Shown: positions 1 through 64,000 of the stretch, piece by piece
How the letters are laid out: every line of letters begins with the position of its first letter
How positions within the stretch are numbered: the stretch's first letter is position 1
Assembly (NCBI GenBank): GCA_964457225.1
Contig: CAYWEM010000001.1
Span: 78,012 to 142,011 of the forward strand
Source: an uncultured Clostridia bacterium
GTDB lineage: Bacteria; Acidobacteriota; Aminicenantia; UBA2199
Direction: 5' to 3'
Length of the DNA: 64,000 nt
Translations under genes and position numbers: made by a program
Notes under the pieces: model-generated
Database searches by the model: none
Told to the model about the DNA's origin: nothing
The model's input: only the letters and a program-made list of their open reading frames with translations

Positions 1-1033
1 GCATGAAGTATTCGGCGTATTCCGGGCAGAACTTCTGTTCCTGTTCAAGCTGGTTGATGAACAAATAGTAATGCAGGTCGTACTTGATTCCAGAATCCCG
101 GCCCTTGAAACGTGAGATCAGGAATTCGAGCAGGTCGCGGCCGCCGTAACTCTTGATGAATTTTTCCTGCCGATCCGCTGAGCTCAGGCCCATTTCTTCC
201 ACGATTACGAACAGGTTGAAAAAATCGTTCTGGAACAGCTTCAACATGGTGCGCACAAAGGTTTCAGAAAAACCGTCCTCCCGATAATAACTGCGCTGCC
301 AGCGGCGGAAATGCCGGCTCCATTTGCGGTTCAGAATCAGTTTACTCTTGAAATAATTGGCATCAGTAATGCCCGAAACGGTTTCGTAATGGTAGATGAC
401 CACCTCAGGCTGGTAAATCACTTTGAGTCCCCTTTCCCTGATCCGCAGGCAGAGATCGGTGTCCTCGTAAGTCGAATGAAAATCAAGGGAAAAAGCGCCA
501 AGTTCATTGAACAAGTCTTTTTTGATAGCCAGAAAGGCACCAGTCACCACTTCCACTTCACGCATTTTGTTGACCTGGGGTATGAAGGCCGGAGCGAATT
601 TGTATATGTGCTCCGAACCGTTGGTTTCCGGGTTTATGGCTCCGCCGGCGAACTGGATCAGGTGAGTGTCGGGATAGATCAGCTTGCCGCCGACCACGGC
701 AATGCTTTTATCTAGGGCAAAGGTTTTCAGTACCGTGTAAAGCCAGCCTGGAGAAACTATCTCAGTATCCACATTCAAAAAGACCAGGAGTCCGCCGCGG
801 GCCAGGGCGGCGCCCCGGTTGACCGTCCTGACAAAACCCAGGTTTTTGCGGTTGCGGTAAAATCTTACCCGGCTGAATTTCTTTTTAATTTCAGCGGATA
901 CCGGCTGTTTCGAGCCGTCATCGACCAGAATGATTTCGTAGTCATGGTAATAGGTATAGGCCTTGATCGATTCCAGGCATCTCGGCAGGTACTCTTCGGC
1001 ATCAAAGTACGGGATGACGATCGATATTTTCAT
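1..1033 (-). CDS. Family 2 glycosyltransferase (GT-A fold); 5' part only, C-terminus runs off the left edge of the window
   Basis: My minus-strand translation starts at ATG 1033..1031 (MKISIVIPYFDAEEYL...VDDGS...YEDTDLC), the typical GT2 N-terminal DxD architecture. It overlaps the upstream gene by 32 bp. It is not in the ORF track because it is truncated by the window edge. Confidence 0.75.
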   Translation of the reverse strand, partial: MKISIVIPYFDAEEYLPRCLESIKAYTYYHDYEIILVDDGSKQPVSAEIKKKFSRVRFYRNRKNLGFVRTVNRGAALARGGLLVFLNVDTEIVSPGWLYTVLKTFALDKSIAVVGGKLIYPDTHLIQFAGGAINPETNGSEHIYKFAPAFIPQVNKMREVEVVTGAFLAIKKDLFNELGAFSLDFHSTYEDTDLCLRIRERGLKVIYQPEVVIYHYETVSGITDANYFKSKLILNRKWSRHFRRWQRSYYREDGFSETFVRTMLKLFQNDFFNLFVIVEEMGLSSADRQEKFIKSYGGRDLLEFLISRFKGRDSGIKYDLHYYLFINQLEQEQKFCPEYAEYFM

Positions 1034-2597
1034 TGCTTCTGAATCCGTTTTTTTCCGCTTCCTGATTTAATCTGGCTGTTTGTTCCTTTTCTGCCAGGCA
1101 GAGCAGGTTTCTCTTTTGGAAACCCAGACCCAACAATTGTTTTCTTATTGATTTGTAATATATTGAAGCGATAATCACTTTGGCCTCGGCGATAAAAACT
1201 GGTTTTTTCACCCTTTTACCGAAAAAAGTTCTCGTTTTCGGCCGGTTATCAAAAAAACAGACGATCTGGAAGCGTTCCCGATGCAACATCAATAAGACCC
1301 ATAGAGCAAGTGATCCGGTACCGAAAATAATCAGAGGCTGTTCTTTGCGTTGTATGCCCCAATTACGCTTGGTTGAGGGAAGTAAACCAGGTCTTTGCCC
1401 TGAAGAAACAGCGGGTTTTTCCTGAAAATAAGAGGAAATCTGCTTTTGAATACTCTCAGGCGAATAGGCTTTCTCAGCGAATTGCCGGCCCCGTTCGCCA
1501 AGTTTTAAAGCCAGTCCCCGGTCCCGGTACAAACGACGCATCAGCTCAACCGCCTGTTCCAGGTTCGGCTCGGCCCACAACCAGCCTTGCCGGTATGGTC
1601 CAAATCTCCTGCGAACCTCAGTCTTGCTGAAAGTCAATGGCAGGGAGTTATCTTCATTCATAAAATCAGTATTCCCGCCGTAATTGGTTGCCACCACTGG
1701 TAGTCCAAGAAACATGGCTTCCAGCATACCTATGCCAAAACCCTCTGAACGGTGCAGTGAAACGTAGGCATCAGTTGCAGCCAGCAAGTTCATGTACTCG
1801 TTTTTAGAGAAGTTACGGTATTCAAAAATCACCCGGCCCTGCAGGCCTTGAGCAAGAACCATCTTGTGTAACTCTTTGATGTTGTCCAGCCCGGACTTGG
1901 CGTGGGCGATCTTGAAAACCAGTTTTGTATCTTTTTGCCGGAGAAAGGCGGCGGAAAAAGCGCTTAAAAGACCAAGTGGGTTTTTTCTCTCATAAGAACT
2001 GTACAGGTCAAAATTGAAAAAAATCACGAAATCATCATCGTTTAACTGGTAGTCCTGCCTAACTTCCCGTCTGGTCCTGGTTATGTTCCAGTTCCGGTAG
2101 TAGGGAAAGACCAGCTGTCTTACTTGGGCACTTCCGGAAAGACTTTTTGCTACAGCTGTTTTCACAAACGAGGAAAAAACCAGCACATCATCGATAAAAT
2201 TAAATGCTTGCGGAAAATCAAAATAGTCATCGAATTCCCACCAGAATACTCCCGTATTAAAAGTCCCCTTGATGGCCCCGGCATTGATTTTATTAAAATA
2301 TGGAATGGAATCCGCATTGCAAAAAAACAAGTTGTGCCTGAAACTCGGTCTGAGCTTTCTTTTTTTCAACAACGGAATTTGCTCTTCCGGGCTGATCAGC
2401 TGGTGAAAGTTGGAATGCAGGAAATACAGCGAATGCGGAAAGTGCATGTCCACCAGGTGGCGGATGAAAAACCTGCCGACTTCAGCTATACCAATCATGT
2501 TCAGGAAATAGCCGATTACGTTCAAACCTTCAGTACCGATAGGGCAATGCTTTTTAGGCATGAGTCTCGTCAGGAAGTTTCCTTCTTGTCCCATCAC
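1002..2597 (-). CDS. GT4-family glycosyltransferase with an ~80-aa C-terminal Rossmann-like extension (IFGTG...CFFDNRP...VIIAS)
   Basis: Glycos_transf_1 signature EGFGIGMLEAMFLGLPVVATNYGGNTDFM. The C-terminal 80 aa are ~45% identical to the C-terminus of the neighbouring 1058-aa protein. Confidence 0.75.
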   Translation of the reverse strand: MMGQEGNFLTRLMPKKHCPIGTEGLNVIGYFLNMIGIAEVGRFFIRHLVDMHFPHSLYFLHSNFHQLISPEEQIPLLKKRKLRPSFRHNLFFCNADSIPYFNKINAGAIKGTFNTGVFWWEFDDYFDFPQAFNFIDDVLVFSSFVKTAVAKSLSGSAQVRQLVFPYYRNWNITRTRREVRQDYQLNDDDFVIFFNFDLYSSYERKNPLGLLSAFSAAFLRQKDTKLVFKIAHAKSGLDNIKELHKMVLAQGLQGRVIFEYRNFSKNEYMNLLAATDAYVSLHRSEGFGIGMLEAMFLGLPVVATNYGGNTDFMNEDNSLPLTFSKTEVRRRFGPYRQGWLWAEPNLEQAVELMRRLYRDRGLALKLGERGRQFAEKAYSPESIQKQISSYFQEKPAVSSGQRPGLLPSTKRNWGIQRKEQPLIIFGTGSLALWVLLMLHRERFQIVCFFDNRPKTRTFFGKRVKKPVFIAEAKVIIASIYYKSIRKQLLGLGFQKRNLLCLAEKEQTARLNQEAEKNGFRSNENIDRHPVL

Positions 2598-2612
2598 TTG
2601 AAAACTGTATCA

Positions 2613-5600
2613 TCATGCTTCCTCATCCTCGGAAATGGCCGACAATAAGTCATTTTCAACATAACCAAGTTCCAGCAACTGCCGGCTGATTTGTTCCGAA
2701 TACATTGAGGCGATTATCACCCTGGCCCCGGGCATGAATCTCGGCTTGCGCACCGGCAGGCCCAGGAATTCCCTGTTCCTGGGCCGATTGTCAAAAAAGC
2801 AGTTGATTTTGTTTTTTTCTTTTCCCAGCATGCGCATGATCCAGGCGGACATTGCTCCAGTGCCGAATATCACCAGTTTCTTGTCCGGACCGGCAAATTT
2901 TTCCTTTAAGTCCTGAACAAACCCGGCCAAGTGCAACAGCATTTCCTCTCTCTGCCGGGCGGAATTCGCGGCCTTTTCCAACTGCTTTTCTTGGTGCCGT
3001 AAAAGAGACTCCTGTTCAAGGATTCTCTGCTCCTTTTCAGCAAGGTGGTTCCGACATGTGCTTATTTCCTGCTCCCAGGCCAGGGTCATCGACCTGGCAT
3101 CCTGAAGCTCAAGCTTTCCCCGTATTGAAAAAGAAATACATGACCTCACTTTTTGTCTGACCAGGAAAATCGGATCAGCAGTCCTGAAGAGATAAAAGCC
3201 ATCAAGCTGAGGAACCCCGTTGCTCTCCAGGCGGTTCAAAGCCAATTCCCTGAAGCGGCCCGACCTGGTTTTAATCTTGATGCCGTCAATCCTGACCCGG
3301 CCCCAATAACCTTCCCAGGGGTCGAAACGCCAGAACCTGACCGTTCCCCTTGGCGGTATGGAAAAACAGACTGAAAATGAACCGTCATCCCTGACGGCTA
3401 TCTGTTCGTTGACCTTGTCCTGCTCACTGAACCCTCCGCCGAGATCAAAAAAAAGACCGGCCTCGAGGTTCAGAGGCAGGCGGGAACTATTCTCGATCAC
3501 GCTCAGCAGTAAGCGGTCGATATCCCGTAAATACAGGCCGTCTTCGCTGGTCCAGGGCTGGTCGGCCAGAGCCTCAACCATTGATTCTTTCTTTTTCTTG
3601 GCAGCCGGCGGAATAGAATCCTTTTTCAGCACCTGGCGCTCGAACAGAATATCACGGTAAAACTCAACCATGGCCCTGATTTCATCCTCAAGGCTTGGAA
3701 TCAGGGTTTTTCCGGCCCCGGCCCGGATTTTTTTCAGCAGGCCCGGTTCAGTAAGCAACCTGTTCATGGCAGCCGTTAGTGCCTCGCTGTCGCCGACGGG
3801 AAACTTCAGTCCGTTGACTTCGTTCTGAACGATGAAAGAACCAAAAAAATCAGCCGCAATGACCGGCAGGCCCAGGGCAAGGGCTTCGCGCAGAACCCGG
3901 TTATAAGTGTCGAAATAAGACGGCACTATGACCAGGTCCGAACCGGCCGCCAGCCCGGGGAAATCCTCCGGGGCGTAGGGCCCGTGGTACTGTATCCGGC
4001 CGGGAAACTCCGCCGTCAATTGGTTTATCCGGTTCAGGAATTCCGGAACGACCATGATCCCGTACAAATCAAGCCTGAACCCCTTGCTTGAAGCTGTTTT
4101 TGCAAAAGCTTTCAGGATAAGATCTATTCCCTTGCTGAACAGCATGGTGCCGAAATACGCGAAACGCAACTCAGATCGATTTTTTCCGGATTTTTTCAAT
4201 CCGGCCGTTTCGGGTTTTTCGAAACCCCTGGGAATAATCCTGGTTTTGTCAGGGCTGATGGGCACATATGAAGTGAAGTGATCTCGGAACTTGGGGCTGG
4301 TGAAAATCACTCCGGCAATCTTTTCGGCGTAAAGCCTCCTGGTGTTTTCAGCCCGGTCAGCCAGCAGCTTTTCCATCCGGGTCAATTCCAGCTCCGGCAT
4401 GTTATTCCGGCTGAGGCCCCGCACCCGGGCCATAAAGCATTCAGCGCACTTGGCCGCGGTTTCCGGCCCGGAACAAAGATAACCGTCCAGCCCCTCGGAT
4501 ATCACCGGGTAATCCTGGTGGCAGATCTCTTCGTCATTGCAGACACAGCGCACCACCGGCACTCCCAGGTCGTGAAACAGGGCCAGGGCTTCAACCGGCA
4601 GGTAGACGTAATCGTTGACCTGAATGATGTCCGGCCGAAAATCTTTACAGATTCTTTCCAGGGAGTAAAGCTGGAGTAATAGCGCCGGGCGGTTGATCTG
4701 CCGAAGGAAGGCCCGATGTTTATCAAACCTGGGGACTGTGTAAAGGGTAATACCATTCAGGTTTTCCTTCTTGAAACCGACTCTGACTTCGCAGGCCGAG
4801 GGGACCAGCACCGCGGTTTCAATCCCTAGCTTCTGCAGTCCCCGGGCATGGTTCCAGGTGCTGATCGGGGTGCCCGAATTCTCAAAAGGAGGAATGGCAT
4901 GGTTTACCAGCAGGACCCGTTCCACTCTCTGCTTGACCAGGTCATCACGATCAGAGTGGAGGCGCGCCTCCGCATGTACCTGGTCCCACTGGGGATATTT
5001 TTTGCGCAGGCGTTCATGGGAAATCCTTTGCCTTTCAAGCTTGGTCTGGAGGTGTTGCTCATCTTTCACGTAATCATGGTATATAACAGGCTTAGGAGAG
5101 TATATCTGCCTTCGCTTGTCCGGATCAAATTCCAGCAGGCGCAGGTAAAGTTCAGCGCCGCCGCCGCCGAAATTGATCTCATCATCCCAGCCACCGACCT
5201 GGAAAAAGGCTTCGGCCAGGTAGGAGGTGTTGCCTTCCACGTGGGCGAAGGTTGGATAATCATTCGGTCCCATGTAGTAATGGGCTTGCTTTTGGTTGAG
5301 CGGATTGTCCGTCTTGGGCACATACAAACCTCGACAGGCGATGAGGTCGTACTTCTTGAATAGCCCGAGATGGGCCGCCAGCAGGTTTTCCGCCGGGATG
5401 CCGTCGTCTTCCAGGAAAAGCAGGATGGGCGCCTCGGCGAAAACCGCGCCCAGGTTGCGGGCCAGGTAGGCGCCGGTATTGCCGTTCAACCTGATATAAG
5501 TATCGATGTAAGGTTCAAGCTCCCTGAACTCACCTTCCGGAGCACCGTTGTCGACAAAGATCAGTTCGATATTCATCCCACGCTGTTTTTCCAGGATCCG

Positions 5601-5789
5601 GAAGCTTTCCAGGTTGTCCCGATGCAGGCGCCAGGAGATGACGATGACTGAAAGCAGAGGAGATTCAGTTTTCCTGAGATAATTAACCCGATCCAGGTAT
5701 TCCAGGTAGCGGGTTTCCTTTTTTCGCCAGTTGCGGCGCATCAAGGCTTTTCTCAATTCAGCCCCGGCATAACTACTGTTCTTGCTCAT
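2613..5789 (-). CDS. Giant multidomain glycosyltransferase: N-terminal GT2 domain, central GT4 domain, coiled-coil segment, and the same C-terminal IFGTG/FFDNRP domain
   Basis: GT2 motifs LSVIVISWR..FVDNG..EDDG. GT4 motif region GLPVIAADFFGSFIVQNEVNGLKF. Heptad-rich EKEQRILEQESLLRHQEKQLEKAANSARQREEML. C-terminal domain shared with 1002-2597. Confidence 0.7.
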   Translation of the reverse strand: MSKNSSYAGAELRKALMRRNWRKKETRYLEYLDRVNYLRKTESPLLSVIVISWRLHRDNLESFRILEKQRGMNIELIFVDNGAPEGEFRELEPYIDTYIRLNGNTGAYLARNLGAVFAEAPILLFLEDDGIPAENLLAAHLGLFKKYDLIACRGLYVPKTDNPLNQKQAHYYMGPNDYPTFAHVEGNTSYLAEAFFQVGGWDDEINFGGGGAELYLRLLEFDPDKRRQIYSPKPVIYHDYVKDEQHLQTKLERQRISHERLRKKYPQWDQVHAEARLHSDRDDLVKQRVERVLLVNHAIPPFENSGTPISTWNHARGLQKLGIETAVLVPSACEVRVGFKKENLNGITLYTVPRFDKHRAFLRQINRPALLLQLYSLERICKDFRPDIIQVNDYVYLPVEALALFHDLGVPVVRCVCNDEEICHQDYPVISEGLDGYLCSGPETAAKCAECFMARVRGLSRNNMPELELTRMEKLLADRAENTRRLYAEKIAGVIFTSPKFRDHFTSYVPISPDKTRIIPRGFEKPETAGLKKSGKNRSELRFAYFGTMLFSKGIDLILKAFAKTASSKGFRLDLYGIMVVPEFLNRINQLTAEFPGRIQYHGPYAPEDFPGLAAGSDLVIVPSYFDTYNRVLREALALGLPVIAADFFGSFIVQNEVNGLKFPVGDSEALTAAMNRLLTEPGLLKKIRAGAGKTLIPSLEDEIRAMVEFYRDILFERQVLKKDSIPPAAKKKKESMVEALADQPWTSEDGLYLRDIDRLLLSVIENSSRLPLNLEAGLFFDLGGGFSEQDKVNEQIAVRDDGSFSVCFSIPPRGTVRFWRFDPWEGYWGRVRIDGIKIKTRSGRFRELALNRLESNGVPQLDGFYLFRTADPIFLVRQKVRSCISFSIRGKLELQDARSMTLAWEQEISTCRNHLAEKEQRILEQESLLRHQEKQLEKAANSARQREEMLLHLAGFVQDLKEKFAGPDKKLVIFGTGAMSAWIMRMLGKEKNKINCFFDNRPRNREFLGLPVRKPRFMPGARVIIASMYSEQISRQLLELGYVENDLLSAISEDEEA

Positions 5790-5831
5790 TGTTTTTCGCC
5801 AAAACAGTTAAACCTGATTTCTTCATGAAAA

Positions 5832-6599
5832 TCAATCAGCCGTCTTTTTTGAGAAGAGGTCGAAGGGAAAAGCCTCTTTCAGTTTTTCCGGATCCATTAT
5901 CGGAGCAGGTTCCCCCCCCATTTCCAGGGCTTCGGCCAGGCTGGAAGCGGCCATGAAACCTGGTCTGCCGGTCCCCTCGTAATAATCCCGGTATTTGAAA
6001 ACGTTCTCGGTATGACCGGGAGCCAGGAGCAAGCGGGCCGGCACGCCGTAAGCTTCAGCGGCTATGATTCCATGCAGGGCGCTGGCCACGACCAGGTCAC
6101 AGCCGAGTATCGTTCCGATCACCTCCTGCACCGGAAGCAGTGGAGACAGTAGGTTCTCAACACCTGCAAACAGATCCAGGTCGTTGTAATTAGGCATGAT
6201 GACATGGTTTCTGCGGGTTTTGATTTTAAAGCTGTCCACTGGAATTAAATCGGCTAAAAGCAATCCCGGATCACCGAATACTTCAGGCCCCCTGACACCT
6301 CGTTTTTCCAGGAATTCCGCGCTCAGAGGCCCGCGGACACTGCGCACGTCCAGACTTGAAAAACTATGCCTTTCAGCCGCGATTTTCCCGTTGACGCCGC
6401 TACCCCAAACCGTGTCCCCGTCGCCGGCAAAATGAAGAATCGAGCCGACAGCCAGCAGTCTATTGCCGGCCTGCCAGGGCGGCAAAATGCCTTTTGAACG
6501 CAGCATGGCGGCCACAATAATTGGAGAAAGCTCATCGCCGAAATTACCTGGAGCTCCGGGCCGGCGGAAGTAGAACAAATTGTCTATTATTTCGGACAC
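5832..6599 (-). CDS. Polysaccharide pyruvyl transferase-like protein (CsaB/WcaK family)
   Basis: N-terminal GxxGNFGDELSPIIVAAML resembles the PS_pyruv_trans signature. The gene is embedded in a glycosyltransferase operon. It is shorter than typical family members. Confidence 0.45.
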   Translation of the reverse strand: MSEIIDNLFYFRRPGAPGNFGDELSPIIVAAMLRSKGILPPWQAGNRLLAVGSILHFAGDGDTVWGSGVNGKIAAERHSFSSLDVRSVRGPLSAEFLEKRGVRGPEVFGDPGLLLADLIPVDSFKIKTRRNHVIMPNYNDLDLFAGVENLLSPLLPVQEVIGTILGCDLVVASALHGIIAAEAYGVPARLLLAPGHTENVFKYRDYYEGTGRPGFMAASSLAEALEMGGEPAPIMDPEKLKEAFPFDLFSKKTAD

Positions 6600-6602
6600 G
6601 TT

Positions 6603-7667
6603 TTATTGCTTCTTTTCCAGTAACAATCTCAAGAACTCTTTTTCGATTATCATCGCGTTTTTTGCCCAACTCAATGACTCAGCCTGCTTCAAGGCACAAA
6701 GAGCCATTTCCTTTCTTTTTTCCGGGGCCAGCACTGCGGCCCGGCGCAGGCCCTCGGCCAGGGCCTCCGGGCTCTGTTCCCTGATCAGGAAGCCCGTTTT
6801 CCCTTCTTCAATCAGCTCCACGGCATCGCCGACAGCCGGAGCAATTACCGGCACCCCCATGGTCAGGGCCAGCATCATCGAGCCTGAGGTCAGGTTGCCC
6901 TCCGAGGCGAAAACGGCGAAATCCGCGGCCGCGAAGAGTTTCTGCACTTCAGCATCAGGAACGCGGCCGGGCAGGAACCTAACCTGGTCCTGGTTGCCTG
7001 AACCAGGCAAATTCAATTCCACTCCAGGATAAACCTGGCCAGCTATCAGGAGTTGCCAGGGGCCCCTATTGGCTCGGCACAATGAATGGGCCTGCAGGAT
7101 CAGATCAAGTCGCTTATGCTTCCGTATATCGCCGAAAACCAGGAAGACCCGATCTGTTTCCGCATACCCCAGCTCGGCCCTGGCGGCGCTTCTCGTTAAT
7201 GAACCAGGATAGACTCCGGCGTAGTTCCCGTGGGGAGTGACCAATACTTTTTCGGCCAGAGCCGGCCAACGGGCGCAGATTTTCTCCCGGCCATATTGCG
7301 AGTGAACGAAAGCCAGGTCACAAGACCGGGCCAATCTCTGCCTCAGAAAGTTCTCCACCCCGGGGTAAAGGCCTTCGTGATTTCGATAGTTGTGAATCGT
7401 CCAGGCCAATTTGCCGCCCAGAGACTGCAAGCCGAGCAAATCGTACAAAAACGATTTGGCCCGGGCCAGGGCCCTTTCCTCACTGTCCTCGTTCTTAAAC
7501 AGAGCATCTTCCCAGTGCAGGTGGAACAACAGCCTCTCGCTCCGGTTTTCAAGTATATCCAGGGCTTCTTCAATTTTCCCAGCCGATATTTTCCAGTTGC
7601 CGGGAAAAGCCCGGTACAATAGCCGTTGATAGGGATTACTGTAATGAGGATAGTAAATTAACTGCAA
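6603..7667 (-). CDS. GT4-family glycosyltransferase
   Basis: C-terminal half has the GT4 EGNLTSGSMMLALTMGVPVIAPAVGDAVELIEEGKTGFL motif region (E-x7-E-like). Tightly packed in the operon, 3-12 bp from its neighbours. Confidence 0.7.
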   Translation of the reverse strand: MQLIYYPHYSNPYQRLLYRAFPGNWKISAGKIEEALDILENRSERLLFHLHWEDALFKNEDSEERALARAKSFLYDLLGLQSLGGKLAWTIHNYRNHEGLYPGVENFLRQRLARSCDLAFVHSQYGREKICARWPALAEKVLVTPHGNYAGVYPGSLTRSAARAELGYAETDRVFLVFGDIRKHKRLDLILQAHSLCRANRGPWQLLIAGQVYPGVELNLPGSGNQDQVRFLPGRVPDAEVQKLFAAADFAVFASEGNLTSGSMMLALTMGVPVIAPAVGDAVELIEEGKTGFLIREQSPEALAEGLRRAAVLAPEKRKEMALCALKQAESLSWAKNAMIIEKEFLRLLLEKKQ

Positions 7668-7679
7668 GATTTCACTCTT

Positions 7680-9224
7680 TCAGGATTCAGGAAAATTGTA
7701 ATCCCGCCTGACCTGCTGATCTCGAAAATCCTTGAATTCATTGCCATACACCACTCCACCCCGGCCGTCGCGGTAAACCCCGCCCTGAGCGGCGAAACTG
7801 TTGACGTAATTACATTCCAGTTCCTTGTAACCGTATTCAATGATATTGGCCACGCCATCAACCGTTCCGACCCTGGTTCCGGGATATGCTTCCGGTAGTA
7901 ATAATGGATGGAAATTTCCCTGGAATACATTCCCGAAGAATGGTTTGTTATTTGGATCGGGTGAAAAGCAATTTGGATCATAACCTATGTTCCCCTCATA
8001 ATCCATGATAAAGAAATGTACTCCGGTATAAGTCAGTTTTCCTTGACAGGAAACATTTGACAGTAAATACCTGATCATTCCATCGTCCATGTACCGGGCA
8101 ATAAAAATTCTTTCATCATCAGTGTATTCTCCCGGGAAAACCCTGCCCTCATGCTTCCCCTGCAATCTCCTGACGAAAACCAAGAAGCCGGCACGCCGGA
8201 AGAATGCCACATCTTCTTCGAAATGGCTGAAATAAGGAGGGTAAGCCACGTAGACAACCGGAACCTCAAGGTTTTTACTGCGGAAAAAGAATAAATACTT
8301 CAGATGATCTTCCCTGGAAATCATTGCAGGATGAAACGAGCTGACCATACACAATCTTTGTTCGGCGGCCAATTTGGAACCAGCAGCTTCCCCGGCGGCT
8401 TTAGTGGCAATATTGCTGATCAGGCGGATTCTCCAATTCGGCTCTGATTCGCACATGGCCACTATCTCCGGGAAAAGCCGTCCCAGGGTGGGCTCTCCAT
8501 GTCCCAGGTACAACACCAGTTTCTGGTTACCAAAACAAGCCTTTAGATTGTCATGCCATTGCTTGATGGTGCCGAAGGTTTTATCGGAATGGCTGTGCAA
8601 TCCAATGTAATAGCAATAAGGGCATCTGAAGTTGCATTTTGCTTCACGGCCGTTGTACTGCCATTGAACTACAGTATATTGCCGGGTAATCATCCAGAAA
8701 AGTGAGCGGCAGATTATCTCGTAGCCTTCGGCGTTTGGATGTAACTCGTCCCTCAGCCCATCCTGAGGTTTTTTCAATTCTCTTTGCCACAGGGCGTTTA
8801 TATCGGCAATTTTAATCTTCTTTTGCCTGGAAATATCTCTGACTACATTGCTGTAGTGGTCAACTTCCCGGTTATAGGATGACCGGGTAAAATCATAGCT
8901 TGGCGAAACGGTATTGAGAATAACCCTACTGCCTCTTTTTTCGAAAGAATCAACCATGATTATCAGATTGTTCTTGTATTCGATTTCATCGACCCCCTTG
9001 CGCCAGTCATTCATACCGAAAGCAATAACTGCTATTTCAGGCTTTTCTGCCAGCAAGGGATCGATTCTTTTTAGCCCGTCTCTGCTAGTATCGCCTCGAA
9101 CTCCGGCATTGATTACTTCGAGTTTGACTTCCGGATACTCCCGGCGAAGTTTTTCCTCCATCAGGGGGGAGAATTCCTGGGTTATCGAATCGCCGAAAAA
9201 AACCAACTTGCAAGGGTTTTCCAT
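7680..9224 (-). CDS. SGNH/GDSL hydrolase domain fused to a radical SAM domain
   Basis: N-terminal domain has GDSL block I (LVFFGDSITQ), GxND (FGMNDW) and DxxH (DELHPNAEGY). The C-terminal domain has the CxxxCxxC radical-SAM motif (CNFRCPYC) plus a C-terminal Cys cluster. Start chosen at ATG 9224 (MENPCKL), 2 nt after the TAA of the upstream gene; the ORF-track N-terminal 65 aa overlap that gene. Confidence 0.65.
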   Translation of the reverse strand: MENPCKLVFFGDSITQEFSPLMEEKLRREYPEVKLEVINAGVRGDTSRDGLKRIDPLLAEKPEIAVIAFGMNDWRKGVDEIEYKNNLIIMVDSFEKRGSRVILNTVSPSYDFTRSSYNREVDHYSNVVRDISRQKKIKIADINALWQRELKKPQDGLRDELHPNAEGYEIICRSLFWMITRQYTVVQWQYNGREAKCNFRCPYCYYIGLHSHSDKTFGTIKQWHDNLKACFGNQKLVLYLGHGEPTLGRLFPEIVAMCESEPNWRIRLISNIATKAAGEAAGSKLAAEQRLCMVSSFHPAMISREDHLKYLFFFRSKNLEVPVVYVAYPPYFSHFEEDVAFFRRAGFLVFVRRLQGKHEGRVFPGEYTDDERIFIARYMDDGMIRYLLSNVSCQGKLTYTGVHFFIMDYEGNIGYDPNCFSPDPNNKPFFGNVFQGNFHPLLLPEAYPGTRVGTVDGVANIIEYGYKELECNYVNSFAAQGGVYRDGRGGVVYGNEFKDFRDQQVRRDYNFPES

Positions 9225-9225
9225 G

Positions 9226-10197
9226 TTATTCGCCCTTAACTGCCCGCTTAACTCTTGATTCGCGATGCTTTTTAACTTCCCTGGTGTATTCCAGCAGCAG
9301 GTTGAATTCATTGCCCCTGTTTTCCAGGCATGACAAAAAAGCGTATTCATCAAGGCAGCCACAAACATTTTTCTGACATACAACGGCATCTTTTTCCAGG
9401 ACGGGTAATTCATGGTCAAACAGGTTGCCCCGTATTTCCGGCAGGCAACCGACTTTCAGGTTGCCCATAGGGTCCATTTTATAGGCAACTGTGGGGAAAT
9501 AGCATTTCCCCCCCCTGATATTTCCTTTACCGGTCTTGATTTTAACGTCGATGTCCGGAATGAGTTCAGGATACATGAGATGACCGGCTTCGGTCTGGCA
9601 GACCATTTCATTTTCCGAGAGCACGTTGGCATTGACAAAAACACCGATTTCCTGGAATTTTTCTTCTACGGAGGGGAACAGGTCAAGCTGACCCGGGGCC
9701 AGCACAAAATTCACCATGCCAACGTTGACTCCGTTCTGTATTTTTTCTTTTACACTGGTGAAGAACCTGTCAAAAGTGATCTGGGTTGGATGAAATGAAA
9801 TGTTGACCGTTATTTTTTTCCAATCGATGTCGCTGATTTTTTTTGCGCTCCAGAAACCATTGGTGTCAACCCTGATGCATTTGACCTGCTCCATCCGGGA
9901 CAAGCCGGCAAGAAAAACAAGAAAATTATTGAAGTCAGCAAAAGGTTCGCCACCGGTTATTTTCAGCACCAGCATGCTTGGGCTGAAACGGCTCATGGCT
10001 TGGAGCCATTCCCGGGGACTGTGATTGGCAAAGGCATGTTGATGCTCTTGTCCCTTGAAGCGGCTTTTATCCTGACTGCGGTGGTAAACGGCATCAAAGC
10101 AGTATTCACACCGGTAATTGCATAGCTTGGTCATTTTCCAGCTCAGATAATAATTTCGCCCGCTTCCGGGACGCCAACTGCTTCTGCCGGGATCCAT
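9226..10197 (-). CDS. Radical SAM protein with a Cys-rich C-terminal (twitch/SPASM-like) region; paralogue of the rSAM domain of 7680-9224
   Basis: CNYRCEYC (CxxxCxxC). C-terminal C-x18-C ... C-x4-C-x-C-x8-C. Shares the ISFHP / VNFVLAP segments with the neighbouring fusion protein. True start may be the internal MTKLCNYRC (~10134). Confidence 0.65.
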   Translation of the reverse strand: MDPGRSSWRPGSGRNYYLSWKMTKLCNYRCEYCFDAVYHRSQDKSRFKGQEHQHAFANHSPREWLQAMSRFSPSMLVLKITGGEPFADFNNFLVFLAGLSRMEQVKCIRVDTNGFWSAKKISDIDWKKITVNISFHPTQITFDRFFTSVKEKIQNGVNVGMVNFVLAPGQLDLFPSVEEKFQEIGVFVNANVLSENEMVCQTEAGHLMYPELIPDIDVKIKTGKGNIRGGKCYFPTVAYKMDPMGNLKVGCLPEIRGNLFDHELPVLEKDAVVCQKNVCGCLDEYAFLSCLENRGNEFNLLLEYTREVKKHRESRVKRAVKGE

Positions 10198-10229
10198 GAT
10201 TCAGTTACTCCGCATAATTCACTCGTTTA

Positions 10230-11165
10230 TCAAGTTCTTATTTTTAAAAGCTTTCCAATTCCTTTTTCATGCCTTTCAGAGCTGACCAAATAAAGGAATG
10301 TGCCGTCATGAAACCCTTTGTAAGGATTCTGGACCAACAGTTTTCTTCTGTAGATGATTTTATCTGTACTGAACTTGGTCAAAGTAGCTGAAGAACGATC
10401 TATAACAAAAAGCTGACCCGAATTCTTGATAATGTCCGAAACAAACTGGAAAGAAGTTTCTGATATCGGAGGTTTTATCACTTTTTCCCAAGCCCCGGTT
10501 TTTGGATTAAGAGCAAACATTTTTCCACTTCTGAGAAGAAAATACAGGCAGTCGTCCATTTCCTTCAAAAAAACCATTTCATCTGGATCTTCGTCAAGAC
10601 AGGGTATTCTATGCTTGAATTCGAATTTTGGAGAAAAAACCCCCAGATAATGTGTTTTTTTATTGAACAACAATAGATTGCCCTGCCAAGAAAAGATTCT
10701 CGATATTTCGTGGCCGAACTGATCAAGGTCAACGGAAAACAACTGCAGACTTTTTCCTTCCGGGGAAAACTTCTGGATCCTCTTGTTGCCCCTTTCAAGC
10801 ACAAATAAAGTTCCCCCTAGCATAACTAAGGCGATGGGTTCATTTAAACAGCCTTGTTTTTCACCTTTACCTCCAAAAGATCTCACAAATTCAAGGTTCC
10901 GGTTGTAAACCAGAATTTCATGACTGTAGAGTGCCGGCAAGTAAATCATTTCATCCGGTCCCGACACCATGTCCAGGCAATACTTCAACCGTTTGTCCTC
11001 GATTTCCTTGACGATTTCAAAGGTATAGTCTCGTTTGAGCCGGCGGGTCCTTTCCAGCAGGCCTGTTTTTTGCTCAGGGCTGATGTTGATCACGTTTTGT
11101 ATTTCGTTGTTTTTTCTCTTTCCTTCAATTCCAGGATTGATTCCGGGCAGGCTGCCGCCGTTCAA
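10230..11165 (-). CDS. NHL-repeat beta-propeller protein (hypothetical)
   Basis: Classic NHL repeat FGGKGEKQGCLNEPIALVMLGGTLFVLERGNKRIQKFSPEGK. Gene and upstream spacer are markedly AT-richer than surrounding genes. The ORF-track start is TTG with no obvious RBS, so the start is uncertain. Confidence 0.5.
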   Translation of the reverse strand: MNGGSLPGINPGIEGKRKNNEIQNVINISPEQKTGLLERTRRLKRDYTFEIVKEIEDKRLKYCLDMVSGPDEMIYLPALYSHEILVYNRNLEFVRSFGGKGEKQGCLNEPIALVMLGGTLFVLERGNKRIQKFSPEGKSLQLFSVDLDQFGHEISRIFSWQGNLLLFNKKTHYLGVFSPKFEFKHRIPCLDEDPDEMVFLKEMDDCLYFLLRSGKMFALNPKTGAWEKVIKPPISETSFQFVSDIIKNSGQLFVIDRSSATLTKFSTDKIIYRRKLLVQNPYKGFHDGTFLYLVSSERHEKGIGKLLKIRT

Positions 11166-11368
11166 AAAAGATTGAGTGACAAAAAAAAATCATCTTTTTA
11201 ATAAAGCAATTATGATGCCATCGATATAGATTTGCAAGCCCGCAACCTTGCGTTCTTTCGGCATTCCTGTTGCAGGACCTGCCGTTATTTTGACACCCGT
11301 TAATCCAATAAGACTTGACGGTATAACCGCCAGAAGTGATTATCTTGTTGACCTGGCATCCTGGTTGA

Positions 11369-14338
11369 TCAGGAATTCATACTTTCCAGAAAGGCTACAA
11401 TTTCATCGAGCAGGGCCATTACCTGCTTGTGCCCCGGGTTAAAACGCAGTATCTCTTCGAGCAGGTCGAGTGTTGCATTGACTTCACCCTCTTTCCACAA
11501 AACCCGGGCCCGGTTCAGAAAATGTCTTTCAGCCAGGGGCTGGAAACGCGATTCCAGGTAAACAGCAGGCGGTTGGGTTAAATTGCCGGCCCCAAGTTCC
11601 AAATACAGCGCTAATTCCCGCCTGATCTGTTCATCGCGAATTTTTTCCAGCCCGGCCGAAAGTTCCGCCATTTCGGCCGCGGTTAATTCTATTTCATTCA
11701 GCAATTCAAGCATTTCCGGGCAATACGCTGTCTCCCTGTCTTCGGCCAGCAGATAACGCTGGTAAGCCTGCCAGGATCCAAGCGTTTTTCCCAGGGTGGA
11801 AAAGACCCGGGCGCGCAAAAGCTCTGCCCCCGCATGCCGGCCTTCAATCCTGTCTGCCAGTAGAACCAAGTCAGTACTTTTCGCCCCTCTGGCCAGAAGC
11901 AATTCCAGCTTGAAAGCCGCAGCCCGGGGATTTTCGGGAAAGGCTTCGAGTTCCTGATCCACCCAGGCTTCAGCTTCTTTCAGAAGTTTTTTCCCCCAGA
12001 AAGCATGGGCCACCTGCAGGCATAGATCGATGCGCATCCCTGGATGTCCATGAATATCAGCCAATACTTCCGTCGACCAGTTTTGCCCTGTTTCAGTGTT
12101 CTTTACCAGTACCGGCAGGTAATCCAGGCGTCGGGGATAACCTTCCCTTTCCCTTTGCAGGTAAAGCAGGCCTTGTTCCCTGTCTCCCAGGGCGAAATAA
12201 GCCCGGGCCCTCAGCAGGTTCAGGCCCGGCTGATCACCGCTGAGCCGGCCGGCCAGCTTGCTTATTTCCGGCCGATCACCATCACCCGCCAGCATGATCT
12301 CCAGCTTGAGCATTTCCGCCTGCCGGTTCTCGGGAAATGCGCTCAGCTCTCCGTCCACCAGGGCTTCCGCCTCTTTCAGCCTGCCCCGGGCCAGCCAGGC
12401 TCGGGCCAGGTTCAGGCGGAGATCTATGGCCAAGCCGGGGCGATTGATTATCTCGGCGCTCAGTTCGGCGAACTGTCGGTCATCCAGATCTTCCAGGGCG
12501 GCCAGGTGCTGAAGCACGTCAAGCCGGTTGGGAAAGAGTTCCCATTCCCGTTTCAGGTGCCAGGCGGCCTTTTCCTTATCCCCAAGTGCCGATAAAACCT
12601 GGAAAAACTTGAAATTGACCCCCTCGGTTTCCTGGTCCTTGATTTTTTCAAGCATCTTCAGGGCGTTTTCGTTCTCCCCTTTTTCCAGCAAGAGATCTAT
12701 GTAATGCAGAAAAACGCTCACTCTTTTCGGATAAAGTGCGACTTCCTTGTTCAGGAACTCCCGGCATTGTTCCCAATCACCCCGTCGCTGGTGAATCAGG
12801 GCCACCTGGTAATAAAAACCGCCCAGCACCTGGTTCAGATGCCGCCCCCCGAGCAGATTAACAGATTGGGCCGCGTCTTCAGCAAAAAGCGCTTCCAGCT
12901 CTTCTCTCAGCAACCAGTAAAAAGCCAGGGCCCGGGCCATTTCCCCCGACTGAAAGCGGCCCAGCAATTTTTCAATCTCCAGTTCGGAGAGCGAGATTTC
13001 CTGCAGCAGGGTTTCGCGGCGGTCAGCCAGAAAACGGCCCAGAGCGTTTCCCGGTTCTGAAGCCGGTGGCAGGGCATCTCTTCCAGATCTGATTTCCTGG
13101 TACAGCCCGCGCAGTGCATTGATCTTTTCCACCAGACGCAGGGCCTGCTCGTGTTTTTGCAGGGACATTTCTTCCGGTTCCTCGGCCAGCGGCAGGTTTT
13201 GGTAGAAGGCATACAGGCCGGCGGCCAGATCCATTATTTCACTCCGCAGGCAGGTAACCGCCTCTTTCATGCCAATAAAAGCACTCTCCAGGACTCCGTA
13301 CAGTTTTTCCTCTCCAGGCCGATCGACAAACATGCCCAGTTCCGGCAAGGGCCAGGAAGAATCCCCAAGCAGGCCCCGGGCTTCCGCCTCCCGGCCCCGG
13401 TCAAGCAGGAAACGAGCCAGCATATAGGGCTTGTTCTGTTCTTTCAAGGCCTGTTCGCTATCGATCCCGGGCAGGGTAAAGGCAGCCATTCCCCCTTCAC
13501 CGTTAACCGCCCAGACCGTTTTTTCAGCCGAACCGGCAGTCTGCAGATCTAATCCACCCGGGTTTTCCAGACTGCTGAGATAACCGTACCTGCGGTTCAG
13601 CACCATGACCCGGTTGCAGTAATCGGCCAGGTAAACGTTTTCCCGGTCGGCCAGTAAAAGCCGGGCCGGGTGCTCCGGCAAATCGAAGGAGACTGCATGC
13701 TCCAGGCCGGAATACAGCCTCAACACTCTCCTGTTTCCCGAATCGGCCAGCCAGCATTCCCGGCCGTCAACCAGCAGGTCTTCCGGGAATTCCATGCCCA
13801 GGCGATCCTCATCGAGCTTGAGATAGCCGTGCCTGGAACCCAGCACTCTCGTTTCACGCCAGTCCCGGTCCCAGATGCGAAGTTGGCAATAGCTTTTATC
13901 CAGTAAAAGAAACTGCTCACCGAACCGGGCCATGGCGATTATAAGGGCGGCCGACGGCAAATCTCTGCTCAGGCGCAGTGTTAAGGACTCTCCCGGCTTC
14001 CCGAAAGAATAGACCAGGAGTTTGCGGCTCAGGCCGTCGCAAACCGCCAGCTCATCGCCCAGTATCAGCAGGGCGTCAATACGCCTCATTTCCGGCAGGC
14101 GGAATCTTTCGGTGACATTTCCCTGAAGATTCACCACGGCCAGTTCCGGACGGTGAAAATCAGCCAGCAGAATTCTATCCCGGCCGGGGAAAACCCGGTC
14201 AACCAGGAAATCCGGCAATTCCGGAACCATGGTTTGCCTGCTAATCAGCCGCATCTGCCTGTCCTGCCGTTCATGGGCTGATAGTAGACCGGGCAAGCTG
14301 TTCAAGTCAAGCTGTTTGCCGGGAAATACTGACTGCAA
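11369..14338 (-). CDS. Large NHL-like beta-propeller + multi-TPR repeat protein
   Basis: N-terminal ~300 aa with repeated hydrophobic-D/G blade-like segments. The remainder is TPR-like helical repeats (LGDKEKAAWHLKREWELFP, ARAYFALGDREQGLLYLQRE, etc.). Confidence 0.6.
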   Translation of the reverse strand: MQSVFPGKQLDLNSLPGLLSAHERQDRQMRLISRQTMVPELPDFLVDRVFPGRDRILLADFHRPELAVVNLQGNVTERFRLPEMRRIDALLILGDELAVCDGLSRKLLVYSFGKPGESLTLRLSRDLPSAALIIAMARFGEQFLLLDKSYCQLRIWDRDWRETRVLGSRHGYLKLDEDRLGMEFPEDLLVDGRECWLADSGNRRVLRLYSGLEHAVSFDLPEHPARLLLADRENVYLADYCNRVMVLNRRYGYLSSLENPGGLDLQTAGSAEKTVWAVNGEGGMAAFTLPGIDSEQALKEQNKPYMLARFLLDRGREAEARGLLGDSSWPLPELGMFVDRPGEEKLYGVLESAFIGMKEAVTCLRSEIMDLAAGLYAFYQNLPLAEEPEEMSLQKHEQALRLVEKINALRGLYQEIRSGRDALPPASEPGNALGRFLADRRETLLQEISLSELEIEKLLGRFQSGEMARALAFYWLLREELEALFAEDAAQSVNLLGGRHLNQVLGGFYYQVALIHQRRGDWEQCREFLNKEVALYPKRVSVFLHYIDLLLEKGENENALKMLEKIKDQETEGVNFKFFQVLSALGDKEKAAWHLKREWELFPNRLDVLQHLAALEDLDDRQFAELSAEIINRPGLAIDLRLNLARAWLARGRLKEAEALVDGELSAFPENRQAEMLKLEIMLAGDGDRPEISKLAGRLSGDQPGLNLLRARAYFALGDREQGLLYLQREREGYPRRLDYLPVLVKNTETGQNWSTEVLADIHGHPGMRIDLCLQVAHAFWGKKLLKEAEAWVDQELEAFPENPRAAAFKLELLLARGAKSTDLVLLADRIEGRHAGAELLRARVFSTLGKTLGSWQAYQRYLLAEDRETAYCPEMLELLNEIELTAAEMAELSAGLEKIRDEQIRRELALYLELGAGNLTQPPAVYLESRFQPLAERHFLNRARVLWKEGEVNATLDLLEEILRFNPGHKQVMALLDEIVAFLESMNS

Positions 14339-14469
14339 TCATTACTCAACAGACAGGTGCAAACCAAGCATTAGACAAGCTCTAATCTGGATTATTCAGA
14401 GTTTTTCCGGCATATCCAGAATGGCCCCGAAGCGGAACCTTGGAGATCGGGCCTGCCCTCTCTCTTAAC

Positions 14470-15081
14470 TTAAATGCTGATGCTTTTCAAAATGGCCCAA
14501 TAAGTTTTTTCATGCTGCGAAAAGGTCTCTTTGGGCGCCCGCAGAATGAAGAAGTTGAGTATAGGTATGTCGAACATCGGATTCTTTTCCTGGAGAAACA
14601 AGCCGACGTATTGGTGTTTACCTTTTTCCCAGCCGCAGGTGGCGCCGCTCATAGCACCGATTTTAATCATTTTTAAGTCCTGAGGATCGGCCCCCCCGAT
14701 ACTCGTCTTGATCCCTTCGATCAGATCGGAGCTGTTCAACATGGTTGGAGGTCTGGAACCCTGAGTAAAATAGTGATCCGGCATGGATTTACTGTCGGCT
14801 TCGGTAGCCGGGCAACAGACATCGAACTGCTGGTGTCTTTTCCAGTCCCCAGGCATGACCAGAGTGAATTGATCCATTTTCACTTTCTGACCGCCCTTGA
14901 TGGAAATGCTGAGCGCCTTTGCCTGGTCCTTTTCAACATTTTCAGTCTATTCGGCCCCGGCTTGATCCGTGACCTGAATCACTTTGGCATCATCCGTCCC
15001 ACTTTTATCCGAACAGGCCGGCAGTACAAGCAGGCATACCGCGACTAACGTCAAAACTGAAAACGCGAGTCTTTTTTTCAT
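14470..15081 (-). pseudogene. Lipoprotein gene interrupted by an in-frame TAG: signal peptide + lipobox (MKKRLAFSVLTLVAVCLLVLPAC) then TAG at 14949..14947, continuing in frame into ORF 14470-14883
   Basis: My minus-strand translation from ATG 15081 gives a 44-aa lipoprotein signal and N-terminus, then TAG, then 22 sense codons, then the ORF-track M of 14470..14883 in the same frame (198 nt = 66 codons). Confidence 0.4.
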
Positions 15082-15111
15082 GGCGATTCTCATTTTTTTT
15101 TGAGTTAAGCC

Positions 15112-16923
15112 CTATTCTAAATTTTCGTAATTTACTTTTCGGTAAAAATCGTAAAGAGCAATAATGAAAGCACGGTCAGGCTCAGTCAGCGGCTGTAGGT
15201 CTTCTTGGTTTTTTTTCGACTGCAAGTAAAACGGTATTTCATGTACCGGCAATTCTAATCCGTCAAATTCCGCCTGGCTGACTTTTGCCGATTTCCCAAG
15301 CAGGATCAGGCCATGAAACCGTCCGGCCGGCAAATCAGGCAGTACTTCCGGAATATCGCTTGTCACCAGGTAATTCTTCCTGCTTGCAAATATTTCAGCA
15401 GGCAAGTCAGAAACAATTTGCGGTTCACCAGGGACGAAGAAAACCAGGTTTTTATCAAATACCGGATCCCTGGCAAGAACATGCCTGAATTCAGAAGATC
15501 CCGGCCTGCTTTCATCAACCGCACTCAGGTCGAAAACGGCGATGTTCATGCCGGCTTGATAGGTTTTGCGGGCGAACGAATTCAGCAACTCTACAGCCCT
15601 GCCGCCCCCGCGAGCGGTTCCCAGTAGATTCAGGCCGACAGCTGAAAACAGGCCTGGATCGATTTCTGAAAGATTCAAAGCGCATCCGCAGAAAAGAGCT
15701 TCGCTGGAAGTGTTTTCCCGCCAATGCAACCTGCCCCATTCATGCAATCCCCGCCGACTGGTTTCCAGGTCACGTAACCTGGGATAAGCTTGCTGAAGGT
15801 CGAATCGCAGATCCCAGACAGATCGCAGAGTGCGGTTTACCAGGCCGTCCCCGTAAAGATCTTTGGTCATGCAGGCCAGCCATTTTTCTCTCACGGCCCG
15901 GTCCGGCTGAAAGGGAGAACTGTTTGTTTCCTGCAACATAAATCTGTAACTCCGCCGTCTTAGGTCGTTGTTGAACTTGATCGTGGTGCCCGGCAGATAA
16001 TCGAAATAATAAGGCATATCGACAAACAAATCCCGCTTTTTGGCCAAAACCTGATCCCGGTATTCAGCAAAGAGTTCATCCAACCCAGGGAAGTCCTTCA
16101 GGGAAAATCTATTCTGGTGTTTGGATATGGGATCCAGATCGAACAGATTCAGTCCGCTGAAATGGAAAAAAACCAGCTTATGCTGGTTGGCATACCAACA
16201 GCCATTTCGCTTAAGCAACCTTCGCTCGTGCAGGTTCCAATAAGCCGCATTATAGCCCGGATTGGCGGAAATATGGGCCCGGCCGAAAAACAGGGGTACG
16301 AATTCCATCCATTTCTGATCATTATGCCAACCCCGGGTATGGTCAAGAAAAGCGTTATCAAAGAGTTTTTCCTGCCACCACCGGATCATTTCCATTGATT
16401 TTTGATTGTTCCTCAGGGCAATAAAGCCGAGGTTGTAGATTCCGGCGCATAAAATGTTCAGCTCCCCGGGGTAGCGATCATCTCCATAAGGACGCAACAT
16501 GTGAGGTGTCAGGATGAAATCGTATTCATCGAGTAAGTCCGTAAATTCGGCCATAGAGTTCTTGAAAAAAATGTCGGAATCAAAATAAACGATCTTGCTG
16601 TAACCCTGAGCGGCCAGGTATTCAAACATGAAAGGCTTTATGGCCGTATTCATGTCGAGAATGTTGTATTTGAGCAGCATCTCATCCAGTTCCGGAATTT
16701 GTACCTGGTTCAGGACCTCCTTAAAAAAAACGACATCTATTCCATCCTGGTAAAGCTTTGAGAATGCCTCGATTTCACCGGCATGCATCAGCATGTCCAT
16801 GATTACTATTACGAAACGGTAATCAGGGTTGTGATTTAAAAAGGAATCCCGCAGAGTCAGGGCATAATGGGTGTAATTCTTGGCCGTTATGGTAAAAGCG
16901 ACGTTCTGCCGTTTTTGTTTCAT
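15112..16923 (-). CDS. Putative nucleotide-diphospho-sugar (GT-A-like) glycosyltransferase, 603 aa
   Basis: YFDSDIFF (DxD-like) in an N-terminal alpha/beta domain. Lies at the 5' end of the glycosyltransferase operon. Family assignment is tentative. Confidence 0.4.
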   Translation of the reverse strand: MKQKRQNVAFTITAKNYTHYALTLRDSFLNHNPDYRFVIVIMDMLMHAGEIEAFSKLYQDGIDVVFFKEVLNQVQIPELDEMLLKYNILDMNTAIKPFMFEYLAAQGYSKIVYFDSDIFFKNSMAEFTDLLDEYDFILTPHMLRPYGDDRYPGELNILCAGIYNLGFIALRNNQKSMEMIRWWQEKLFDNAFLDHTRGWHNDQKWMEFVPLFFGRAHISANPGYNAAYWNLHERRLLKRNGCWYANQHKLVFFHFSGLNLFDLDPISKHQNRFSLKDFPGLDELFAEYRDQVLAKKRDLFVDMPYYFDYLPGTTIKFNNDLRRRSYRFMLQETNSSPFQPDRAVREKWLACMTKDLYGDGLVNRTLRSVWDLRFDLQQAYPRLRDLETSRRGLHEWGRLHWRENTSSEALFCGCALNLSEIDPGLFSAVGLNLLGTARGGGRAVELLNSFARKTYQAGMNIAVFDLSAVDESRPGSSEFRHVLARDPVFDKNLVFFVPGEPQIVSDLPAEIFASRKNYLVTSDIPEVLPDLPAGRFHGLILLGKSAKVSQAEFDGLELPVHEIPFYLQSKKNQEDLQPLTEPDRAFIIALYDFYRKVNYENLE

Positions 16924-17106
16924 GATTTTTTTTAAGATAATAGAAAAAAATTGTCAACAATCAAGCCGGCAAGCAAATTGCTTTTTTTTTCCGGTTGAGA
17001 TTGACATTATGCTGTTTTTTGCCATAGCATTGAAAAATGAAAAACGATCATGCGGGTAGACCCTTCGGAATACCCAAGTATTCATTCAAATTGAGGAGAA
17101 TAAGCT

Positions 17107-17880
17107 TTGAAAAAAATCATTGAACTTAACCCGGATCGGTACGACATATCTATTTCCACGCTGTATCGTGACTTTTCGCCCCGTTATTCCCGGGAAGAAA
17201 CAGTTAAGCTGGTTGAGCCCCAATTGAAATCCTGGTATCACAGTATGTACTTGGGCCATGGTCTGATGATCGAAGGCATGAGAAACCCCCTGCAGATGCT
17301 TGCAGAAATGCAGTTGCCTGAACATCTGCGAAACAAATCAGTTCTGGATATCGGTTGTGCTGAAGGTTTCTTCAGTTTTGAAGCCGAGGCCCGGGGCGCC
17401 CAAAGGGTTCAGCCGATAGATCTGCCGGGCGGTCAATGGAATCACGGCAACACGATTAGATTCAATACCGCCGGCCAAATCTACGCTTCCGGTTTAAAAA
17501 TGAAAGAGATTGATTTTCTGGATTTGAACGAAGATTTTGGTGTCTTTGATATAGTCTTTTTCTTCGGCGTGCTTTACCATCTGCGCGACCCTTTCCTGGC
17601 TCTGAGAAAAATACGCCGATGGACCGGGGAAATGCTCTTCCTGGAAACTCATGTCGCCTGCAGGCAATTACCCGAGATACCTGCCTTCGGTCAAGAAGAT
17701 CCGCCTTACATGGTTTTTTATGAAAAGGGTGAATTGGCCGGAGATGCTTCAAATTGGTGGAGCCCGAATCTCAACTGCCTTACTGCCATGCTCCGGGCGG
17801 CCGGATTCAAACCGGAAATCGTTTCATGGCAAAAAAACGATTGGCAGGGCCGGGCCATAGTTAAAGCCAAACCAGCTTGA
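17107..17880 (+). CDS. Class I SAM-dependent methyltransferase
   Basis: Motif I VLDIGCAEGFFS. TTG start 8 nt after a strong GAGGAG RBS. Divergent from the glycan operon. Confidence 0.65.
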   Translation: MKKIIELNPDRYDISISTLYRDFSPRYSREETVKLVEPQLKSWYHSMYLGHGLMIEGMRNPLQMLAEMQLPEHLRNKSVLDIGCAEGFFSFEAEARGAQRVQPIDLPGGQWNHGNTIRFNTAGQIYASGLKMKEIDFLDLNEDFGVFDIVFFFGVLYHLRDPFLALRKIRRWTGEMLFLETHVACRQLPEIPAFGQEDPPYMVFYEKGELAGDASNWWSPNLNCLTAMLRAAGFKPEIVSWQKNDWQGRAIVKAKPA

Positions 17881-17920
17881 AATCTGTTTATTTCAGGCTG
17901 ATTGCAGAAAAAACGGGCCT

Positions 17921-19240
17921 TCACTCTTTCTTGAATATGAACCGGCCGCCGCCCTGTTTTAAAACGAAGGAACCGGCCTTGGGATCGAACTCCATCACGA
18001 GCCCTGTCGGGTCAAAGGAAAATCGGTCTTTCCCGGTGGCCTCGAGCGGAATGGCCGACTGCCCGGTGGCCTGGGCCACCAGTGTCGCTCCATCCCTGCT
18101 CAGCGTGATCTTCAGCGGCAACTGTTCCGAGGCGTAAACTCCAAGGTATTGCTCCAGGTCTTCGGGCTTGAGCTCGTAACACTCAAAGCTGGGCAGTTCA
18201 TAGGGCAAATCGAAAGCCGCACTGAGTACGGCGAGGGAAATGTCGTTGTTGTTGTAGTTGCTGCCGTTGGAAACCTGGGCATAGGATATTCCGCCTTCCT
18301 CGAAATGACAAAAAACCGAGGCGAAACCGTCAATCCCGCCTGTATGCCCGTAACCGATCTTCCCCTGAAGGGGGAGCTGAAAAAGCCCGGCGCCGTACCT
18401 GTCTTTGACGGTTTTCATGAACTGCAGACTGTCCGGTTTGAGCAGTTTCCCGCCGAACAGCGCATCACTGAACCGGACCAGGTCCCGGGGGTTTGAGACT
18501 ATACCGCCGGCGCCCATCGGGATAGACATGTCCGTTTCCGGTTCAACCAGCCATTCACCACTGAAGCGGTACGATCTGGACTCATTCCGAGCCGGGTCTA
18601 TCCTGCCGCCCAGGTAGGTGTTTTTCAGTCCAAGCGGCTTGGCAATCATTTCCAACAGGATCTCCGAGTAGCTCTTTTTGAAACTCCTCTCCAGGATGTA
18701 GCTCAGCAGTACGTAGTTTGAATTGCTGTATTGGGCCTTGCTGCCCGGCTCAAAATCACTGCCGGCGGCGGCGATGATCTCCACCATTTCCTGCTCGGTT
18801 TTGGGCCGGGTGTTCCAGCTCAGGTACCCGGCATCATCGGTGAAGTTGTGTATGCCGCTGCGGTGAGTCAGCAGGTGAGCCAGGGTGATGTTTTCCGCCC
18901 GTGGCACTGTGGGAAAGAACTCCCGGATAGTCTGGTCCAGGGCCAGTTTACCGGCTTCAACCGCTTTGAGGACCAAAACGGCGGTGAAGGTCTTTGAAAT
19001 GGAGCCGATCCGGTACTTGGAATGTTCATCGGCTTTAAGACCCTGCTCCACATCGGTCGATCCGACCGTTCTGAGGTAGATGAACTCTCCGTCACGGGCC
19101 AGGGCCACACTGCCCATGAACTTGTTGGCGGTCTCCAGGGCATCGAAATACAGGTCCAATTTGGCCTGGTCGAAATCCCGACCCGGTCCGGGCAAAAACA
19201 GTGCTCCGATGAGCACAGCCAGGATAATGCTCTTTTTCAT
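17921..19240 (-). CDS. Secreted serine hydrolase of the beta-lactamase / DD-peptidase family
   Basis: SxxK (SISKTF), YxN (YSNSNY) and HTGG (KTG-like) triad motifs. Start at MKKSIILAVLIGALFL (signal peptide) with a GAGGAG RBS. Confidence 0.7.
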   Translation of the reverse strand: MKKSIILAVLIGALFLPGPGRDFDQAKLDLYFDALETANKFMGSVALARDGEFIYLRTVGSTDVEQGLKADEHSKYRIGSISKTFTAVLVLKAVEAGKLALDQTIREFFPTVPRAENITLAHLLTHRSGIHNFTDDAGYLSWNTRPKTEQEMVEIIAAAGSDFEPGSKAQYSNSNYVLLSYILERSFKKSYSEILLEMIAKPLGLKNTYLGGRIDPARNESRSYRFSGEWLVEPETDMSIPMGAGGIVSNPRDLVRFSDALFGGKLLKPDSLQFMKTVKDRYGAGLFQLPLQGKIGYGHTGGIDGFASVFCHFEEGGISYAQVSNGSNYNNNDISLAVLSAAFDLPYELPSFECYELKPEDLEQYLGVYASEQLPLKITLSRDGATLVAQATGQSAIPLEATGKDRFSFDPTGLVMEFDPKAGSFVLKQGGGRFIFKKE

Positions 19241-19418
19241 GGTACTGCTCCTCGCTTGAATCAAGTTTCAATCACATGCAGTATACGGACCAAGCCGGTC
19301 CCCGGTTTTGCTGAACCGCCTGCCGCCTCACAGGAAGCGGGCCTTGATTTTTCACCGGAAATCACGTATTGTTTCGTATCAACATACCTCCCCCGTTATA
19401 GGGGCATTCACTTACGAC

Positions 19419-20114
19419 ATGAAGGAGAAGAAAGTATACGCCGTACTGCGCGGGATAAACCCGGGCATCTACCACGACTGGCCGAGCGCCCGCGAGCAGG
19501 TTTTCGGATTTCCGGGAGCCGTTTACTGTGGTTTTGCAAGTGAAAAAGAAGCCGTGCAATGGCTCTCGACCGGGAAAACAGGCATCCAGAAAAAGAATTC
19601 CGAAACAAAAAAAAACAGGCCCCCGGTCATTGCCCCGGCTGAACCTGTTACGGGCGAAACGGTTGTTTACAGCGATGGTGCGGCCCTGGGCAATCCAGGC
19701 CCGGGAGGTTTCGGGGCGGTCATCCTCTGCCAGGGCAAACAAACCGAGCTAAGCGGCGCTTTCAGCCGCACCACCAACAACCGCATGGAAATGCTGGCCG
19801 TGATCAAGGCCCTGGAACATTTGCCTAACCCCCTGCTGCCGGTCAGAATCTACAGTGATTCAAGTTACCTGGTCAACGGTATAAACCGGGGCTGGGCAGT
19901 AAACTGGCGCCGGAACGGCTGGCTGAAACCTGACAAAACAGAGGCCCGCAACCGGGATCTCTGGAGCCGCCTGCTTGACCTGCTGGCCCCCCTGCAGGTG
20001 AGTTTTTACTGGCTGCGCGGCCATGCCGGCAACCAATGGAACGAATACTGCGACCGGCTGGCCGTGAATGCGGCCCGAAACGGCCCCTGGGAAAAAGATC
20101 ATGGTTTCAGCTGA
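19419..20114 (+). CDS. rnhA: Ribonuclease HI with an N-terminal RNase-H-binding (dsRHbd-like) domain
   Basis: N-terminal KKVYAVLRGINPGIYHDWPSAREQVFGFPGAVYCGF. C-terminal RNase H motifs VYSDGAALGNPGPGGFG, NNRMEMLAVIKALE, IYSDSSYLVN, NEYCDRLA. ATG at 19419. Confidence 0.8.
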   Translation: MKEKKVYAVLRGINPGIYHDWPSAREQVFGFPGAVYCGFASEKEAVQWLSTGKTGIQKKNSETKKNRPPVIAPAEPVTGETVVYSDGAALGNPGPGGFGAVILCQGKQTELSGAFSRTTNNRMEMLAVIKALEHLPNPLLPVRIYSDSSYLVNGINRGWAVNWRRNGWLKPDKTEARNRDLWSRLLDLLAPLQVSFYWLRGHAGNQWNEYCDRLAVNAARNGPWEKDHGFS

Positions 20115-20262
20115 ACTTTTTTTCCTGAAAAACAGCAAAAGAGTTTTTCCGGAATCCTGCAAGAAAGATGCTTTTTAATTGTTTAAGAAAAATGAAATTT
20201 AATTCAGTTACATTTCTGTCTTCTTTTACGTCCCTATTTTTTTCCTTTGCAAGGAAACACCG

Positions 20263-21498
20263 ATGAAGAAAAAATCTTTCACCAAAAAACAAATCCTGCT
20301 GGCCGCATTGATCGTGCCGGTGATTTTATTGAGCTGGTTTATTTACAATAAAGCCCGCCCCGAATCCGGACCCGGTGGCCCGGGCGGCAATGTGGCCGTG
20401 GCCGTTGAGACGGCCCCGATCACCACCAGTTCCATCAGCGACCTGGGCCATTTCACCGGCACTCTGACCGCCAATTCCCACGTCACGGTGGCACCCAAGA
20501 TTTCCGGCCGCCTGAACAGGCTGCTGGTCAACATCGGCGACCCGGTACGCAGCGGCCAGCTGGTGGCCGTGCTGGAAGATGAAGAATACCGCCAGCAAGT
20601 CATCCAGGCCGAGGCCGACCTCAACGTGGCCGCGGCCAACCTGGAGGAAGCCCGCAGTGCCCTGGCCATGGCCGAACGCAACCTGGAACGCACCCGCGCC
20701 CTGCATCAGACCGGGATCCAGTCCGATGCCCAGCTCGACCAGGTAACAGCCCAGCACCAGGCCCAGTCAGCCAGGTACAACGTGGCCCTGGCCCAGCTGG
20801 CCAATCGTGAAGCCGCCCTGGAAAGCGCCAGGGTACGTCTTTCCTATACCAGGATCAGTGCATCCTGGGAGCGCGACAACCAGGTCCGCTACGTGGGCGA
20901 ACGATTCACCGACGAAGGTGCGCTGTTGAGTACCAATACGCCCATACTGTCTATCGTTGAACTGCAGCCGATTACCGCGGTGATTCACGTGACCGACCGC
21001 GATTACTTTCGACTGCAGGCCGGCCAACCTGCCCTGGTTACCAGCACCGCCTTTCCCGGTAAATCCTTCCCGGGCAAAATAGTACGCATCGCCCCCCTGC
21101 TCCAGGAAACCTCGCGCCAGGCCCGGGTGGAAATCGAAGTGCTGAACCGGGAAAAACAACTCAAACCGGGTATGTTCATCAGTACCCGGATTGAATTCGC
21201 CAGCCGTGACCAGGTCACCGTAGTCCCGTTCAATTCCCTGGCCAACCGCGAAGGTCAGCAGGGGGTATTCCTGGTCGACCGGGCCAACCGCAGGGCCCGC
21301 TTTACTCCGGTCCGGATCGGCATCATCGAGGGTGATCGGGTGGAAATCCTTGAACCGGCTGATATTTCCGGCGAGGTGGTCACCCTGGGCCACTACCTGC
21401 TGGAAATGGAAGGCGGAATAATCCTCTCCGCATCGCCCGCCAAGCCGGCTGATTCGGAGAATGCTGAAAACAACGGCACCGAGGGAGGAAAACCGTGA
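20263..21498 (+). CDS. RND efflux periplasmic adaptor (HlyD/MFP family)
   Basis: N-terminal TM anchor, then a coiled-coil hairpin (QQVIQAEADLNVAAANLEEARSALAMAERNLERT) and beta-barrel/lipoyl segments. Overlaps the downstream permease by 4 bp. Confidence 0.8.
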   Translation: MKKKSFTKKQILLAALIVPVILLSWFIYNKARPESGPGGPGGNVAVAVETAPITTSSISDLGHFTGTLTANSHVTVAPKISGRLNRLLVNIGDPVRSGQLVAVLEDEEYRQQVIQAEADLNVAAANLEEARSALAMAERNLERTRALHQTGIQSDAQLDQVTAQHQAQSARYNVALAQLANREAALESARVRLSYTRISASWERDNQVRYVGERFTDEGALLSTNTPILSIVELQPITAVIHVTDRDYFRLQAGQPALVTSTAFPGKSFPGKIVRIAPLLQETSRQARVEIEVLNREKQLKPGMFISTRIEFASRDQVTVVPFNSLANREGQQGVFLVDRANRRARFTPVRIGIIEGDRVEILEPADISGEVVTLGHYLLEMEGGIILSASPAKPADSENAENNGTEGGKP

Positions 21499-24400
21499 AC
21501 ATATCTGATTTTTCCATCAGGCGCCCGGTCTTCACGGTCATGCTCACCCTGGCCATCATAGCCGTCGGCCTGGTTTCTGTCAGCCGCCTGCCGATCGACC
21601 TGATGCCGGACATCACGTTCCCCACTCTGAACATAATGACCTCCTACGAAAACACCGGGCCCGAAGAGATAGAACAGATCATCACCAGGCCGATAGAGGA
21701 AGCAATGAGCGCCGTGCCCGGTGTTGAAGAGGTATTCTCGGTTTCCTCGGAGGGTAACAGCAACGTCAGGGTGATGTTTTCCTGGGGCGTTGATCTCAAC
21801 GCCGCGGCCGACGATGTCCGTGAACGGCTCGACCGGGTTATATCCCGACTCCCGGACGACGTCAGCCGCCCCACCCTGCGCAAATTTGACCCGGCCATGT
21901 GGCCGATCATGGTTATCGGCGCCATGAGCAACCTGGACCCGATCCAGACCCGCCAGATAATCGATGAACAGATCGCCTACCGGATTGAGCGAGTTCCGGG
22001 AGTGGCTTCAATGGACGTCTGGGGCGGACATGAAAGAGAAATCCAGGTCAACCTGCACGCCGACAAGATAAAGGCCCTGGGACTGCCGCTCGATCTGATC
22101 ATCAGTCGTATCCGTGAAGGCAACGTCGACCTGCCGGCCGGGGTTATCGAAAGAGGCAACTACGAAATACTGATCAGGATTCCCGGCGTGTTCAACAACC
22201 TCGAAGAAATACGCGACACGGTGGTGGCCACCCGCGAAGCCGTACCCATCAGGTTGCGTGAAATCGCCGAAATCAACGACACTTTCAGGCGCATAACCCG
22301 CATCGTCAGGATCAACGGTGTTCCCGGAACGCGTATTGCCATTTACAAGCAATCCGGCACCAACACGGTCAACGTCGCCGAAGGAGTTTTAAAGGAGATA
22401 GCCAGGATCCAGGAGGACATTCCCCAGATCCAGCTGATCCCGGTGCGCGACAGTTCCGAATACATCAAGAACGCCATTACCAACGTCAGTTCCACCGCGG
22501 TTTACGGAGGGATACTGGCCGTTTTCGTACTGCTTTTCTTTCTCAACAGCCTGCGCAGCACCCTGGTCATAGCCACGGCTATCCCGGTTTCGATAATCGC
22601 CACCTTTTCACTCATCTATTTCGGCGGCTTCACGCTGAACATTCTGACCCTGGGCGGACTGGCCCTGGGCATCGGCATGCTGGTCGACAACTCGATCGTC
22701 GTCCTGGAAAACATCTTCCGCCTGCAGGAGAACGGTGAAGCCCCGGTCAAGGCGGCTTCGCTGGGCACCAGCGAGGTCTCTTCAGCCATCGTGGCCAGCA
22801 CCCTGACCACCCTGGCCGTTTTCATGCCCATGGTCTTCGTACGCGGCATGGCCGGCATCATGTTCAAACAATTGGCCTACGTGGTCAGTTTCGCCCTGAT
22901 ATGCTCACTGGTTGTAGCCCTGACCCTGATCCCGATGCTCTCCAGCCGCTTCCTGAAAAGCAGCGACGTCTCCCATGAAAATCTGCAGGGCCCGATCGCC
23001 CGGATGGTTAAACTCATCCGCGTTTTTTTCACCCGGCTGGAAAACTCCTATAAAAAAATGCTGCATTTTTCCCTCAACCACCGTATCAAGGTACTGCTGT
23101 CCGTGGCCCTGCTGCTCGGCGGCAGTATCGCCCTGGTCAGGCTGGTCGGCAACGAGTTCATGCCGGCCACCGACGAGGGGGAAGTGCGCCTGACCATTGA
23201 AATGGAAGTAGGCACGCGCCTCGGCGTGATTGACGAGCGCTTCAGAACCATCTCCGAAATAGTACGTCGGGAAGTGCCGGAACTGGCCAGCATTGAAGAA
23301 AGTATCGGGGGCGGCGGCTGGCGCATGGGTTCCCAGACCGGCAACATAACCATCAAACTGCCGCCCAAAAACCAGCGGACCCGCTCCAGCGAAGAGGTGG
23401 CGGCCGTCCTGCGCCGCAATCTCCGGGACATTCCCGGCGCGGTGATCAGGGCCCGGGCCAGCGGCGGCCAGTTTTTCATGCGCGGCGGCGGAGGCCAGGA
23501 AAGAGTTCAGGTGGAAATCCGGGGCTTCAACCTGGAAACCAGTGAAGCGCTTTCCCAGCAGGTAAAAAGAATTGTCGAGAACGTACCCGGAGTGTCCGAC
23601 GTGCGTCTCAGCCGCGACCTTGGTAAACCGGAAGAAATGCTGGTCATCGACCGCAAAGCGGCGGCCGACATGAAGCTGTCCGTTTCCCAGATCGGACGCA
23701 CCGTGCAGACGGTGCTGACCGGCACCCAGGCCAGCACCTACCGCGAAGGCGGAGACGAATTCCGCATCCTGGTCAAGGTCAAGGACGCTGAATACATGTC
23801 GATGGAAGACATTCTCAACCTGACCCTGACCAACAGCGACGGTGTCCCGGTCAGCCTGCGCAACGTGGTGGAAGTCAGGCCGCGCAGCGGCCCCCAGCGC
23901 ATAGAAAGGAGAGACCGGGAAAGAGTGCTGACCATTTCAGCTGAAATAGAGGATCGGGACCTGGGATCCATCCTGGCCGATGTCCGGGCCGGCATCAGGA
24001 CCATTCCAATCCCCCGTGATTTCAGTATCACCTTTACCGGTGATTTCGAAGAACAGCAGAAGGCTTTCCGCGAACTGCTGGTCAGCATACTGTTGGCGCT
24101 CATGCTGGTTTACATGATCATGGCCATGCTGTACGAATCACTGCGTGATCCGTTGATCGTCATGTTTTCGGTACCCCTGGCGGCCATCGGCGTAATCTGG
24201 ATGCTGCTTTTGACCGGCACCACCTTCAACATCCAATCCTACATAGGCTGTATCATGCTGGGCGGCATAGTGGTCAACAACGCCATCCTGCTGGTGGACC
24301 ACATCAACCTGCTGCGCCTGCGCGACAAGCTGGACATGCGGGAAGCAATAGAGGAAGCCTGCCGGCGCCGTCTGCGGCCGATCCTGATGACCGCCCTGAC

Positions 24401-24572
24401 CACCATCATGGCCATGCTGCCCCTGGCCATGGGTCTGCGTGAAGGCAGTGAGGCCCAGGCTCCGATGGCCCGGGCCGTGGTCGGAGGATTGCTGAGCTCA
24501 ACCCTGATAACCCTGATAGTCATCCCGCTGGTCTATTCCTTCCTGGCTTCCCGTAAAAGCCGCGAATACTGA
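21495..24572 (+). CDS. RND efflux transporter permease (AcrB/CzcA superfamily), 1025 aa
   Basis: 12-TM architecture with two large periplasmic loops. Conserved N-terminal [28 protein letters not shown] start coupled to the adaptor gene. Confidence 0.85.
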
Positions 24573-24696
24573 GCTCAGCCCCAAACGACCGGCCTCATCA
24601 GCCCGGCAACGGCGTATTGCCGCCGATCCCTTTTTCCAGCCCTGATGAGTCGGTTGACATTTTTACCCCCGGAGGCGTATAGATAAATCATGAAAC

Positions 24697-26538
24697 ATGG
24701 ATAAAAAGGAACTGCTGCTGATATCCGGACTTTTGCGCGACAAGAAGCTGAGGATCACCCGCAAATCGATCGCTGAAAAAACCGACTGCCTGGCCAGGGC
24801 CGGTGAGTTTTTCCCAGACGTTCAGCAGAAAGCATTGTTGATTCAACTGCTGCACAGCTATGAAACGACCAAAAAGAAAGTTGTGATCGTCATGGATGAA
24901 AACAGCTTGCCCGACAATCCCGCCGCGGCCAGGATAAACCTCGGGGTCCTGGCCGAAGACTGGGTGGGCATGTCCAATTCGATACTCGGCATCGTTCACC
25001 AGAACGCCCAGAACGTGCATTACGCCAAGGCCCTGACCATGGATTACCTGGAAACGGAAATAGGAGCCGTCATCCTCTCCTTCGTGATCAGCGACCCGGT
25101 CCGCCTGCACACCTTCCGCAACGAACGCCGGAAGATAATGGAAAAGATCCGGACGGCCTCTCAGGGCAGTACCACCAAGACCATGCTCCTGGAAGATGAA
25201 ACCATCAAGTTTGAAATCTACGACCGCACGGTCAGGCTGATCCGCAGAACCTACAAGGAGAACGACCTGGACGAGATAATCGGCGAAAAGGGTGAAGCAC
25301 TCAAGTTCTTTTCCTCGCGCTCCCGGGAATACCTGCAGGAAAGAAGAATCCGTGACCTGGCCACCATGATCGTCACCAATCATCGCTTCCAGAAAATGAT
25401 CAGGGAAGGCCGCTCCAAAAAAAAGATCAGGATCGACAATTTCACCACCAAGGACGAAAAGCTGACCGGGATTACATTCGCCTGCGCCAACAATCGTTTT
25501 TCCGTGGACAATTTCCTGAAAATACTCGATTTTATCGTTCCGGGCTATGTCATCAAGCATCACAAGAGTTTCGTTTCCCAGGACGACATCCTGGTTTACC
25601 GGATAGAAATCGTTGACCGTAACCACGAATGGCTGGATCCGAAAATAATCCGCTCGATCGCCATGGCCCTCGACAAGACCATTGACACGGCCTTTGACGC
25701 CAGTTTCACCCAGATCAAGAACATCGGGGGTTTTGAACACTTCGCCCGCGCCATAATCCCCTTTCTGATAAACGAAACCCGGAATACCCGCACCACCCAG
25801 GTTTTTTTCAGTGTCAGCAAAAAAACCCAATTCAACCTGGATCTCAAGATCATAGTGGTCACCCAACTCAAGGGCAAGGCCAGGACCGCCGCCCTGATCC
25901 GCAGGCTGGAAGACATTCCCGGAATAGATATCACCGCGATAGTTCCGCCCAGGGTTTACTCCAACAACGTTGAAATCAACGTATTCAACCTGAACGTACT
26001 CCTGTCCGAGTTTGCTTCGATCAACGCCATTTTCACCACCCTGCGTTCAGTCCTCAAGAGGTTTTTTGGAGAAATCAGGGATTTTGACGCCGGCATCAGA
26101 GAAGCCGACCTGCGGGTACTCCACGAGCTGTTGGAAGAATTCAAGGACAAAAACCCGGTGCTGATCCGCAAGATTTTCTACAAGCTCGACGAAATCTACC
26201 GCATCGAAACACCTTTGCAGGTCCTGCGCGAAATCATGGAACTGAGCCATGAAACGGTTACCCAAGCCGGTCAGGTCACCCAGCGACGTATCTTTTTCCG
26301 AAGTAAAAACGTGCCCCATCCGGCGGGAAAGGGATTTCTCAAAACCTTGCTGGTGGTTTCCTACCCAAGGGAAAACAACCTGCTGAAAAGAATAGCGGGC
26401 CACCTGGAAGGTATTGAAACCTATTTCAGCAAAATAGAATGGGACCAGAGAATACTGCTGATCCTGACCTTGAAAAAAAGCGGCCGGGCCCTGGAGCAGG
26501 GTGAAATCAACGCCATCACCTCCATGTTCAACGCCTGA
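24697..26538 (+). CDS. Hypothetical 613-aa protein containing about four ACT-like small-molecule-binding domains
   Basis: Repeated beta-alpha-beta-beta-alpha-beta style segments beginning LGVLAEDW.., ITFACANN.., LKIIVVTQL.., LLVVSYPR... No catalytic motif recognised. Confidence 0.35.
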   Translation: MDKKELLLISGLLRDKKLRITRKSIAEKTDCLARAGEFFPDVQQKALLIQLLHSYETTKKKVVIVMDENSLPDNPAAARINLGVLAEDWVGMSNSILGIVHQNAQNVHYAKALTMDYLETEIGAVILSFVISDPVRLHTFRNERRKIMEKIRTASQGSTTKTMLLEDETIKFEIYDRTVRLIRRTYKENDLDEIIGEKGEALKFFSSRSREYLQERRIRDLATMIVTNHRFQKMIREGRSKKKIRIDNFTTKDEKLTGITFACANNRFSVDNFLKILDFIVPGYVIKHHKSFVSQDDILVYRIEIVDRNHEWLDPKIIRSIAMALDKTIDTAFDASFTQIKNIGGFEHFARAIIPFLINETRNTRTTQVFFSVSKKTQFNLDLKIIVVTQLKGKARTAALIRRLEDIPGIDITAIVPPRVYSNNVEINVFNLNVLLSEFASINAIFTTLRSVLKRFFGEIRDFDAGIREADLRVLHELLEEFKDKNPVLIRKIFYKLDEIYRIETPLQVLREIMELSHETVTQAGQVTQRRIFFRSKNVPHPAGKGFLKTLLVVSYPRENNLLKRIAGHLEGIETYFSKIEWDQRILLILTLKKSGRALEQGEINAITSMFNA

Positions 26539-26615
26539 CGGCAGGCGGGACGCCATTTTCTTGACGGGGGTAAAGTTTTTTTTTGACAGGCCGATAAATT
26601 GATTGGCATATTAAG

Positions 26616-26840
26616 ATGAAAATAAACGAGATTGCTCTGCAGCAGGTGTTGCGAACTTACGGTTCATCCCTGCGACTGCCCGGCTGGCGTGAAAAATCAG
26701 GCCAGAACGCCGCAGGCAGAGAAAATCGCGAAGTGGAAGTACTGAAAAACATGGAAACCCACGATATAAATTACGACGTCAAGGCCCGCATTCAAAGGGA
26801 AGCAGACGGCTCCAGCAGAATCATCGACTTCCTCGATTGA
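26616..26840 (+). CDS. Small hypothetical protein (74 aa)
   Basis: Compact ORF between the ACT-domain gene and the sigma-54 promoter. No recognisable motif. Confidence 0.3.
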   Translation: MKINEIALQQVLRTYGSSLRLPGWREKSGQNAAGRENREVEVLKNMETHDINYDVKARIQREADGSSRIIDFLD

Positions 26841-26858
26841 TTGGCATCCAAATTGCTT
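26841..26858 (+). promoter_or_regulatory. Sigma-54 (-24/-12) promoter: TTGGCATccaaaTTGCT
   Basis: GG and GC elements are at the exact canonical spacing (TGGCAC-N5-TTGCW) with two mismatches. It lies 23 nt upstream of ATG 26881 of an operon that itself encodes a sigma-54 activator. Confidence 0.5.
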
Positions 26859-26880
26859 GCAGTGATTGGAGCTGAAAACG

Positions 26881-28029
26881 ATGAAAAAAGCTTTACTGCT
26901 CAGTGATGATCAGAATTTAGTTCCGGAATTGCGGGCGGCCCTGGGCCAGGCGCGGCTGGAAACGCGGCCGGCCGGTGATTACCGTAAAATCCCCGCCGGA
27001 CTGGACTTGCTTGTCTTTGACGCCGACCAGGCCCCCCGTACGCGTATACTATCCCTGGCCCGCTCCATGGCCGGCCGGCAGATTCCGCTGGTCTGCATCG
27101 CCGGGGACATCAGCGGCCCGGAAACTGCAGAGCTTCTGAACGGAGGAGTGGCCGCCGTTCTGTTCCGCGGGCAACCCGTAACGGCCTGGACCCGGGAAAT
27201 AGGCCGCCTGCGCGGTCTGCGGCGGCGGGCCCGCCTGATCCGGGCCTCCCTGGAAAATGACAACAAAACCCGCTTCCTGCTGGACAGTTTCACCAGGATG
27301 ACGGCGGACAAGCCGATCCAGGAAAACCTGAAGAGGATCGTCCAATCAATCCAGCAGACCTTTCCCCGCTTTGCGGTTTTTCTCTTCCTGGTCTCCAGGG
27401 GTAAAATCAGCGCCCGCCTGCAATCCGGTCCAGATTCCACCGGCCTGGCCGAGGCTGAATGGTCCCTGGCCGAGCCTCCGGCCTGGCTGAAAACGATGAC
27501 CAGGAACCGGAAAATCACCAGGATCACGATGGCCGGCGAGGGGAAATCTTTTCCCCTGAACAGCCATCTTTGCCCCTTGTTCATGAAGGAGCAGTTCGCC
27601 GGTTTTCTGGCCCTGGCAGCCGAGCCTGGAGACGGATCCTCCCCCCTCTCCCGCCACGACCGGCTTCTGCTGGTCGGCTTCGCCGAATTCGCCGCCCTGA
27701 CCCTGGAAAACGGCAAATTGCTGAACGATGTACTGCGCACCCGGGAAAAACTGATCAGGCAGGAAAAAAAGAACCTGCTGGCCCAGATGGTGGTAAGTCT
27801 TAACCACGAGATCAACAATCCGCTCAGCATCATTTCAATGGAAACCCAATTACTTGAGCGCGACCTGAACGGCAGCCGGGACCGGCTTTCTTCCCGGCTC
27901 AACAACATAAACAACAGTGTCCAGCGTATCCAGAGATTGTTGGAAAAAATAACTTCACTGCAGGTTGAGAACTACGAAACCATAGCTTACACCTCGCGCA
28001 AGGCCATGCTCAAGCTTCATGAAAACTGA
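26881..28029 (+). CDS. Signalling protein: receiver-like domain + GAF-like domain + HisKA (DHp) domain, no HATPase_c domain
   Basis: N-terminus LLLSDDQN...LDLLVFDAD (receiver acidic pocket). C-terminal H-box VVSLNHEINNPLSII. The protein ends ~30 aa later without N/G1/G2 boxes. The ORF-track TTG start is at 26866; the ATG is at 26881. Confidence 0.55.
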   Translation: MKKALLLSDDQNLVPELRAALGQARLETRPAGDYRKIPAGLDLLVFDADQAPRTRILSLARSMAGRQIPLVCIAGDISGPETAELLNGGVAAVLFRGQPVTAWTREIGRLRGLRRRARLIRASLENDNKTRFLLDSFTRMTADKPIQENLKRIVQSIQQTFPRFAVFLFLVSRGKISARLQSGPDSTGLAEAEWSLAEPPAWLKTMTRNRKITRITMAGEGKSFPLNSHLCPLFMKEQFAGFLALAAEPGDGSSPLSRHDRLLLVGFAEFAALTLENGKLLNDVLRTREKLIRQEKKNLLAQMVVSLNHEINNPLSIISMETQLLERDLNGSRDRLSSRLNNINNSVQRIQRLLEKITSLQVENYETIAYTSRKAMLKLHEN

Positions 28030-29914
28030 GCCGCGAGTATTCCTGTTTCTTTTTTTTCTCTTTTTCAGCCTGGTTTCAGGATCCGTGCCCAGGCAGGAAA
28101 TCACCGCCCTGTTCGACTCGGGGGAATACGAAAAACTGGTGGAAAGGGCCCTGCGTCTGCAGGCCGGGCCGGCGGCCGCGCTTTCACCCGGAGACCGCGC
28201 CTTTCTCAATCATCACCTTGGCCTGGCCTACCAGGCCCTGGGCAAACGGGAAATGGCCTGGCAATATTTCAAGGCCAATGCCGATTCATTTGCGGAATTA
28301 CAGGAGAGCCTGCCGTCCCTGCTGGCCCTGGCCGAACTCCATCTCCAGGAACCCCTGATCCGGGAAGCTTACCTGGAAAGAATAGTCGGCGGATTCCCCG
28401 GCACTCCGGAAGCCGGGCGGGCGGCGGCTGAACTGGTCGCCTACCACCTCAGGCAGGGCAACCTGAGCAAGGCCCTGGAAATCATCCAGGCTCCGGCCAG
28501 GCAATGGCCCCATTCCGAGATGACCCCGCAGCTCCACATGCTGGCGGCCATGGCCTATGCTGAAAGCCGTGATTTCATTGAAGCCCACGATTTCCTGCGC
28601 CTGGCCGAAAGAGCCATGCCGGAAAGCATCCGGAAAAACGCCCAATACCTGTTTTACGCCGGGAAAATCAAGTACAACAACCAGGACTTCAAGACTGCGG
28701 CAGAATACCTTCAGGTTCTGCAGAACGTTTTTCCGGTGCATGAAAACTTTTTCGAAGCCGCCCTGATCCTGGCCGACTCACTGGAACGGGAAAACAAGAC
28801 CAAGCTGGCCGCGGCCTTTCTGATCCAGGCCCTGGACCGGAATCCGCCCCAGTCATTTCTCTATCCGAACATGCTGCGGCTCGGCCGCATGATCGATCGT
28901 TTCAACCAGGCCGATTACCAGGAATTCGCCGCCCGTTACCCACTTTTCGCAGACACCAGACGCCTGTTTGAAATAGTGGCCAGGAATTCCCCGGTTTACG
29001 AGCAGAGGCGCGAAGCGACAATCCTGCTGACCCTGAACCTGAAAAGGAACAATTTCATCAAGGAAGCCATCAAGGTGTACCGTGATTTCATGAAAAACCG
29101 GCCTGACCCCATGCTGGAAAAGTATTTCCGGGAAACGGTCGACTTGTTTCTCAACACCCTGGCGGCTGAAGGAGAATGGGCGCAAATACTGCGCTTCTGG
29201 CTGGAAACCAAGGAAACCAAGAGCATTTTTTCCTCGGCCAATCTCAATGCCCTGGGCGACGCCCTGGTCAAAACCAACATGTGGAAAAACGCCCTGGAAG
29301 TATTCAACTTCATGCTGCGTTACAATCTTTACGCGGAGCACTGGGATAACGCCCGCAGGCAAAAAGCCCGCATCAGCTTCAACCTGGGGCTTTTCGAGGA
29401 CTGCCTGGCCGACCTGGAAAAAACCGGTCCCCTGTCGGATTACGAACAGAGCGAATTCCAATACTACCGGGTGGTCTGCCTGCAAAGAACCGGACGGCCG
29501 GAAGAAGCCGAAAAGACAATCATGGGCCTGGACCTGTCCGAACCCGGCAATCCCTTCCAGGCTCGACTGCTGATCATGAAAGCGGAAAAACTGATGAGCC
29601 GCGGGGAGCGTGACCGGGCCCTTGAGACGGCGCAAATCCTGCTGGCGGAAAAGAATCTCGAGGACGCCGTTCTGGCCAGGGCGCTTTCCCTGGCGGCGGA
29701 AGTTCATTTCCTGCGCCGGGAATGGCCGGAAAGCATAAAGATACTGGATGAACTGGAAAAAAGAGAGCTCAACCTGGACTGGGTGCTGTATCGGCGGGCA
29801 TCGGTTCAGCAACGCTCCGGGCTGAGTTCTGAGGCCAGGGCAACCGCGGCCCGGCTGGCCGAGCTCTTTCCTGATTCCTTCTGGCTGAAGCAGTGGCGGT
29901 CCGATGAGCGCTGA
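28019..29914 (+). CDS. Secreted TPR-repeat protein
   Basis: Signal peptide MKTEPRVFLFLFFLFFSLVSG, followed by many TPR-like repeats. Overlaps both neighbours by 11 bp, so it is translationally coupled. Confidence 0.6.
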   Translation: MKTEPRVFLFLFFLFFSLVSGSVPRQEITALFDSGEYEKLVERALRLQAGPAAALSPGDRAFLNHHLGLAYQALGKREMAWQYFKANADSFAELQESLPSLLALAELHLQEPLIREAYLERIVGGFPGTPEAGRAAAELVAYHLRQGNLSKALEIIQAPARQWPHSEMTPQLHMLAAMAYAESRDFIEAHDFLRLAERAMPESIRKNAQYLFYAGKIKYNNQDFKTAAEYLQVLQNVFPVHENFFEAALILADSLERENKTKLAAAFLIQALDRNPPQSFLYPNMLRLGRMIDRFNQADYQEFAARYPLFADTRRLFEIVARNSPVYEQRREATILLTLNLKRNNFIKEAIKVYRDFMKNRPDPMLEKYFRETVDLFLNTLAAEGEWAQILRFWLETKETKSIFSSANLNALGDALVKTNMWKNALEVFNFMLRYNLYAEHWDNARRQKARISFNLGLFEDCLADLEKTGPLSDYEQSEFQYYRVVCLQRTGRPEEAEKTIMGLDLSEPGNPFQARLLIMKAEKLMSRGERDRALETAQILLAEKNLEDAVLARALSLAAEVHFLRREWPESIKILDELEKRELNLDWVLYRRASVQQRSGLSSEARATAARLAELFPDSFWLKQWRSDER

Positions 29915-31028
29915 AAACGAACTCTCTCTGGTAAAGAAAGCCTTCGAAGAGTTCATCCTGACATCCAAGAATCTTGAACAGGCCTATGATACGCTCAAAG
30001 ACGAAGCAAACCGGCTGGCCGTTTACCTGGCCAACGTCATTGAAAACGTCGGTTCGGCCCTGCTGGTTTTCAATGACTCCGGCCGGCTGGTAATGTGGAA
30101 CCGCCTGGCTGAAAACATCATGCCGGTTTTGCAGGGGCAGAAAGCGCCCTTGAAACTGGCCGACCTGCCTGCCCCCCTGCCCTTTGACCTGGATGAAATA
30201 CTGACCCAGGAGCGTCGCTTTCACGAATACAGCCAGGGGAGCAACGGTAATCAGCGCTGGTTCGAGCTGGTCCGTTCCGATTTCAAGGACAGCCGCGGCC
30301 GCCAGCTCGGCACCATCGTCACCATCACCGACAAGACCGACCTGAAGACCCTGCAGATCAAGAGCCAGAGAGAAGACCGCCTGCGCATCATGGGTGAATT
30401 CGCCGCGGAAGTGGCCCACGAGATCCGCAACCCTCTGGCTTCAATCGAACTGATGCTGCAGATGCTGGCCGACGACCTGGGAGAAGATCTTTCCGCCGTG
30501 AATTTGATCGGCCGCATCAGGTCGGCCACCGGCACCATCAATCACATCGTCAGCAACATCCTGCTCTACACCAAGCACATCCAGCCGGAAAAAACCAGGG
30601 TTGACCTGGGAAAATGCCTGCACCAGGCGGAAAACACCGCCATCAACCTGATCATCAGGAAGTCGGTAGAAATAGAGTACCGGCTGGCTGAAAAAAACGT
30701 AAGCGCTGATTTTGAACTGCTGGCCCAATGCCTGGCCAACCTGATCCTAAACGCGGCCCAGGCCGTTGCCGACCGGGAAGGCAGGATCGTGGTCAGTTCC
30801 TCTCCGGCTCCTGACGGTCGGATAAAAGTCTCGGTGGCCGACAACGGTCCCGGGATTCCCGAGGAAATCAGGGACAAGGTTTTCCTGCCCTTCTTCACCA
30901 CCAGGAATTCAGGAACCGGGTTGGGCCTGGCCATGGTCAAGCGGGTGATCGAGGCCCACGACGGCGCCATAGAATTGAACTCAATTCCGGGCGGCACTGT
31001 TTTTTCCCTGTTTTTTCCCTTAGAATAA
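29904..31028 (+). CDS. Cytoplasmic sensor histidine kinase (PAS-like + HisKA + HATPase_c)
   Basis: H-box EFAAEVAHEIRNPLASI. N-box LILNAAQA. G1 VADNGPGIP. G2 GTGLGLAMV. Confidence 0.8.
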   Translation: MSAENELSLVKKAFEEFILTSKNLEQAYDTLKDEANRLAVYLANVIENVGSALLVFNDSGRLVMWNRLAENIMPVLQGQKAPLKLADLPAPLPFDLDEILTQERRFHEYSQGSNGNQRWFELVRSDFKDSRGRQLGTIVTITDKTDLKTLQIKSQREDRLRIMGEFAAEVAHEIRNPLASIELMLQMLADDLGEDLSAVNLIGRIRSATGTINHIVSNILLYTKHIQPEKTRVDLGKCLHQAENTAINLIIRKSVEIEYRLAEKNVSADFELLAQCLANLILNAAQAVADREGRIVVSSSPAPDGRIKVSVADNGPGIPEEIRDKVFLPFFTTRNSGTGLGLAMVKRVIEAHDGAIELNSIPGGTVFSLFFPLE

Positions 31029-31032
31029 GGAC

Positions 31033-32334
31033 ATGCATTTACCCGACATACTGGTAGTCGACGACGATGAAAACCTCAATTACGCCATCGGCGAAACCCT
31101 GAAACGCAAGGACTACCTGGTCGATCAGGCCTATTCCCTGAGTGAAGCCCGGGAAAAGATTAACCAAAGGGCTTATCCGATGGTGATAACCGATGTCCGC
31201 ATGCCCGGGGGCAGCGGTATCAGCCTGGTGTCCGAGATCAAGAAGCGTTACCCGGCCAGCGCGGTGATAGTCATCACCGCCTACGGCAAGGTCGAGGATG
31301 CCGTGACCGCCCTGAAGCACGGGGCTGAAGACTACATCCTGAAACCTTTCCCGGCTGAAAACATCCTGGGCCTGGTTGAAAAGTTCTTCCCGGCTCATTT
31401 TCTACCGGCCGCCGGCCCGGATTTCCTGACCGCCGACCCGGCCATGAACGCCTTGCTGGAAAAAGCGCGCCGGGTGGCGCCGAGCAACGCCGCCGTTCTG
31501 ATCAGCGGTGAAAGCGGCGCCGGCAAGGAAGTGCTGGCCCGCTACATTCACAACGGCAGCCGGCGGCGGGAAAACGCCTTCCTGGCCATGAACTGCGCGG
31601 CCATCCCGGAAAACCTGCTGGAGAGTGAATTGTTCGGTTACGAAAAGGGCGCCTTTACCGGGGCCGACAAGTTCAAACCGGGCAAGTTCGAACTGGCCGA
31701 CGGCGGCACCCTGGTGCTGGACGAAATCGGAGACATGCCCCTGCACCTGCAGGCCAAGATACTCCGGGTCATCCAGGAAAAAGAGATCGACCGCCTGGGC
31801 GGGCGCAAGCCGCAGCCGGTCGATGTCCGGCTGGTTTCCCTGACCAACCAGGACATTCCGGCCAGGATCATGGAAAAATCGTTTCGCGAGGACCTGTATT
31901 TCAGGCTGAACGTGGTTGAATTACTGATCCCGCCCCTGCGGGAAAGACCGGCCGACATCAGTCTGCTGGCCGGTCGATTCTGCCAACTCTATGGATTGGA
32001 AACGAAAAGGCCCGGGCTGAAGCTGGCCCCCGACGCCGAGCGAAAACTCCAGGATCATTCCTGGCCGGGCAATGTCCGCGAATTGCAGAATACGATCCAG
32101 AGAGCGGTTATATTCAGCAACGGCGACAGTATCGGCGCCGCTGACATTGAGTTCCGGGCCGCCTCCCCCGGCGCCGTTAAAACCGGGCTGATGACCGTGG
32201 CTGAAATGGAAAAAGACCTCATCCTGCAAACCCTGGAAAAGGTGAACAACCGCACCCGGGCCGCCGAGGTACTGGGCATATCGCCGCGCACCCTGCGCAA
32301 CAAGCTCAGGGAATACAACCTGTCCGAAGAATAG
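31033..32334 (+). CDS. Sigma-54-dependent response regulator (NtrC family): receiver + AAA+ sigma-54 activation domain + Fis-type HTH
   Basis: Receiver ILVVDDDENL..VITDVRMPGGSG. Walker A GESGAGKEV. GAFTGA motif. C-terminal HTH AAEVLGISPRTLRNKLREY. TAG stop. Confidence 0.85.
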   Translation: MHLPDILVVDDDENLNYAIGETLKRKDYLVDQAYSLSEAREKINQRAYPMVITDVRMPGGSGISLVSEIKKRYPASAVIVITAYGKVEDAVTALKHGAEDYILKPFPAENILGLVEKFFPAHFLPAAGPDFLTADPAMNALLEKARRVAPSNAAVLISGESGAGKEVLARYIHNGSRRRENAFLAMNCAAIPENLLESELFGYEKGAFTGADKFKPGKFELADGGTLVLDEIGDMPLHLQAKILRVIQEKEIDRLGGRKPQPVDVRLVSLTNQDIPARIMEKSFREDLYFRLNVVELLIPPLRERPADISLLAGRFCQLYGLETKRPGLKLAPDAERKLQDHSWPGNVRELQNTIQRAVIFSNGDSIGAADIEFRAASPGAVKTGLMTVAEMEKDLILQTLEKVNNRTRAAEVLGISPRTLRNKLREYNLSEE

Positions 32335-32416
32335 CCGCTCCCCCGCCGCTAAAATCCACCACCTAATTTCTGCAATTGTTCTGAAGAGCAATATAAGGGT
32401 TGAGTTTTACCTGAGT

Positions 32417-32594
32417 GAAAGGGTGAATCAACGCTCACCACTACGGTGCAGACCGACGTTAAGCCAGGCTGTACTAACATGACCAACTCGCTTCGCTCAG
32501 ACAGTGGTCATGTTACCCTGAAGGGCACGTCCAGCCTGGCTTTGTCGGTTCCCTGCACCTTCGTTTGACGTTCGCTTTTGCTTCACCCTTTCCC
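32417..32594 (-). repeat. Copy A1 of the ~177-nt structured palindromic element (inverted relative to copies A3/A4)
   Basis: Reverse complement is 99% identical to 48783-48959. Lies intergenic between ntrC-like and hslV. Confidence 0.85.
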
Positions 32595-32673
32595 TTGCCC
32601 CATATTTTTTGGTGGGGAATCATGGGCCGGACGTTCATTTGACTAGCCCGGGCAAAAGGAATAAAATCAAGCC

Positions 32674-33210
32674 ATGAATGCAAGTATCAAAGGAACAACC
32701 GTTCTCTGCGTCCGCCGCAACGGCAGGGTGGCCATGGGCTCCGACGGCCAGGTGACATTGCAGAACACGATCATCAAGCACCGGGCGCGCAAGATCAGGC
32801 GTCTATACCAGAACCGGGTCCTGGCCGGATTCGCCGGCTCAACTTCAGACGCGTTTTCCCTGTTCCAGCGTTTCGAATCAAAGCTGGAAGAGTACAGCGG
32901 CAACATCTCCCGCGCCGCCATCGAGCTGTCCAAGGAATGGCGCACCGACAAGATCCTGCGCCGTCTTGAAGCCATGCTGATCGTGGCCAACGAGGAAAAA
33001 TCCTACCTCCTGTCCGGCTCGGGTGACGTGATAGAACCGGACGACGATGTCCTGGCCATCGGCTCGGGAGGTCCCATGGCCATGGCCGCGGCCCTGGCCC
33101 TGCTGAAGCACAGCGACCTGGACCCGGCCGAAATCACGGCCAAGTCGCTGGAAATCGCGGCCGGAATCTGCATTTACACCAACGATTCATTCTGCATCGA
33201 GGAACTCTGA
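32674..33210 (+). CDS. hslV: ATP-dependent protease subunit HslV
   Basis: TTVLCVRRNGRVAMGSDGQVTL...GSGG family signature. Note the 7-aa N-terminal extension (MNASIKG) before the catalytic Thr. Confidence 0.85.
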   Translation: MNASIKGTTVLCVRRNGRVAMGSDGQVTLQNTIIKHRARKIRRLYQNRVLAGFAGSTSDAFSLFQRFESKLEEYSGNISRAAIELSKEWRTDKILRRLEAMLIVANEEKSYLLSGSGDVIEPDDDVLAIGSGGPMAMAAALALLKHSDLDPAEITAKSLEIAAGICIYTNDSFCIEEL

Positions 33211-34590
33211 ATGGAAAACATCGCCCCGTCCCCTGACAACCTGACCCCCAGGGAAATCGTCGCCGAACTCGACAAGTACATCATCGGCCAGAATGCGGCC
33301 AAGAAAGCCGTGGCCGTGGCCCTGCGCAACCGTTTCCGCCGCCAGCGCCTGCCCAGGGAAATCGCCGATGACATAATCCCCAAGAACATCCTGATGATCG
33401 GTCCGACCGGGGTTGGCAAAACTGAAATCGCCCGGCGCCTGGCCCGGCTGACCAGGTCTCCTTTCATCAAGGTTGAAGCTTCCAAGTTCACCGAAGTCGG
33501 CTATGTCGGCCGTGACGTTGAATCGATAATCCGGGACCTGGTGCGGATTGCCATTGACCAGACCAAGATGGACAAAATGGCGGAAAACGTCGAAAAAGCC
33601 AGGAGAAACGTGGAAGAAAGACTCTTGAACGTGCTCCTGCCGCCGGCCAAGAGAAACATCAGCGAAAGCACGCCGTCCGAAACAGAGCCGACCCAGGAAT
33701 CAGCTCTCGATACCAGGGAAAAAATGCGCAAAATGCTGCGTGAGGGCAAGCTGGATGAACGCCAGGTGGAAATCGAAGTCCGGGCCAACCAGTTCGCCCC
33801 GCTGGAAATCTTCTCTTCCTCCGGAGTCGAGGAAATAGGCATCACCATCGGCGAGATGATGCCCAATATCTTCGGCGGCATGAAAACCCGCAAGCGCCGC
33901 ATGAGCGTGGCCGAGGCGGCCGAATACCTGTTCAACGAGGAGCAGAACAAACTGCTCGACATGGATGATATCGCCAAGACGGCCATCCAGCAGACCGAGC
34001 AGATGGGCATAGTCTTTCTCGATGAAATAGACAAGATAGCCGGCCGGGAAACGACCAGCCAGGGACCGATGGTTTCCCGGGAGGGAGTCCAGCGCGACCT
34101 GCTGCCCATAATCGAGGGCACCACGGTCAACACCAAGCACGGCATGGTCAAAACAGATCATATCCTCTTCATCGGCGCCGGCGCCTTTCACGTCAGCAAG
34201 CCGGCGGACCTGATCCCCGAACTCCAGGGACGCTTCCCGATCAGGGTCGAGCTCGATTCCCTGAGCAAGCAGGATTTCATGCGCATCCTGGTTGAGCCGA
34301 AAAACGCCCTGACCAAGCAATACAGTCACCTGCTGGGCACTGAAGGTCTGGAAGTCAATTTCAGCGAAGACGCCATCGAGGAAATCGCCCTGCTGGCCGA
34401 AAAAATCAACACCGGCAACGAAAACATCGGAGCCCGCCGACTGCACACCATCATGGAAAAAGCGCTGGAAGAGATATCCTTCGACGCATCCAACGTCGAT
34501 CACGGCCGGGTGAACATAGACCGTGAATACATTCGCTCCCGGGTTGAAAGCATCGCCGGAGACAGTGATTTGAGTAAATACATACTTTAG
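33211..34590 (+). CDS. hslU: ATP-dependent protease ATPase subunit HslU
   Basis: ILMIGPTGVGKTEIARRLA (Walker A), FIKVEASKFTEVGYVG, IVFLDEIDKI (Walker B). Adjacent to hslV. Confidence 0.9.
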   Translation: MENIAPSPDNLTPREIVAELDKYIIGQNAAKKAVAVALRNRFRRQRLPREIADDIIPKNILMIGPTGVGKTEIARRLARLTRSPFIKVEASKFTEVGYVGRDVESIIRDLVRIAIDQTKMDKMAENVEKARRNVEERLLNVLLPPAKRNISESTPSETEPTQESALDTREKMRKMLREGKLDERQVEIEVRANQFAPLEIFSSSGVEEIGITIGEMMPNIFGGMKTRKRRMSVAEAAEYLFNEEQNKLLDMDDIAKTAIQQTEQMGIVFLDEIDKIAGRETTSQGPMVSREGVQRDLLPIIEGTTVNTKHGMVKTDHILFIGAGAFHVSKPADLIPELQGRFPIRVELDSLSKQDFMRILVEPKNALTKQYSHLLGTEGLEVNFSEDAIEEIALLAEKINTGNENIGARRLHTIMEKALEEISFDASNVDHGRVNIDREYIRSRVESIAGDSDLSKYIL

Positions 34591-35670
34591 TTGAGAGGCA
34601 TCATGACAGCAAACAGATGCTGGACCTCGTTTTTCGTCATCCTGGTTCTTTTCAGCCCGGCCTGCGGCAAAAAAGGCCCCCTGGTACTGGAAAAGCCGGT
34701 TCTGCCCCCGGCCGTGGAAAAAGTAGAATTGCATCAGCTCGGCGAACAGCTGGTTGTTTCCTGGCGTTTTCCCCTCACCCTGAGCGATGGAAGCAGCACC
34801 TGGCTCAAGCAAAACCTGCAGCGGCTTGACCTGTTTTACAGCGAGCACGACCTGCCGGCGCAGAAATTGGCCCGCAGAGCCAATCTGCTGGGCCGCTTTT
34901 CGCCGCAGCAGCTTGAAGCCCGTCAGGACGGATCCTACCAGGCCGTTTTTCCCCTGAAGGGAAAAAAACTTTCCGGACAGCGCCATGCCGTGGTCATCCA
35001 GTACCGGTACGACCGGTTCAACTCTCCACCAAGCAACGTCGTTTACATGATCAGCCAGGCTCCGCCGGAGGCGGTCACCGGGCTCAAAGTTGAAGCCGGA
35101 CGGCGCAGCCTGATCCTTTCCTGGGAAAAACCGGAAAAAGACACCTCCGGGCGGCCGCTGGAAGTCCTCAGCGGATTCAAGGTCTACCGCAGGTATTCAG
35201 CCGGACCCGGGCGGGAAGAAAGGGATTTCCTGCCCCAGGTTGAAAAGCCACTGCTGGCAGATTCCTTTATCGACAAGAACGTCCGGAATCCGGGCGAATA
35301 CCAGTATTTCGTCACCGCCCTGAGAGGATCACAGGTCGAAAGCTCACCTTCCCAGGTTATCAGCTTCACCCTGGAAAGCGGTTTCCCCCCGGATCCGCCG
35401 GCCAACCTGGTCATATTCCAGGCCTCGGACCACCTGTTCCTCAACTGGCGGGCCCTGCCCGAAAGCAGTTTTTCCCATTACCGGGTCTACCGCCGCCGCT
35501 CGGCGGCTGATCAATTCGAGTTGCTGGCGGACCAGGTGAGGGAGAATCTCTACCGTGACCGCAGTGTCAGGCCGGGCCAGAGTTTTGAATACGCCCTGAG
35601 TGCGGTTGACGAAAACGGCAATGAAAGCGAATTGAGTTCCGCGGTCAGAGAGACCTTCCGCTCCGACTGA
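34591..35670 (+). CDS. Lipoprotein with fibronectin type III-like domains
   Basis: Lipobox LFSPAC|G. Repeated FN3-like beta modules (LKVEAGRRSLILSWEKPE...). Starts 1 nt after the hslU stop. Confidence 0.5.
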   Translation: MRGIMTANRCWTSFFVILVLFSPACGKKGPLVLEKPVLPPAVEKVELHQLGEQLVVSWRFPLTLSDGSSTWLKQNLQRLDLFYSEHDLPAQKLARRANLLGRFSPQQLEARQDGSYQAVFPLKGKKLSGQRHAVVIQYRYDRFNSPPSNVVYMISQAPPEAVTGLKVEAGRRSLILSWEKPEKDTSGRPLEVLSGFKVYRRYSAGPGREERDFLPQVEKPLLADSFIDKNVRNPGEYQYFVTALRGSQVESSPSQVISFTLESGFPPDPPANLVIFQASDHLFLNWRALPESSFSHYRVYRRRSAADQFELLADQVRENLYRDRSVRPGQSFEYALSAVDENGNESELSSAVRETFRSD

Positions 35671-36815
35671 TGTCCCCCTCAGCGCGCGTCGCCCTGGTCC
35701 GCTGTCCCGATTACCAGCCTGAAAAAGTCGAAGCGGCCATGGTCCGCGGGCTTGACCTGCTCGGCGGGGCAGCTCATTTTTTTCGAAGAAACGATAAACT
35801 GCTGTTGAAACCAAACCTGCTTTCCGCCGCGCCCCCGGAAAAAGCCGTAACCACCCACCCGGCCGTGTTCGCCGCGCTGGGACGCCTGGCCCTGGATCAA
35901 GGCTGTCGCTTGAGTTACGGGGATTCACCGGCCCGCTACAGTCAAAGCGCGGCCGCGGAGAAGAGCGGCATCGCAGCCGAGGCCAGGCGCCTGCAGATTC
36001 CGGCCGCCGACTTCAGCCGCCCGGTAACCCTGGCCAATCCCGGGGGCCTGCTGCTCAAACAGCTGACCCTGGCTGCGGCGGTCCTGGAAAACGACTCGCT
36101 GATAAACATCTGCAAACTGAAAACCCATGCCTTCACCCGCATCACCGGCGCGGTGAAAAACCTGCTCGGCTGCGTCCCCGGCCTGCTCAAGGCCGACTGG
36201 CACGTGCGCATGCCCCGCATCGAGCATTTCGGAGCCGGGCTGGTTGACCTGGCGGTCCGCCTCAAGCCCAGACTCCACGTCATGGACGGCATCCTGGCCA
36301 TGGAAGGCAACGGCCCTTCCGGGGGCAGTCCCAGGCAAATGGGCGTCCTGCTGTTGTCTACGGACCCCCTGGCTTTGGACAGTGTTTTCTGCCGCCTGAT
36401 CGGTTTGAACCCGGAGTTCGTGCCGACCATGAAACCGGGGCTGGCCGCCGGCCTGGGCACTTACCTGCCGGAGGAAATCGAAGTGCTGGGCGATCCCCCG
36501 GATGAACTGCGGGCCGACGATTTCCTGGTGGTGCGCCGACCGGCGGAGAGGGCCATTCAAAGTCATTTTATGCCTTCCTTCCTGCAGGCCCTGCTTTCAC
36601 CCCGCCCCCTGATCGATCAAAACGCCTGCACGCGTTGCGGCGTCTGCGTTTCGGCCTGCCCGGTTGAACCCAGGGCCCTTTTCCGCGACCTGCCGGACCA
36701 GTTGCCGCAATTCTCCTCAAGACACTGCATACGCTGTTACTGTTGCCAGGAGAATTGTCCGGAAGGAGCGATTTCAGTCTACCGGCCCCTGCTGGCCCGG
36801 CTGATTCACCGCTAG
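35670..36815 (+). CDS. DUF362-domain protein with C-terminal 4Fe-4S ferredoxin domain
   Basis: N-terminal DUF362-like fold (VALVRCPDY...LLKPNLL). C-terminal CTRCGVCVSACP ... CIRCYCCQENCP. Overlaps the upstream gene by 1 nt. TAG stop. Confidence 0.55.
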   Translation: MSPSARVALVRCPDYQPEKVEAAMVRGLDLLGGAAHFFRRNDKLLLKPNLLSAAPPEKAVTTHPAVFAALGRLALDQGCRLSYGDSPARYSQSAAAEKSGIAAEARRLQIPAADFSRPVTLANPGGLLLKQLTLAAAVLENDSLINICKLKTHAFTRITGAVKNLLGCVPGLLKADWHVRMPRIEHFGAGLVDLAVRLKPRLHVMDGILAMEGNGPSGGSPRQMGVLLLSTDPLALDSVFCRLIGLNPEFVPTMKPGLAAGLGTYLPEEIEVLGDPPDELRADDFLVVRRPAERAIQSHFMPSFLQALLSPRPLIDQNACTRCGVCVSACPVEPRALFRDLPDQLPQFSSRHCIRCYCCQENCPEGAISVYRPLLARLIHR

Positions 36816-38020
36816 GAAAAAGATTCCAGGGCTTGGGCGGCAATGCTGGCCCCGATGCTCAGGGAAGCGGTTGCCGCCGGTGACGGAGCGTTCAGAACGT
36901 GAACCTGCCGCTCGGCCTGCCTGATGCGGAAATCATCGACCAGGAAACCGTCTTTCTCCAGGGCCTGGGCCCGCACGCCGGCTCCGCCCGCTTCCAGGTC
37001 GGCCGAGCCCACCTCGGGCAGCATTCTCTGCAAAGCCTTGACAAAAGCCCTTTTGCTGAATGAACGGCGGAATTCGCCCAGCCCGGTATACCAGAATTTC
37101 AGCGCCATGCGCCAGAAACCCGGGTAAACGGTGAAATCCCAGGTATCCCGCGGGGAAAAGGACAGCTTCGAGTAACCCTCGCGCTTGAAGGCCAGCACGG
37201 CGTTCGGCCCGGCTTCCACCCCGCCCCTGATCATGCGGGTGAAATGCACGCCCAAAAAGGGAAAACGGGGATCAGGCACCGGGTAAACCAGGTGCTTGAC
37301 CAGGTGTTCGCTTGAGCGGCGGAAATTGTAGTATTCACCTCTGAAGGGAATGATGCGCAATCCCGGGTCGACTCCGCAGAGCCGGGCGACACGGTCGGAC
37401 TGCAGTCCGGCGCAATTGACCAGGTTGGCTGACCTGATTTCTCCGGCCGTGGTGGTCAGGATGAAATCGCGGCCTTCACGCTCGACTTTCAGCAGTCGTG
37501 ATTTCAGGAATATTTCCCCGCCCAGGGACTGTACTTCGCGGGCATAGGCTTCGCTGACCAGGGCGAAATCGATGATCCCGGTCTGGGGTACCAGCAGGGC
37601 TTCCAGGCAGCGAACCCGGGGCTCGCGTTCAGCCAGGGCCTCGGGACCGAGACGCTGCAGTCCCTGGAGGCCGTTGGCCCGGCCGCGTTCTTCCAGGGCC
37701 CGCAGGCGCGGAATTTCTTCCGGGCTGACCGCCAACACGACCTTGCCGCAGATATCAAAGGGAATTTCTCTTTCCCGGCAGAATTCAATCAGCTGCAACC
37801 TGCCCTGGACACAGTTTTCAGCCTTCAGCGAACCCGGCTTGTAGTAGAGCCCGGAATGAATCACCCCGCTGTTGCGCCCGGTCTGGTGTGAAGCCAGGCG
37901 GTCTTCAGCCTCAATCACGGCGATGGAGCGACGACCGGCCCGGGCCAGGGCCAGGGCGGTGGCCAGTCCGACTATGCCGCCCCCGATAACCACGATGTCC
38001 TTTTTTTTTCCTGAATTCAC
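36812..38020 (-). CDS. FAD-dependent oxidoreductase, L-2-hydroxyglutarate oxidase-like
   Basis: N-terminal dinucleotide-binding DIVVIGGGIVGLATALALA. Overall LhgO/YgaF-like length and motifs. Confidence 0.55.
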   Translation of the reverse strand: MNSGKKKDIVVIGGGIVGLATALALARAGRRSIAVIEAEDRLASHQTGRNSGVIHSGLYYKPGSLKAENCVQGRLQLIEFCREREIPFDICGKVVLAVSPEEIPRLRALEERGRANGLQGLQRLGPEALAEREPRVRCLEALLVPQTGIIDFALVSEAYAREVQSLGGEIFLKSRLLKVEREGRDFILTTTAGEIRSANLVNCAGLQSDRVARLCGVDPGLRIIPFRGEYYNFRRSSEHLVKHLVYPVPDPRFPFLGVHFTRMIRGGVEAGPNAVLAFKREGYSKLSFSPRDTWDFTVYPGFWRMALKFWYTGLGEFRRSFSKRAFVKALQRMLPEVGSADLEAGGAGVRAQALEKDGFLVDDFRIRQAERQVHVLNAPSPAATASLSIGASIAAQALESFS

Positions 38021-38096
38021 CGGGATCTCCTGGAAACCGGCACTGGAATCCGCCGGTTAAAGGGCATCCTAACACAGCCCCGGGCCGCCGGTCAAC

Positions 38097-38408
38097 TCAA
38101 CTGGATTTTAGCATGGTCAGCATCATCTTGAAGGGGCCCAGGGCGCGCAAGGCATGGGGCAGGCCGGGGGGCATCAGCAGGGAGTCCCCGGCGGCGAGTT
38201 GGAGTTTATCCTCGCCCAGGCTGACCTCAGCCCTGCCCTCCAACATGAAGACCAGGGCCTGGAAAGGCGCGGTATGAGTGCTCACTTCCTGGCCGTCTGC
38301 GAAAGCGAACAGGGTCACCGTGCCGCCCTGGTCCTTGGCGATGATCCTGCTGACGATAGTTCCTTCCTGGTAAGCGATCAGTTCAACCGGTTTCAGTATT
38401 TCCGCCAT
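38097..38408 (-). CDS. Cupin-domain protein
   Basis: Cupin motifs G-x5-H-x-H...G / P-x-G-x2-H (HTAPFQALVFMLEGR, PPGLPHAL). Start at MAEILKP with an AAGGAGA RBS. The ORF-track 5' extension was rejected. Confidence 0.6.
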   Translation of the reverse strand: MAEILKPVELIAYQEGTIVSRIIAKDQGGTVTLFAFADGQEVSTHTAPFQALVFMLEGRAEVSLGEDKLQLAAGDSLLMPPGLPHALRALGPFKMMLTMLKSS

Positions 38409-38419
38409 TTTGTTCTCCT

Positions 38420-39244
38420 TTATTTTTCCTTTCCGGAAATTTCGATGACTATGCGACGCAGGGGCAGGTTCACCCCGGCCCGCTCCAGCGCTTCCCGGGC
38501 GATCCGCAGGGTACCGCTGCAGCATGGTACTTCCATCTGGATCACGGTCAGGCTTGCGATTTCCTGGGTACGGAAGATCTCGGCCAGCTTGGTGATGTAA
38601 TCCTCGACATCATGATCGAGTTTCGGGCACAGTATCAGCGGGACCCGGCCCAGCAGGTAGCGCTGGTGAAAATCGGGGCAGGCGACCGGCACGCAGTCGG
38701 CGGCCAGCAACAGGTGGGCGCCGCGCAGGAAAGGAGCCTGGGGATTCAGCAGGCGCAGCTGCAGCGGCCAGGTGTTCAGGGCCGAAGCACCGGCGGCCGG
38801 CCCCGTCCCCTTTTCATTGAGCAGGCGGCCGGCCGATCCGGGGCAGGAACCAGCCGGCTTGCACCCGCTTCCGGACAACGGAGCCCGGCTTCTATATTCC
38901 GGTTGCAGGCCGTTTTCAGCCAGCCAGGCCCGGGCTGTTTCCAGGTCGGCCGTTTGCCCGTGTTCCTCCAGGTGCCGGAGATGATCGGCCACGGCCTGGG
39001 CGCCCTGCCCGGCTATATTGGCGATCACCAGCCTTTCGTCATAGGCTTCAGCATCCCTTTCAACCACCTTGAGCGCCCCGGTCGGGCACTCGCCCACGCA
39101 GGCTCCGAGCCCGTCGCAGAGTATATCACCGACCAGCCTGGCCTTGCCGTCGACAATGCGCAGGGCCCCCTCGGGACAGCCGGGAATGCAGAGCCCGCAG
39201 CCGTCGCAGAGATCTTCGTTGATTTCAATAATCGCTCTTTTCAC
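38420..39244 (-). CDS. 4Fe-4S dicluster ferredoxin-domain protein with a Cys-rich C-terminal domain
   Basis: CDGCGLCIPGCP and CDGLGACVGECP clusters. C-terminal CPDF...CPKL...VPCCSG. Confidence 0.55.
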   Translation of the reverse strand: MKRAIIEINEDLCDGCGLCIPGCPEGALRIVDGKARLVGDILCDGLGACVGECPTGALKVVERDAEAYDERLVIANIAGQGAQAVADHLRHLEEHGQTADLETARAWLAENGLQPEYRSRAPLSGSGCKPAGSCPGSAGRLLNEKGTGPAAGASALNTWPLQLRLLNPQAPFLRGAHLLLAADCVPVACPDFHQRYLLGRVPLILCPKLDHDVEDYITKLAEIFRTQEIASLTVIQMEVPCCSGTLRIAREALERAGVNLPLRRIVIEISGKEK

Positions 39245-39867
39245 TGTTTTCCTCCTGTTTGATCGTTTTTTAAGGTTATCAGTTCCTTAATTGAAAGCCA
39301 TAGTTCCCGGCCGGACTCTTCCAGGTCAAAGGATCGGCCGTGCAGTCGCCACTGGCCGACCAGCAGGCGCAGGGCCCCCATGATCACCATGAACAGGTGG
39401 CCGGGCGGCACCCGGGGGGTGATACTGCCCGCGGCCTGGCCCGCGGCCAGTATTTCCTCCAACTGGCGGCGATGGCCGGAAATGATCCGCCTGACCCGTT
39501 GGGCCAGTTCGGCATCGGCCTTGAACAGTTCCTCGGAAAACATCACCTCGGTTACCAGGCGGTCGGAAGCGAACAGGCGGCAGCGATCGAGAAAGAAAGC
39601 CGCCACCCGCTCCGGGGCGTTTTGCCCGCCGACTCCGATACGATCCAGGAACTCGCCTGAACTTTGCTCAAAGCGCTCGGCCAGGGCGCTGAAAATCCGG
39701 CCCTTGCTGGGGAAATGGCGGTAAAAGGCGGCCTCGCTGAAACCGAGCCGTTCACTGAGATGCCTGATGGTCAGGGCCTCGATGCCGTTACTGCTGATGA
39801 GATCCAGGGCGGCGCCGATGATCTCTACCTGCCTGGCGCTCAGTTCCTTTTTTACCCGCTCTGCCAT
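39241..39867 (-). CDS. TetR/AcrR-family transcriptional regulator
   Basis: N-terminal HTH ARQVEIIGAALDLISSNGIEALTIRHLSERLGFSEAAFYRHFPSK. Overlaps the downstream Fe-S gene by 4 bp. Confidence 0.8.
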   Translation of the reverse strand: MAERVKKELSARQVEIIGAALDLISSNGIEALTIRHLSERLGFSEAAFYRHFPSKGRIFSALAERFEQSSGEFLDRIGVGGQNAPERVAAFFLDRCRLFASDRLVTEVMFSEELFKADAELAQRVRRIISGHRRQLEEILAAGQAAGSITPRVPPGHLFMVIMGALRLLVGQWRLHGRSFDLEESGRELWLSIKELITLKNDQTGGKQ

Positions 39868-39883
39868 GTTCGGCCTCCACGTT

Positions 39884-39897
39884 AGTTAACGTTTACT
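39884..39897. promoter_or_regulatory. Imperfect palindrome AGTtAACGTTtACT in the tetR / symporter divergent intergenic region; candidate TetR operator
   Basis: 12 of 14 positions are self-complementary. Lies 17 nt upstream of the tetR start codon. Confidence 0.3.
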
Positions 39898-39963
39898 TAC
39901 ATTGCAATTATAGCGGCGATCAGCCGATTTGTCAACCAGGCTGTTTGAAAAAAACAGTCGGAT

Positions 39964-41595
39964 TTGTTAATTCTGTTTCATGCACTCAAGCGGAAAAGGG
40001 GCAAACACAGCCGGGGGCCGATCTTGAATCCGCTCGACTGGCTGGTTCTGGGCGTGACTATCGGCCTGGTCATCCTGATGGGCTACCGCATCGGCAAGCG
40101 CCAGGCCAGTGAAATCGATTATTTCCTGGGCGGCCGGCGCATCCGCGGCTGGCAGATCGGGTTGTCCCTGCTGGCCAACCAGGTCAGCGCCATCAGCCTG
40201 GTCGGGGCTCCGGCCTTCATCGCCCTGCGCAGCGGCGGCGGCCTGCGCTGGCTGCAGTACGAAATGGCCGTGCCCCTGGCCATGGCCGCCATCATCCTGC
40301 TTCTGCTTCCCCTTTACCTGCGCTCCCGTTCCATCACCATTTACCATTACCTGGAGGAACGTTTCGGCCCGCGACTGCGCCTGCTGGTCAGCCTGGTCTT
40401 CCTGGCCGGACGCTCCCTGGGTTCCGGGGTGGCCCTGCTGGCCACCTCCTATGTCACGGCGGTCTGTCTTGACGTTTCACTGGACAGCGCCCTGCTGGCC
40501 ATCGCCCTGGTCACATTGATCTACACCACCATGGGCGGCATCAGCGCCGACATTTTCACCGATATAGTCCAGCTGTTCATTCTCTGGTTCTCGGCCCTGG
40601 TCTGCGTGGCCATCCTGCTCATCCTGCTCGGCGGTCCGCCCGCGGCCGGGGAAGCAGTTGATCCGGCCCGACAGGCCGTGCTGGTCTTCGGAACCGCTTC
40701 CGATTTCTCCTTCTGGCCGATGCTGCTGGGCGGTTTCTTCCTCTATCTCTCCTACTACGGCTGTGACCAGAGCCAGGCCCAGCGCCTGCTGAGTACCGCC
40801 GACCGTTCCCAGGCCCGGCGGGCACTCCTGATCAACGGTTTGCTGCGCTTTCCCCTGGTGGCCAGTTACTGCCTGATCGGCTACCTGCTGATTCCTTTCC
40901 TGGCCGCCCGTCCCGATTTCGCGGCCCTGGTCTCCGATCTGCCGCCGGACTACCTGATGCCCCATTTCTTTCGTTCTTTCGTGCCGACCGGCCTGCTGGG
41001 CCTGGTGGTGGCCGGCATCTTCGCCGCATCCCTCTCCAGCCTGGATTCCGCTCTCAATTCCCTGTCAGCCTCCAGTTGGAACGACATTCTGCTCAAACTC
41101 AAGCCGGCCTGGAGCAGTTTGCCCGATCGCCGCAAGGTCTTGATCTCGAGGACCATGACCGTCTGCTGGGGCGGCCTGGCCCTGGGCTTTGCCTTTTACT
41201 TGTCCGGCTCCGGCACCACGGTGATCGAAACAGTCAACAAAATAGGATCCGCATTTTACGGCCCGGTGGCCGCGGTTTTCGCCGCCGGGGCCCTGCTGCC
41301 GCGCAGCAGGGAGCGGGACGCCCTGCTGGGCCTGGCGGCCGGATTCACCGGCAATCTCTACCTATGGTTGTTCCAGGCGGAAAGCGTCTCCTGGCTGTGG
41401 TGGAACCTGTCCGGCTTCGGCCTGACTTTTCTGCTGGCCTTCCTGCCGGGACTGCTGAGGACCGGAAAGAAAGCTCCGCTCCTGCAACGTCCGCAACCGG
41501 CCGGCGGCGACCTCCGGGCGGTTTCAGTCCTGCTGGGCTGGTTCCTGTTCATCCTGCTGTTTCTGACCGGCCTGCATTTCCTGCTGGGCGCTTGA
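39964..41595 (+). CDS. Sodium:solute symporter family (SSF) transporter
   Basis: ~13 TM segments. SSF-like GGRRIRGWQIGLSLLANQVSAISLVGAPAF. Start codon uncertain. Confidence 0.7.
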   Translation: MLILFHALKRKRGKHSRGPILNPLDWLVLGVTIGLVILMGYRIGKRQASEIDYFLGGRRIRGWQIGLSLLANQVSAISLVGAPAFIALRSGGGLRWLQYEMAVPLAMAAIILLLLPLYLRSRSITIYHYLEERFGPRLRLLVSLVFLAGRSLGSGVALLATSYVTAVCLDVSLDSALLAIALVTLIYTTMGGISADIFTDIVQLFILWFSALVCVAILLILLGGPPAAGEAVDPARQAVLVFGTASDFSFWPMLLGGFFLYLSYYGCDQSQAQRLLSTADRSQARRALLINGLLRFPLVASYCLIGYLLIPFLAARPDFAALVSDLPPDYLMPHFFRSFVPTGLLGLVVAGIFAASLSSLDSALNSLSASSWNDILLKLKPAWSSLPDRRKVLISRTMTVCWGGLALGFAFYLSGSGTTVIETVNKIGSAFYGPVAAVFAAGALLPRSRERDALLGLAAGFTGNLYLWLFQAESVSWLWWNLSGFGLTFLLAFLPGLLRTGKKAPLLQRPQPAGGDLRAVSVLLGWFLFILLFLTGLHFLLGA

Positions 41596-41655
41596 TCACG
41601 ATCGAACCGCAACCCTGCCGTTTCCTTTACAGCCGGGGAGGATTGTGGTAAAAAG

Positions 41656-41664
41656 TGATATAAT
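41656..41664 (+). promoter_or_regulatory. Extended -10 promoter element TGaTATAAT upstream of metG
   Basis: Exact TGnTATAAT, 24 nt upstream of metG ATG. An AGAGAGG RBS follows. Confidence 0.4.
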
Positions 41665-41687
41665 ACAGGCTTTCAGAGAGGCAATCC

Positions 41688-43688
41688 ATGTCCGTCAAAC
41701 GCAAGATCCTGGTAACCGCCGCCCTGCCCTACGCCAACGGTGACATCCACCTCGGCCACCTGGTGGAATACCTGCAGACCGATTTCTGGGTGCGCTTCCA
41801 GAAAATGCGCGGCCACGAATGCCTCTACATCTGCGCCGACGACACCCACGGCACCCCGGTCATGGTCAGCGCCCGGGCCCGCGGAATCAGTCCCGAAGAG
41901 CTCATCGCCGAAAAGAATCTCGACCACCGGCGCGATTTCGCCGCTTTTGAAATCGAGTTCGACAACTATTACAGCACTCACAGCCCGGAAAACCAGGCCC
42001 TGGCCGAGGAATTCTTCGCCGCCATGCAGCGCGACGGCCACATCGCAGTCAGGCCGGTCAAGCAGTTTTTCTGCTCCCGGGACCGGATGTTCCTGCCCGA
42101 CCGCTTCGTAACCGGGACCTGCCCCCGCTGCCGGGCCGAGGGCCAGTACGGAGATTCCTGCGACAAGTGCGGGGCTGCCTATTCCCCGGCCGAGCTGGAG
42201 AGCCCGGCCTGTTCGATCTGCGGCACTGTCCCGGTGGAGCGCGAGAGTGATCATCTCTTTTTCCGCCTGGAAAACTTCCGCGCCTTCCTGCAGGAATGGG
42301 TCAGCCTGCACACCCCGCGCGAGGTGGCCAACAAGCTCGGAGAGTGGTTCGGCGAGGAACTGCGCGACTGGGATATCTCCCGCGACGCCCCCTATTTCGG
42401 CATCCCGATTCCCGGCTATCCGGACAAGTTTTTCTACGTCTGGCTGGATGCCCCGCTGGGCTATATCTCGTCCACCATGGACTGGGCCCGGCGCAGTCAG
42501 CGCGATTTCCGCGAATTCTGGCATTCCGGGGAAGCCGAGCTCTACCATTTCATCGGCAAGGACATCGTCTACTTTCACACCCTGTTCTGGCCGGCCATGC
42601 TGAAAGCGGCCGGGTATAAGACCCCTGACCAGGTTTTCGTGCACGGTTTTCTGACCATCAACGGCGAGAAGATGAGCAAGTCCAAGGGCACCTTCATCAA
42701 GGCCGCCACCTATCTTGAACAGCTCGACCCGCTTTACCTCCGTTACTATTACGCCTGCAAGCTCGGCGCCAACCTCGACGACATCGACCTCAACCTGCAG
42801 GACTTCGTCAACAAGGTAAATGCCGAGCTGATCGGCAAGATCTCCAACCTGGCCTCGCGCAGTCTGCAGATGGTCGACCGCGCCGGCGGCGTGCTGGGCC
42901 GCCTGACCCCGGCCGGCCGGGAACTGCTGGCGGCCTCGGGGGAAAAAGCCGGCCAGGTGGCCGAGCTCTACGAGAAACGGGAATTCTCCAAGGCCCTGGT
43001 CGAGATCCGCGGCCTGGCCGAGGCGGCCAACCGCTATTTCGACGAACAGAAGCCCTGGGAAAAGATCAAGGCCGACCCGGAACAGGGCCTGGCCGTGCTG
43101 ACCGACGTCATCAACCTCTTCCGCCGGCTGGTGATCATGCTCAAGCCCATTCTGCCCTCCTGGGCCGGCCTGGTGGAAGAAATACTGCGCGAAAAGCCCT
43201 ACACCTGGGATTCACTCGGAGAAGAGCTTGAATCCGTCCCGGTCGGTCCCTTCAGGATGCTGGCCGCCAGGATAGAAAAGGAGAAAGTCAACATGATAAT
43301 CGAGCAAAGCCAGGAAAAACCGGCCGAACAACAACCGGCCGTGGAACACGAAGCCCTCTGCCCGACCGTCTCCTTCGCTGATTTCCAGAAAATCGACCTG
43401 CGGGTAGCCCGGGTGCTGGAAGCGGAGATCATCCCCGAGGCCGACAAACTGCTTCGCCTGAAAGTGGACATCGGCCTGGAGACCCGCTCGATCATCGCCG
43501 GCATCAGGCAGGCCTACAAAGCGGAAGACCTGGTCGGCAAACTCATCGTAGTGGCGGCCAACCTGGAGCCGCGGAAGATGAAGTTCGGCCTCTCCGAAGG
43601 CATGCTGCTGGCCGCCGGCCCCGGCGGAGCCGAGGTCTTCGTGCTGAGCCCGGACAGCGGCGCCCGGCCCGGCCAGCGCATCCATTAA
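41688..43688 (+). CDS. metG: Methionine--tRNA ligase with C-terminal EMAP-like tRNA-binding domain
   Basis: HIGH motif ALPYANGDIHLGHL. KMSKS motif. Zn knuckle CPRCRAEGQYGDSCDKCG. C-terminal FQKIDLRVARVLEAE. Confidence 0.9.
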   Translation: MSVKRKILVTAALPYANGDIHLGHLVEYLQTDFWVRFQKMRGHECLYICADDTHGTPVMVSARARGISPEELIAEKNLDHRRDFAAFEIEFDNYYSTHSPENQALAEEFFAAMQRDGHIAVRPVKQFFCSRDRMFLPDRFVTGTCPRCRAEGQYGDSCDKCGAAYSPAELESPACSICGTVPVERESDHLFFRLENFRAFLQEWVSLHTPREVANKLGEWFGEELRDWDISRDAPYFGIPIPGYPDKFFYVWLDAPLGYISSTMDWARRSQRDFREFWHSGEAELYHFIGKDIVYFHTLFWPAMLKAAGYKTPDQVFVHGFLTINGEKMSKSKGTFIKAATYLEQLDPLYLRYYYACKLGANLDDIDLNLQDFVNKVNAELIGKISNLASRSLQMVDRAGGVLGRLTPAGRELLAASGEKAGQVAELYEKREFSKALVEIRGLAEAANRYFDEQKPWEKIKADPEQGLAVLTDVINLFRRLVIMLKPILPSWAGLVEEILREKPYTWDSLGEELESVPVGPFRMLAARIEKEKVNMIIEQSQEKPAEQQPAVEHEALCPTVSFADFQKIDLRVARVLEAEIIPEADKLLRLKVDIGLETRSIIAGIRQAYKAEDLVGKLIVVAANLEPRKMKFGLSEGMLLAAGPGGAEVFVLSPDSGARPGQRIH

Positions 43689-43692
43689 CAGC

Positions 43693-43882
43693 CATCGGTG
43701 CCGTATCTTGCATTATCACATTTTCAACCGACCATAGCGGCGGATTTACTGTCCCAGGGGCCATCGGTGCCGTATCTTGCATTATCACATTTTCAAGCGA
43801 CCATAGCGGCGGATTTACTGTCCCAAGGGTAAACGAGGGTTGCCGCGGGGCCCGGTCCTTCAGAAAATACATATCTTCAAGC
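43693..43882 (+). repeat. Repeat B, copies B1a (partial, 43693-43758) and B1b (full, 43762-43882) in tandem immediately after the metG stop
   Basis: gccatcggtgccgtatcttgcattatcacattttcaa(g/c)cgaccatagcggcggatttactgtccca occurs twice head-to-tail. The second copy extends ...agggtaaacgagggttgccgcggggcccggtccttcagaaaatacatatcttcaa. Confidence 0.85.
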
Positions 43883-43967
43883 ACCCTCCCCCGCCCAACC
43901 CCCTGGCTTTTCTTTTTTTTCTGGTTTTTGTAATAATCATAACCAGCAGAGTCAAAAAAAGGAGGTT

Positions 43968-45428
43968 ATGATGAACCTGAAAAAAGCCCTTGGTATTGTC
44001 CCCCTGCTGTTGCTGAACCTCCTGGTGCTGAACCTCATCATCGGCTCCTCCATGTTGATCGCCGCAAAACTGTCCTGGGGCCTGGCGATCGTCAACTCCG
44101 TCTTCATCAGCCTGCTGGTCCTCTTTTTAGGCTTCTGGTACCGGCAGTTAAGCCTGGGCTGGACAGTACTCGTCGCCATCACCGGAACCATAATCAGCGG
44201 CATGTACATTGCCGATTTCTACGATGTAAAAGACGGGGTTATCGTTGACAGCATCAGGATCGAAGAGGCCCTGAATTATCCCGAGGCCGACGGCTTTGTA
44301 TTCACCAACGGCCGGGTGGAAACATCCCTGGCCGTAACCCACTACGTAGAACACCTGGACCACAACAACAACCTGAAGACTTCCAGCTACTATGCGGCGC
44401 CGATAGTTTCTGAAGATTGGACCGTCGATAAGCCGGTCGGCCTCTTTGCCGTCGCCGCTGCGGATGCCCAGAAAAAAAACTGGTCAAAACCGTACCGGGC
44501 GGCCATCAAGGCTTCGGTTTCCTTCAGGGAGGAACTGGAAGAGGCCGCCAGGAAATGCCTCAGCGAAAACAACCTGAAAGCTGCTGAAGGCTACCGCCTG
44601 GTCCGCTGGGTTGAGGATCCGCAGCAGGCCATAGCCGCAATCTATGCTGATTTCAGCAACACCTGGCTGCTCTGGAATTACGTAACGGGCGCCGGCATCT
44701 TTTTAATCTGGCTTATCGGCCTGGTTAGAGGCCGGAAAAAAGCCGTCCCGGAACAAACTGACAGTAACACGGTTGCGGAAGCCCCTGAAAGAAACTCTGT
44801 CAACCTGCTCATCCGGGTCCTTTTCAGTTTTTACCTGTTTTACATCCTGATGTTTTCTGTTTTTCTGTCCGGCATCGATTTTTCTGACATTTTCCTGACT
44901 CTGCTGATAATCGTGGCCGTGGTTTTTTACATCATATCCCAGGCGGCCTTCCACAATGCACATGTTTATGCCCGGAGAAGCATGACTGAATTAGCCCTGG
45001 TCTTCATCTATCCCTACCTGGCCTATACGGTGATTTTCTTTTCCCTGGACCCGGCCGAAGCTCATTTCTGGATTTTTACCGGGTTCTTTTATTTTCTGAT
45101 GATAAGCGGGGGGTTTGTCTTCGGCATTTTCCTGACCCACTGGCATTTAAGGCAGTCCATCACTTACCGGGATGCCCTGGAACCGGAGGAAAGCGGGGCC
45201 TTGAAAAACAGCCGAAAGAAACCCCTGGTCTCGCTGTCCCTGATGCTGGTCATGTTGTTTATCGCCTTCAGCATCGCTTTCCTGTACCTGTACAATTACG
45301 TGAACCAGGTAAAAAGCCACAACATCCCGCTGTTCTACCTGTTTTTGTCCGCTTCAATCGCCTATCTGGCCATTTTCATCAAGAATGACTCGTTGCAAAG
45401 AAAACGGGCCAGGCATTTCAAGTCTTGA
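43968..45428 (+). CDS. Polytopic integral membrane protein (hypothetical), low-GC relative to neighbours
   Basis: At least 10 hydrophobic TM-like segments. AAGGAGG RBS. Bracketed by direct copies of repeat B. Confidence 0.5.
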   Translation: MMNLKKALGIVPLLLLNLLVLNLIIGSSMLIAAKLSWGLAIVNSVFISLLVLFLGFWYRQLSLGWTVLVAITGTIISGMYIADFYDVKDGVIVDSIRIEEALNYPEADGFVFTNGRVETSLAVTHYVEHLDHNNNLKTSSYYAAPIVSEDWTVDKPVGLFAVAAADAQKKNWSKPYRAAIKASVSFREELEEAARKCLSENNLKAAEGYRLVRWVEDPQQAIAAIYADFSNTWLLWNYVTGAGIFLIWLIGLVRGRKKAVPEQTDSNTVAEAPERNSVNLLIRVLFSFYLFYILMFSVFLSGIDFSDIFLTLLIIVAVVFYIISQAAFHNAHVYARRSMTELALVFIYPYLAYTVIFFSLDPAEAHFWIFTGFFYFLMISGGFVFGIFLTHWHLRQSITYRDALEPEESGALKNSRKKPLVSLSLMLVMLFIAFSIAFLYLYNYVNQVKSHNIPLFYLFLSASIAYLAIFIKNDSLQRKRARHFKS

Positions 45429-45567
45429 ATCAGCAATTTTACCGCCGGCCAGGGCCCAGATTCCCGTTTCCGGCATTAAGACCGGTGGCCAACCGGTTCA
45501 GCTCTGCCGGATAAGGTTTTTTTCAAGTCTCGGCCATCACCCTGGTTCCATACCTGTTTTTATGCCA

Positions 45568-45698
45568 GGGGAAGGGTGAAGCAAAAGCGAACGCTCCCCC
45601 TTCGGGGACAAGAAACGAAGGTGCAGGGAACCGACAAAGATGGGCTGGACGTGCCCATCAGGGTAACATGACCACTGTCTGAGCGAAGCGAGTTGGTC
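45568..45698 (+). repeat. Copy A2: left arm + loop of the palindromic element only, truncated at the junction with repeat B2
   Basis: Matches positions 1-~125 of copy A3, with the small hairpin ctcccccttcggggacaag replacing tcaa. Ends ...agttggtca, then repeat B begins. Confidence 0.8.
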
Positions 45699-45704
45699 AA
45701 GGGG

Positions 45705-45824
45705 CCATCGGTGCCGTATCTTGCATTATCACATTTTCAAGCGACCATAGCGGCGGATTTACTGTCCCAAGGGTAAACGAGGGTTGCCGCGGGGCCCGGT
45801 CCTTCAGAAAATACATATCTTCAA
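45705..45824 (+). repeat. Repeat B copy B2 (direct orientation relative to B1b)
   Basis: Near-identical to 43762-43882 over ~120 nt. Confidence 0.85.
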
Positions 45825-45844
45825 ACTCTGTCCCCTCCCACACA

Positions 45845-46558
45845 CTAAAAATCAGGCGGGGAATCAGGGCTCACTCCCAGTAACTGCTCGAAGCTGAGGT
45901 CCATCAGGGGGTAATCTTCCCAGCCGTGGAAATCGAAATGCCACCACTCGGTGGGATAATGGGAAAAGCCGTGCCGGGCCATGATATCGAACAGCAATTG
46001 CCGGTTCCGGATGACTTCTTCCGGCAAATCGGCGTATTCCGGGTGAGCCCGTTCAGTGAATTCGTCGTAATCGGTGGGCATGGGAATTTCCAGGCCGCTG
46101 TCCAGGTTTACCAGGGTGACATCCACAGCACAGCCGCGGTTATGCCGGGAACCGTAGCGCGGATCGGCCACGAAATCGGGGTCCGGGTAAACTTCGTAGA
46201 ACCTTACCGTGGCCGCGTAGGGGCGATAGGCATCGTAAATCTTCAGGCCCAGGTTCAGCTCAGCCAGCTCGGTCTGTACTCTCTGCAGGGCCGCGGCCAC
46301 CGGCCGCCGGGCGAAGGCCTTCGGCGATGTATAGATTATTTCCCCGGTGAAATTGTCGGGCCCGGCATAGCGGATATCGAGCACGATTCCGGGAATGACG
46401 GCCTCCAGGTCGACCAGTTCCAGATCGGGGTTTGCGGCCGCCTGGGCCCGGTACAGGGAGAGATCGCTGAGCACCTGGAGCCCGGGGCGGCCGGAGTAGG
46501 CCGGCAGCAGCAGGATCAGGGCGGCAGTAACCAGGTAAAGACAGGCTTTCTTCTTCAT
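45845..46558 (-). CDS. D-Ala-D-Ala dipeptidase (VanX/DdpX, peptidase M15D), secreted
   Basis: Signal peptide. Zn-binding SRHNRGCAVDVTL and EWWHFD motifs. Confidence 0.7.
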   Translation of the reverse strand: MKKKACLYLVTAALILLLPAYSGRPGLQVLSDLSLYRAQAAANPDLELVDLEAVIPGIVLDIRYAGPDNFTGEIIYTSPKAFARRPVAAALQRVQTELAELNLGLKIYDAYRPYAATVRFYEVYPDPDFVADPRYGSRHNRGCAVDVTLVNLDSGLEIPMPTDYDEFTERAHPEYADLPEEVIRNRQLLFDIMARHGFSHYPTEWWHFDFHGWEDYPLMDLSFEQLLGVSPDSPPDF

Positions 46559-46607
46559 GTTCGTTCCTTGCTTGCTGTTCTTTTACAGCCTACCATTTTG
46601 CCGGCAA

Positions 46608-48077
46608 TCATTCCAGGCAGGCCGATTTTTCGGCGCTGATCTTGTTTTTTTCCAGGATCTCGGCATGGGCATCGACTGCGGCTTCGGCATCGAGGTAAAT
46701 GCTCTCACCGCTGTCCAGCTCAACCAGGTGCCAGTGCCCGGTCACAGCGGCGAAAGCCGGGGCCAGGTCAGCCATTGATCTGATTTCCCGGCCGTTGACC
46801 CGGGTGACGATTTCATGTTCCAGATCCTGGTAACCCTGGTTGATCGAGTGAGGCAGGATTCCGGCCAGCACCACCAGTTCGGAGCGCTCCGGTTCCGGAT
46901 TGCCGTAGTAGTACTGGTAATTCATTTTCGGGAACAGCCATTCATCTCTCCAGGCCCTGATGTAGTCCAGGGTCAGGTTCATGAACACCAGGCCGCAGTA
47001 AACCAGGTAGGCCGGCCTGGTGTCGAAGCGCCGCGGCGGCACCAGGAATTCCTCCGCCTGCAGTTTGATCCGGCCCCGCTCTTCCCGGCCGGCCCTCCGG
47101 AAAGTCAGCTCAACTTCCTCGCCCACCTGGCGCCGGCTGAGCAGAAAGCTGAAATCCACCCCTTCCGAAGAATTTAAAGGCACACTGCCGTCCATGCCGA
47201 TTGTCACCCCGTCAAGGCTGAGCAGGATATCCCCCCGCTCCAGCACTCCGTAGGCCGTACTGCCGTATTCAACCCGGTTGACCAGTACTCCGTGATCGAG
47301 ATAGCCCAGGCCGAGAGCGGCTCTCATGGCCGGGTTGCTGGTATCCTGGTAATCCAGGTTCAGAGTCGGCACTCCATCGTAGCGCCCGTCGGCGATGTCA
47401 GCCAGGAACCTGTTGATGAGCGGCACCGAGACGGCAACAAATTCTTCTTTCTTATCGCTATTTCTTCCATAAATAACAGCCGAAAGCCGCCCGTCCACGA
47501 TCAGCGCGCCGCCCGAACTGCCCGGCCCGACTTCCTGGTCATATTTATTGCAACTCAGGCCCAGCAGTGACAGACGCGAATCATTGAAAGTCATCATTTC
47601 GTGTTGGTTGATACTGCTTTTACCCGCGAAAACCCTGGTGCGACCGCCGGGAAAGCTGTAAGTCAGTCCCCGGTCGCCGGCGCGTGCGGCCTCACCTATC
47701 TCCAGCGGCCGGATGCCGGCGAAGAAAGCGGGGTCCTCAACCTTCAGCAGGGCCAGGTCACTGTCATGGGCCACGAATTCCACTTGAGCCGGGAACCACT
47801 TGGCATCACTCGCTCTCAGCACCCGGACTTCTTTCTGATCGGCCACCACGTGGGCGCAGGTCAGGATGCGCGGGCCGGCGATCACACAGCCCGATCCACC
47901 ACCGCTTCTCTTTGCTTTCATTTTCCAGGGCCGGCGATAGTCGGGACTCTGCTTGACTACTTCCACCCGCACCACCGCGTGCCGGTATTGCATGTCCCAG
48001 TGTATCTGCCGGGGCAGGAGCATGGGCAGCAGCAGGAGCAGCAGCACCCAGGCCGCTTTTTTCAACTTCTCTTTCAT
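46608..48077 (-). CDS. Secreted trypsin-like serine protease with PDZ domain(s) (HtrA/Do-like, S1 family)
   Basis: Catalytic His in TCAHVV. Asp in DSDLALLKV. Ser in GPGSSGGAL. PDZ-like GDILLSLDGVTI. Confidence 0.7.
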   Translation of the reverse strand: MKEKLKKAAWVLLLLLLPMLLPRQIHWDMQYRHAVVRVEVVKQSPDYRRPWKMKAKRSGGGSGCVIAGPRILTCAHVVADQKEVRVLRASDAKWFPAQVEFVAHDSDLALLKVEDPAFFAGIRPLEIGEAARAGDRGLTYSFPGGRTRVFAGKSSINQHEMMTFNDSRLSLLGLSCNKYDQEVGPGSSGGALIVDGRLSAVIYGRNSDKKEEFVAVSVPLINRFLADIADGRYDGVPTLNLDYQDTSNPAMRAALGLGYLDHGVLVNRVEYGSTAYGVLERGDILLSLDGVTIGMDGSVPLNSSEGVDFSFLLSRRQVGEEVELTFRRAGREERGRIKLQAEEFLVPPRRFDTRPAYLVYCGLVFMNLTLDYIRAWRDEWLFPKMNYQYYYGNPEPERSELVVLAGILPHSINQGYQDLEHEIVTRVNGREIRSMADLAPAFAAVTGHWHLVELDSGESIYLDAEAAVDAHAEILEKNKISAEKSACLE

Positions 48078-48333
48078 TCCTCACACCTCGTTTTTCCGCC
48101 TTCGCAGGAAGCCCGGCTTCTGCATGGTTTCGTCCACCATGCACCGCCTGCTTTACCAATTTCGCATAAAACCCTAAGCAAGGGTTAAATAGGCTTTCAG
48201 GAAGGCAATCATGCTTTTTTTCGTCATGATTTGAACATGCAGAAACAATACTATACAAATCTATTACTGTCTATTTTCGCGAATTGAACAATTGATTTCT
48301 TTGCCGGGAGAGAAAAAACACCCGAACTTTGGC

Positions 48334-48711
48334 TTACATGTCCTTGACCCGGCGCTCGAAGAGTTGCCGGTAGAGGGAAACGGCCAGGGCGCCGAACAGG
48401 ACGATCAGGTACAGGAATCTATGGCTGAGCGGATCGACCGGCCATGCCCCCGACCAGGCCCCGAATTCAACCAGGAACACGGCGAAAATCGTGGCCGTGC
48501 TGATGTAAAATACCCTGAGCCTGAGGCAATTCGTATCTATCAGCACGGTGGCGGCGCTCCAGGAGACGGCGGCGCTGGCTGAAAGCAGGGCGTTCAAGAG
48601 GTTGCTTTTCAGCCCGTTGGCCCTGAAAACCAGCAAATAGAGGGCCAGGCAAACCAGGCCGAGCAAAACCGGTAAAAAGGCTGTTTTTCTCATCTGAACC
48701 AGAGCAATCAT
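48334..48711 (-). CDS. Small membrane protein (hypothetical)
   Basis: Three to four TM segments. Start moved to MIALVQM (RBS GGAAGGAAAG), because the ORF-track 5' extension runs into repeat copy A3. Confidence 0.4.
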   Translation of the reverse strand: MIALVQMRKTAFLPVLLGLVCLALYLLVFRANGLKSNLLNALLSASAAVSWSAATVLIDTNCLRLRVFYISTATIFAVFLVEFGAWSGAWPVDPLSHRFLYLIVLFGALAVSLYRQLFERRVKDM

Positions 48712-48782
48712 ATTCTTTCCTTCCGGGCAAGTCAATATGCACCACGGCACCTCTGATTCCCCGTTTAAATCTTTGAAAAAGG

Positions 48783-48959
48783 GAAAGGGTGAAGCAAAAG
48801 CGAACGTCAAACGAAGGTGCAGGGAACCGACAAAGCCAGGCTGGACGTGCCCTTCAGGGTAACATGACCACTGTCTGAGCGAAGCGAGTTGGTCATGTTA
48901 GTACAGCCTGGCTTTACGTCGGTCTGCACCGTAGTGGTGAGCGTTGATTCACCCTTTCC
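48783..48959 (+). repeat. Copy A3 of the ~177-nt structured palindromic element (reference copy)
   Basis: Terminal inverted repeats gaaagggtgaa / ttcaccctttc. Internal complementary segments aacatgacca/tggtcatgtt, agccaggct/agcctggct, ggtgcag/ctgcacc, accgac/gtcggt. Confidence 0.85.
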
Positions 48960-49123
48960 TTCAGGTAATACACACACCCAATAATGCTCTTAATAACAAT
49001 TACAGAAATCAGCTAGGGAATCCTGACGGCGGCGGGCCGTCTTGACAAGGTAGTTATTTCTATAATATAGAATTAAAGTAATCGTTTAAGTCACCTTAAC
49101 CGAAATCCATCCGGAGGTGTGTC

Positions 49124-50440
49124 ATGTCGGGAAACAGCAAGGATCGCCGCCAGTTTCTGAAGACCTCGGCCCTGGGCCTGGCCGGGGCCGGAATGCTCGG
49201 CCGGATCAGGCTCGAAGCCTCCGCTCCGGCCGCCACCGAAGCTCAGCCCCGCATCAGGCGCTACAACCTGCTGGGGCGCACCGGCTTTGAAGTCTCCGAC
49301 ATCGGCATCGGCAGTTCCCGGGTGTTTTCAGCGGCCGTTTTCCAGGCCATGCTGGAAGCCGGAGTCAATTACATCGACACCGGTGAAAGCTACGGCCGCG
49401 GCGGCTCGGAACGCAGTATCGGCGAAGCCCTGCAGGGCTTCGAGCGGAAAAAAGTCTTCATCACCAGCAAACTGCACCTGCGGGCCGGGGAAAGCGAACA
49501 GCAGGTGCTTGACCGCTTCCAGGCCTGCCTGGAACGCCTGCAGACCGACTACCTCGACTGCCTGATGATCCACAACCCGGCCACCACGGCCGACCTCTCC
49601 CATCCCGGTTTTCACGCCGCCTGCGACCGGCTGAAAAAGGAGAAAAAGCTTCGCTTCCTCGGGGTCTCCAATCACGGACCGCGCCAGGCCGGTAGTGGTG
49701 AACCGATGGACGAGGTACTTACCGCGGCCGCCCGGGACGGGCGTTTCGACGTGCTGCTGCTGATCTACAACTTCATCCAGCACGAACCCGGAGAACGGAT
49801 CATGGCCGCCTGCGCCGAGCACAACCTCGGGGTGACCATCATGAAATCGGATCCCCTGGGCCGCTATTTCGAGACCCGGGAAAGGGTGGCCGCGCTCAAG
49901 GCCGAGGGCGGCGAAGTCGAACCAAGGCTGCTGCAGTCCCTGGAACAGCTCGAAGCAACCGCCGCCCAGGCCGGAGATTTCCTCAAAAAGCACGGTCTCA
50001 GTTCGGCCCGGGAAATCAAGGAAGCGGCCATCAAGTTCATCCTGGGTGACCCGCGGGTGCACACGGTCAACCTGGCGGTCGGAAATTTCGAGGAAGCCGA
50101 ACAGTTCGTGAAACTATCCGGCGGTTCGCTTACTCCCCGGGACCAGGCCGGCCTGGCCGCCTTCCGCAACGACTGCGCCGGGCTCTACTGCCGCCACGCC
50201 TGCGGCCTCTGCGAGCGGGCCTGCCCGCAAAGGGTCGCGGTCAACACCGTCATGCGCTACAGCCATTACTTTGAATACAGCGGCTCGGAAAAGATCGCCA
50301 TGGCCAAGTACGCGTCCATGGTCGAGCCCAATGCAGGCAATTGCGCTTCCTGCAGCGGCATCTGCCAGCAGAACTGCCCCTACGGGGTGCCCATCCACGG
50401 CCTGCTGAGCCTGGCCCACCGCCGCCTGAGCTTGTCCTGA
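49124..50440 (+). CDS. Tat-exported aldo/keto reductase fused to a C-terminal Cys-rich (Fe-S-like) domain
   Basis: Twin-arginine signal SKDRRQFLKTSALGLAGAG. AKR core IDTGESYGRGGSERSIG. C-terminal CRHACGLCERACP ... CASCSGICQQNCPYG. Confidence 0.6.
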   Translation: MSGNSKDRRQFLKTSALGLAGAGMLGRIRLEASAPAATEAQPRIRRYNLLGRTGFEVSDIGIGSSRVFSAAVFQAMLEAGVNYIDTGESYGRGGSERSIGEALQGFERKKVFITSKLHLRAGESEQQVLDRFQACLERLQTDYLDCLMIHNPATTADLSHPGFHAACDRLKKEKKLRFLGVSNHGPRQAGSGEPMDEVLTAAARDGRFDVLLLIYNFIQHEPGERIMAACAEHNLGVTIMKSDPLGRYFETRERVAALKAEGGEVEPRLLQSLEQLEATAAQAGDFLKKHGLSSAREIKEAAIKFILGDPRVHTVNLAVGNFEEAEQFVKLSGGSLTPRDQAGLAAFRNDCAGLYCRHACGLCERACPQRVAVNTVMRYSHYFEYSGSEKIAMAKYASMVEPNAGNCASCSGICQQNCPYGVPIHGLLSLAHRRLSLS

Positions 50441-50530
50441 CCCTTCCGTCACCTAAGCCAGGCCGAAACAACCATTAACGGTTGTTGACAGTTATTTTGG
50501 AATAATCGATAATGCACTCAGGAAAAAACG

Positions 50531-50866
50531 ATGCCGGCGGTAAAAACATCAATCGATCAGGAAGCTCGATTGATTATAAAAAATGTTCTGGAAAGCCAAG
50601 GCTTCGTCAACTCAAGAATAGTTCTTTTCGGATCAAGGGCCGACGGCACCGCCCGGATTGAAAGCGATTGGGATTACCTGGTGCTCATTTCCAAACCGAT
50701 TACCGTCTCTCAGAAACGCCTCCTTATCCGGCAGATCAAGCGAAAACTGGCCAGGAATTATATCCCCAATGACATCATCCTGCAAACCCGCGAAGAATTT
50801 GAACAGAAAAAGAACACTCCTGGAACAATCAGCCGCAATCTCACATTGGATGGATTTGTCTTGTGA
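50531..50866 (+). CDS. Nucleotidyltransferase (MNT-type) antitoxin
   Basis: hG[GS] and DxD motifs: LFGSRADGTARIESDWDYLV. 4-bp overlap with the downstream HEPN gene. AT-rich. Confidence 0.7.
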   Translation: MPAVKTSIDQEARLIIKNVLESQGFVNSRIVLFGSRADGTARIESDWDYLVLISKPITVSQKRLLIRQIKRKLARNYIPNDIILQTREEFEQKKNTPGTISRNLTLDGFVL

Positions 50867-51252
50867 ACGATTGGGCACATAAATGGATCAAGAAAGCTCG
50901 GAATGACCTTAAAACCGGATTAGATCAACTGGCCACCCTTGATCCCGCCACTGACACCATCTGTTTTCACATGCAGCAATGTGTTGAAAAGTACCTGAAA
51001 GCTTTCCTGGTGGAAAGAAAGCAGGATTTTCGAAAAACTCATGATATCGCCGAATTAATTGAGCTTTGCAAGCTGAAAGATCCCTCTTTTGAGGAATTAT
51101 ACGATCTGAATGTCGACTCCCTGACTCAATACGGCATTGATGTCCGTTATCCCGATGATTTTTATATGCCGACTATTGAAGAAACAAGAAAAGCAGTTGA
51201 AATAACCGAGAAAGCAATTTCTTTCATCTCAACACGTATCGACCAGGACTGA
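50863..51252 (+). CDS. HEPN-domain toxin
   Basis: R-x4-HD motif (FRKTHDIAELIE) in an all-helical ~130-aa protein. Paired with MNT. Confidence 0.7.
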   Translation: MNDWAHKWIKKARNDLKTGLDQLATLDPATDTICFHMQQCVEKYLKAFLVERKQDFRKTHDIAELIELCKLKDPSFEELYDLNVDSLTQYGIDVRYPDDFYMPTIEETRKAVEITEKAISFISTRIDQD

Positions 51253-51321
51253 TCCTTCCAGTTTTAATTCCCGGCTGAAAAAAAGAAAAAGTTTGCTTCG
51301 AGCCCCAGCCAAATCTTTTAA

Positions 51322-52155
51322 TCAGGCGCCTTCGCCCCAGCAGATCATGATGAACTCGGCGTATTCCCCGGGGCCGGCCCAGAATTCATGGCTCATGCCG
51401 GCCGGCACGACCAGGGCCATGCCCTCGTGCAACACTCTCGACTCGCCGTTCAGGCGGGCCTGGCAGGAGCCGCGTATCACTATGAACAGGCTGGCAAAGG
51501 GATTTACCTGGTCGGCCGGCTCGGCATTGATATGCATGCCCGCTTCAAGCTGGTACCAGGCTGAACGCAGGCCCCGGTCGTAATGAATGACCGTGGCATT
51601 GCCCCCATGCACCAGCCGGCTGGTGCCCTCACCGAAGCGCACGCTCACCGGGTGTTCGCGATTCCAGAAATGAAAGGCCAGCGGCAACAAGCGGCCCAGG
51701 ACCTCGGCCGAGGGTTTCACCCCGGGCGGCAGTATGGGATCCATGGCCGCCGGATCCTGCCAGTTGGCCCGGCCCATGGCGGTCATGTGGTTGATCTCTC
51801 CGCGGTCCAGGCGGCGCAGGGTTTCGATGTCGGTGCGAAAGCCGCCGTCATGTTTTTCAGGCAGGCCTTCGGCCAGCACGGCCCCGCCCCCAGGCGAGAG
51901 GAGCAGGTTGAAATCACCGCCCCCGGTCCCGCTGATCCGGAAAATCAGTACCGTTCTCTGCGGCAGTTCAAAGCGGCCGGCTCCGGCTTCCCAGGCGGCC
52001 CGGTAACGTTCCAGGATGGTCCGGGCATCGTCGGCCCGGTTATCCGGCCCGGTCAGCGGCGGCGGGCTGGTGCGTTGCGGGTCTTCCGCGGGTGAGGCAA
52101 CTGGGGCGCTTACCAGCAGACTGAGACAAAACAATATCAGGCAGGTTTTTTTCAT
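51322..52155 (-). CDS. Secreted protein with C-terminal cupin domain
   Basis: Signal peptide MKKTCLILFCLSLLVSAPVASPA. C-terminal cupin-like VIRGSCQARLNGESRVLHEGMALVVPAGMSHEFWAG. Confidence 0.45.
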   Translation of the reverse strand: MKKTCLILFCLSLLVSAPVASPAEDPQRTSPPPLTGPDNRADDARTILERYRAAWEAGAGRFELPQRTVLIFRISGTGGGDFNLLLSPGGGAVLAEGLPEKHDGGFRTDIETLRRLDRGEINHMTAMGRANWQDPAAMDPILPPGVKPSAEVLGRLLPLAFHFWNREHPVSVRFGEGTSRLVHGGNATVIHYDRGLRSAWYQLEAGMHINAEPADQVNPFASLFIVIRGSCQARLNGESRVLHEGMALVVPAGMSHEFWAGPGEYAEFIMICWGEGA

Positions 52156-52233
52156 TTTTCCTCCAGAGGCACCTTATAAACGCAGGGCCCTCGCCCCGGG
52201 TTCCCCGGAAAGAATGAAAAATTCCCGGCCGGC

Positions 52234-52710
52234 TTATTTGTATATCAACTTCAGCGGGTCGATCAGCTGACCGTTATACTCGACCTGGTAGCGAAGTGTG
52301 CTGTAAGCCACCGGCGGCGGCTCCTGGATCCGGCCCAGCGCCTGCCAGCGCCGCAGCTCTTCGCCCGGCTTGACCAGGGCTTCTCCCTGCCAGCTGTAGC
52401 GCGTCAGGTATCCGGAGCGGTGATCGATGACCAACAGCCAGCCGCGGTCGCCGACTTTTTCCAGGGAAAGCACCAGGCCGTCGGCCGGGGCCTTGATTTC
52501 CCTGCCGACCGAAGTTTCGATGTCAATCCCCGGGTTGGGGCCGACACTGCCGTCAGCCAGCCTGACCTGGTCGCCGAAACCATTTTCAACATACCCGTTC
52601 ACGGGCCAGATGGCCGGTATGCCCGCCGGATCTTTTTCTTTTTCAGCATCCTGCCCGGAAAGGACCAGGCCGAACAGGGCGACCACCAGAATAAAGGTTG
52701 TTCTTTTCAT
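52234..52710 (-). CDS. Secreted LytM (peptidase M23)-domain protein with degenerate active site
   Basis: The M23 fold segments GIDIETSVGREIKAPADGLV and HRSGYLTRY are present. The C-terminal HxH is replaced (TLRYQVEYNGQLIDP instead of GPHLHFE). Confidence 0.5.
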   Translation of the reverse strand: MKRTTFILVVALFGLVLSGQDAEKEKDPAGIPAIWPVNGYVENGFGDQVRLADGSVGPNPGIDIETSVGREIKAPADGLVLSLEKVGDRGWLLVIDHRSGYLTRYSWQGEALVKPGEELRRWQALGRIQEPPPVAYSTLRYQVEYNGQLIDPLKLIYK

Positions 52711-52947
52711 TGTCCCTCATCGGCAAATGTCGGCCGCGCCGCTTTGCTTTCTGATTTCAATTGATGATAAATCAATGAAAAATACAAGTCAACAAGTTCA
52801 TGTTATTTTTTCAATCATCCGTGAAGTTGTTGACCGTCAATGCCTATAATAAAAGACAGTATGTTTTTTCTATCCAGTTTATATCGTTTTACTCCGCTTG
52901 ACATAGTGAATATCGTTTTGTATAAAAACCAGTATCAAGGAGGGATA

Positions 52948-54033
52948 ATGCGTTTATTGTCGATTCGAATAAAACCAGCTTCAATCCTGATAACCATCAC
53001 GGCCTGCCTGCTTTTTTCCAGTTCTTTCGCCCCGGCGCAGGAAAAGCCGCTCCTGCTCCAGCCGGACCTGCACATAGACCTGGAGAACCTGCATCCGGAA
53101 ATGATCCTTTCCACAGTCAGTTACTTTGACTTCGCCCCGGACGGTTCTCTGTACATCCTTGATTCCAAGGCGAAAATGCTGTTCAAGCTCGACCGTGATT
53201 TCAAATTTTCAAACAGCGTGGGCCGACCCGGCCAGGGACCGGGTGAATTAAACTCGGTTACTTCCTTCTGCATCAATACAAACGGCGAGATCTGCGTCCT
53301 TAATTCACCGGCACTGCAGGTTTTCTCCCCCGAGGGCAAAGCACTGCGCCAGCACCAACTCGAACCAAGGTCAATGCCGAATAACATTTATTCAAGGCCG
53401 GGCGGCGGCCTTGTCTTTTCCCTGGCCAGCATGAGACCAAAGGACAAGGGAATGGAGTTTTACCAGGAAGTGATTTCTGCCGACCAGGATTTCAAGGAGT
53501 TGAAAACGCTCTACAGACAATCCTCCGAAGACGGTCAGCACCGGGGGCATTACACCTTCGTAGCCCAGCCGGAAGGCGGTTTTTTCGTGCGCCATATTTC
53601 AACCGAAGTTTATGAAATCGAGCACTATAACGCAGAGGGCAAATTACTGGGATTGATCAAGCGGCCCTTCAAAGCGGTGAAGAAAAGCCCGGCCCGGGTA
53701 GCCAGGGAAAAGGAAAACATGGACAAGCAAATGGCCCGATACGGCATCAAGCGGGAGTTCACGCCCGATCCTTACAAGAACTCGATATCCAGGCTGTTGA
53801 CCGATGAAAGCGGCCGGCTCTGGGTCTTGACCATCGGAAGCGAGCCTGAAGACGAAAGGCTCCACCTGGACCTGTTCAACGCCGCCGGACTCTTCCGGGC
53901 CAGATTTGTACTGCCCGATGAATTCATCAGCCCGGTACTCAAGTTGCGCCGCAACGCCGTCTGGGTGCTGGACGCTCATTCCGATGAAGGCGCTTTCCTG
54001 GCCCGCTACCCCCTGCCGGACAAGCTTCAATAA
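52948..54033 (+). CDS. Secreted NHL-repeat beta-propeller protein
   Basis: NHL repeat GRPGQGPGELNSVTSFCINTNGEICVLNSPALQVFSPEGK. Signal peptide. Strong TTGACA-17-TATAAA promoter and AAGGAGGG RBS upstream. The ORF-track 5' extension was rejected. Confidence 0.55.
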   Translation: MRLLSIRIKPASILITITACLLFSSSFAPAQEKPLLLQPDLHIDLENLHPEMILSTVSYFDFAPDGSLYILDSKAKMLFKLDRDFKFSNSVGRPGQGPGELNSVTSFCINTNGEICVLNSPALQVFSPEGKALRQHQLEPRSMPNNIYSRPGGGLVFSLASMRPKDKGMEFYQEVISADQDFKELKTLYRQSSEDGQHRGHYTFVAQPEGGFFVRHISTEVYEIEHYNAEGKLLGLIKRPFKAVKKSPARVAREKENMDKQMARYGIKREFTPDPYKNSISRLLTDESGRLWVLTIGSEPEDERLHLDLFNAAGLFRARFVLPDEFISPVLKLRRNAVWVLDAHSDEGAFLARYPLPDKLQ

Positions 54034-54064
54034 AGCGAGCGCTAAAAGGCCCGGCCCTTGGGCT

Positions 54065-55201
54065 TCACTCCCCGACCGCGAAAGCGTAAACCGTGGTGCT
54101 GGTGAAGACCCGGCCCGGCCGCAGTACGGTCGAGGGGAACTCCGGCTGGTTGGGGCTGTCCGGAAAATGCTGGGTCTCCAGACAGAGGCCGTGGCGCCGG
54201 CCGTAAACCGCGCCGTTCTTGCCCCTGATACTGCCGTCCAGGAAATTGCCGGCATAGAACTGCAGGCCCGGTTCAGTGGTCGAAACTGTCAGCGATCGGC
54301 CGGAGGCCGGGTCGTAGAGTACGGCCACCTTGCGTAGTACACCCGGAGGGCCGTTCAGGACGAAGTTATGGTCGTAGCCCGGACCGTGCTTGATCTGGGG
54401 ATGATCGTCATCGATGCCCGACCCGATGGGCCTCAGCCGGCGGAAGTCAAAGGGCGTGCCGGCCACCGGCATGAATTCCCCCGTGGGGATAAGGGTTTCG
54501 TCAACCGGCGTGATGCTGTCCGCGTCTATCTTGAGCAGGTGATCCAGCACGGTCCCGGCCCCGGCGTCGGCCAGGTTGAAATAACTGTGCTGGGTCAGGT
54601 TGCAGATCGTTGGCTGGTCGCTGAGCGCCCGGTATTCGATGCGCAGTTCGTTCAGGTCGTTCCAGGTGTAGATCACTGTCAGTTCGAGCTTGCCCGGGTA
54701 GCCTTCCTCGCCGTCCGGGCTGAGGTAAGTCAGCTCCAGGCCGACGTAATCCCGCTCGCGGATTTCCCGGGCCGTGAAAAGCCGCTTGTCAAAGCCCTGC
54801 AGGCCGCCGTGCAGGTGGTTGGGGCCGTTGTTCCTGGCCAGTTCGTACTCGCGGCCGTCAAGACTGAAGCGGCCCCCGGCGATGCGGTTGGCGTAACGGC
54901 CGACCACGCAGCCGAAATAGGGATGCTCGGCCAGGTAACCGTCCAGGCGGTCAAAGCCCAGCACTACGTCTCCCGGCCGGCCGGCGCGGTCCGGCACGAC
55001 AATTGAACTGATTATGGCCCCGTAAGGGGTGATGCTGACGCTGTAGCCGTAGCGGTTGCTCAGGGTGTATAGCGGCACCGTTTCACCGGCGGGCGTTTTC
55101 CCGAATTCTTTGCGGCTGATGCTCATTTCCTTCTCCTGTGCATACTGGGCTGAAGTCAATACGCAAAGCATGACCATTAAAACCAGGCTGAAAGATTTCA
55201 T
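54065..55201 (-). CDS. galM: Aldose 1-epimerase (galactose mutarotase), secreted
   Basis: Signal peptide. GalM motifs GFDKRLFTA, NGPNHLHGG, catalytic His/Glu context (HSYFNL, LCLETQHFPDSPN). Confidence 0.75.
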   Translation of the reverse strand: MKSFSLVLMVMLCVLTSAQYAQEKEMSISRKEFGKTPAGETVPLYTLSNRYGYSVSITPYGAIISSIVVPDRAGRPGDVVLGFDRLDGYLAEHPYFGCVVGRYANRIAGGRFSLDGREYELARNNGPNHLHGGLQGFDKRLFTAREIRERDYVGLELTYLSPDGEEGYPGKLELTVIYTWNDLNELRIEYRALSDQPTICNLTQHSYFNLADAGAGTVLDHLLKIDADSITPVDETLIPTGEFMPVAGTPFDFRRLRPIGSGIDDDHPQIKHGPGYDHNFVLNGPPGVLRKVAVLYDPASGRSLTVSTTEPGLQFYAGNFLDGSIRGKNGAVYGRRHGLCLETQHFPDSPNQPEFPSTVLRPGRVFTSTTVYAFAVGE

Positions 55202-55302
55202 GCAACCTCCCCGGTCCGGCCGACGCCGGGACCGGCCTTACAATTAGCACGGCGACCTCCCCCTGTCAACCGCGGGCCTGATCATATCTGATCATTGGGC
55301 CA

Positions 55303-55479
55303 GGGAAAGGGTGAAGTAAAAGCGAACGGAAACGAAGGTGCAGGGAACCGACAAAGCCGGGCTGGACGTGCCCTTCAGGGTAACATGACCACTGTCTGAG
55401 CGCAGCGAGTTGGTCATGTTAGTACAGCCTGGCTTTACGTCGGTCTGCACCGTTGTGGTGAGCGTTGATTCACCCTTTC
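55303..55479 (+). repeat. Copy A4 of the ~177-nt structured palindromic element
   Basis: 97% identical to A3 (5 substitutions). Lies intergenic between the divergent galM and GH97 genes. Confidence 0.85.
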
Positions 55480-55642
55480 ACACTCAGGAAAGACAATAAT
55501 CTTAGCAGTGTATTTCAAACAATTCCGGCAATCAGGTAGTGTGTTTGGGGGGTCACCGGCACTGGACAGCGGGATCTTCCCTGTTATATCATTGCACCTG
55601 CCGATGAAAACCGAAATCAAGCGATTCCCGCGGAGAATAACC

Positions 55643-57625
55643 ATGAAAAAAACGAGCTCCTGCCTGGCCCTGCTCTTAACCTGCCTGGCCCCCCTGGCCG
55701 CGGCCAAGACTTTCAGCTCGCCCGACGGCCGCCTGGCCGTCCAGGCGCACCGCAACACCGGGCAGGGGCTGACCGTGTTTTTCGACGGCAAGGAGGCTCT
55801 GGAAATAGGCGGAATGGACCTGGTTTTCCAGGGCGGGCGGGCCGAGCCCGGCGGCCGGCCGCTGGCCCTGCGGAGCAACCGCCTGCGCCGCGAAACCATC
55901 CGGCCCGAAATCCCCCTGCGTCGTTCGCTGATCGAGAGCCGCTTCCGCGAGCTGGTATTCAGCGCCGGACCCGGACTTGAATTACAGCTGCGCCTTTACG
56001 ACCGGGCCCTGGCCTACCGCTTCAGGCTGACCGGCCCCGGCTCCCGCGGGGTTGAGGCCGAGCTGGTCGAATTCCGGCCGGCCGGCGATCCGACCCTTTA
56101 CTTTCCCGAGGAAAAAAGCCTGCAGTCGCATTACGAGGGCCATTACCGGGTACTGCCCCTCAGCGGACTGGAAGAAGGGCGGCTGGCCCACCTGCCCCTG
56201 CTGGCCAGGACCGATTCCGGGCTCAACCTGCTCTTCAGCGAAGCCGATGTCCACGATTACCCCTGCCTGTTCCTGCGCCGCTCGGCCGCCGGCCTGGCCG
56301 GCCTGTTTCCGCGCATCGTCAGCAGGACAGCGCCCCGGGAGCGCGGCCCGGACCGCAATGAAAGCATAGTGGAGGAAGAAGAACTCATCGCCCGGGTCAG
56401 CGGCCCCCGCCCCCTGCCCTGGCGCCTGGTCATGGTCAGCGACGACGACCGTGACCTGCTGGGGCCCGAGCTGGTTTACGAGCTTTCCAGGCCGGCCGCG
56501 CCCGGCACGGACTGGTCCTGGGTGCGGCCCGGCAAAGTGGCCTGGGACTGGTGGAACGCCAACAACCTGTTCGGCGTGCCTTTCCGGTCCGGGCTGAACA
56601 CCGAAACTTACCGGGCCTACATCGATTTCGCGGCCGACTTCGGCCTGGAATACGTCATCCTGGACGAGGGCTGGTCAAAATCAACCCTCGAGGTGCTTGA
56701 TTTCAACCCGGACATCGATGTGCCCAAACTGCTCGCTTACGCGAAAAACCGCGGGGTGGGCATCATTCTCTGGCTGCTCTGGAAACCCCTGGACAACGAC
56801 CTGGAAAACATCCTGGATCAATACGCCGCCTGGGGAGCCAAGGGGATCAAGGTGGACTTCATGCAGCGGGCCGACCAGTACATGGTCAATTTTTACGAGC
56901 GGGTGGCCCGGGCCGCGGCGGCCAGGCGACTGCTGGTAAATTTCCACGGTTCCTTCAAGCCGACCGGCCTGCACCGGGCTTATCCCAACGTGCTCAGTTA
57001 CGAGGGCGTTCGCGGCCTGGAGCATGCCAAGTGGTCCGACCTGGTCACTCCCGGTCACAACCTGCTGCTGCCCTTCATCCGCATGAGCGCCGGGCCGATG
57101 GATTACACCCCGGGAGCCATGGAAAACGCCGGACCGGGTGAATTCAAGGCCCGTTTCAACCGGCCGATGAGCCAGGGCACCAGGGCCCAGCAGCTGGCCC
57201 TGTACGTGGCTTACGAAAGCCTGCTCCAGATGCTCTGCGATTCGCCTTCCCGCTACCGCCTGGAGGAAGAATGCGCCCGGTTCATGGCCCGCATCCCGGT
57301 CAGCTGGGATGAAACCCTGGTCCTGGAAGCCCGGGTCGGAGAATACCTGGTGCTGGCCCGCCGCCGGGGCGACAGCTGGTACCTGGCGGCCCTGACCGAC
57401 TGGACGGCCCGGGAGTTTGAAGTCGAGCTCTCCTTCCTGCCGGCCGGCCGCTTCAGGCTGGAAAACCTGGCCGACGGGATCAACGCCGACCGCCACGCCC
57501 ATGATCATCGCTTCGAAGAAAGCCGGGTTGAAAAAAGCACCCGCCTGGCCCTGAAACTTGCTCCCGGGGGCGGCTGGCTGGGCATCATCAGCCCGGCCGC
57601 CGAAGCGGAATCGGATCTGAAATGA
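55643..57625 (+). CDS. Glycoside hydrolase family 97-like secreted glycosidase
   Basis: Signal peptide MKKTSSCLALLLTCLAPLAAA. TIM-barrel segment EYVILDEGWS, GIKVDFM, NFHGSFKP, typical of GH97. The ORF-track 5' extension was rejected (ATG 55643 with RBS). Confidence 0.6.
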   Translation: MKKTSSCLALLLTCLAPLAAAKTFSSPDGRLAVQAHRNTGQGLTVFFDGKEALEIGGMDLVFQGGRAEPGGRPLALRSNRLRRETIRPEIPLRRSLIESRFRELVFSAGPGLELQLRLYDRALAYRFRLTGPGSRGVEAELVEFRPAGDPTLYFPEEKSLQSHYEGHYRVLPLSGLEEGRLAHLPLLARTDSGLNLLFSEADVHDYPCLFLRRSAAGLAGLFPRIVSRTAPRERGPDRNESIVEEEELIARVSGPRPLPWRLVMVSDDDRDLLGPELVYELSRPAAPGTDWSWVRPGKVAWDWWNANNLFGVPFRSGLNTETYRAYIDFAADFGLEYVILDEGWSKSTLEVLDFNPDIDVPKLLAYAKNRGVGIILWLLWKPLDNDLENILDQYAAWGAKGIKVDFMQRADQYMVNFYERVARAAAARRLLVNFHGSFKPTGLHRAYPNVLSYEGVRGLEHAKWSDLVTPGHNLLLPFIRMSAGPMDYTPGAMENAGPGEFKARFNRPMSQGTRAQQLALYVAYESLLQMLCDSPSRYRLEEECARFMARIPVSWDETLVLEARVGEYLVLARRRGDSWYLAALTDWTAREFEVELSFLPAGRFRLENLADGINADRHAHDHRFEESRVEKSTRLALKLAPGGGWLGIISPAAEAESDLK

Positions 57626-58482
57626 AACCAGGCCAGAAACAAGCCGACCTGATCTACGACATCGGCCTGCACCGGGGCGAAGACAGCGATTACTATCTGC
57701 GCAAGGGTTTCAGGGTGGTCGGTTTCGAAGCCGATCCGGAACTGGCGGCCCATTGCCGGGCCAGGTTCGCCGGGGAAATCGCCGCCGGGCGGCTGACCAT
57801 CATCGAAGGCGCCATCGTTGAGACAATGCCGGGAGAAAGCCCCGGCCGGCCGGTCAGGTTTTTTCGCAACAAAAACATCGCGGTCTGGGGCAGTGCCCAG
57901 GAGGTCTTCGCCCGGAGCAAGGAAAAGCTGGGCACTGAGCTTGAAGTCATCGAAGTGCAGGCGGTTGATTTCGCCGCCTGCCTGCAAGAGCAGGGCATCC
58001 CCCACTACCTGAAAAGTGACATCGAAGGGCTGGACCGGGTCTGCCTGAAGGCCCTGCTGGATTTCGAGGAGCGTCCCGATTACCTCTCGCTGGAATCCGA
58101 AAAAACTAGTTTCCCGGCCCTGCTCGAGGAATTCGAGTTACTGACCCGCCTGGGTTACCAGGACTTCAAGCTGGTCCAGCAGGCAGGCATTTCCCGCCAG
58201 CGGGAGCCCAATCCCGGCCGTGAAGGTCCCTGGCTGGATTATCGCTTCCAGGAAGGTTCCAGCGGCCTGTTCGGAGCCGACCTGCCCGGAGACTGGCTGG
58301 ACCGCGACCGGGCCGTCGAGCAATACCGGAAGATATTCCAGTTGTATCGCCTCTTCGGCGAACACAGCCTGATCAGCAGGTATTTCCCCGGCAAGGTACT
58401 TCGCAAGGCCCTCTCCCTGCTCCTGGGCCGCCCCCTGCCCGGCTGGTACGACACCCACGCCCGCCACATCTCGGCCCGGTAA
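57622..58482 (+). CDS. FkbM-family-like SAM methyltransferase
   Basis: IYDIGLHRGEDSDYYLRKGFRVVGFEADPEL resembles the Methyltransf_21 N-terminus. 4-bp overlap with the GH97 gene. Confidence 0.4.
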   Translation: MKPGQKQADLIYDIGLHRGEDSDYYLRKGFRVVGFEADPELAAHCRARFAGEIAAGRLTIIEGAIVETMPGESPGRPVRFFRNKNIAVWGSAQEVFARSKEKLGTELEVIEVQAVDFAACLQEQGIPHYLKSDIEGLDRVCLKALLDFEERPDYLSLESEKTSFPALLEEFELLTRLGYQDFKLVQQAGISRQREPNPGREGPWLDYRFQEGSSGLFGADLPGDWLDRDRAVEQYRKIFQLYRLFGEHSLISRYFPGKVLRKALSLLLGRPLPGWYDTHARHISAR

Positions 58483-58547
58483 TACTCACAGCCTGCGGCT
58501 CCTTTTCAGTTTGCGGTCGGCCAGGAAGAAGCTCAACTCATAGGAGA

Positions 58548-59453
58548 CTAGAATCCGGAGATAAAATAGAATAAACCCTCCAGGTCAGCGGTCAATTCGG
58601 GGTTTTCGGCCAGCAGGTATTTGATATAACCGGCGCCGCCGGCGTAAAAAGCGGTTCGATTATAGGGCGCTTTCCGGCCCACCAGGTTTTTGCCGATATC
58701 CAGATAATTTCTGATTTCATTCTCGAGGTACAGGGCAAAGCCTTCCTTCCATTCCTGCCAAACCATGTACTGGTAGTCAAAGGGATCCAGTATTTCCTTC
58801 AAACGCTCCCTGGCCTGCAATACGGCCTCCCGGTTCAGTTCATCCAGGGCCTGGATCCAGGCGGTGTAACTTTGTTCAAACCGCTCACAGTCGTAGGGAA
58901 AGGGGTAGTTGATTTCCCACATGTAATCCCGCTTTTCCATGGCTCTTACAGCCAGGGGCAATTTGTCTTTCAGTCCCGGTTCAACGGTATTCCACTGGTG
59001 ACAGTGGATGAACTCGTGAAACATGGTCACATAACCTGCCGTGGAATCGAACACATCACCGCTGACCACGCAGGCGGGCTTGTTGTCGTAGAAATCGAGG
59101 GGAAACGCGGCCCTGACTCCGACGGGCACGGGCATTTTCGTGGGCGCCTTCATTATAAACTGGTATTTTTCGCCGCTTTCATCCAGGTCAAACAGGTAGA
59201 AGTGATCGTTTTCAACCAGGGCGACCGGATGCAGTTCGTTCAGGATGGGATGGAGATGCCGGATGCGCTTTCGGTATTCGAACAACAACTGCAGTTTTTC
59301 AGTATACCTGGCCCTGATTGCGGCCACATCTCCGGATTCAGCTTGATCAAGCGCTGCGGCCGACAAAGAACCAGGTGCGATCCCCTGAAAGAACCAGGGG
59401 CATACTAAAAAAATCATGAACAACACTTTATGGGTTTTTTTCATATTGGCCAT
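58548..59453 (-). CDS. Secreted hypothetical protein with HExxH zinc-metallopeptidase-like motif
   Basis: Signal peptide. MFHEFIHCHQW (HExxH followed by H). Confidence 0.4.
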   Translation of the reverse strand: MANMKKTHKVLFMIFLVCPWFFQGIAPGSLSAAALDQAESGDVAAIRARYTEKLQLLFEYRKRIRHLHPILNELHPVALVENDHFYLFDLDESGEKYQFIMKAPTKMPVPVGVRAAFPLDFYDNKPACVVSGDVFDSTAGYVTMFHEFIHCHQWNTVEPGLKDKLPLAVRAMEKRDYMWEINYPFPYDCERFEQSYTAWIQALDELNREAVLQARERLKEILDPFDYQYMVWQEWKEGFALYLENEIRNYLDIGKNLVGRKAPYNRTAFYAGGAGYIKYLLAENPELTADLEGLFYFISGF

Positions 59454-59521
59454 GGGCTGATGATAAGACTGCCAAGAGAGGCTGTCAAGCGGGTTTGCGG
59501 AATACAGCCCGCCGGGACCTG

Positions 59522-60301
59522 CTAAAATGAGTATTTAACTCCGGCGCGCAGGCCCCAGGTTTGCAGTCCGGCCCGGGTCGCCCTGACTGGAATGGTGATG
59601 ACCTGTTCGCCTCTTTTCAGCAGGCCGTCTCCGGCCGAGCTGACCATCCCGCCGAAATTGCCGTACAGAAATTCAAGGTCGAGGGCCATTCTCCCGGACA
59701 GGGCGAAGGAATTCCCCAGGGACACAGTGTAACAGAAAGAGGTTTTTCGGCCCGGGGGCAGGGCAAAAGTATGGGGTCGGCTGAGTTCCGGAAAAGACAT
59801 TTCAAGCCTTTCGAGCCTGTTTCTCGACCAGCCGGCTCCCAGGCCAAGGTAGGGATCAAACCAGGCCGGTTTGGCGGTTTTAAAGAGCTTCAGAACGTGG
59901 CAGACGACATTCAGGACAAGGGCGCTGGTACTTATTTCGGCCTCAACCGGCTGGTTTTCTCCGGCGTCCGGGTAATTCACCTGCCCCCTATACCTGAGCG
60001 CCGGGCGATTAAGCAGTCCGATTTCCAGGGCCAGGGCCCCGCTGAAGCGGTATGCGGCAAAAAGGTCGAGCGGAACGCCGTTGCCGGCTTTGCCCTCGGC
60101 CCGGTACCCGTCACCGTACACCGGTGTATAGTCCAGGTTGCCGGAATCATGGTCCCGCCAGGTTGCCGGGGCGGCAAATTCGTAACCCGAACTGAGCTTC
60201 AGGTAAAAACCGGCGCCCGGCTGAGCCGGCAGCATCGCAGTCAGCAGTACCAGGCAGGCGGCCCGGATCAGGTTTCCCGGTTTCGGTTTTAATGGCGTCA
60301 T
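59522..60301 (-). CDS. Outer-membrane beta-barrel protein (hypothetical)
   Basis: Signal peptide from MTPLKPKPGNLIRAACLVLLTAMLPAQPG. Alternating amphipathic strands. C-terminal ...GVKYSF with terminal Phe. Confidence 0.45.
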   Translation of the reverse strand: MTPLKPKPGNLIRAACLVLLTAMLPAQPGAGFYLKLSSGYEFAAPATWRDHDSGNLDYTPVYGDGYRAEGKAGNGVPLDLFAAYRFSGALALEIGLLNRPALRYRGQVNYPDAGENQPVEAEISTSALVLNVVCHVLKLFKTAKPAWFDPYLGLGAGWSRNRLERLEMSFPELSRPHTFALPPGRKTSFCYTVSLGNSFALSGRMALDLEFLYGNFGGMVSSAGDGLLKRGEQVITIPVRATRAGLQTWGLRAGVKYSF

Positions 60302-60519
60302 GCGCTCATTATAAGCGGAAAGGGCCCGAATCTCAACGACGAATCGCCGGCGCACGCAGTAATACCGGCCTGGAGCATCCCGGCGGCAATCATGCGGCCG
60401 CACCAGGTTGTCGGGGGTATTGACCGGGCGGGCCGATCAACATATCATTGTCCTGCATGAACCTGAAAAAACCTTTAAAGAACGATGAGCGGCCCCGCTG
60501 GGCTCAGCGCTGAATCAGC

Positions 60520-60864
60520 GTGGAAAACGCCGCCAAACTGCGCGCCGTCAAACTGATCCACACCCTGGTCTGGGCGGTCTTCGCCGGTTCGATCACGGCC
60601 ATCCCCCTGCTGGCCTTCCAAGGCAACCTGCGCTTCGCCTGGGGACTGGTCGCCTTCGTCATGCTCGAGGTCATAGTGCTGGCTGTCAACCGCATGCGCT
60701 GCCCGCTGACCGATGTCGCCGGCCGCTACACCACCGAGCGCCGGGACAACTTCGACATCTACCTGCCGCTCTGGCTGGCCCGCCGCAACAAGGTGATCTT
60801 CGGCGGCCTGTACCTGGCCGGTATCGCATGTACCGCCTGGTTGTCGCTGCTGCCGGCCGCCTGA
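60520..60864 (+). CDS. Small membrane protein of unknown function (GTG start)
   Basis: Three hydrophobic segments. Conserved-looking RCPLTD. Confidence 0.35.
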   Translation: MENAAKLRAVKLIHTLVWAVFAGSITAIPLLAFQGNLRFAWGLVAFVMLEVIVLAVNRMRCPLTDVAGRYTTERRDNFDIYLPLWLARRNKVIFGGLYLAGIACTAWLSLLPAA

Positions 60865-60894
60865 TAACAGGCAAATTTGCAACAGGAGTAAAGA

Positions 60895-61656
60895 ATGACC
60901 CAGCGACCGATTGCACTCGTCACCGGAGCCAGCCGTTCCATCGGCATCGGCGCGGCCATCGCCCGCAGGCTGGCTGAGACCGGCTGGGATCTGGCCCTGA
61001 CCAGCTGGCGGGCCTACGACGCCTCCATGCCCTGGACCGATGACCGCAGCGACCCGGAGCGCCTGCCGGCCGAAATCAGGAGCCTGGGCGGCCGCTGTCT
61101 GTCCCTGGAAACCGACCTGGCCGGTACTGATTCGCCGGCCGCCGTCTTTGAAACGGTTGAAAAATCACTCGGACCGGTCAGGGCCCTGGTCATCAACCAT
61201 TGTCATTGCCTGGAGAGCGACATCCTCTCGACCTCGGTTGAAAGCTTCGATATGCATTTCGCCGTCAATGCCCGGGCCGGCTGGCTGTTGATCAGGGAAT
61301 TCGCCGCCCGCTTCAGATCGGAGCCGGGCACGGGCCGCATCGTGGCGATAACCAGCGACCATACAGCCGGCAACCTGCCCTACGGAGCCAGCAAGGGGGC
61401 CTTGGACCGCATCGTACTGGCCGCGGCCCATGAATTCAGATCACGCGGCATAACGGCCAACGTGATCAATCCAGGGGCCACTGATACCGGCTGGATGAGC
61501 CCGGAACTGCAGGCCGAAGTGAAAAGAATCACCCTGCTGGACCGGATCGGCCTGCCCCGGGACTGCGCCAACCTGGTCGCCTTTCTCTGCTCGGAACAGG
61601 GCGGCTGGATCAACGCCCAACTGCTCTACAGCAACGGCGGCCTGGAATGGTCATAG
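60895..61656 (+). CDS. Short-chain dehydrogenase/reductase (SDR)
   Basis: TGASRSIGIGAAIA (TGxxxGxG). Catalytic YGASKGAL (YxxxK). NPGATDTG. Confidence 0.8.
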   Translation: MTQRPIALVTGASRSIGIGAAIARRLAETGWDLALTSWRAYDASMPWTDDRSDPERLPAEIRSLGGRCLSLETDLAGTDSPAAVFETVEKSLGPVRALVINHCHCLESDILSTSVESFDMHFAVNARAGWLLIREFAARFRSEPGTGRIVAITSDHTAGNLPYGASKGALDRIVLAAAHEFRSRGITANVINPGATDTGWMSPELQAEVKRITLLDRIGLPRDCANLVAFLCSEQGGWINAQLLYSNGGLEWS

Positions 61657-61697
61657 GGGGACTTGTTACAGATTGGCGGAAACCGGTGGAAGATGAT

Positions 61698-61727
61698 TTG
61701 ACATCGGCCGGGCCGCTCCCCTATACT
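61698..61727 (+). promoter_or_regulatory. Near-consensus sigma-70 promoter TTGACA-N18-TATACT
   Basis: Lies 60 nt upstream of ATG 61790. An AAGGAGA RBS follows. Confidence 0.45.
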
Positions 61728-61789
61728 GATCGGAGGAATGCGCCGCGCAGGCCGGCTCCGTAAAAAATCAAGCAAGGAGAACCAAGAGC

Positions 61790-62065
61790 ATGCCGAAGCT
61801 GTTTAAAACCGACATCGCCCCGGAAGCCGATCTGAAGGTATTCGTTTGCGATATTCGTTTCGATGCCGACCTGGTCGTTTTCGAAACCAGCGACGCCTGG
61901 GCGGCGACTGAAGCCCCCATCTGGTACTACACCGGGATCCGCGGCGAAGCGGACAAGATCGTTTACTTCACTGATCAGAAGTTTGAGGCCGACCTGCTGA
62001 TCTATAAAACCGATGTCCAATCGGACGCCGGCTGGCTGAACAACGCCAAGTCCCACCTGCTGTAG
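61790..62065 (+). CDS. Small internally repeated protein (91 aa), unknown function
   Basis: Two to three copies of the ADL-K-V-F-V-x-D-x-x-F-x-ADL-V-x-F-x-T-D module. Strong promoter and RBS. Confidence 0.4.
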   Translation: MPKLFKTDIAPEADLKVFVCDIRFDADLVVFETSDAWAATEAPIWYYTGIRGEADKIVYFTDQKFEADLLIYKTDVQSDAGWLNNAKSHLL

Positions 62066-62174
62066 CCTGCCGGGAAAAACCTTGCCTTGAACTTGACTTC
62101 AGTTGATTCTCACCAGGATCAGCCTATTCCATCTCTTGCCCGCGGATGGGTATTCCCCGACACTCCGCTGTAAT

Positions 62175-63320
62175 TCAGTTTACGCCAGGGTCTCCAGAAA
62201 AATCGAGCTCTTTCAGGAAATCATTCAGGGCAATCATGCTCACTCCATCCCTGGATTTGGGGCGGTGCAGGTTTAATACCGCCTGCAGGGCCCTGGCTTC
62301 AGGAAGCATGCCGTGAAAATGGAAAATGCTCTTGGCAAATGAATCGTCACTTTCCTTGACTTCGACCAGTAAAGCGGGTTTGTGGTCAATAACCGCCAGG
62401 AAATCAACCTCGCGCTGTTGCTTATCCCTGAGGTAATGCAGTGCCACCCGGCTGCCGGTGGTGTCCTCGAGGTAATGCAGTTCCTTGAGCAGTTCCAGGG
62501 CTACCAGGTTCTCCAGGCGGGCGCCTTTTTCACCCTGCACCGCACCGCAATCAAAAAAAAAGTACTTGGTTTCCTTCAGGATACTGCGGGCGATATGCCG
62601 GGAATAAGGTCTGACCGGGAAAATGACATACAGGTTTTCCAGGATCTGCAGCCAGTGTTTGACCGTGTGAATGGAAACCTGCAGATCGTTGGCCAGCGAG
62701 GAAAACGATACGGATTTTCCGACCCGGCCTTTAAGCATTTCGATCAGCAATTCGATTGATTTCACGTCCCTGACCCGCTCCAGGTCAAGCAGGTCCTGCC
62801 TGAGGATAGTGTCCAGGTGAGTTCTGCGCCAGCGCTTTGCATAATTCTCGCTTCCCTTCAAAAAAGGCTCGGGAAAACCGCCGATGGTAACAAGCTTTTC
62901 CAGGATTTCAGTCTCCGGGCCGCAGTCCCGGGCCAGGCATTCCTTCAAGGAAAGCGGATGCAGGCGGTACGAAAAAAAACGACCGGCCAGTGAATCACCG
63001 CCCCGCCTGGCGATGTCGAGCCGAGCCGAACCGGTGACCAGGATGGCCGGTTTTACACCCTCGGTATCGTAAACTCCCTTGATCCATGATTTCCATTTTT
63101 TCATCTTGTGCAATTCGTCGAAAACAACCAGTTCCACATCTCGTCGCCATTCCTGCCGGTTTATTAAAACCCGGTCCGGAGCGGAATCATAATTGAGATA
63201 AGCGCAGGAACTGCACAACTGCCTGGCCAGGGTTGTTTTGCCGACCTGGCGCGGCCCGGAGAGCAGTACCATCTTTTCGGGCAAATCTTTCAAAATGTCA
63301 TTTTTCAGGTATCTTTCCAT
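62175..63320 (-). CDS. AAA+ ATPase with C-terminal DUF4143 domain
   Basis: Walker A LLSGPRQVGKTTLA. Walker B LVVFDELH. Typical ATPase-DUF4143 architecture. Confidence 0.75.
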   Translation of the reverse strand: MERYLKNDILKDLPEKMVLLSGPRQVGKTTLARQLCSSCAYLNYDSAPDRVLINRQEWRRDVELVVFDELHKMKKWKSWIKGVYDTEGVKPAILVTGSARLDIARRGGDSLAGRFFSYRLHPLSLKECLARDCGPETEILEKLVTIGGFPEPFLKGSENYAKRWRRTHLDTILRQDLLDLERVRDVKSIELLIEMLKGRVGKSVSFSSLANDLQVSIHTVKHWLQILENLYVIFPVRPYSRHIARSILKETKYFFFDCGAVQGEKGARLENLVALELLKELHYLEDTTGSRVALHYLRDKQQREVDFLAVIDHKPALLVEVKESDDSFAKSIFHFHGMLPEARALQAVLNLHRPKSRDGVSMIALNDFLKELDFSGDPGVN

Positions 63321-63465
63321 GTGACTATTATGAAGTAATATTCATAATTGTCAAGACTATTATGAAGTTTGCTTCACTTTGGTCAACACGAGATGCAACT
63401 CAAGTCTTGCCGGGTCGCACCCGGCCCTGGCCGGCCGGGTCCGGGTTTTCCCGGTCAAAGCCCCA

Positions 63466-63972
63466 TCAGCCGGGGTTGTTGCGGATGTATTCCCGCAGGT
63501 GTTTTAATTCCCGGTCATTTCGGATGACGTGTTCGTAATAATTGCGTTGCCATAATTTCGCACCGGGGGTTTGATTCAATTCATTGATGCGTTTGGTGAC
63601 GGCGGATTTAAATGATCGAACAATCGTTGGTACGGAACCGGAGACCGGTCGGCCGAATCGTTCCAACGTAGGGGCACGGCGCGCCGTGCCCCTACCATCG
63701 TTGACAATCAAAATACCATGAAAATGGTTGGGCATGACCACCCATTCGTCCAATTCAATTTCATTCCGCATTACGCCGGATTTTCTCCATTCGTCGGCGA
63801 CAATTATTCCGTCATCATTCAATACCATTTCCCCGCCAATGACATCACCGAATATGGATTCCCGGTTCCGGGTGCAAATGGTCAGGAAATACGCGCCAAC
63901 CCGCGAATAATCATATCCCTTCAGGCGGATGGAACGTCGCCTGTGTATTTCCGGGTCGAATTTCTTTGCCAT
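63466..63972 (-). mobile_element. REP-associated tyrosine transposase (RAYT; IS200/IS605-like Y1 HUH transposase)
   Basis: HUH motif MPNHFHGIL. Catalytic Tyr region KLWQRNYYEHVIRND. ~165-aa size. GC-rich nested palindromes (63408-63455) on its 3' flank. Confidence 0.75.
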
Positions 63973-64000
63973 ATTTCAGAGCCCGGCGTGTTGTCAATTC

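Follow-up and report, generated by a model that had tools for sequence, protein, structure and literature searches.

Glycoconjugate enzymes that are otherwise unrelated (PGTs, PglF-type dehydratases, PglD-type acetyltransferases and sugar C-methyltransferases) repeatedly carry small Rossmann-like accessory domains. Of these domains, only the version in WbaP has been probed, with uridine-nucleotide sensing and dimerisation as the outcome. UMP, UDP and UTP stabilise the WbaP DUF, to which the authors of that work assign allosteric nucleotide sensing, with UMP inhibiting the enzyme (PMC10942596). The DUF also makes up most of the enzyme's dimer interface, and its conservation across unrelated enzymes was found puzzling (PMC10942596). 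In the crystal structure of VioB, Asp32 and Lys37 bind the ribose, the amide of Asn33 binds thymine and the amide of Gly11 binds the pyrophosphate of the dTDP-sugar (PMC9271549).

In this work, we analyzed a 64-kb stretch of DNA (the window), in which two adjacent glycosyltransferase genes, A and B, encode similar C-terminal tails.

Results

Domain layout of the two glycosyltransferases

Gene A (1002..2597, minus strand) encodes a GT4 enzyme of 519–531 aa with a linker, a Rossmann-like tail and a C-terminal extension of ~30 aa. The ORF reads 531 aa from a GTG; in the public gene call (P0002) translation begins at the ATG at 2561, for a length of 519 aa. The GT4 C-terminal domain (1482..2069, minus strand; aa 177–372) matched Pfam Glycos_transf_1 with E = 2.5e-17 and 63.4 bits, above the gathering threshold, and its translation contains the canonical E-x7-E motif (EGFGIGMLE). 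The tail was located by BLASTP and tblastn/HMM scans at 1089..1343 (minus strand; aa ~419–503).

Gene B (2613..5789, minus strand) encodes a 1058-aa protein identical to database protein P0001. Its GT2 (GT-A) domain (5277..5645, minus strand; aa ~49–171) was detected with Glycos_transf_2 and Glyco_tranf_2_2. The Glycos_transf_2 match (aa 64–171, E = 2e-9 (2.2e-9), 37.9 bits) is above the gathering threshold, the translation of the domain contains a DXD-like motif (LEDDG), and aa 72–290 gave an EpsD-like match. The GT4 (GT-B) domain follows at 3714..4874 (minus strand; aa ~306–692), with Pfam matches to Glyco_transf_4 (306–414, 46.5 bits), Glycos_transf_1 (532–692, 64.9 bits) and Glyco_trans_1_4 (542–680), the first two being above their gathering thresholds. 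This domain is 45% identical to P0004. The Rossmann-like tail lies at 2634..2885 (minus strand; aa ~969–1052). For both A and B, the Pfam scan recognised no membrane domain.

An earlier note on this DNA had described A as a GT4 enzyme and B as a fusion of GT2, GT4 and a coiled coil of ~100 aa. The layout held, and the length of the coil did not. Heptad analysis placed a coiled-coil-like helix of ~60–70 aa at 2892..3101 (minus strand; aa ~897–966, also given as ~892–966). It includes a 64-aa stretch without Pro or Gly, and 50% of its a/d positions are hydrophobic versus 12–14% elsewhere. In the Pfam scan it gave only a coiled-coil noise match to RNase_Y_N. Between the GT4 domain and the coil is an additional domain of ~155 aa (3105..3557, minus strand; aa ~745–895), which is conserved in P0004 and P0005, carries the motifs YLRDIDRL and RFDPWEGxWGR, and had no match in Pfam or PDB sequence searches.

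Among B orthologues the coil varies in length (about 46, 64 and >100 residues). Two GT modules with a variable-length coil resemble the coiled-coil molecular rulers WbdD and WbbB, glycan-assembly proteins of ABC-transporter-dependent pathways in which a coil keeps catalytic modules apart from an anchor; we take this likeness to be architectural only. In Pfam scans of the window ORFs, the cluster showed neither an ABC transporter nor a terminating kinase/methyltransferase, and no membrane anchor.

Similarity of the two tails

BLASTP of A against B gave a single strong local match, and it corresponded to the tails. Residues 419–508 of A and 969–1058 of B are identical at 41 of 90 positions (46%), with 72% positives, no gaps and E = 1e-23. 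The two C-termini had been reported as ~45% identical over ~80 aa, which this alignment confirms, and the motif string quoted for them agrees with the invariant columns. The similarity did not collapse on proper alignment, and the tail sequences are not of low complexity. Over the match columns the pair is 48% identical, whereas 99% of all module pairs reach no more than 42.7%. When the six reading frames of the window were scanned by tblastn and HMM, only A and B carried the tail.

Chance as the source of the similarity was refuted by the ungapped E value and by hundreds of homologues. A wider explanation, which puts the similarity down to chance, low complexity or a recent functionless local duplication, is very unlikely. 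The two genes are adjacent, and domain duplication is a plausible origin. However, no DNA-level repeat or gene conversion was found between the tails, both keep the signature residues described below, and their fold was predicted with confidence. The lack of a DNA-level repeat indicated that the similarity is old and has been kept at the protein level.

Fold and family membership

The 3D structure of the tail was modeled using AF2. A run with 91 homologues reached a pLDDT of 91.6; a run from the two sequences only (pLDDT 67.8) was set aside. The predicted fold is a small Rossmann-like α/β domain of ~85 aa, whose secondary structure starts with E17–21, H25–40 and E41–45. The elements of the model run from β1 through a Gly-rich loop, a helix, β2 ending in D-N, β3, β4 ending in I-A-S and a helix ending in Q-L...G to β5. 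The model thus shows the hallmarks of a nucleotide-binding Rossmann-like fold: a β-α-β core, a Gly-rich loop after β1 and an acidic residue closing β2.

Foldseek returned 2g6t (the best match) and the WbaP DUF (8t53) on top, both with probability 1.0. Further structural neighbours were CoA-binding and NAD(P)-binding Rossmann domains, Rex, FkbM, TcaB9, PglD/VioB-type N-domains and 3nkl. The C-domain of TcaB9, judging by PDB titles, contacts the dTDP-sugar. C2185-like_N, PglD_N and the CoA_binding_3 DUF of WbaP belong to the superfamily of the tail, as do the N-domain (3nkl) of WbpM/PglF-type dehydratases and the C-domain of sugar C-methyltransferases.

At the sequence level, the family profile searched against PDB found 3nkl first (E = 3e-12), then Rex (8.5e-8), 2g6t (1.2e-4) and VioB (6.8e-4). 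A profile of the nine closest tails alone still found 3nkl (E = 1.2e-4). PglD_N (PF17836) was the only Pfam/NCBIfam model that touched the tails directly (E = 0.025–0.06), with 15.6 and 14.3 bits, below the 23.4-bit cut-off. The interpretation in the earlier note, which likened the tails to domains of PglD/NeuD-type enzymes and polyprenyl-phosphate sugar transferases and proposed docking, oligomerisation or nucleotide-linked regulation, was partly supported. PF13727 (CoA_binding_3) did not match the tails, and the likeness to 8t53 is at the fold level only. TIGR03570 scored 13.6–14.7 bits against a threshold of 160.8, and no hexapeptide-repeat (left-handed β-helix) domain was found after the tails with Pfam; the tails end the proteins.

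PF22674 (C2185-like_N, gathering threshold 27 bits) did not match either tail even at E ≤ 10. Nine of 10 closest or selected relatives also had no match, and the tenth scored 13.3 bits. The model did match 14 of the 91 modules retrieved with the tail profile (best E = 2.6e-10), and the PF22674-annotated P0151 was found by the family profile with E = 4e-17. A weak precomputed PF22674 match exists for the tail of P0003, which over match columns is 48% identical to that of B. By the predicted model, the tails share the fold of the N-terminal domain of 2g6t, and intermediate sequences link them to PF22674 members. We read the founder of PF22674 as the N-terminal domain of Clostridium acetobutylicum CAC2185 (PDB 2g6t), 'C2185' being our own reading. 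Literature searches on PF22674, C2185-like, 2g6t and CAC2185 returned nothing relevant. Being below every Pfam threshold, the tails form a divergent subclade.

Residues of the putative nucleotide site

Over 179 copies of the module, G18 is conserved in 99%, G20 in 92%, D42 in 98%, N43 in 94% and K47 in 61%. With G, A or S at position 23, the motif reads G-x-G-x-x-[GAS]. The profile aligned without gaps to VioB residues 1–48, placing D42, N43 and K47 on Asp32, Asn33 and Lys37. Because the family-invariant G-x-G and D-N align with the residues with which VioB holds dTDP, nucleotide binding is the best-supported function. Both tails keep G-x-G and D-N, which fall on the Gly11 region and on Asp32/Asn33 of VioB. 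K47 is N in B and T in A; in the window subclade a basic residue (R or K) stands one position before 47, and two residues are deleted after it. Given the missing Lys and the nearby deletion, the nucleotide site of this subclade may differ from that of VioB.

The same motif, with Asp at the end of β2, would also suit a cofactor domain. In that case the tail would bind NAD(P) or (acyl-)CoA and lend A and B a second enzymatic activity, redox or acyl transfer. CoA-binding and NAD(P)-binding domains are among the structural neighbours, and 9 of the 91 modules matched Pfam CoA_binding at E ≤ 0.01. However, the module is only ~85 aa and has no adjoining catalytic or substrate domain, neither the β-helix of PglD/NeuD nor the C-terminal half of a dehydrogenase. 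It is also found on its own, in tandem and attached to enzymes whose chemistries are unrelated, and its D-N...K signature fits the NDP-sugar site of VioB. We consider a cofactor domain improbable.

Distribution of the module

The earlier note had taken the tail for a novel module and had proposed an HMM search. In an exhaustive search, the profile of the two tails found 379 representative proteins with the module, which contradicts novelty: the tail is one divergent version of an accessory domain that is widespread among glycan-building enzymes. A word-indexed homologue search gave no matches for tail B alone and only two for the 91-sequence profile, indicating that the word index is too insensitive for a short divergent domain and that an exhaustive search is needed. 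A metagenome scan with the four closest tails found only the P0003 contig and one 1.9-kb contig, and the tight tail subclade therefore appears rare.

The module is N-terminal, C-terminal or internal, alone or in tandem, and its partners are mostly GT2, GT4, methyltransferase and radical-SAM enzymes. GT4 homologues of B in Thermodesulfovibrionales and Bacteroidetes loci have no tail within the same protein, so the tail looks like an add-on outside the catalytic core. The locus of one relative encodes a protein with HTH_24 and PF22674, a layout like that of Rex (winged helix and sensor domain).

Several features of the distribution would fit a docking or oligomerisation tag. In this reading the module mainly brings together, by homo- or heterotypic association, the members of a single glycan pathway (here A and B), and the coiled coil of B would multimerise B and present its tails. 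Among the 150 best matches, 28 carry the module two or three times; tandem copies lie next to each other in 17, and 6 are built of two modules alone. Several different enzymes per locus bear the module (two in the window, at least six in the P0004 locus, three each in L004 and L005, and three to four in L008). NeuA/B/C are present in L008. Self-association would explain the tandem copies and the several carriers per cluster at least as well, and the WbaP dimer interface is a precedent. In addition, a 4529-aa protein of a Bacteroidetes MAG fuses methyltransferase, GT4 (42% identical to that of B), WbsX, GT2 and TPR; in the P0004 locus each of these enzyme types is encoded separately and bears the module, a Rosetta-stone-like hint.

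Within-cluster relatedness of the modules was used as a check for concerted evolution or a specific address tag. The high identity of the A–B pair and of an adjacent gene pair in L004 (53%) fits such a tag, and in these two cases the same-cluster modules are mutual closest relatives. However, this is not so for L005 or the third L004 copy. Modules within L004 and L005 are otherwise 18–33% identical, often no more alike than random pairs. The near-invariant residues are at classical nucleotide-site positions and off any obvious interface. Moreover, the WbaP dimer uses a β-hairpin swap, and no such insertion was seen in the secondary structure of the 85-aa AF2 model. We regard a role mainly in docking as a plausible but less likely alternative; it is compatible with nucleotide binding, the WbaP DUF doing both.

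Discussion

The domain in PglD, NeuD and VioB sugar N-acetyltransferases has the same small α/β fold as the tails and aligned G-x-G, D-N and K positions. It is N-terminal and followed by a β-helix acyltransferase, whereas the module of A and B is C-terminal on glycosyltransferases and lacks the Lys in the window subclade. The PF13727 DUF of WbaP and the N-domain of WbpM/PglF-type proteins are likewise small, non-catalytic Rossmann-like domains on unrelated glycoconjugate enzymes. Those proteins are membrane-anchored with the domain after a four-helix transmembrane bundle, in contrast to its place at the C-terminus of GT2/GT4 enzymes here.

By its homology, fold, distribution and conserved motifs, the tail is a non-catalytic, mobile accessory domain found on enzymes of glycan pathways. 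We infer, with moderate confidence, that its most likely role is to bind a ligand by its nucleotide part, the candidates being NDP-sugars and the by-products NMP and NDP. In such a site the phosphates would lie in the G-x-G loop, and the ribose and base would be held by the invariant Asp-Asn that follows β2. A and B already have donor sites of their own, and the need for an extra nucleotide site is an assumption. The tail would therefore most plausibly act in sensing or allostery, or hold a nucleotide-linked substrate at a second site, and would be common to several enzymes of one pathway. Like the WbaP domain, it may self-associate as well.

A more speculative proposal, which we hold to be doubtful, likens the module to the docking domains of PKS/NRPS. 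It would be a non-covalent assembly-line docking tag of cytoplasmic glycan synthesis, through which GT2, GT4, WbsX, methyltransferase and radical-SAM enzymes form a metabolon, where other lineages use one multi-thousand-residue fusion. The variable-length coil of B would then be a ruler setting the distance between docked A and the catalytic domains of B itself, and nucleotide binding could gate assembly.

The window proteins and their relatives form a soluble branch of these accessory domains, on GT2, GT4, methyltransferase and radical-SAM enzymes, often with several per gene cluster, and this branch is largely missed by current Pfam models. For annotation, the tails can be labelled PglD_N/C2185-like small Rossmann-like domains instead of being left blank. 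Should the domain sense a common nucleotide, every step of a glycan pathway could be co-regulated in one general way; should it serve as a docking tag, it would account for the organisation of soluble tailoring enzymes. Under either reading, A and B make a compact two-protein test system.

Related C-terminal tails on two neighbouring glycosyltransferases

Genes A (1002-2597(-)) and B (2613-5789(-), 1058 aa) run head-to-tail on the minus strand and form the 3' end of a closely packed gene row. The row contains a radical-SAM gene (9226-10197(-)), a 579-aa fusion of a GDSL-lipase/acylhydrolase with radical SAM (7680-9419(-)), a GT4 gene (6603-7667), a polysaccharide pyruvyl transferase gene adjoining B (5832-6599), B itself and, as the last gene, A. 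The stop of B and the earliest possible start of A are separated by 15 nt. The start of A is ambiguous (GTG 2597, ATG 2594 or ATG 2561; 2561-2597(-)); the public gene call uses ATG 2561, 36 nt further in, giving 519 aa. As listed, ORFs 9226-10197(-) and 7680-9419(-) overlap by ~190 nt, so one of their start codons probably lies further downstream.

Residues 419-508 of A and 969-1058 of B were aligned by BLASTP without gaps (46% identity, 72% positives, E 1e-23). The earlier note had described both ORFs and had put their C-termini at ~45% identity over ~80 aa, and this was borne out. Beyond the tails, the similarity was weak, as expected of two GT4 C-domains. Further copies were searched for in all six frames with tblastn, a two-sequence HMM and a 91-sequence HMM; the window held the tails of A and B and no third copy. 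No DNA-level repeat linking the two tails was found in the window. Given the strong alignment and the absence of such a repeat, the similarity is real, old and maintained at the protein level.

Elsewhere in the window, two long ORFs overlap on opposite strands, 24688-25866(-) (392 aa) and 24697-26538(+) (613 aa), and the latter had no Pfam match. In the 603-aa protein 15112-16923(-), a GT8 match is limited to the first ~130 residues, and the other ~470 aa are unmatched. NHL-like repeats were seen by eye in a 311-aa protein (10230-11165(-)) and in the N-terminal part of a 989-aa TPR protein (11369-14338(-)); Pfam returned nothing for the former and only TPR for the latter.

Domain architecture of A and B

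A codes for a GT4 glycosyltransferase (Glycos_transf_1, E 2.5e-17) with the canonical E-x7-E motif, followed by a ~25-aa linker, the tail module and a ~30-aa C-terminal extension. B has two glycosyltransferase domains, a GT2 (aa 64-171), which contains LEDDG, and a GT4 (aa 306-692). The layout proposed earlier, GT4 for A and GT2, GT4 and coiled coil for B, stood, except that the coiled coil had been overestimated at ~100 aa and a middle domain had been missed. This ~155-aa segment (aa ~745-895; 3105-3557(-)) is strongly conserved in two relatives, the database proteins P0004 and P0005, with which it shares invariant YLRDIDRL, GSF.V.F and RFDPWEG.WGR motifs. It had no Pfam or PDB match by sequence. 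Between it and the module lies a helix of about 60-70 residues, heptad-like and free of Pro and Gly. The order GT4, middle domain, coiled coil and module is kept in P0004 (45% identity, 773 columns) and in the fragment P0005 (35% identity). The coiled-coil segment is about 46 residues long in P0004 (aa ~608-653), compared with 64 in B (2892-3101(-)), and by reading of the alignment well over 100 in P0005 (aa ~240-340). This variable length recalls the coiled coils that serve as molecular rulers in O-antigen enzymes.

The module belongs to a large mobile family

Neither tail reached Pfam or NCBIfam thresholds; the sole direct signals were PglD_N (E 0.025 and 0.06) and NeuD/TIGR03570 (E 0.017-0.039). 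The two-sequence tail profile was run with HMMER exhaustively against 1.84 billion representative proteins; it matched 379 of them at E<=1e-3 and 18 at E<=1e-10, with B and A as the top two. The best 150 of the 379 proteins contained 179 module copies: 69 N-terminal, 63 C-terminal, 33 internal and 14 essentially stand-alone. Two or three copies were found in 28 of these 150 proteins, as adjacent tandems in 17 of the 28; six of the 28 were no more than a pair of modules. In a Pfam scan of 110 of the best matches, the most frequent partners were GT2 (22 members), class-I methyltransferases (about 14) and GT4 (about 12), and WcbI, WbsX and radical SAM also occurred.

When 91 modules alone were compared with Pfam (E<=0.01), 21 matched PglD_N, 15 Methyltransf_14 (the C-domain of sugar C-methyltransferases), 14 C2185-like_N (PF22674) and nine CoA_binding. 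The subclade closest to the window tails (P0003-P0006, P0011 and P0020) had no Pfam match above threshold. Contrary to the earlier note, the module is not novel: it is a divergent offshoot of a family that is in part covered by Pfam and commonly found on GT2, GT4 and methyltransferase enzymes. The objection that the note itself had set out, a known Pfam domain common on GT4 enzymes, nearly applies.

A confident AF2 model built from the 91-sequence alignment (pLDDT 91.6, pTM 0.83) has the order beta1, helix, beta2, beta3, beta4, helix, beta5. Its structural matches (table figures in brackets) were 2g6t, from an uncharacterised protein of C. acetobutylicum that we take to be CAC2185, the source of the name 'C2185-like' (11.5), the CoA domain of succinyl-CoA synthetase alpha (9.3), Rex (9.1), FkbM methyltransferase 2py6 (9.0), TcaB9 C-3'-methyltransferase (8.6), PglD-type acetyltransferase 7l7y (8.2), 3nkl, one of the PglF-type dehydratases (8.0), and WbaP 8t53 (7.0). 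Foldseek agreed, with 2g6t and WbaP first, both at probability 1.0, then PglB-ATD, TcaB9, Rex and VioB. Against PDB sequences, the family profile matched 3nkl (E 3e-12), Rex (8.5e-8), 2g6t (1.2e-4) and VioB (6.8e-4); a profile of the nine closest tails alone matched 3nkl at E 1.2e-4. At the sequence level, these profiles agree with the structural matches on the module's relatives.

A predicted nucleotide site

Over the 179 copies, the F-G-[TA]-G motif after beta1 is conserved (Gly 99% and 92%), as is F-x-D-N at the end of beta2 (Asp 98%, Asn 94%); a Lys five residues past the Asp is present in 61%. Other near-invariant positions are a Pro after beta3, I-A-S ending beta4 and, in the last helix, I-x-x-Q-L-x-x-x-G. 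In its N-terminal half, the module profile aligned with VioB residues 1-48 without gaps, placing D-N...K on Asp32, Asn33 and Lys37; the Gly-rich loop falls on the Gly11 region. In the 1.45 A structure of VioB, these residues hold the substrate dTDP: Asp32 and Lys37 contact the ribose, the Asn33 amide the thymine and the Gly11 amide the pyrophosphate (PMC9271549). The related WbaP DUF is stabilised by UMP, UDP and UTP and carries most dimer contacts; the authors of that work ascribe to it a nucleotide-sensing, allosteric role, and find it puzzling that the domain also occurs on PglF-type dehydratases (PMC10942596).

The two window tails retain all of these signatures but the Lys, which is N in B and T in A. 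R or K stands one position before the lost Lys, and two residues are deleted just after it; the pocket may therefore differ in detail from that of VioB. Based on the alignment with the VioB dTDP site and the precedent of the WbaP DUF, we favour, with moderate confidence, the tails as predicted non-catalytic, nucleotide-binding accessory domains. The ligand would most likely be a by-product (NMP or NDP) or the nucleotide moiety of an NDP-sugar, and the role would be regulation or retention of a nucleotide-linked substrate.

Loci with several module carriers

The other interpretation in the earlier note, docking or oligomerisation, found some support as a rival. The module might mainly assemble the enzymes of one glycan locus, which we consider doubtful, and which could coexist with nucleotide binding. 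Several different enzymes of one locus often carry the module: two in the window, three in locus L004, three in the 12-kb locus L005 and three to four in locus L008. In the P0004 locus, P0004 itself is joined by five neighbours annotated PF22674: a methyltransferase, a GT2, a WbsX GT, an HTH_24 protein and a weak match. Tandem and module-only proteins suggest self-association. The A and B modules are 48% identical over match columns, more than the 99th percentile for all pairs of modules. An adjacent L004 pair reaches 53%, but other within-locus pairs are at background (18-33%). Speaking against docking as the main role, the conserved residues map to a nucleotide site, and the beta-hairpin used in the WbaP dimer was not evident in the AF2 model of the 85-aa module.

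A Rosetta-stone-style comparison hints that the module may replace covalent fusion. In a Bacteroidetes MAG (OY969888.1; L002 7199-20788(+)), a single 4529-aa ORF combines a methyltransferase, five GT4, two WbsX, two GT2 and TPR domains, and one GT4 among these is 42% identical to the GT4 of B. Scanning that locus with the HMM revealed no copy of the module in the ORF. The P0004 locus encodes the same enzyme types as separate genes, each with the module. That a docking tag with a coiled-coil spacer organises a glycan assembly line seems to us unlikely.

Two of these loci showed further features. L008 also encodes NeuA/B/C-like genes, adjoined by an 883-aa NHL/DUF5128 protein (15072-17723). Its uncalled ORF 7007-8035(+), matched by the module HMM (E 3.5e-8), overlaps two called minus-strand genes and may be a mis-called gene. 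In the P0004 locus (JGI sample 3300075153, 94-kb contig), the 235-aa HTH_24 and PF22674 protein is laid out like Rex, which suggests a transcription factor that uses the same sensor domain.

Relation to known families

In working terms, the module is closest to the PglD/VioB N-domain, an NDP-sugar nucleotide site, and to the WbaP DUF, which combines nucleotide sensing with dimerisation. It shares its fold with PF22674, to which intermediate sequences link it, and falls below the HMM thresholds of PF22674, PF17836 and PF13727. Unlike the contexts of those families, it occurs without a beta-helix acyltransferase domain and without a transmembrane bundle and PGT/dehydratase domain. The literature search turned up no functional work on this soluble branch, nor on its tagging of several enzymes per cluster. 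The module is a new, divergent addition to an already known domain type, not a new type.

Follow-up and report, generated by a model that had tools for sequence, protein, structure and literature searches.

A conserved signalling cassette with a kinase-less REC-GAF-DHp protein and two alternative-sigma promoters in an uncultured Aminicenantes-type bacterium

In the 64,000-nt stretch of DNA analysed here (the window), a gene for a protein with receiver-like, GAF and DHp domains but no catalytic ATP-binding domain (G1) is followed by genes for a TPR-repeat protein (G2), a histidine kinase (G3) and an NtrC-family activator (G4). This raises the question of what a DHp protein devoid of an ATPase domain does beside a complete kinase, and how such a set of genes is transcribed.

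Results

Extent of the cassette and its promoters

The features of the locus are listed in Table 1. An earlier note on this DNA had described four coupled genes behind a -24/-12 element, and both observations held: G1/G2 and G2/G3 each overlap by 11 nt, G3 and G4 are 4 nt apart, and the element TGGCATCCAAATTGCT (TGGCAT-N5-TTGCT) lies 24 nt upstream of the G1 ATG (26881), with a GGAG ribosome-binding site in between. The note had placed the start of the unit at 26841, which proved too far downstream, as a sigma-28-type promoter and a conserved gene for a 74-residue protein belong to it. Taking into account that these lie upstream of the sigma-54 element with no terminator between, the cassette appears to be transcribed from two alternative-sigma promoters, and the sigma-28-type transcript probably continues past the small gene into the genes downstream. 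Genes for rpoN, fliA or flagellar proteins were not found in the window. A glycosyltransferase cluster is present 10 kb from the cassette, within the window.

Table 1. Features of the cassette (window positions)
Feature	Position	Strand	Properties
T-rich TTGAC(A/G) box, candidate regulator/enhancer site	26554..26566	+	~5-8 nt 5' of the sigma-28-type -35 element
Sigma-28 (FliA/SigD)-type promoter, TAAAGTTT-N11-GCCGATAA	26571..26597	+	exact consensus match, conserved
Small gene	26616..26840	+	74-aa mostly disordered protein; conserved before G1; codon-position pattern
Sigma-54 -24/-12 promoter, TGGCATCCAAATTGCT	26842..26857	+	GG 26843-26844, GC 26855-26856; position conserved
G1, receiver-like + GAF + DHp protein without catalytic ATP-binding domain	26881..28029	+	382 aa; Pfam, AlphaFold, PDB match, homologues
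G1 domains			receiver-like aa 1-124; GAF aa 146-247; DHp aa 258-359; conserved tail aa 360-382
G1 His309	27805-27807	+
G2, exported TPR-repeat protein (predicted)	28019..29914	+	631 aa; TPR repeats; signal-peptide-like N-terminus aa 1-22
G3, soluble histidine kinase	29904..31028	+	374 aa; N-terminal coiled coil, weak PAS-like region, DHp His172, complete ATPase domain
G4, NtrC-family sigma-54 activator	31033..32334	+	433 aa; receiver D54, Walker A aa 159, GAFTGA aa 206, Fis-type HTH

Concerning the sigma-54 element, two matches to TGGCAY-N5-TTGCW are present in the window where 0.18 are expected, and two or more were obtained in 2 of 100 shuffles. A TGG[CT]A[CTG]-N5-TTGC[AT] sequence precedes the first gene by ~20-40 nt (up to ~65) in 11 of 12 distinct loci, positioned 1-2 nt past the upstream stop codon in most of them (exceptions include L004 and L014); the 12th has TGGAAT-N5-TTGCA, which still keeps GG-N10-GC, and loci L054 and L055 likewise carry the element. 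The earlier note had suggested a scan for further sites: the fetched loci, 816 kb in total, contain 24 stringent matches, and 19 of these are at the homologous position. This position is kept although the proteins of the loci are only ~30% identical, and, unlike the surrounding intergenic DNA, the two promoters have kept their position and sequence. The comparison thus indicates that the sigma-54 promoter is real. As to the NtrC-binding enhancer for which the note had suggested a search, no enhancer-like inverted repeat was found 5' of the site in the window.

The upstream promoter, TAAAGTTT-N11-GCCGATAA, corresponds exactly to the textbook sigma-28 consensus. The strict consensus matches once in the window (0.06 expected), and all 12 type-1 loci share T[AC]AAG..-N11-nCCGA[TA]AT with L017 and L022, which carry a diverged sister cassette. 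A TTTTGAC(A/G) box is found at the matching relative position in 12/12 type-1 loci as well as in the sister cassette, and is duplicated or inverted in several loci (L007, L009, L010, L011, L013, L014, L022).

The small gene precedes G1 in every locus, and in the window its stop codon abuts the sigma-54 element. Pairwise differences at codon positions 1, 2 and 3 (0.35/0.10/0.60) follow the pattern of a coding sequence. In its product, a linker that is charged and variable joins a conserved N-terminal helix to a C-terminal INYD...LIDF motif, which is likewise conserved; in the AlphaFold model residues 5-19 are helical and the remainder is of low confidence. The 77 homologues are 56-100 aa long, nearly all of them 72-83. 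The family had no match in Pfam and the 74-aa protein none in a PDB sequence search, and the family is undescribed.

A DHp protein without a catalytic domain

The domain composition and the bona fide H-box that the earlier note had read in G1 were both borne out. Pfam identified HisKA (301-358) and GAF_3 (149-277), with no match to Response_reg or HATPase_c. In the AlphaFold model (pLDDT 79) residues 1-124 adopt a (beta-alpha)5 receiver fold, which is followed by a GAF domain and by a long DHp hairpin spanning 258-359. Among PDB entries the model is closest to a dual-sensor histidine kinase, in its REC-GAF-DHp fragment (6oap/6ob8/6oaq, E 1e-10). Only 73 residues follow His309. Among 35 homologues of ~385 aa each (28-48% identity, most aligned end to end) the architecture is conserved and the H-box SLNHEINNPLSIISME is invariant, which indicates that G1 is a conserved design and not a truncated kinase.

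The note had also raised the possibility of a degenerate receiver. D9/D10 and D47 are kept in the window protein, while Ala occupies the position of T87 and Arg that of K109 of CheY, equivalences in CheY numbering that were drawn by eye rather than with an alignment program. Throughout the family Phe or Ala stands in place of the conserved Thr, and in one subclade (P0028, P0031, P0032; loci L007, L009, L010) the acceptor Asp is Glu. The G1 receiver is thus atypical, and these features speak against an Asp step being obligatory throughout the family. After the DHp hairpin, a tail with the conserved pattern [DE]Y[IL]xGxxM[IL]xL is disordered in the monomer model.

The H-E-I-N-N of the H-box fits the HisKA phosphatase motif E/D-x-x-T/N, in which T/N at His+4 is required for phosphatase activity (summarised in bioRxiv 10.64898/2026.02.27.708494). 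The absolute invariance of the His fits a role in phosphotransfer at least as well as one in dephosphorylation. A phosphorelay or phosphatase role for G1 is a reasonable inference.

Partner proteins and related loci

G3 is a complete kinase, with HisKA and HATPase_c domains, all of the H, N, G1, F and G2 boxes and no transmembrane segment; its orthologues are 38-49% identical. The PAS domain that the note had assigned to it is less certain (PAS_4, E 0.012). By inspection of the sequences, G1 and G3 differ in the residues below the His, which usually determine partner specificity, so that the two proteins need not dock the same receiver. G4 was correctly recognized as NtrC-type, with REC (D54), a sigma-54 AAA+ domain containing GAFTGA, and HTH_8. 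As for G2, which the note had regarded as an oddity, the gene lies downstream of G1 in all loci, the diverged sister cassette included, and its signal-peptide-like N-terminus is retained in all orthologues. G1 has its most constant partner in the G2-type TPR protein, and the small protein, G1 and G2 form the conserved core.

Every distinct type-1 locus for which enough sequence was fetched has the gene order small gene-G1-TPR-kinase; the sequence of L008 ends inside the TPR gene. As the order is kept while the neighbours change, the cassette is an autonomous module. G4 orthologues (57-66% identity) adjoin it in five related loci (L006, L007, L009, L010, L011), whereas about half of the loci, namely L001, L004, L013, L014, L054 and L055, have no activator gene beside the cassette. 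Autoregulation by an adjacent activator, as proposed in the note, therefore cannot be the general design, yet every locus keeps the sigma-54 promoter. No flagellar genes were found beside any type-1 cassette. In place of a full kinase, the sister cassette (L016, L017, L021) has a stand-alone 131-aa HATPase_c_2 protein (E 2e-21), encoded directly 5' of its small gene and G1-like gene.

The H-box SLNHEINNPL marks a broad family of kinase-less DHp proteins, of which we found no published description. The ten residues are absolutely invariant over at least nine phylum-level labels, and 36 of the 38 ORFs that carry them end 67-96 residues past the His. Some relatives are GAF-DHp or DHp-only proteins with no receiver whatever, some lack any adjacent kinase, and those in Cloacimonadota have no adjoining ATPase gene. 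In L028 a GAF-DHp gene of this H-box family immediately precedes an NtrC-type activator gene, with no kinase, and DHp-REC fusions without an ATPase domain also exist; both suggest that the kinase-less DHp and a receiver or activator are directly linked. In Cloacimonadota and Latescibacterota the family is found next to a FliA-type sigma gene. In 14 loci the distance from such a sigma gene to the downstream family gene is 3-4 kb, and in L033 a family gene has fliA-fliK-flhB' on one side and, on the other, a sigma-54 site in front of flgF-flgG, which points to a sigma-28/sigma-54 theme of the family.

Possible flow of phosphate

Our best explanation, which we consider plausible but would stop short of calling probable, is that 26554-32334 constitutes one self-contained signalling cassette with two stacked promoters, in which the direction of phosphate flow would be as follows. 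The sigma-28-type promoter would express the 74-residue protein, probably with read-through into G1 and onward, and would couple the module with a FliA-type regulon, in keeping with the wider family in other phyla; the sigma-54 promoter would drive G1-G2-G3-G4. Phosphate from ATP would enter through G3, the sole candidate among the cassette proteins, and pass to the receiver of G4, and phosphorylated G4 may then open sigma-54 promoters, among them the internal promoter of the cassette itself, resulting in positive feedback. G1, presumably unable to autophosphorylate, would present its invariant H-box on a DHp dimer and most likely act as a regulated phosphatase or phosphate sink on the activator receiver (or as a relay), comparable to RedE, with an activity controlled by its GAF domain and its atypical receiver, on which G3 may act. 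G2 may be an envelope partner or output made in stoichiometric amounts with the other proteins; the explanation gives it no link to those in the cytoplasm.

Several other readings were considered. Phosphate might travel in four steps from the G3 His to Asp47 and His309 of G1 and on to Asp54 of G4, a reading in the spirit of the phosphorelay suggested in the note, with G1 serving as Spo0F and Spo0B in a single polypeptide. The acidic residues kept in a confidently modelled receiver fold, the invariance of His309 and its surroundings, the constant co-occurrence of G1 and the kinase, and the precedent of transfer from the RedD receiver to the DHp His of RedE (PMC2755868) are all in line with this. 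We nevertheless regard it as unlikely, as the Glu-for-Asp subclade keeps the whole cassette including the activator, the Thr is lost family-wide and the Lys is Arg in the window protein, and receiver-less relatives exist. It is quite unlikely that G1 is one half of a split kinase, its His phosphorylated in trans by a separate ATPase domain (that of G3 here, the 131-aa protein in the sister cassette) and G1 itself the real phosphodonor to the response regulator. The sister cassette has just such a protein and no full kinase, and G1 retains the acidic residue after the His that kinase chemistry needs. However, HATPase_c_2 proteins of this size are usually anti-sigma Ser kinases of the RsbW/SpoIIAB type, the flank examined in L022 contains no RsbW-like gene, the Cloacimonadota relatives have no neighbouring ATPase gene, and G3, with a complete DHp of its own, has no need of G1.

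G1 might instead carry no phosphate, its DHp toggling the kinase by heterodimerising with or binding that of G3, as RetS does with GacS. Both proteins have a HisKA-type DHp, they are always co-encoded and are translationally linked through G2, and the G1 tail resembles a docking peptide. We judge this distinctly improbable, since pure binding leaves the invariance of the H-box across phyla unexplained and relatives exist without an adjacent kinase. Finally, G1 could be a truncated or decayed kinase behind a chance -24/-12 match; chance matches to the consensus do happen, as seen in the shuffles. This reading is hardly credible and was rejected, given the 35 homologues of similar length, the narrow range in which the H-box ORFs end and the placement of the sigma-54 matches at the homologous position.

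Relation to known systems

The cassette proposed above, with G1 as a phosphatase or sink, resembles in logic the RedCDEF 'four-component' system of Myxococcus xanthus, in which the kinase-like RedE does not autophosphorylate, takes phosphate from a receiver and is a phosphatase on the output regulator (PMC2755868). Both extend a two-component system to several proteins in one cluster and combine an ordinary kinase with a kinase-like protein that does not autophosphorylate. They share domains and no further sequence relationship: the receiver is a separate protein in RedCDEF (RedD) and fused in G1, and the former lacks a GAF domain, TPR protein, sigma-54 activator and dual promoter. RedE presumably matches both transmitter domains in Pfam, whereas G1 is without any ATPase domain. 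The dual-sensor kinase 6oap/6ob8/6oaq has receiver, GAF and DHp in the same order as G1, the first two jointly controlling the DHp, but sequence identity is 13-15% and G1 stops after the DHp, while the native protein has a catalytic domain and a bilin-binding GAF. Spo0B and ChpT are also DHp-like four-helix-bundle dimers whose phospho-accepting His shuttles phosphate between receivers without ATP-dependent autophosphorylation. Both lack sensor domains and retain a degenerate ATPase-like domain; G1, by contrast, hits the HisKA profile rather than Spo0B and has its receiver and GAF fused.

PrsK/PrsR/PrsT, the PEP-CTERM/exosortase regulators, likewise combine a histidine kinase with an NtrC-type regulator that depends on sigma-54 and a large TPR protein that is exported, and the glycosyltransferase cluster near the cassette is a further point of likeness. 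Among named NCBIfam models PrsR comes closest to G4 relative to its cutoff (384 bits against 503), but the cassette proteins miss all three cutoffs, G2 does not match the PrsT model, G3, a soluble protein, is half as large as PrsK, neither exosortase nor PEP-CTERM genes were seen, and PrsKRT has no kinase-less DHp protein. Neither do FlgS/FlgR, FlrB/FlrC and FlbD, which pair a soluble cytoplasmic kinase with an NtrC-type activator, as G3 and G4 do, in hierarchies with sigma-54 and sigma-28. FlbD, FlgR and FlgS were among the better NCBIfam matches, far under their cutoffs (396 vs 750; 118 vs 600), and the likeness extends to the G1 relatives in the flagellar cluster of L033.

A receiver-GAF-DHp protein with no ATPase domain

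Five genes, all in one direction, make up the cassette region of the window (see table): a small ORF, a receiver-GAF-DHp protein (G1), an exported TPR protein (G2), a soluble histidine kinase (G3) and an NtrC-type activator (G4). G1 and G2 overlap by 11 nt, as do G2 and G3, and 4 nt separate G3 from G4. We placed the start of G1 at ATG 26881 and not at TTG 26866, since the former has a GGAG ribosome-binding site 7 nt ahead of it and an equivalent Met begins all homologues. The 613-residue ORF immediately 5' of the cassette matched no Pfam or NCBIfam model. It occupies the same position in the related loci L006 and L008 (45-47% identity), and a relative (27%) is found near the kinase-less DHp gene of the Gemmatimonadota locus L050.

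Coordinates of the cassette genes, promoter elements and nearby features in the window
Feature	Position	Strand	Description
613-aa ORF	24697-26538	+	immediately 5' of the cassette
Sigma-28 element, TAAAGTTT-N11-GCCGATAA	26571-26597	+	upstream of the small gene
Small ORF	26616-26840	+	74 aa
Sigma-54 element, TGGCATCCAAATTGCT	26842-26857	+	TGGCAC-N5-TTGCW type; GG/GC doublets exactly 10 nt apart
G1	26881-28029	+	382 aa
G2	28019-29914	+	631 aa
G3	29904-31028	+	374 aa
G4	31033-32334	+	433 aa
Second strict sigma-54 match, TGGCATCATAATTGCT	11205-11220	-
Repeat, first copy	32395-32600	+	intergenic, 83-97% identity among copies
Repeat	45564-45699	-	partial; intergenic
Repeat	48779-48979	-	intergenic
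Repeat	55297-55494	-	intergenic

The primary structure of G1 matched two Pfam families, HisKA (residues 301-358, E 6.6e-09) and GAF_3 (residues 149-277), and nothing else; neither HATPase nor Response_reg was matched in Pfam. An AlphaFold model built with 30 homologues (pLDDT 79) displayed the five strand-helix units of a receiver at residues 1-124 (pLDDT 83-91), a GAF domain, a very long helix (258-327) with a return helix (333-359) that together form a DHp hairpin, and a tail disordered over the last 20 residues. The best PDB matches of this model in Foldseek were REC-GAF-DHp fragments of a dual-sensor histidine kinase (6oap, 6ob8 and 6oaq; E about 1e-10), with the receiver included in the top match. 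Only 73 residues follow His309, which leaves no room for a catalytic domain, and this absence is common to all G1 homologues. Taking into account the missing HATPase match, the short tail and the same situation in the homologues, we concluded that G1 is not a kinase. The stretch SLNHEINNPLSIISME is invariant among the homologues, the H-box reading SLNHEINNPL.

The receiver-like domain keeps D9, D10 and D47, and one subclade of G1 proteins carries Glu at the phospho-acceptor position. On visual comparison of the alignment and the model with CheY, we take Ala74 (Phe in most relatives) to occupy the T/S position, T87 in CheY, and Arg96 (Lys in most relatives) that of the conserved Lys, K109 in CheY. 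The earlier note had described G1 as a receiver-like, GAF and DHp protein that stops after the DHp helices and bears a genuine H-box, and this description is supported.

Conservation of the cassette

We collected 35 homologues of G1 (28-48% identity), all of them metagenomic; most are about 385 residues long and aligned end to end, and the rest are shorter or partial. No match came from scanning genomes with G1 alone; a scan based on the alignment located the relatives, in MAGs that carry the labels Candidatus Aminicenantes, Acidobacteria and Omnitrophota and the automatic label 'uncultured Clostridia'. The order small ORF-G1-TPR-soluble kinase was found in all 12 distinct loci with a window-like cassette (type-1 loci), as far as each extends; in L008, whose sequence ends inside the TPR gene, the order is known only to that point. 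Two further long contigs have the same order. As the outer neighbours differ at every locus, we regard the cassette as autonomous. An NtrC-type gene (57-66% identity) comes directly next in L006, L007, L009, L010 and L011, and is not next in L001, L004, L013, L014, L054 and L055. Clustering at 50% identity gives only about 16 groups of full-length G1 relatives among the 1.84 billion representatives of the library searched, indicating that the REC-GAF-DHp form is lineage-restricted. A profile of the G1 alignment, run against the whole library, mostly retrieved giant multi-GAF proteins.

Partner proteins

G2 consists of TPR repeats after a signal-peptide-like N-terminus, a feature kept in all orthologues of this protein, and the kinase orthologues are all soluble. 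G3 is a complete transmitter (Pfam HisKA 1.3e-13, HATPase_c 3.5e-24) with His172 and the N (279), G1 (313), F (327) and G2 (337) boxes. G4 (Response_reg 1e-26, Sigma54_activat 1e-68, HTH_8 1e-14) possesses the receiver Asp (D54), a Walker A motif at 159, GAFTGA at 206, a Walker B motif at 228 and a Fis-type HTH. The proposal that a PAS histidine kinase and an NtrC-type sigma-54 activator complete the operon was thus borne out for the activator, by its receiver Asp, GAFTGA-bearing AAA+ domain and HTH, and for the completeness of the kinase; the PAS signal in G3, however, is weak.

G4 scored under every named NCBIfam equivalog cutoff, its best matches being FlbD, AtoC and PrsR. We considered the PrsK/PrsR/PrsT system (TIGR02916/TIGR02915/TIGR02917) and rejected it on the NCBIfam cutoffs: G4 scored 384 (cutoff 503), G3 scored 81 (cutoff 300), and G2 was not matched by TIGR02917. 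A flagellar kinase/activator pair was also rejected, as no flagellar genes are present in the window or beside any type-1 cassette; a literature search returned nothing on motility in Aminicenantes.

The product of the small ORF has 77 homologues of 56-100 residues, nearly all of 72-83, none of which is named or matches a Pfam domain. In the conserved blocks of the gene, differences by codon position were 0.35/0.10/0.60, and this bias to the third position indicates a real coding gene. Conservation is confined to an N-terminal helix (MKxDExTLQxILKxYGK) and a C-terminal segment (INYDxxG...LIDFFQ), with a variable, charged linker between them; the structure model of the protein was mostly disordered, too much so for a fold search. 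FlgM was examined as a possible identity and rejected, since 12 members gave no Pfam match at E values up to 10; a PDB profile search with the small protein likewise did not return FlgM. The likeness to FlgM is a loose one, confined to small size, disorder and a sigma-28 promoter.

Two stacked, predicted promoters

The sigma-54 element begins one base past the stop codon of the small ORF and 24 nt ahead of the G1 ATG. The window contains two TGGCAY-N5-TTGCW motifs where 0.18 would be expected. At the homologous place the element was found in 11 of the 12 type-1 loci, usually 1-2 nt past the small-gene stop codon, with a relaxed form (TGGAAT-N5-TTGCA) in the twelfth, L014; among the 24 occurrences of the stringent motif in the 816 kb of fetched DNA, 19 lie at this position. 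The exact doublet spacing and this positional conservation confirm the -24/-12 element recognized in the earlier note. Of the inverted repeats that the note proposed to look for as an upstream enhancer, no convincing one was found in 26380-26900. An rpoN gene is not found in the 64-kb window; an enhancer-binding AAA+ activator, G4, is encoded in cis. A second TTGGCAT at 26603-26609, between the sigma-28 -10 and the start of the small ORF, has no TTGC at -12 spacing and is probably due to chance.

Upstream of the small gene lies a sigma-28 element, which we take to be the exact enterobacterial sigma-28 consensus and nearly that of Bacillus SigD. It is the sole strict match in the window to TAAA-N15-GCCGATAA with correct spacing (0.06 expected). 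The pattern T[AC]AAG..-N11-nCCGA[TA]AT is kept in all 12 type-1 loci, each time preceded by a T-rich TTGAC(A/G) box, and also in loci L017 and L022 of a diverged sister cassette. We examined TTGACA-18-CATATT as a sigma-70 promoter and rejected it, because its start would fall in or at the start codon and the relatives do not conserve the motif. The 64-kb window and the flanks of the type-1 loci yielded no gene for a FliA-type (group-3) sigma factor. Since no terminator-like site was found between the small gene and G1 in the window, transcripts from the sigma-28 promoter probably continue into G1-G4.

The NtrC-type activator may have a second target at TGGCATCATAATTGCT, the window's only other strict sigma-54 match. 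The run of genes behind this site, at 1002-11165 (-), includes a 311-residue propeller-like ORF, two radical-SAM genes and a GDSL esterase, together with the glycosyltransferase and pyruvyl-transferase genes of a polysaccharide cluster. In L054, a small ORF, a DUF5128-type six-bladed propeller and two radical-SAM genes are found 2.6 kb past the cassette (17134-20240); similar genes in the window are a DUF5128 gene at 52840-54033 and the propeller-like ORF with two radical-SAM genes at 7680-11165. We looked for a sigma-54 motif ahead of the L054 cluster, as a sign of a shared regulon, and found none. These propeller/radical-SAM clusters may be peptide-modification clusters.

A sister cassette and a wider family of kinase-less DHp proteins

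The sister cassette was found in five Aminicenantes loci (L015-L017, L021 and L022; e.g. L017 4603-8386). Its G1-like REC-GAF-DHp protein (363-384 residues, 22-24% identity to G1) has the same H-box, SLNHEINNPL, and is followed by a TPR protein. Ahead of this pair are a TTGAC box, a sigma-28-type motif, a small ORF of about 79 residues and TGGCAC-N5-TTG[CAG]. No full kinase or activator adjoins the sister cassette; a stand-alone 131-residue HATPase_c_2 (RsbW-like) protein (E 2e-21) is encoded just upstream in L015, L016, L017 and L021. The design shared by both cassettes indicates that the combination of small protein, kinase-less DHp protein and exported TPR protein with stacked sigma-28/sigma-54 promoters predates their split.

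Complete SLNHEINN ORFs were also found in Cloacimonadota, Latescibacterota, Zixibacteria, Gemmatimonadota, Bdellovibrionaceae, Margulisiibacteriota, Auribacterota and Chthonomonadia. In this sample, biased because the scan was seeded with the SLNHEINN motif, 36 of the 38 ORFs end 67-96 residues past the His; the two that have a catalytic domain carry GI[GA]HEINNP in place of SLNHEINN. Most are GAF-DHp proteins of 260-300 residues with the tail [DE]Y[IL]xGxxM[IL]xL after the second DHp helix. A profile search added stand-alone DHp proteins (82-220 residues) and DHp-receiver fusions (166-226 residues), P0113-P0141, all of them lacking an ATPase domain according to precomputed Pfam annotation.

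In 14 Cloacimonadota and Latescibacterota loci the DHp gene lies 3-4 kb downstream of a gene for a FliA-type sigma factor with regions 2, 3 and 4. A conserved cluster in L018-L045 consists of the fliA-type sigma gene, genes for a 524-residue exported protein and a 340-residue protein, and the GAF-DHp gene (e.g. L025 4431-8771). In L033 (cluster at 4725-10111) the DHp gene stands between fliA-fliK-flhB' and a sigma-54 motif (8476) preceding flgF-flgG. The simplest pairing of the SLNHEINNPL DHp family with an activator is seen in the Cloacimonadota locus L028 (5578-7778), where a 279-residue GAF-DHp gene runs with a 1-base overlap into a gene for a 453-residue NtrC-type activator, and no kinase gene is adjacent to the pair. 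As flagella have been reported in few Cloacimonadota genomes only (bioRxiv 10.1101/2021.10.08.463351), the family is linked to the sigma factor and not necessarily to flagella.

Possible role of G1

G3 is the sole complete kinase of the cassette, G4 is a sigma-54 activator, and a conserved sigma-54 promoter heads G1-G4. This arrangement raises the possibility that G3 phosphorylates G4, which would in turn activate the internal sigma-54 promoter. The H-box of G1 (H-E-I-N-N) may serve to dephosphorylate a receiver or to swap phosphate with it, under the control of the atypical receiver and GAF domain of G1 itself. In HisKA proteins, an acidic residue at +1 with Asn at +4 is a motif linked to kinase/phosphatase chemistry (bioRxiv 10.64898/2026.02.27.708494). 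A precedent for G1 is RedE of Myxococcus: this kinase-like protein is incapable of autophosphorylation, accepts its phosphate from a receiver and removes that of the output regulator (PMC2755868).

Other roles were weighed against this one. In a full His-Asp-His-Asp relay, phosphate would pass along a complete chain of His and Asp residues; the Asp-to-Glu subclade and the missing Thr of the G1 receiver weaken this reading. The stand-alone ATPase protein of the sister cassette suggests instead a split kinase, in which a separate ATPase domain would serve G1. As a further alternative, G1 could be purely a modulator of dimerisation. None of these roles accounts for the TPR protein, which accompanies G1 more constantly than any other partner although, being predicted to be exported, it should lie across the membrane from it.

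A much broader reading, which we consider improbable as a whole, would unite the kinase-less DHp proteins that carry SLNHEINNPL in one class of dedicated phospho-histidine modules, not recognised before and spread over several phyla, with stand-alone DHp, GAF-DHp, REC-GAF-DHp and DHp-REC forms. The class would couple a FliA-type (sigma-28) regulon to sigma-54 activators. As parts of the same improbable whole, the coupling would be a checkpoint at which a late sigma factor turns the sigma-54 tier off or on, the disordered 74-residue protein would act, by analogy, as a functional counterpart of FlgM, a small regulator of sigma-28, and the exported TPR protein would be an envelope structure under assembly monitoring.

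Relation to known systems

Two-component signalling is usually taken to consist of a kinase and a regulator; proteins with only the phospho-histidine helices are counted in censuses as 'incomplete kinases', few of them with an assigned role. Sigma-54 and sigma-28 promoters, HisKA kinases, NtrC-type activators, TPR repeats and, as a census category, incomplete kinases are all of known kinds. Our literature search found no description of the kinase-less DHp family, its fixed partners or the stacked two-sigma promoters, nor of its recurrent link to a FliA-type sigma factor. The family is sharply delimited by its invariant H-box, its conserved tail and the fixed point at which the proteins end, and keeps fixed partners: a small disordered protein, an exported TPR protein and either a kinase or a stand-alone ATPase. 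Its fixed two-promoter design unites the two alternative sigma factors that are most familiar from flagellar hierarchies, and the link to a FliA-type sigma gene recurs in other phyla, including lineages reported to be without flagella. Should the phosphatase or relay role prove true, the family would provide a reusable module through which sigma-28 and sigma-54 regulons communicate, and a first regulatory handle on the uncultured Aminicenantes and Cloacimonadota; should it not be confirmed, a clean, conserved and lineage-specific extension of two-component systems would still stand.

A repeat downstream of G4

The intergenic DNA that separates G4 from hslV contains a sequence folding into a single long imperfect hairpin (-87.8 kcal/mol, z -6.8). 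We examined it as a structured RNA or operon terminator and set this aside, as it had no Rfam match and proved to be one copy of a dispersed repeat of about 200 nt. The repeat resembles MITE or REP elements, and the copy after G4 may double as the terminator of the operon.

Follow-up and report, generated by a model that had tools for sequence, protein, structure and literature searches.

The DNA analysed here (the window, a 64-kb stretch from an uncultured bacterium) carries a highly structured palindromic sequence at 48783 that recurs elsewhere in it. The locus raises the question of what this repeat is: where the repeated unit begins and ends, whether it moves, and what could move it. The gene content of the window is that of ordinary chromosome, with metG, hslVU, an AcrB-type pump, glycosyltransferases, a GH97 glycosidase and a HEPN/nucleotidyltransferase pair. 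The closest named homologues are in Kapabacteria, Bacteroidales and Aminicenantes, and the contigs of relatives that were compared with it encode proteins with type IX secretion sorting domains. These findings suggest a bacterium of the FCB group.

A palindromic core at four loci

BLASTN of 48783-48959 against the window returned three full copies and one partial copy, the query included, a density of about one copy per 16 kb within these 64 kb:

48783-48959, plus strand: full core copy, the BLASTN query
32417-32592, minus strand: core copy, 99.4% identical to 48783-48959
55305-55479, plus strand: core copy, 96.6% identical to 48783-48959
45572-45699, plus strand: partial core copy, 83.6% identical, element positions 3-113 only

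Pairwise core identity among the three full copies was 95.5-99.4%. The core is an imperfect palindrome of ~177 nt bounded by perfect 11-nt inverted ends. When GAAAGGGTGAA was searched with zero mismatches, it gave exactly six matches in the window, namely both inverted ends of the three full copies; allowing one mismatch gave 14 matches compared to 2.0 expected. The core was predicted to fold into one long bulged hairpin on either strand, with RNA or DNA parameters, and all four energies were below those of every shuffled sequence:

RNA parameters, plus strand of the 177-nt core: -88.5 kcal/mol, z -8.4
RNA parameters, minus strand: -81.7 kcal/mol, z -7.6
DNA parameters, plus strand: -54.3 kcal/mol, z -10.6
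DNA parameters, minus strand: -48.8 kcal/mol, z -7.8

An earlier note on this DNA had described three full copies and one half copy, the full ones 97-99% identical and one of them inverted, with 11-nt inverted ends and a fold into a long bulged hairpin. These points are borne out by the BLASTN identities of 96.6-99.4%, the minus-strand copy at 32417, the perfect GAAAGGGTGAA ends and the fold scores (z about -8 to -11 relative to shuffles).

The two arms of the core, ~85 nt each, form 65 Watson-Crick pairs with no G-T or A-C oppositions, interrupted by eight transversion-type mismatches and several bulges; a 13-nt side hairpin is found in the 5' arm only. Neither arm contains a short REP unit with its own palindrome and tag, and the only GTAG, which lies in the 3' arm, has been lost by mutation in the 55305 copy. 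At the apex, three copies read GCGAAGC (e.g. 48879-48885) and the one at 55305 reads GCGCAGC (55400-55406), and this lone apex substitution among the copies falls on the free N position of GCGNAGC. GCGNAGC has been described as the motif of extraordinarily stable DNA mini-hairpins (PMC13037366). The fit of the apex to such a mini-hairpin is suggestive but is not proof.

The element encodes no protein, each of its reading frames being interrupted in at least some copies. When a translated reading frame of the element was searched against 5.8 billion proteins, no ORF product matched and no further copies were found. Rfam gave no match to the whole window at the family gathering thresholds and only a chance snoRNA match of 12 bits to the unit at E <= 10, in keeping with the earlier note, in which the repeat had not been recognised as any named RNA family. 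With 65 Watson-Crick pairs, no wobble and no Rfam match, the core looks like a DNA palindrome and not a structured RNA, and we infer that the hairpin acts as DNA.

The repeat unit and its empty sites

Repeat finding and alignment revealed that similarity between the copies extends ~30 nt 5' and ~70 nt 3' of the core, at much lower identity. The full unit is 277-279 nt (~278 nt) and consists of a 5' segment of 27-34 nt, a core of ~176 nt and a tail of 68-77 nt. The size of ~177 nt first given for the element is therefore correct for the palindromic core, as defined by the fold and the inverted ends, but not for the whole unit, which alignment and empty sites put at ~278 nt. The four units and their flanks are as follows:

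48749-49026, plus strand: full unit at 48783; 5' segment 48749-48782, core 48783-48958, tail 48959-49026; flanked by CGGC at 48745-48748 and 49027-49030
32349-32625, minus strand: full unit at 32417; tail 32349-32416, core 32417-32592, 5' segment 32593-32625; flanked by GCCG (CGGC in element orientation) at 32345-32348 and 32626-32629
55278-55556, plus strand: full unit at 55305; 5' segment 55278-55304, core 55305-55479, tail 55480-55556; flanked by GGGC at 55274-55277 and CGGC at 55557-55560
45535-45867, plus strand: chimeric unit at 45570; 5' segment 45535-45569, 5' half-core 45570-45699, D2b (a segment described below) 45700-45835, tail to ~45866; flanked by CGGC at 45531-45534 and GGGC at 45867-45870

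All four units have (C/G)GGC on both sides, as direct repeats in one orientation relative to the element. Copy number, exact termini and target preference are read here from four copies, a very small sample. These flanking repeats may represent a 3-4-bp target duplication, or they may result from insertion 3' of GGC by an element that itself ends in GGC; the data are compatible with both. The perfect 11-nt inverted repeats bound the core and not the mobile unit, whose true ends have no more than a loose inverted motif resembling CCTGATTCCCC, at differing offsets. In three of the four copies this motif, CCTGATTCCCC / GGGGAATCAGG, is present close to either end; it closes the outer stem in folds of the full unit, its sequence and its distance from the junction varying. 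The terminal bases differ from copy to copy, leaving the outermost ends ragged and poorly conserved. At the right-hand core junction there are 2-4 variable bases (CT, AC or ACAC), and imperfect CAGG / AAGG repeats flank the core together with these junction bases.

The boundaries of the unit were fixed by empty sites in relatives. The spacer between the sigma-54 activator gene and hslV is 339 nt in the window and 58 nt in two related contigs, L035 (SRR7802531; 84-88% nucleotide identity to the window) and L036 (ERR4067841; 93-96%). The extra 281 nt at the 32417 locus correspond to window positions 32345-32625, exactly the unit plus one CGGC. Likewise, the spacer between the convergent genes for a 485-aa protein and a dipeptidase is 416 nt in the window and 95 nt in L119 (ERR4067841), from which the whole unit at 45570 is absent. 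The empty sites carry a single motif, GGA in L036 and L035 and GGC in L119. Two of the four loci thus have empty sites, seen in contigs of two independent samples (SRR7802531, ERR4067841); the locus at 55305 was not comparable, its neighbouring genes having no close homologues on record.

With the whole unit missing from relatives at two loci out of four, the element moves or has moved, and the empty sites uphold the mobility that the earlier note had suspected. Absence in the relatives could in principle reflect precise loss instead of gain. Plain segmental duplication, named beforehand as the explanation that would overturn mobility, is ruled out, because no homology extends beyond the units among the four loci. 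We consider it probable that the repeat is a non-autonomous, non-coding mobile element that acts at the DNA level. It looks like a lineage-specific MITE/REPIN-like element.

Conservation is uneven along the unit. Identity among the three full copies is 95.5-99.4% in the core, 51-69% in the tail and 23-57% in the 5' segment. The window and the ERR4067841 relative without the element have diverged by 0.06-0.28 per four-fold degenerate site. The outer parts have diverged more than neutral sites have since the split, and so, if the insertions post-date the split, they did not diverge in place; the copies would then descend from sources that already differed in their outer parts while sharing a near-identical core. 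On the same condition, the alignments suggest that selection for mobility or gene conversion keeps the core constant throughout the family while the outer third drifts. The near-identity of the core, read from these comparisons, would be a mark of constraint or homogenisation and not only of youth. Recent mobilisation had been proposed on the strength of that near-identity. Movement itself is supported by the empty sites, but near-identity does not amount to youth, since the outer third is only 23-69% identical. In MITEs it is usually the ends that are conserved and the interior that varies; the invariant middle and drifting ends seen here are the reverse.

The copy at 45570 has a different anatomy. 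It was first reported as a half copy at 45568-45698, and BLASTN does detect only the 5' half of the core there, but the unit is not truncated: its 5' segment and a recognisable tail are present, and the 3' core arm has been replaced by D2b (45700-45835). Within the half-core, a 19-nt hairpin-forming stretch (45594-45612) stands in place of two bases and forms a small CCCC/GGGG hairpin with a CUUC loop in the internal-loop region. D2b is identical over 125 nt to D2a (43756-43891), 1.9 kb away:

43687-43891, plus strand: D2a, preceded by a partial tandem duplicate of 69 nt (43687-43755); native sequence that lies downstream of metG and served as donor of D2b

D2 is present as a single copy in L119 (2870-3012), at the orthologous place downstream of metG and with roughly 87-90% identity. 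D2 as an independent mobile element was rejected, given the orthologous position of D2a in L119, a fold test without signal and an Rfam search without match. Over its final ~45 nt, D2a is similar to the core's 3' end and the beginning of the tail, a similarity that may mark it as an old relic copy of the element. The chimera at 45570 would then have arisen by local recombination or gene conversion between the relic and the element.

The four insertions lie in divergent (48783 and 55305), tandem (32417) and convergent (45570) gene contexts, the three contexts that had been noted at the outset. The further statement that all copies are strictly intergenic is accurate for 48783, 32417 and 55305 but not for 45570, whose 3' end supplies the end of the D-Ala-D-Ala dipeptidase gene. 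Comparison of the window with L119 placed this insertion inside the last three codons of that gene (45845-45870). The last seven residues and the stop codon of the dipeptidase come from the element, and the protein ends in ...GVSPDSPPDF (237 aa) in the window compared to ...GLDEPA (233 aa) in L119.

Three units end 6-15 nt upstream of sigma-70-like -35 boxes (promoter-like sites at 32639-32667, 48707-48735, 49040-49070 and 55563-55592). The unit at 48783 lies 14-15 nt upstream of a -35 box on each side and nearly fills the space between two divergent promoter-like sites, and the unit at 55305 ends 6 nt upstream of the -35-like TGGACA of the GH97 gene, which starts at 55643. The promoter region of the aldo/keto reductase gene is conserved in the related contig L038 from window position 49037 on, and in L035 and L036 the promoter-like TTGACT...TAAAAT of hslV, immediately beyond the insertion, is conserved as well. 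Since these promoters are conserved in relatives, they are native and do not come from the element. Most simply, insertions would be tolerated only just upstream of -35 boxes or at gene ends. A role as a terminator was rejected, as no intrinsic-terminator signal is common to the copies and a match in one copy is at chance level. An integron attC site and CRISPR were also rejected, there being no array. At 50531-51252, 1.5 kb downstream of the unit at 48783, lies the nucleotidyltransferase (MNT-type) and HEPN gene pair, which is toxin-antitoxin-like.

Searches beyond the window gave no further copy. In GTDB representative genomes, the apical stem pattern AACATGACCA-N15-25-TGGTCATGTT matched 32 loci, all by chance, and BLAST and nhmmer with the element found no copy in these loci. 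The invariant apical 20-mer had no match in JGI metagenomes, a 22-mer and an inverted-end pattern had no matches each in viral contigs, and sensitive blastn found no match in plasmid and phage records. None of the 80 metagenome loci encoding GH97 relatives, all <=51% identical, contained the element. No copy was found in ~100 kb from more distant relatives, retrieved through homologues of the dipeptidase and the aldo/keto reductase, or in the ~1.1 Mb of retrieved loci in total, which include that ~100 kb. Within the reach of these searches, the family is restricted to the source lineage. The stem pattern did match near-identical 60-nt tandem repeats with a AACATGACCA...TGGTCATGTT hairpin (L009 1980-2230, L012 1820-2020 and the siblings L016, L018, L022, L026, L027 and L032, in MAGs labelled Saprospiraceae and Nitrospirales); these are unrelated to the element and were matched through the stem pattern only. 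One Logan contig from the window's own sample, L001, begins inside the 3' core arm (its position 1 is window 48931). The repeat thus breaks short-read assemblies, and further copies may be hidden in public data.

Candidate mobilising enzymes

If the element is mobile as proposed, ~278 nt of DNA encoding no protein would be mobilised in trans by an enzyme whose gene lies elsewhere in the genome. The 177-nt palindrome would be the cis-acting module that this enzyme recognises, probably as an extruded or single-stranded DNA hairpin nucleated at the GCGNAGC tip. Breakage and joining would take place ~30 nt 5' and ~70 nt 3' of the hairpin, at (C/G)GGC sites, which would leave an inserted copy bracketed by direct GGC and an unoccupied site with one. 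The enzyme could be the DDE transposase of an insertion sequence elsewhere, which would make the element a classical MITE, or a RAYT-like Y1 transposase, which would make it REPIN-like. The window contains one candidate for the latter:

63466-63972, minus strand: gene for a RAYT-like Y1 (HUH) transposase of 168 aa, the candidate trans-acting enzyme

The encoded protein has an HUH motif (HFH) and a conserved tyrosine region. It matches Pfam Y1_Tnp with E = 2.7e-7, and its sole match among solved structures is E. coli TnpA-REP (4ER8). The gene is single and lies 8 kb from the nearest element copy. No element similarity was found within 150 nt upstream (in L034) or 200 nt downstream of the gene, and no REP-like repeat common to its flanks and the rest of the window was found above chance. 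With flanks that lack the element, the locus does not have the defining genomic signature of a REPIN-RAYT system. Such a system would be expected to have tens to hundreds of extragenic copies per genome; the 64 kb covered here contain four. The RAYT transposase gene that had been read in this window is present as a RAYT-like Y1 gene, but its product scores 69.3 bits against NCBIfam REP_Tyr_transpos, below the cut-off of 80, and its flanks are free of the element. Inside the RAYT-like ORF, between the HUH and tyrosine motifs, is a perfect 28-nt palindrome, GTAGGGGCACGGCGCGCCGTGCCCCTAC (GTAG...CTAC), at 63668-63695, which encodes GRGTARRAPT and has no second occurrence in the window. Between a DUF4143/AAA_14 ATPase gene and the RAYT-like gene, at 63323-63386, there are two 32-nt direct repeats in tandem (GACTATTATGAAGT..., 75% identical).

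As a classical MITE, the element would be an internally deleted derivative of a DDE insertion sequence located elsewhere in the genome, recognised by way of its inverted ends and inserted with a 3-4-bp duplication of an NGGC target. Its size, lack of coding capacity and inverted-repeat architecture are consistent with such an origin, as are the short direct repeats at all four copies, the one motif at empty sites and, in three of the four copies, the inverted CCTGATTCCCC / GGGGAATCAGG-like motif close to either end. Harder to reconcile with DDE cutting are the varying terminal bases and the variable distance of the inverted motif from the junction or GGC, both atypical for such transposons. 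Conservation is also far higher in the interior than at the ends, contrary to most MITEs, the target has one orientation throughout, and no parent insertion sequence, that is none with matching ends, was found in the 64-kb window. We regard an origin of this kind as a reasonable possibility, short of an even chance. In the REPIN-like alternative, a RAYT-like Y1 (HUH) transposase would bind the hairpin in its folded, single-stranded form and cleave one strand 3' of GGC, much as IS200/IS605 and REP systems cleave beside hairpins. There would then be no true target duplication, the left GGC being the target and the right GGC the element's own end. This would account for the single direct orientation of GGC at all four copies, where a DDE enzyme acting at a non-palindromic target would be expected to give both; the same orientation at four of four copies nevertheless has a chance probability of ~1 in 8. 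Conservation centred on the hairpin and not on the termini, purely Watson-Crick stems with a GCGNAGC apex, and ragged ends, which fit a single-strand mechanism better, point the same way, as does the single RAYT-like gene 8 kb away with its HUH motif and TnpA-REP as its only structure match. If D2a is a relic, the family predates the split from the relative, which would fit published accounts of REPIN-RAYT systems persisting vertically over long times. Against this, neither the window nor L034 shows the element, or any recognisable part of it, next to the RAYT-like gene, whose product falls short of the family cut-off (69 bits compared to 80). Further, 177-278 nt far exceeds the described REPINs, and the arms differ from REP units, which carry a conserved GTAG or CGTC tag. 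Mobilisation by such an enzyme is possible, but we hold this reading with considerable doubt. More doubtful still is the specific proposal that the palindrome is the recognition module of a REPIN-like system outside Proteobacteria, in which a single-copy RAYT-like Y1 enzyme reads a very large, folded single-stranded hairpin, nucleated at its GCGNAGC tip, and cuts at GGC tens of nucleotides to either side. If the REPIN-like reading is true, selection would act on the hairpin only and leave the outer third free to drift, and the element would represent a new architecture for HUH-mobilised miniature elements.

Two other explanations were considered. A young 177-nt hairpin MITE might have inserted site-specifically into an older, diverse repeat of ~100 nt, given that the drop in identity coincides with the perfect inverted core ends, that 2-4 bases vary at the right junction, and that imperfect CAGG / AAGG repeats bracket the core and these variable bases. 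A nesting of this kind appears unlikely: no coreless outer element occurs in the window or the retrieved loci, both empty sites lack outer parts and core together, and D2a, which is older than the L119 split, already has the 3' end of the core contiguous with the tail. The repeat could also be a multicopy structured non-coding RNA gene or a cis-regulatory RNA, its core conserved for RNA function. The predicted RNA fold is very stable, the core is strongly conserved relative to its surroundings, two copies are directed at downstream genes, and the 19-nt CCCC/GGGG replacement hairpin at 45570 is a kind of variation often seen in structured RNAs. Set against these features are the lack of G-U among 65 stem pairs, the about equal folding of both strands, the Rfam searches (no match, only the chance snoRNA at E = 10 for the unit), the lack of a common promoter or terminator among the copies, the running of two copies into the 3' ends of convergent genes, and the coming and going of whole units among relatives. 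Together, these make an RNA gene very unlikely, and the reading that we favour is that of a non-autonomous mobile DNA element.

Relation to known miniature elements

Bacterial MITEs include Correia elements of Neisseria, ERIC/IRU of enterobacteria, RUP of pneumococcus and Nezha of cyanobacteria. These are non-coding elements of 100-300 nt whose inverted repeats form a long hairpin; they have short flanking direct repeats, lie near promoters and differ in presence between strains. Our element shares with them its size class, hairpin, direct repeats, promoter-adjacent intergenic sites and presence/absence differences, but it has no known sequence similarity to them. It is also flanked by GGC instead of TA, and it has poorly conserved termini with a nearly invariant interior.

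Miniature elements derived from IS200/IS605 (PATEs) move by single-strand 'peel and paste' and have two separate subterminal hairpins, at the left and right ends. Our element resembles them in having no precise terminal inverted repeats at the very ends, in its putative hairpin-centred recognition and, in one possible reading, in inserting 3' of a short motif that recurs at its 3' end in fixed orientation. In contrast to these elements, it has one 177-nt palindrome in place of two subterminal hairpins, and the window contains no IS200/IS605 TnpA or TnpB gene besides the RAYT-like gene.

REPINs are inverted REP doublets mobilised by RAYT transposases and have been described in Pseudomonas and E. 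coli (PMC3116915, PMC3337134). Like them, our element is a non-coding palindromic hairpin with near-identical, dispersed extragenic copies, a single-copy RAYT-like Y1 transposase gene is found in the same genome, and there are signs of long persistence of the family in the lineage. Unlike REPINs, the element is two to four times longer, its arms are devoid of short REP units tagged GTAG or CGTC, and its palindrome is extended by a 5' segment of ~30 nt and a 3' tail of ~70 nt. No copies flank the RAYT-like gene here, and the host is an uncultured bacterium, probably of the FCB group, and not a proteobacterium.

A miniature mobile element has thus been worked out in an uncultured lineage where none is known to have been described, and its boundaries were set by empty sites and not guessed from inverted repeats. 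Its uncommon trait is a middle far better conserved than its ends. The element matters for annotation and for strain comparison, as it breaks short-read assemblies, adjoins promoters and re-codes gene ends, as at the C-terminus of the dipeptidase. The invariant middle, the drifted ends and the fixed orientation of the flanking motif hint at an enzyme that reads a folded hairpin and cuts at a distance. If this is true, it would widen the known range of REPIN/IS200-type mobilisation.

Follow-up and report, generated by a model that had tools for sequence, protein, structure and literature searches.

The closest described relatives of the gene considered here are the TnpA_REP/RAYT proteins. In E. 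coli TnpA_REP (4ER8; Messing et al. 2012, PMC3479197), Y115 is the catalytic residue, the Tyr helix contributes N119 and H123 to the metal ligands, and loss of the autoinhibitory tail through a cut at residue 152 leaves the enzyme hyperactive. The GTAG guide is recognized in this protein by W94, Q95, E100, H101, and R104 (PMC6006769). Quentin et al. 2018 (PMC6006769) define TnpA_Y1 subclass 2.4, which is Bertels group 4, by the motifs NH[IFV]H, WQ, and YIxNNP. A REP lying in frame inside the gene is a trait unique to this subclass (PMC6006769), its double-foot palindrome ends with C[TC]AC on the 3′ side, and the supplement to the same paper gives the core GTAGGGGCACGGC...GCCGTGCCC for subclass 2.4 genes. 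By homology with the E. coli protein, a member of the family would bind a REP hairpin on single-stranded DNA, the 5′ GT[AG]G foot would be read by the WQ..EH..R residues, and cleavage near the foot would be carried out by the Tyr of the Y..NP helix together with a metal on the HUH histidines.

Here, we analyze one such gene within a stretch of 64,000 nucleotides, referred to as the window (Table 1). Our preferred interpretation, which we regard as quite likely, is that the locus holds an orphan copy of a subclass 2.4 TnpA_REP/RAYT gene with a premature stop, a recently disabled and non-proliferating relic that is unrelated to the 177-nt hairpins found elsewhere in the window. The kind of gene is already known, namely a subclass 2.4 RAYT that carries a REP within its coding sequence, encountered here as an orphan and in truncated form. 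Such genes are domesticated and encode HUH/tyrosine nuclease-ligases of single-stranded DNA.

Table 1. Positions of the RAYT gene, its motifs, its neighbor, and the hairpin repeats in the window
Feature	Position	Strand	Basis or remark
Truncated RAYT ORF	63466-63972	-	168 aa, ORF list
HUH motif N82-H83-F84-H85 (AAC CAT TTT CAT)	63718-63729	-	sequence; pairs with PEHMH (H59-M60-H61) of 4ER8
Perfect 28-nt double-foot REP palindrome GTAGGGGCACGGCGCGCCGTGCCCCTAC (GTAG...CTAC)	63668-63695	.	inside RAYT ORF
W motif WQRNYYEH (W141, Q142, E147, H148; then R151)	63529-63552	-	pairs with 4ER8 residues 92-104
Y motif YIRNNP	63472-63489	-	pairs with Y115-P120 of 4ER8; catalytic Y162 = TAC 63487-63489
Premature TGA, codon 169	63466-63468	-	alignment, read-through translation
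Former C-terminal coding tail WGFDRENPDPAGQGRVRPGKT and original stop (63403-63405)	63403-63465	-	read-through, alignment, tblastn
AAA_14/DUF4143 ATPase, downstream of RAYT	62175-63320	-	PADLOC candidate PDC-S01, E = 2e-52
Hairpin element copy	32415-32603	-	full
Hairpin element copy	45556-45700		truncated; 18-nt insertion at 45594-45611
Hairpin element copy	48769-48960		full
Hairpin element copy	55291-55481		full

Family placement and setting of the RAYT gene

The original prediction described a 168-aa protein of the RAYT/TnpA_REP type, and both the ORF and its identity have been borne out. The best model for the ORF by far was REP_Tyr_transpos of NCBIfam (NF047646), with a score of 69.3 bits that lies below the equivalog cut-off of 80 partly because the protein is truncated; the NCBIfam IS200 model (NF033573), whose cut-off is 55, gave 16.5 bits, and Pfam Y1_Tnp ('Transposase IS200 like') was matched at 31 bits over the C-terminal third only. 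The sole sequence match in the PDB was E. coli TnpA_REP, 4ER8, with WQRNYYEH aligned to residues 94-101 and Y162 to the catalytic Y115. An AlphaFold2 model of the 168-aa protein (pLDDT 74.7) places NHFH on strand E83-90 and Y162 in helix 153-165, and a Foldseek search of the PDB with this model ranked 4ER8 first (E = 3.8e-7, TM 0.58), followed by the ISDra2, IS200, and IS608 TnpA proteins (2XM3, 2F4F, 2VJV), all of the best 30 matches being TnpA_REP, ISDra2, IS200, or IS608. The Y...NP motif, the difference between the two NCBIfam scores, and the fold match to 4ER8 argue for assigning the product, as judged from its sequence, to the Y1 HUH proteins of the TnpA_REP/RAYT class.

The motifs themselves are well preserved. 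Across 20 aligned sequences there is no variation at N82, H83, Y162, I163, N166, or P167, and at least 90% share F84 and H85. The HUH motif had been correctly picked out at the outset (as NHFHGIL); WQRNYYEH, which had been taken for the Tyr-containing helix, is present but corresponds to the W motif, the catalytic Tyr being Y162 of YIRNNP. By homology with E. coli TnpA_REP, recognition of the GTAG foot would fall to residues of WQRNYYEH and the R151 that follows, and in an intact form of the protein Y162 and an HUH-bound metal would be expected to cut GTAG-footed hairpin DNA. NHFH, WQ, and YIRNNP reproduce the subclass 2.4 row in Table 1 of PMC6006769, and we assign the gene to this subclass (Bertels group 4) from its motifs, its in-gene REP, and the core of that REP.

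A single copy of the gene was found in the window by tblastn, and outside it more than 7980 homologues are 60-74% identical. The best matches are 72-74% identical, and the presence of Thermodesulfobacteriota as the named organisms among them suggests that the RAYT may have spread horizontally. The HslU protein encoded elsewhere in the window (33211-34590) is at most ~73% identical to its named relatives, which are Chrysiogenia, Aminicenantes, and Acidobacteria MAGs.

A second, independent contig from ENA (L001) continues the sequence for 539 nt past the window end and thereby gives a partial view of the 5′ flank past position 64000 that the original prediction had proposed to inspect; this flank contains a gene and is free of GT[AG]G palindromes. 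The upstream gene lies on the same strand, ends 150 nt ahead of the RAYT ATG, and has no Pfam or PADLOC match. The neighbors of the RAYT are this protein without a Pfam match and the downstream ATPase, and no tnpB was found at the locus. PADLOC assigned no family to the window RAYT or to two of its relatives. Two direct copies of the 13-mer CTTCATAATAGTC precede the ATPase gene within 63321-63390 and overlap the promoter-like sequences TTGACA-16-CATAAT (63354-63327) and TTGACC-16-CATAAT (63386-63359); the repeat region looks like an operator. The G+C fraction is 0.50-0.53 over 62000-64000, which spans DUF6150, the ATPase, and the RAYT, versus 0.55-0.65 in the preceding 6 kb, and this stretch of low G+C would fit a horizontally acquired islet.

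The premature stop and the former coding tail

The reading frame of the RAYT does not end naturally at position 63466. Read through the TGA, it continues as NNPG, stop, WGFDRENPDPAGQGRVRPGKT, stop, giving WGFDRENPD..., and is open for 21 codons. Homologues are mostly 180-220 aa in length, their Y motif being followed by NPxxWxxD(R/K)ENP, and W170 and D173, both beyond the stop, are invariant in all 19 of the 19 aligned homologues. When longer homologues were used as tblastn queries, their alignments crossed the TGA and reached 63418-63442, and none of ~88 full-length homologues ends before the conserved W. At the position of the stop the homologues have K, Q, or R, with CGA and AGA among the codons seen, each one substitution from TGA. 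The TGA is also found in L001, which matches the window at 587/587 positions of the overlap. Because the alignment, the tblastn searches, the ends of the homologues, and this contig all agree, we take the TGA to be a real nonsense mutation and the stretch 63403-63465 to be formerly coding.

The mutation, six residues after the catalytic Tyr, removes the rest of the Tyr helix and with it both W170 and D173, which are invariant. The E. coli TnpA_REP residue opposite W170 in the alignment is the metal ligand H123, and the window protein ends two residues past the equivalent of N119 and short of the equivalent of H123. The cut that makes the E. coli enzyme hyperactive, in comparison, is 37 residues past the Tyr. 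Because the stop precedes the H123 equivalent, unlike the E. coli cut at 152, the 168-aa protein is probably inactive; the intact HUH and Tyr motifs are a counterpoint to this conclusion.

We also considered that the 168-aa product is not a relic but a functional protein, perhaps a deregulated short form, or that the TGA is read through. The preservation of all catalytic motifs, the 21 open codons past the TGA, and the occurrence of the same allele in two assemblies are consistent with this alternative, as is the greater activity of E. coli TnpA_REP without its autoinhibitory C-terminus (PMC3479197), but a cut inside the Tyr helix and ahead of W170 is far harsher than the one at residue 152, and no homologue among the ~88 ends there. 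Read-through in particular is disfavored by the K, Q, or R of homologues at the stop position, where neither Cys nor Sec is seen. On balance, we consider a functional product unlikely and favor the interpretation of the gene as a recently disabled relic.

The nonsense mutation also bears on the GC-rich palindromes at 63408-63455, in which the original prediction saw REPs on the 3′ flank of the gene. Self-complementary stretches are indeed present there, but they fold at z = -1.9 and -2.2, near what is expected by chance (6 to 8 of 200 shuffles equaled them), their 12-mers recur nowhere else in the 64-kb window, and they lie in the read-through frame, where the palindrome CCGGGAAAACCCGG encodes R-E-N-P in the conserved DRENP tail. 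These stretches were therefore rejected as REPs. They were also rejected as an intrinsic terminator, as they have no T-run and gave no match on the strand of the gene. The palindromes are a remnant of the C-terminal coding tail and not extragenic in origin, and the apparent flanking REPs are an artifact of the nonsense mutation; for this window, the finding is mainly a correction.

A REP within the gene and the 177-nt hairpin elements

The palindrome that does resemble a REP lies inside the gene and was missed in the original prediction. The perfect 28-nt sequence GTAGGGGCACGGCGCGCCGTGCCCCTAC occurs once in the 64-kb window, was matched in none of 100 shuffles, and forms a hairpin of -16.8 kcal/mol (z = -5.6). 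It encodes in frame (G)RGTARRAPT, residues 94-103, between the HUH and Tyr motifs, and this surface loop is disordered in the AlphaFold2 model, where residues 95-106 have pLDDT <50. A double-foot palindrome of some kind is found inside the ORF in 66 of 90 homologous genes. Of 80 metagenomic relatives, 36 carry the palindrome of the window gene within their own gene, 16 of them exactly, and 10 have a further copy of the palindrome within 1 kb of the gene. In genes encoding GTARRAPT, the third codon positions in the palindrome have a majority base of 1.00 in six of seven codons; the majority-base means for third codon positions of other conserved motifs are 0.54-0.80. Because synonymous positions are frozen here, unlike in other conserved motifs, the palindrome is taken to be maintained as DNA.

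A scan for GTAGGGGCACGGCNNGCCGTGCCCCTAC in one genome per GTDB species identified at least 120 loci (L002-L121). Among the matches listed, the exact 26 specified bases GTAGGGGCACGGC..GCCGTGCCCCTAC were present in more than 10 bacterial phyla, and the phyla with GTAGGGGCACGGCNNGCCGTGCCCCTAC among those matches include Chloroflexota, Acidobacteriota, Planctomycetota, Cyanobacteria, Omnitrophota, candidate-phyla-radiation lineages, and Firmicutes. Among the matches listed, 120 of the 126 copies of GTAGGGGCACGGCNNGCCGTGCCCCTAC fall outside RAYT-like genes and just 6 within one, and one locus (L051) has the classic REP-RAYT-REP order. Viral contigs contained the REP in only 11 cases and a RAYT relative in one; the family is therefore not phage-borne.

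Within the 64-kb window, we found no degenerate copies of the in-gene REP elsewhere with up to three mismatches, its 10-mer half-site was not above shuffles, and no palindrome family with GT[AG]G feet was present in the flanks of the gene, including the upstream flank seen in L001, or in the rest of the 64 kb. No REP family is thus visibly proliferating in the 64.5 kb covered, which is part of a much larger genome.

The window does contain a family of 177-nt hairpin elements, which the original prediction connected to the RAYT as REPINs. Identity between full copies is 97-98% across the hairpin, which folds at -56.6 kcal/mol (z = -9.5). Its arms start with GAAA followed by GGGTGAAGC, and the foot is GAAA or GGAA on both arms, not GT[AG]G. 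The copies sit between ordinary chromosomal genes, and none adjoins the RAYT gene, the nearest being 8 kb away. The element is not a REP doublet because its ends are not small palindromes themselves, and no sequence similarity was found between it and the in-gene REP or the RAYT flanks. Blastn of the hairpin element, of a second repeat family described below, and of the RAYT 3′ flank against 208 loci (1.36 Mb) with RAYT relatives or the REP returned no match. Rfam gave no match at gathering thresholds over the whole window or at E <= 1 on one hairpin copy, and no tRNAs were found in the window.

These observations make it very unlikely that an active RAYT with flanking REP palindromes mobilizes the hairpin repeats of the window as REPINs. 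In favor of such a model, the gene belongs to the RAYT class, subclass 2.4 RAYTs may pair with long hairpin REPs of up to ~70 nt (PMC6006769), and the hairpin is strong. Further, a published long REP of subclass 2.4 from Anabaena cylindrica, GTAG followed by GGGTGAAGCA..., has after its foot the first 10 stem bases of the window element, GAAA followed by GGGTGAAGCA...; this 10-mer, however, occurs in only one REP of the PMC6006769 supplement, and a chance match is plausible. Against the model, the element has a GAAA/GGAA foot while the protein keeps its GTAG-reading residues, its ends lack the small palindromes of a doublet, no copy flanks the gene, and it is both unlike the in-gene REP and absent from the 1.36 Mb of RAYT and REP loci. 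The flank palindromes that the model calls upon are ex-coding, are unique in the window, and fold barely above shuffles, and the RAYT gene is itself truncated. At the level of sequence, the proposed link between element and RAYT is unsupported, and the hairpin family needs its own explanation.

Several features of the repeats may be recorded in that regard. The hairpin element stands within longer repeat units at 32333-32680 (minus strand), 45480-45700, 48700-49042, and 55220-55560, in which ~70 nt upstream and ~85 nt downstream of the hairpin core are homologous between copies at ~65-90% identity. No obvious target-site duplication was seen at these units, which may be a miniature transposable element or a family of small-RNA genes. 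The second repeat family, of 136 nt and 97% identity, is located at 43687-43891, where there is a 69-nt tandem duplication, and at 45700-45835, where the copy stands in place of the right arm of the truncated hairpin element.

Finally, that the gene encodes an ordinary IS200/IS605 transposase TnpA, as the Pfam Y1_Tnp match and the annotation of relatives as 'transposase' might imply, is hardly credible in view of a Y...NP rather than a Y...Q motif, the 16.5-bit NCBIfam IS200 score, the lack of a tnpB, a second window copy, or repeated ends at the locus, and the occurrence of relatives not as IS-like units but in operons with 4-nt overlaps to their neighbors. The placement in the RAYT class, which the original prediction would have abandoned had the protein grouped with IS200 TnpA and been flanked by tnpB or IS ends, is retained in what follows.

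Relatives in restriction-modification operons and comparison with known systems

Relatives of the window RAYT occur repeatedly in type I restriction-modification (R-M) operons, which house ~20% of the genes of this clade. Of 77 informative loci, 17 have an hsd gene no more than 3.5 kb away. Such R-M-embedded relatives are found at L122-L124, L126-L129, L130, L132, L147-L149, L156, L166, L172, and L175, and further at L180, L197, L201, L228-L231, L044, and L063. The commonest order is hsdM-hsdS-RAYT-hsdR, seen in Meiothermus ruber and several metagenomic contigs, with overlapping stop and start codons; Desulfoferrobacter suflitae has hsdM-RAYT-hsdS-hsdR, also with overlapping stop and start codons. 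Immediately upstream of the relatives, HsdS was encoded in 9 and N6_Mtase (HsdM-type methylase) in 4 of 67 cases scanned, and immediately downstream there were 7 HsdR, 3 HsdS, and 1 N6_Mtase in 62 cases scanned. On a rough neighbor-joining tree of the family, members embedded in R-M operons are dispersed. Further close relatives adjoin other defense or toxin-antitoxin genes; their settings include a position after Wadjet JetC/JetD (L225-L227), an arrangement of SIR2_2 and a DUF87 (HerA-like) ATPase followed by RAYT-hsdR (L228-L229), and an RND efflux operon beside ParD (L224), and other RAYT relatives occur in housekeeping contexts.

Three of the R-M loci (L126, L230, and L231) represent one hsdM-hsdS-RAYT-hsdR locus in related strains, the sole difference between them being one target-recognition domain of hsdS (~2.1-3.0 kb into the locus), with RAYT and hsdR 97-98% identical. 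We do not regard the pairing of identical RAYTs with differing hsdS genes as special, as it amounts to ordinary variation of the target-recognition domain at one locus.

An association of RAYTs with R-M systems is absent from PMC6006769, PMC5581495, a 2025 R-M review, and the other literature searched, which likewise yielded no account of HUH or IS200 genes in R-M loci. We speculate, tentatively and with more doubt than conviction, that this RAYT clade is not only a REP 'transposase' but recurs as an accessory gene built into the operons of type I R-M and other defense loci. In such a role, it might modulate restriction or serve as a back-up nuclease for single-stranded DNA. There are no hsd genes in the 64-kb window; if this interpretation were true, the window copy, which lies beside the PDC-S01 candidate defense ATPase, would be a decayed stray of an R-M or defense module. 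If the association holds, the position in R-M operons could be a clue to what these domesticated transposases, long an enigma, do for their hosts. The nearest parallel is PrrC in the EcoprrI type IC locus, in that the RAYT of the relatives is likewise an unrelated nuclease gene between hsdS and hsdR. PrrC is an anticodon nuclease without homology to HUH proteins, making the likeness an analogy of position, and the window copy differs from both PrrC and the R-M-embedded relatives in standing outside any hsd operon.

Comparison to the better-known HUH proteins brings out what is distinctive at this locus. The IS200, IS608, and ISDra2 TnpA proteins (subclass 1.1) have the same HUH/Tyr fold, but their Y...Q motif, multiple copies, subterminal hairpins, and frequent tnpB have no counterpart at the window locus. 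E. coli TnpA_REP is closer, as the window protein has its Y1 HUH fold and the HUH, WQ..EH..R, and Y...NP motifs of the two can be aligned, and its presumed ligand would likewise be a GTAG-footed REP hairpin on single-stranded DNA. The two proteins are nevertheless only ~22% identical, and the E. coli protein belongs to subclass 2.2, has no in-gene REP, and carries a ~25-aa autoinhibitory tail with E161, whereas nothing is left of the window protein beyond the equivalent of V121.

The closest correspondence is with subclass 2.4, or RAYT group 4 (PMC6006769; PMC5581495). The window copy departs from this group in stopping prematurely six residues past the Tyr, in scoring below the NCBIfam equivalog cut-off, and in having no REP within 1 kb of the gene, whereas flanking REPs accompany the large majority of subclass 2.4 members (PMC6006769). 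It agrees with the group in its NH[IFV]H, WQ, and YIxNNP motifs, in a variable insertion between the HUH and Tyr motifs that is formed by the in-frame in-gene REP, in a double-foot palindrome with GTAG feet whose stem has three G-C pairs at its base, and in a patchy spread over many phyla. The window locus illustrates three properties of subclass 2.4, a cognate REP placed within the reading frame, the conservation of this REP as DNA, and the spread of its exact 26 specified bases across more than 10 phyla.
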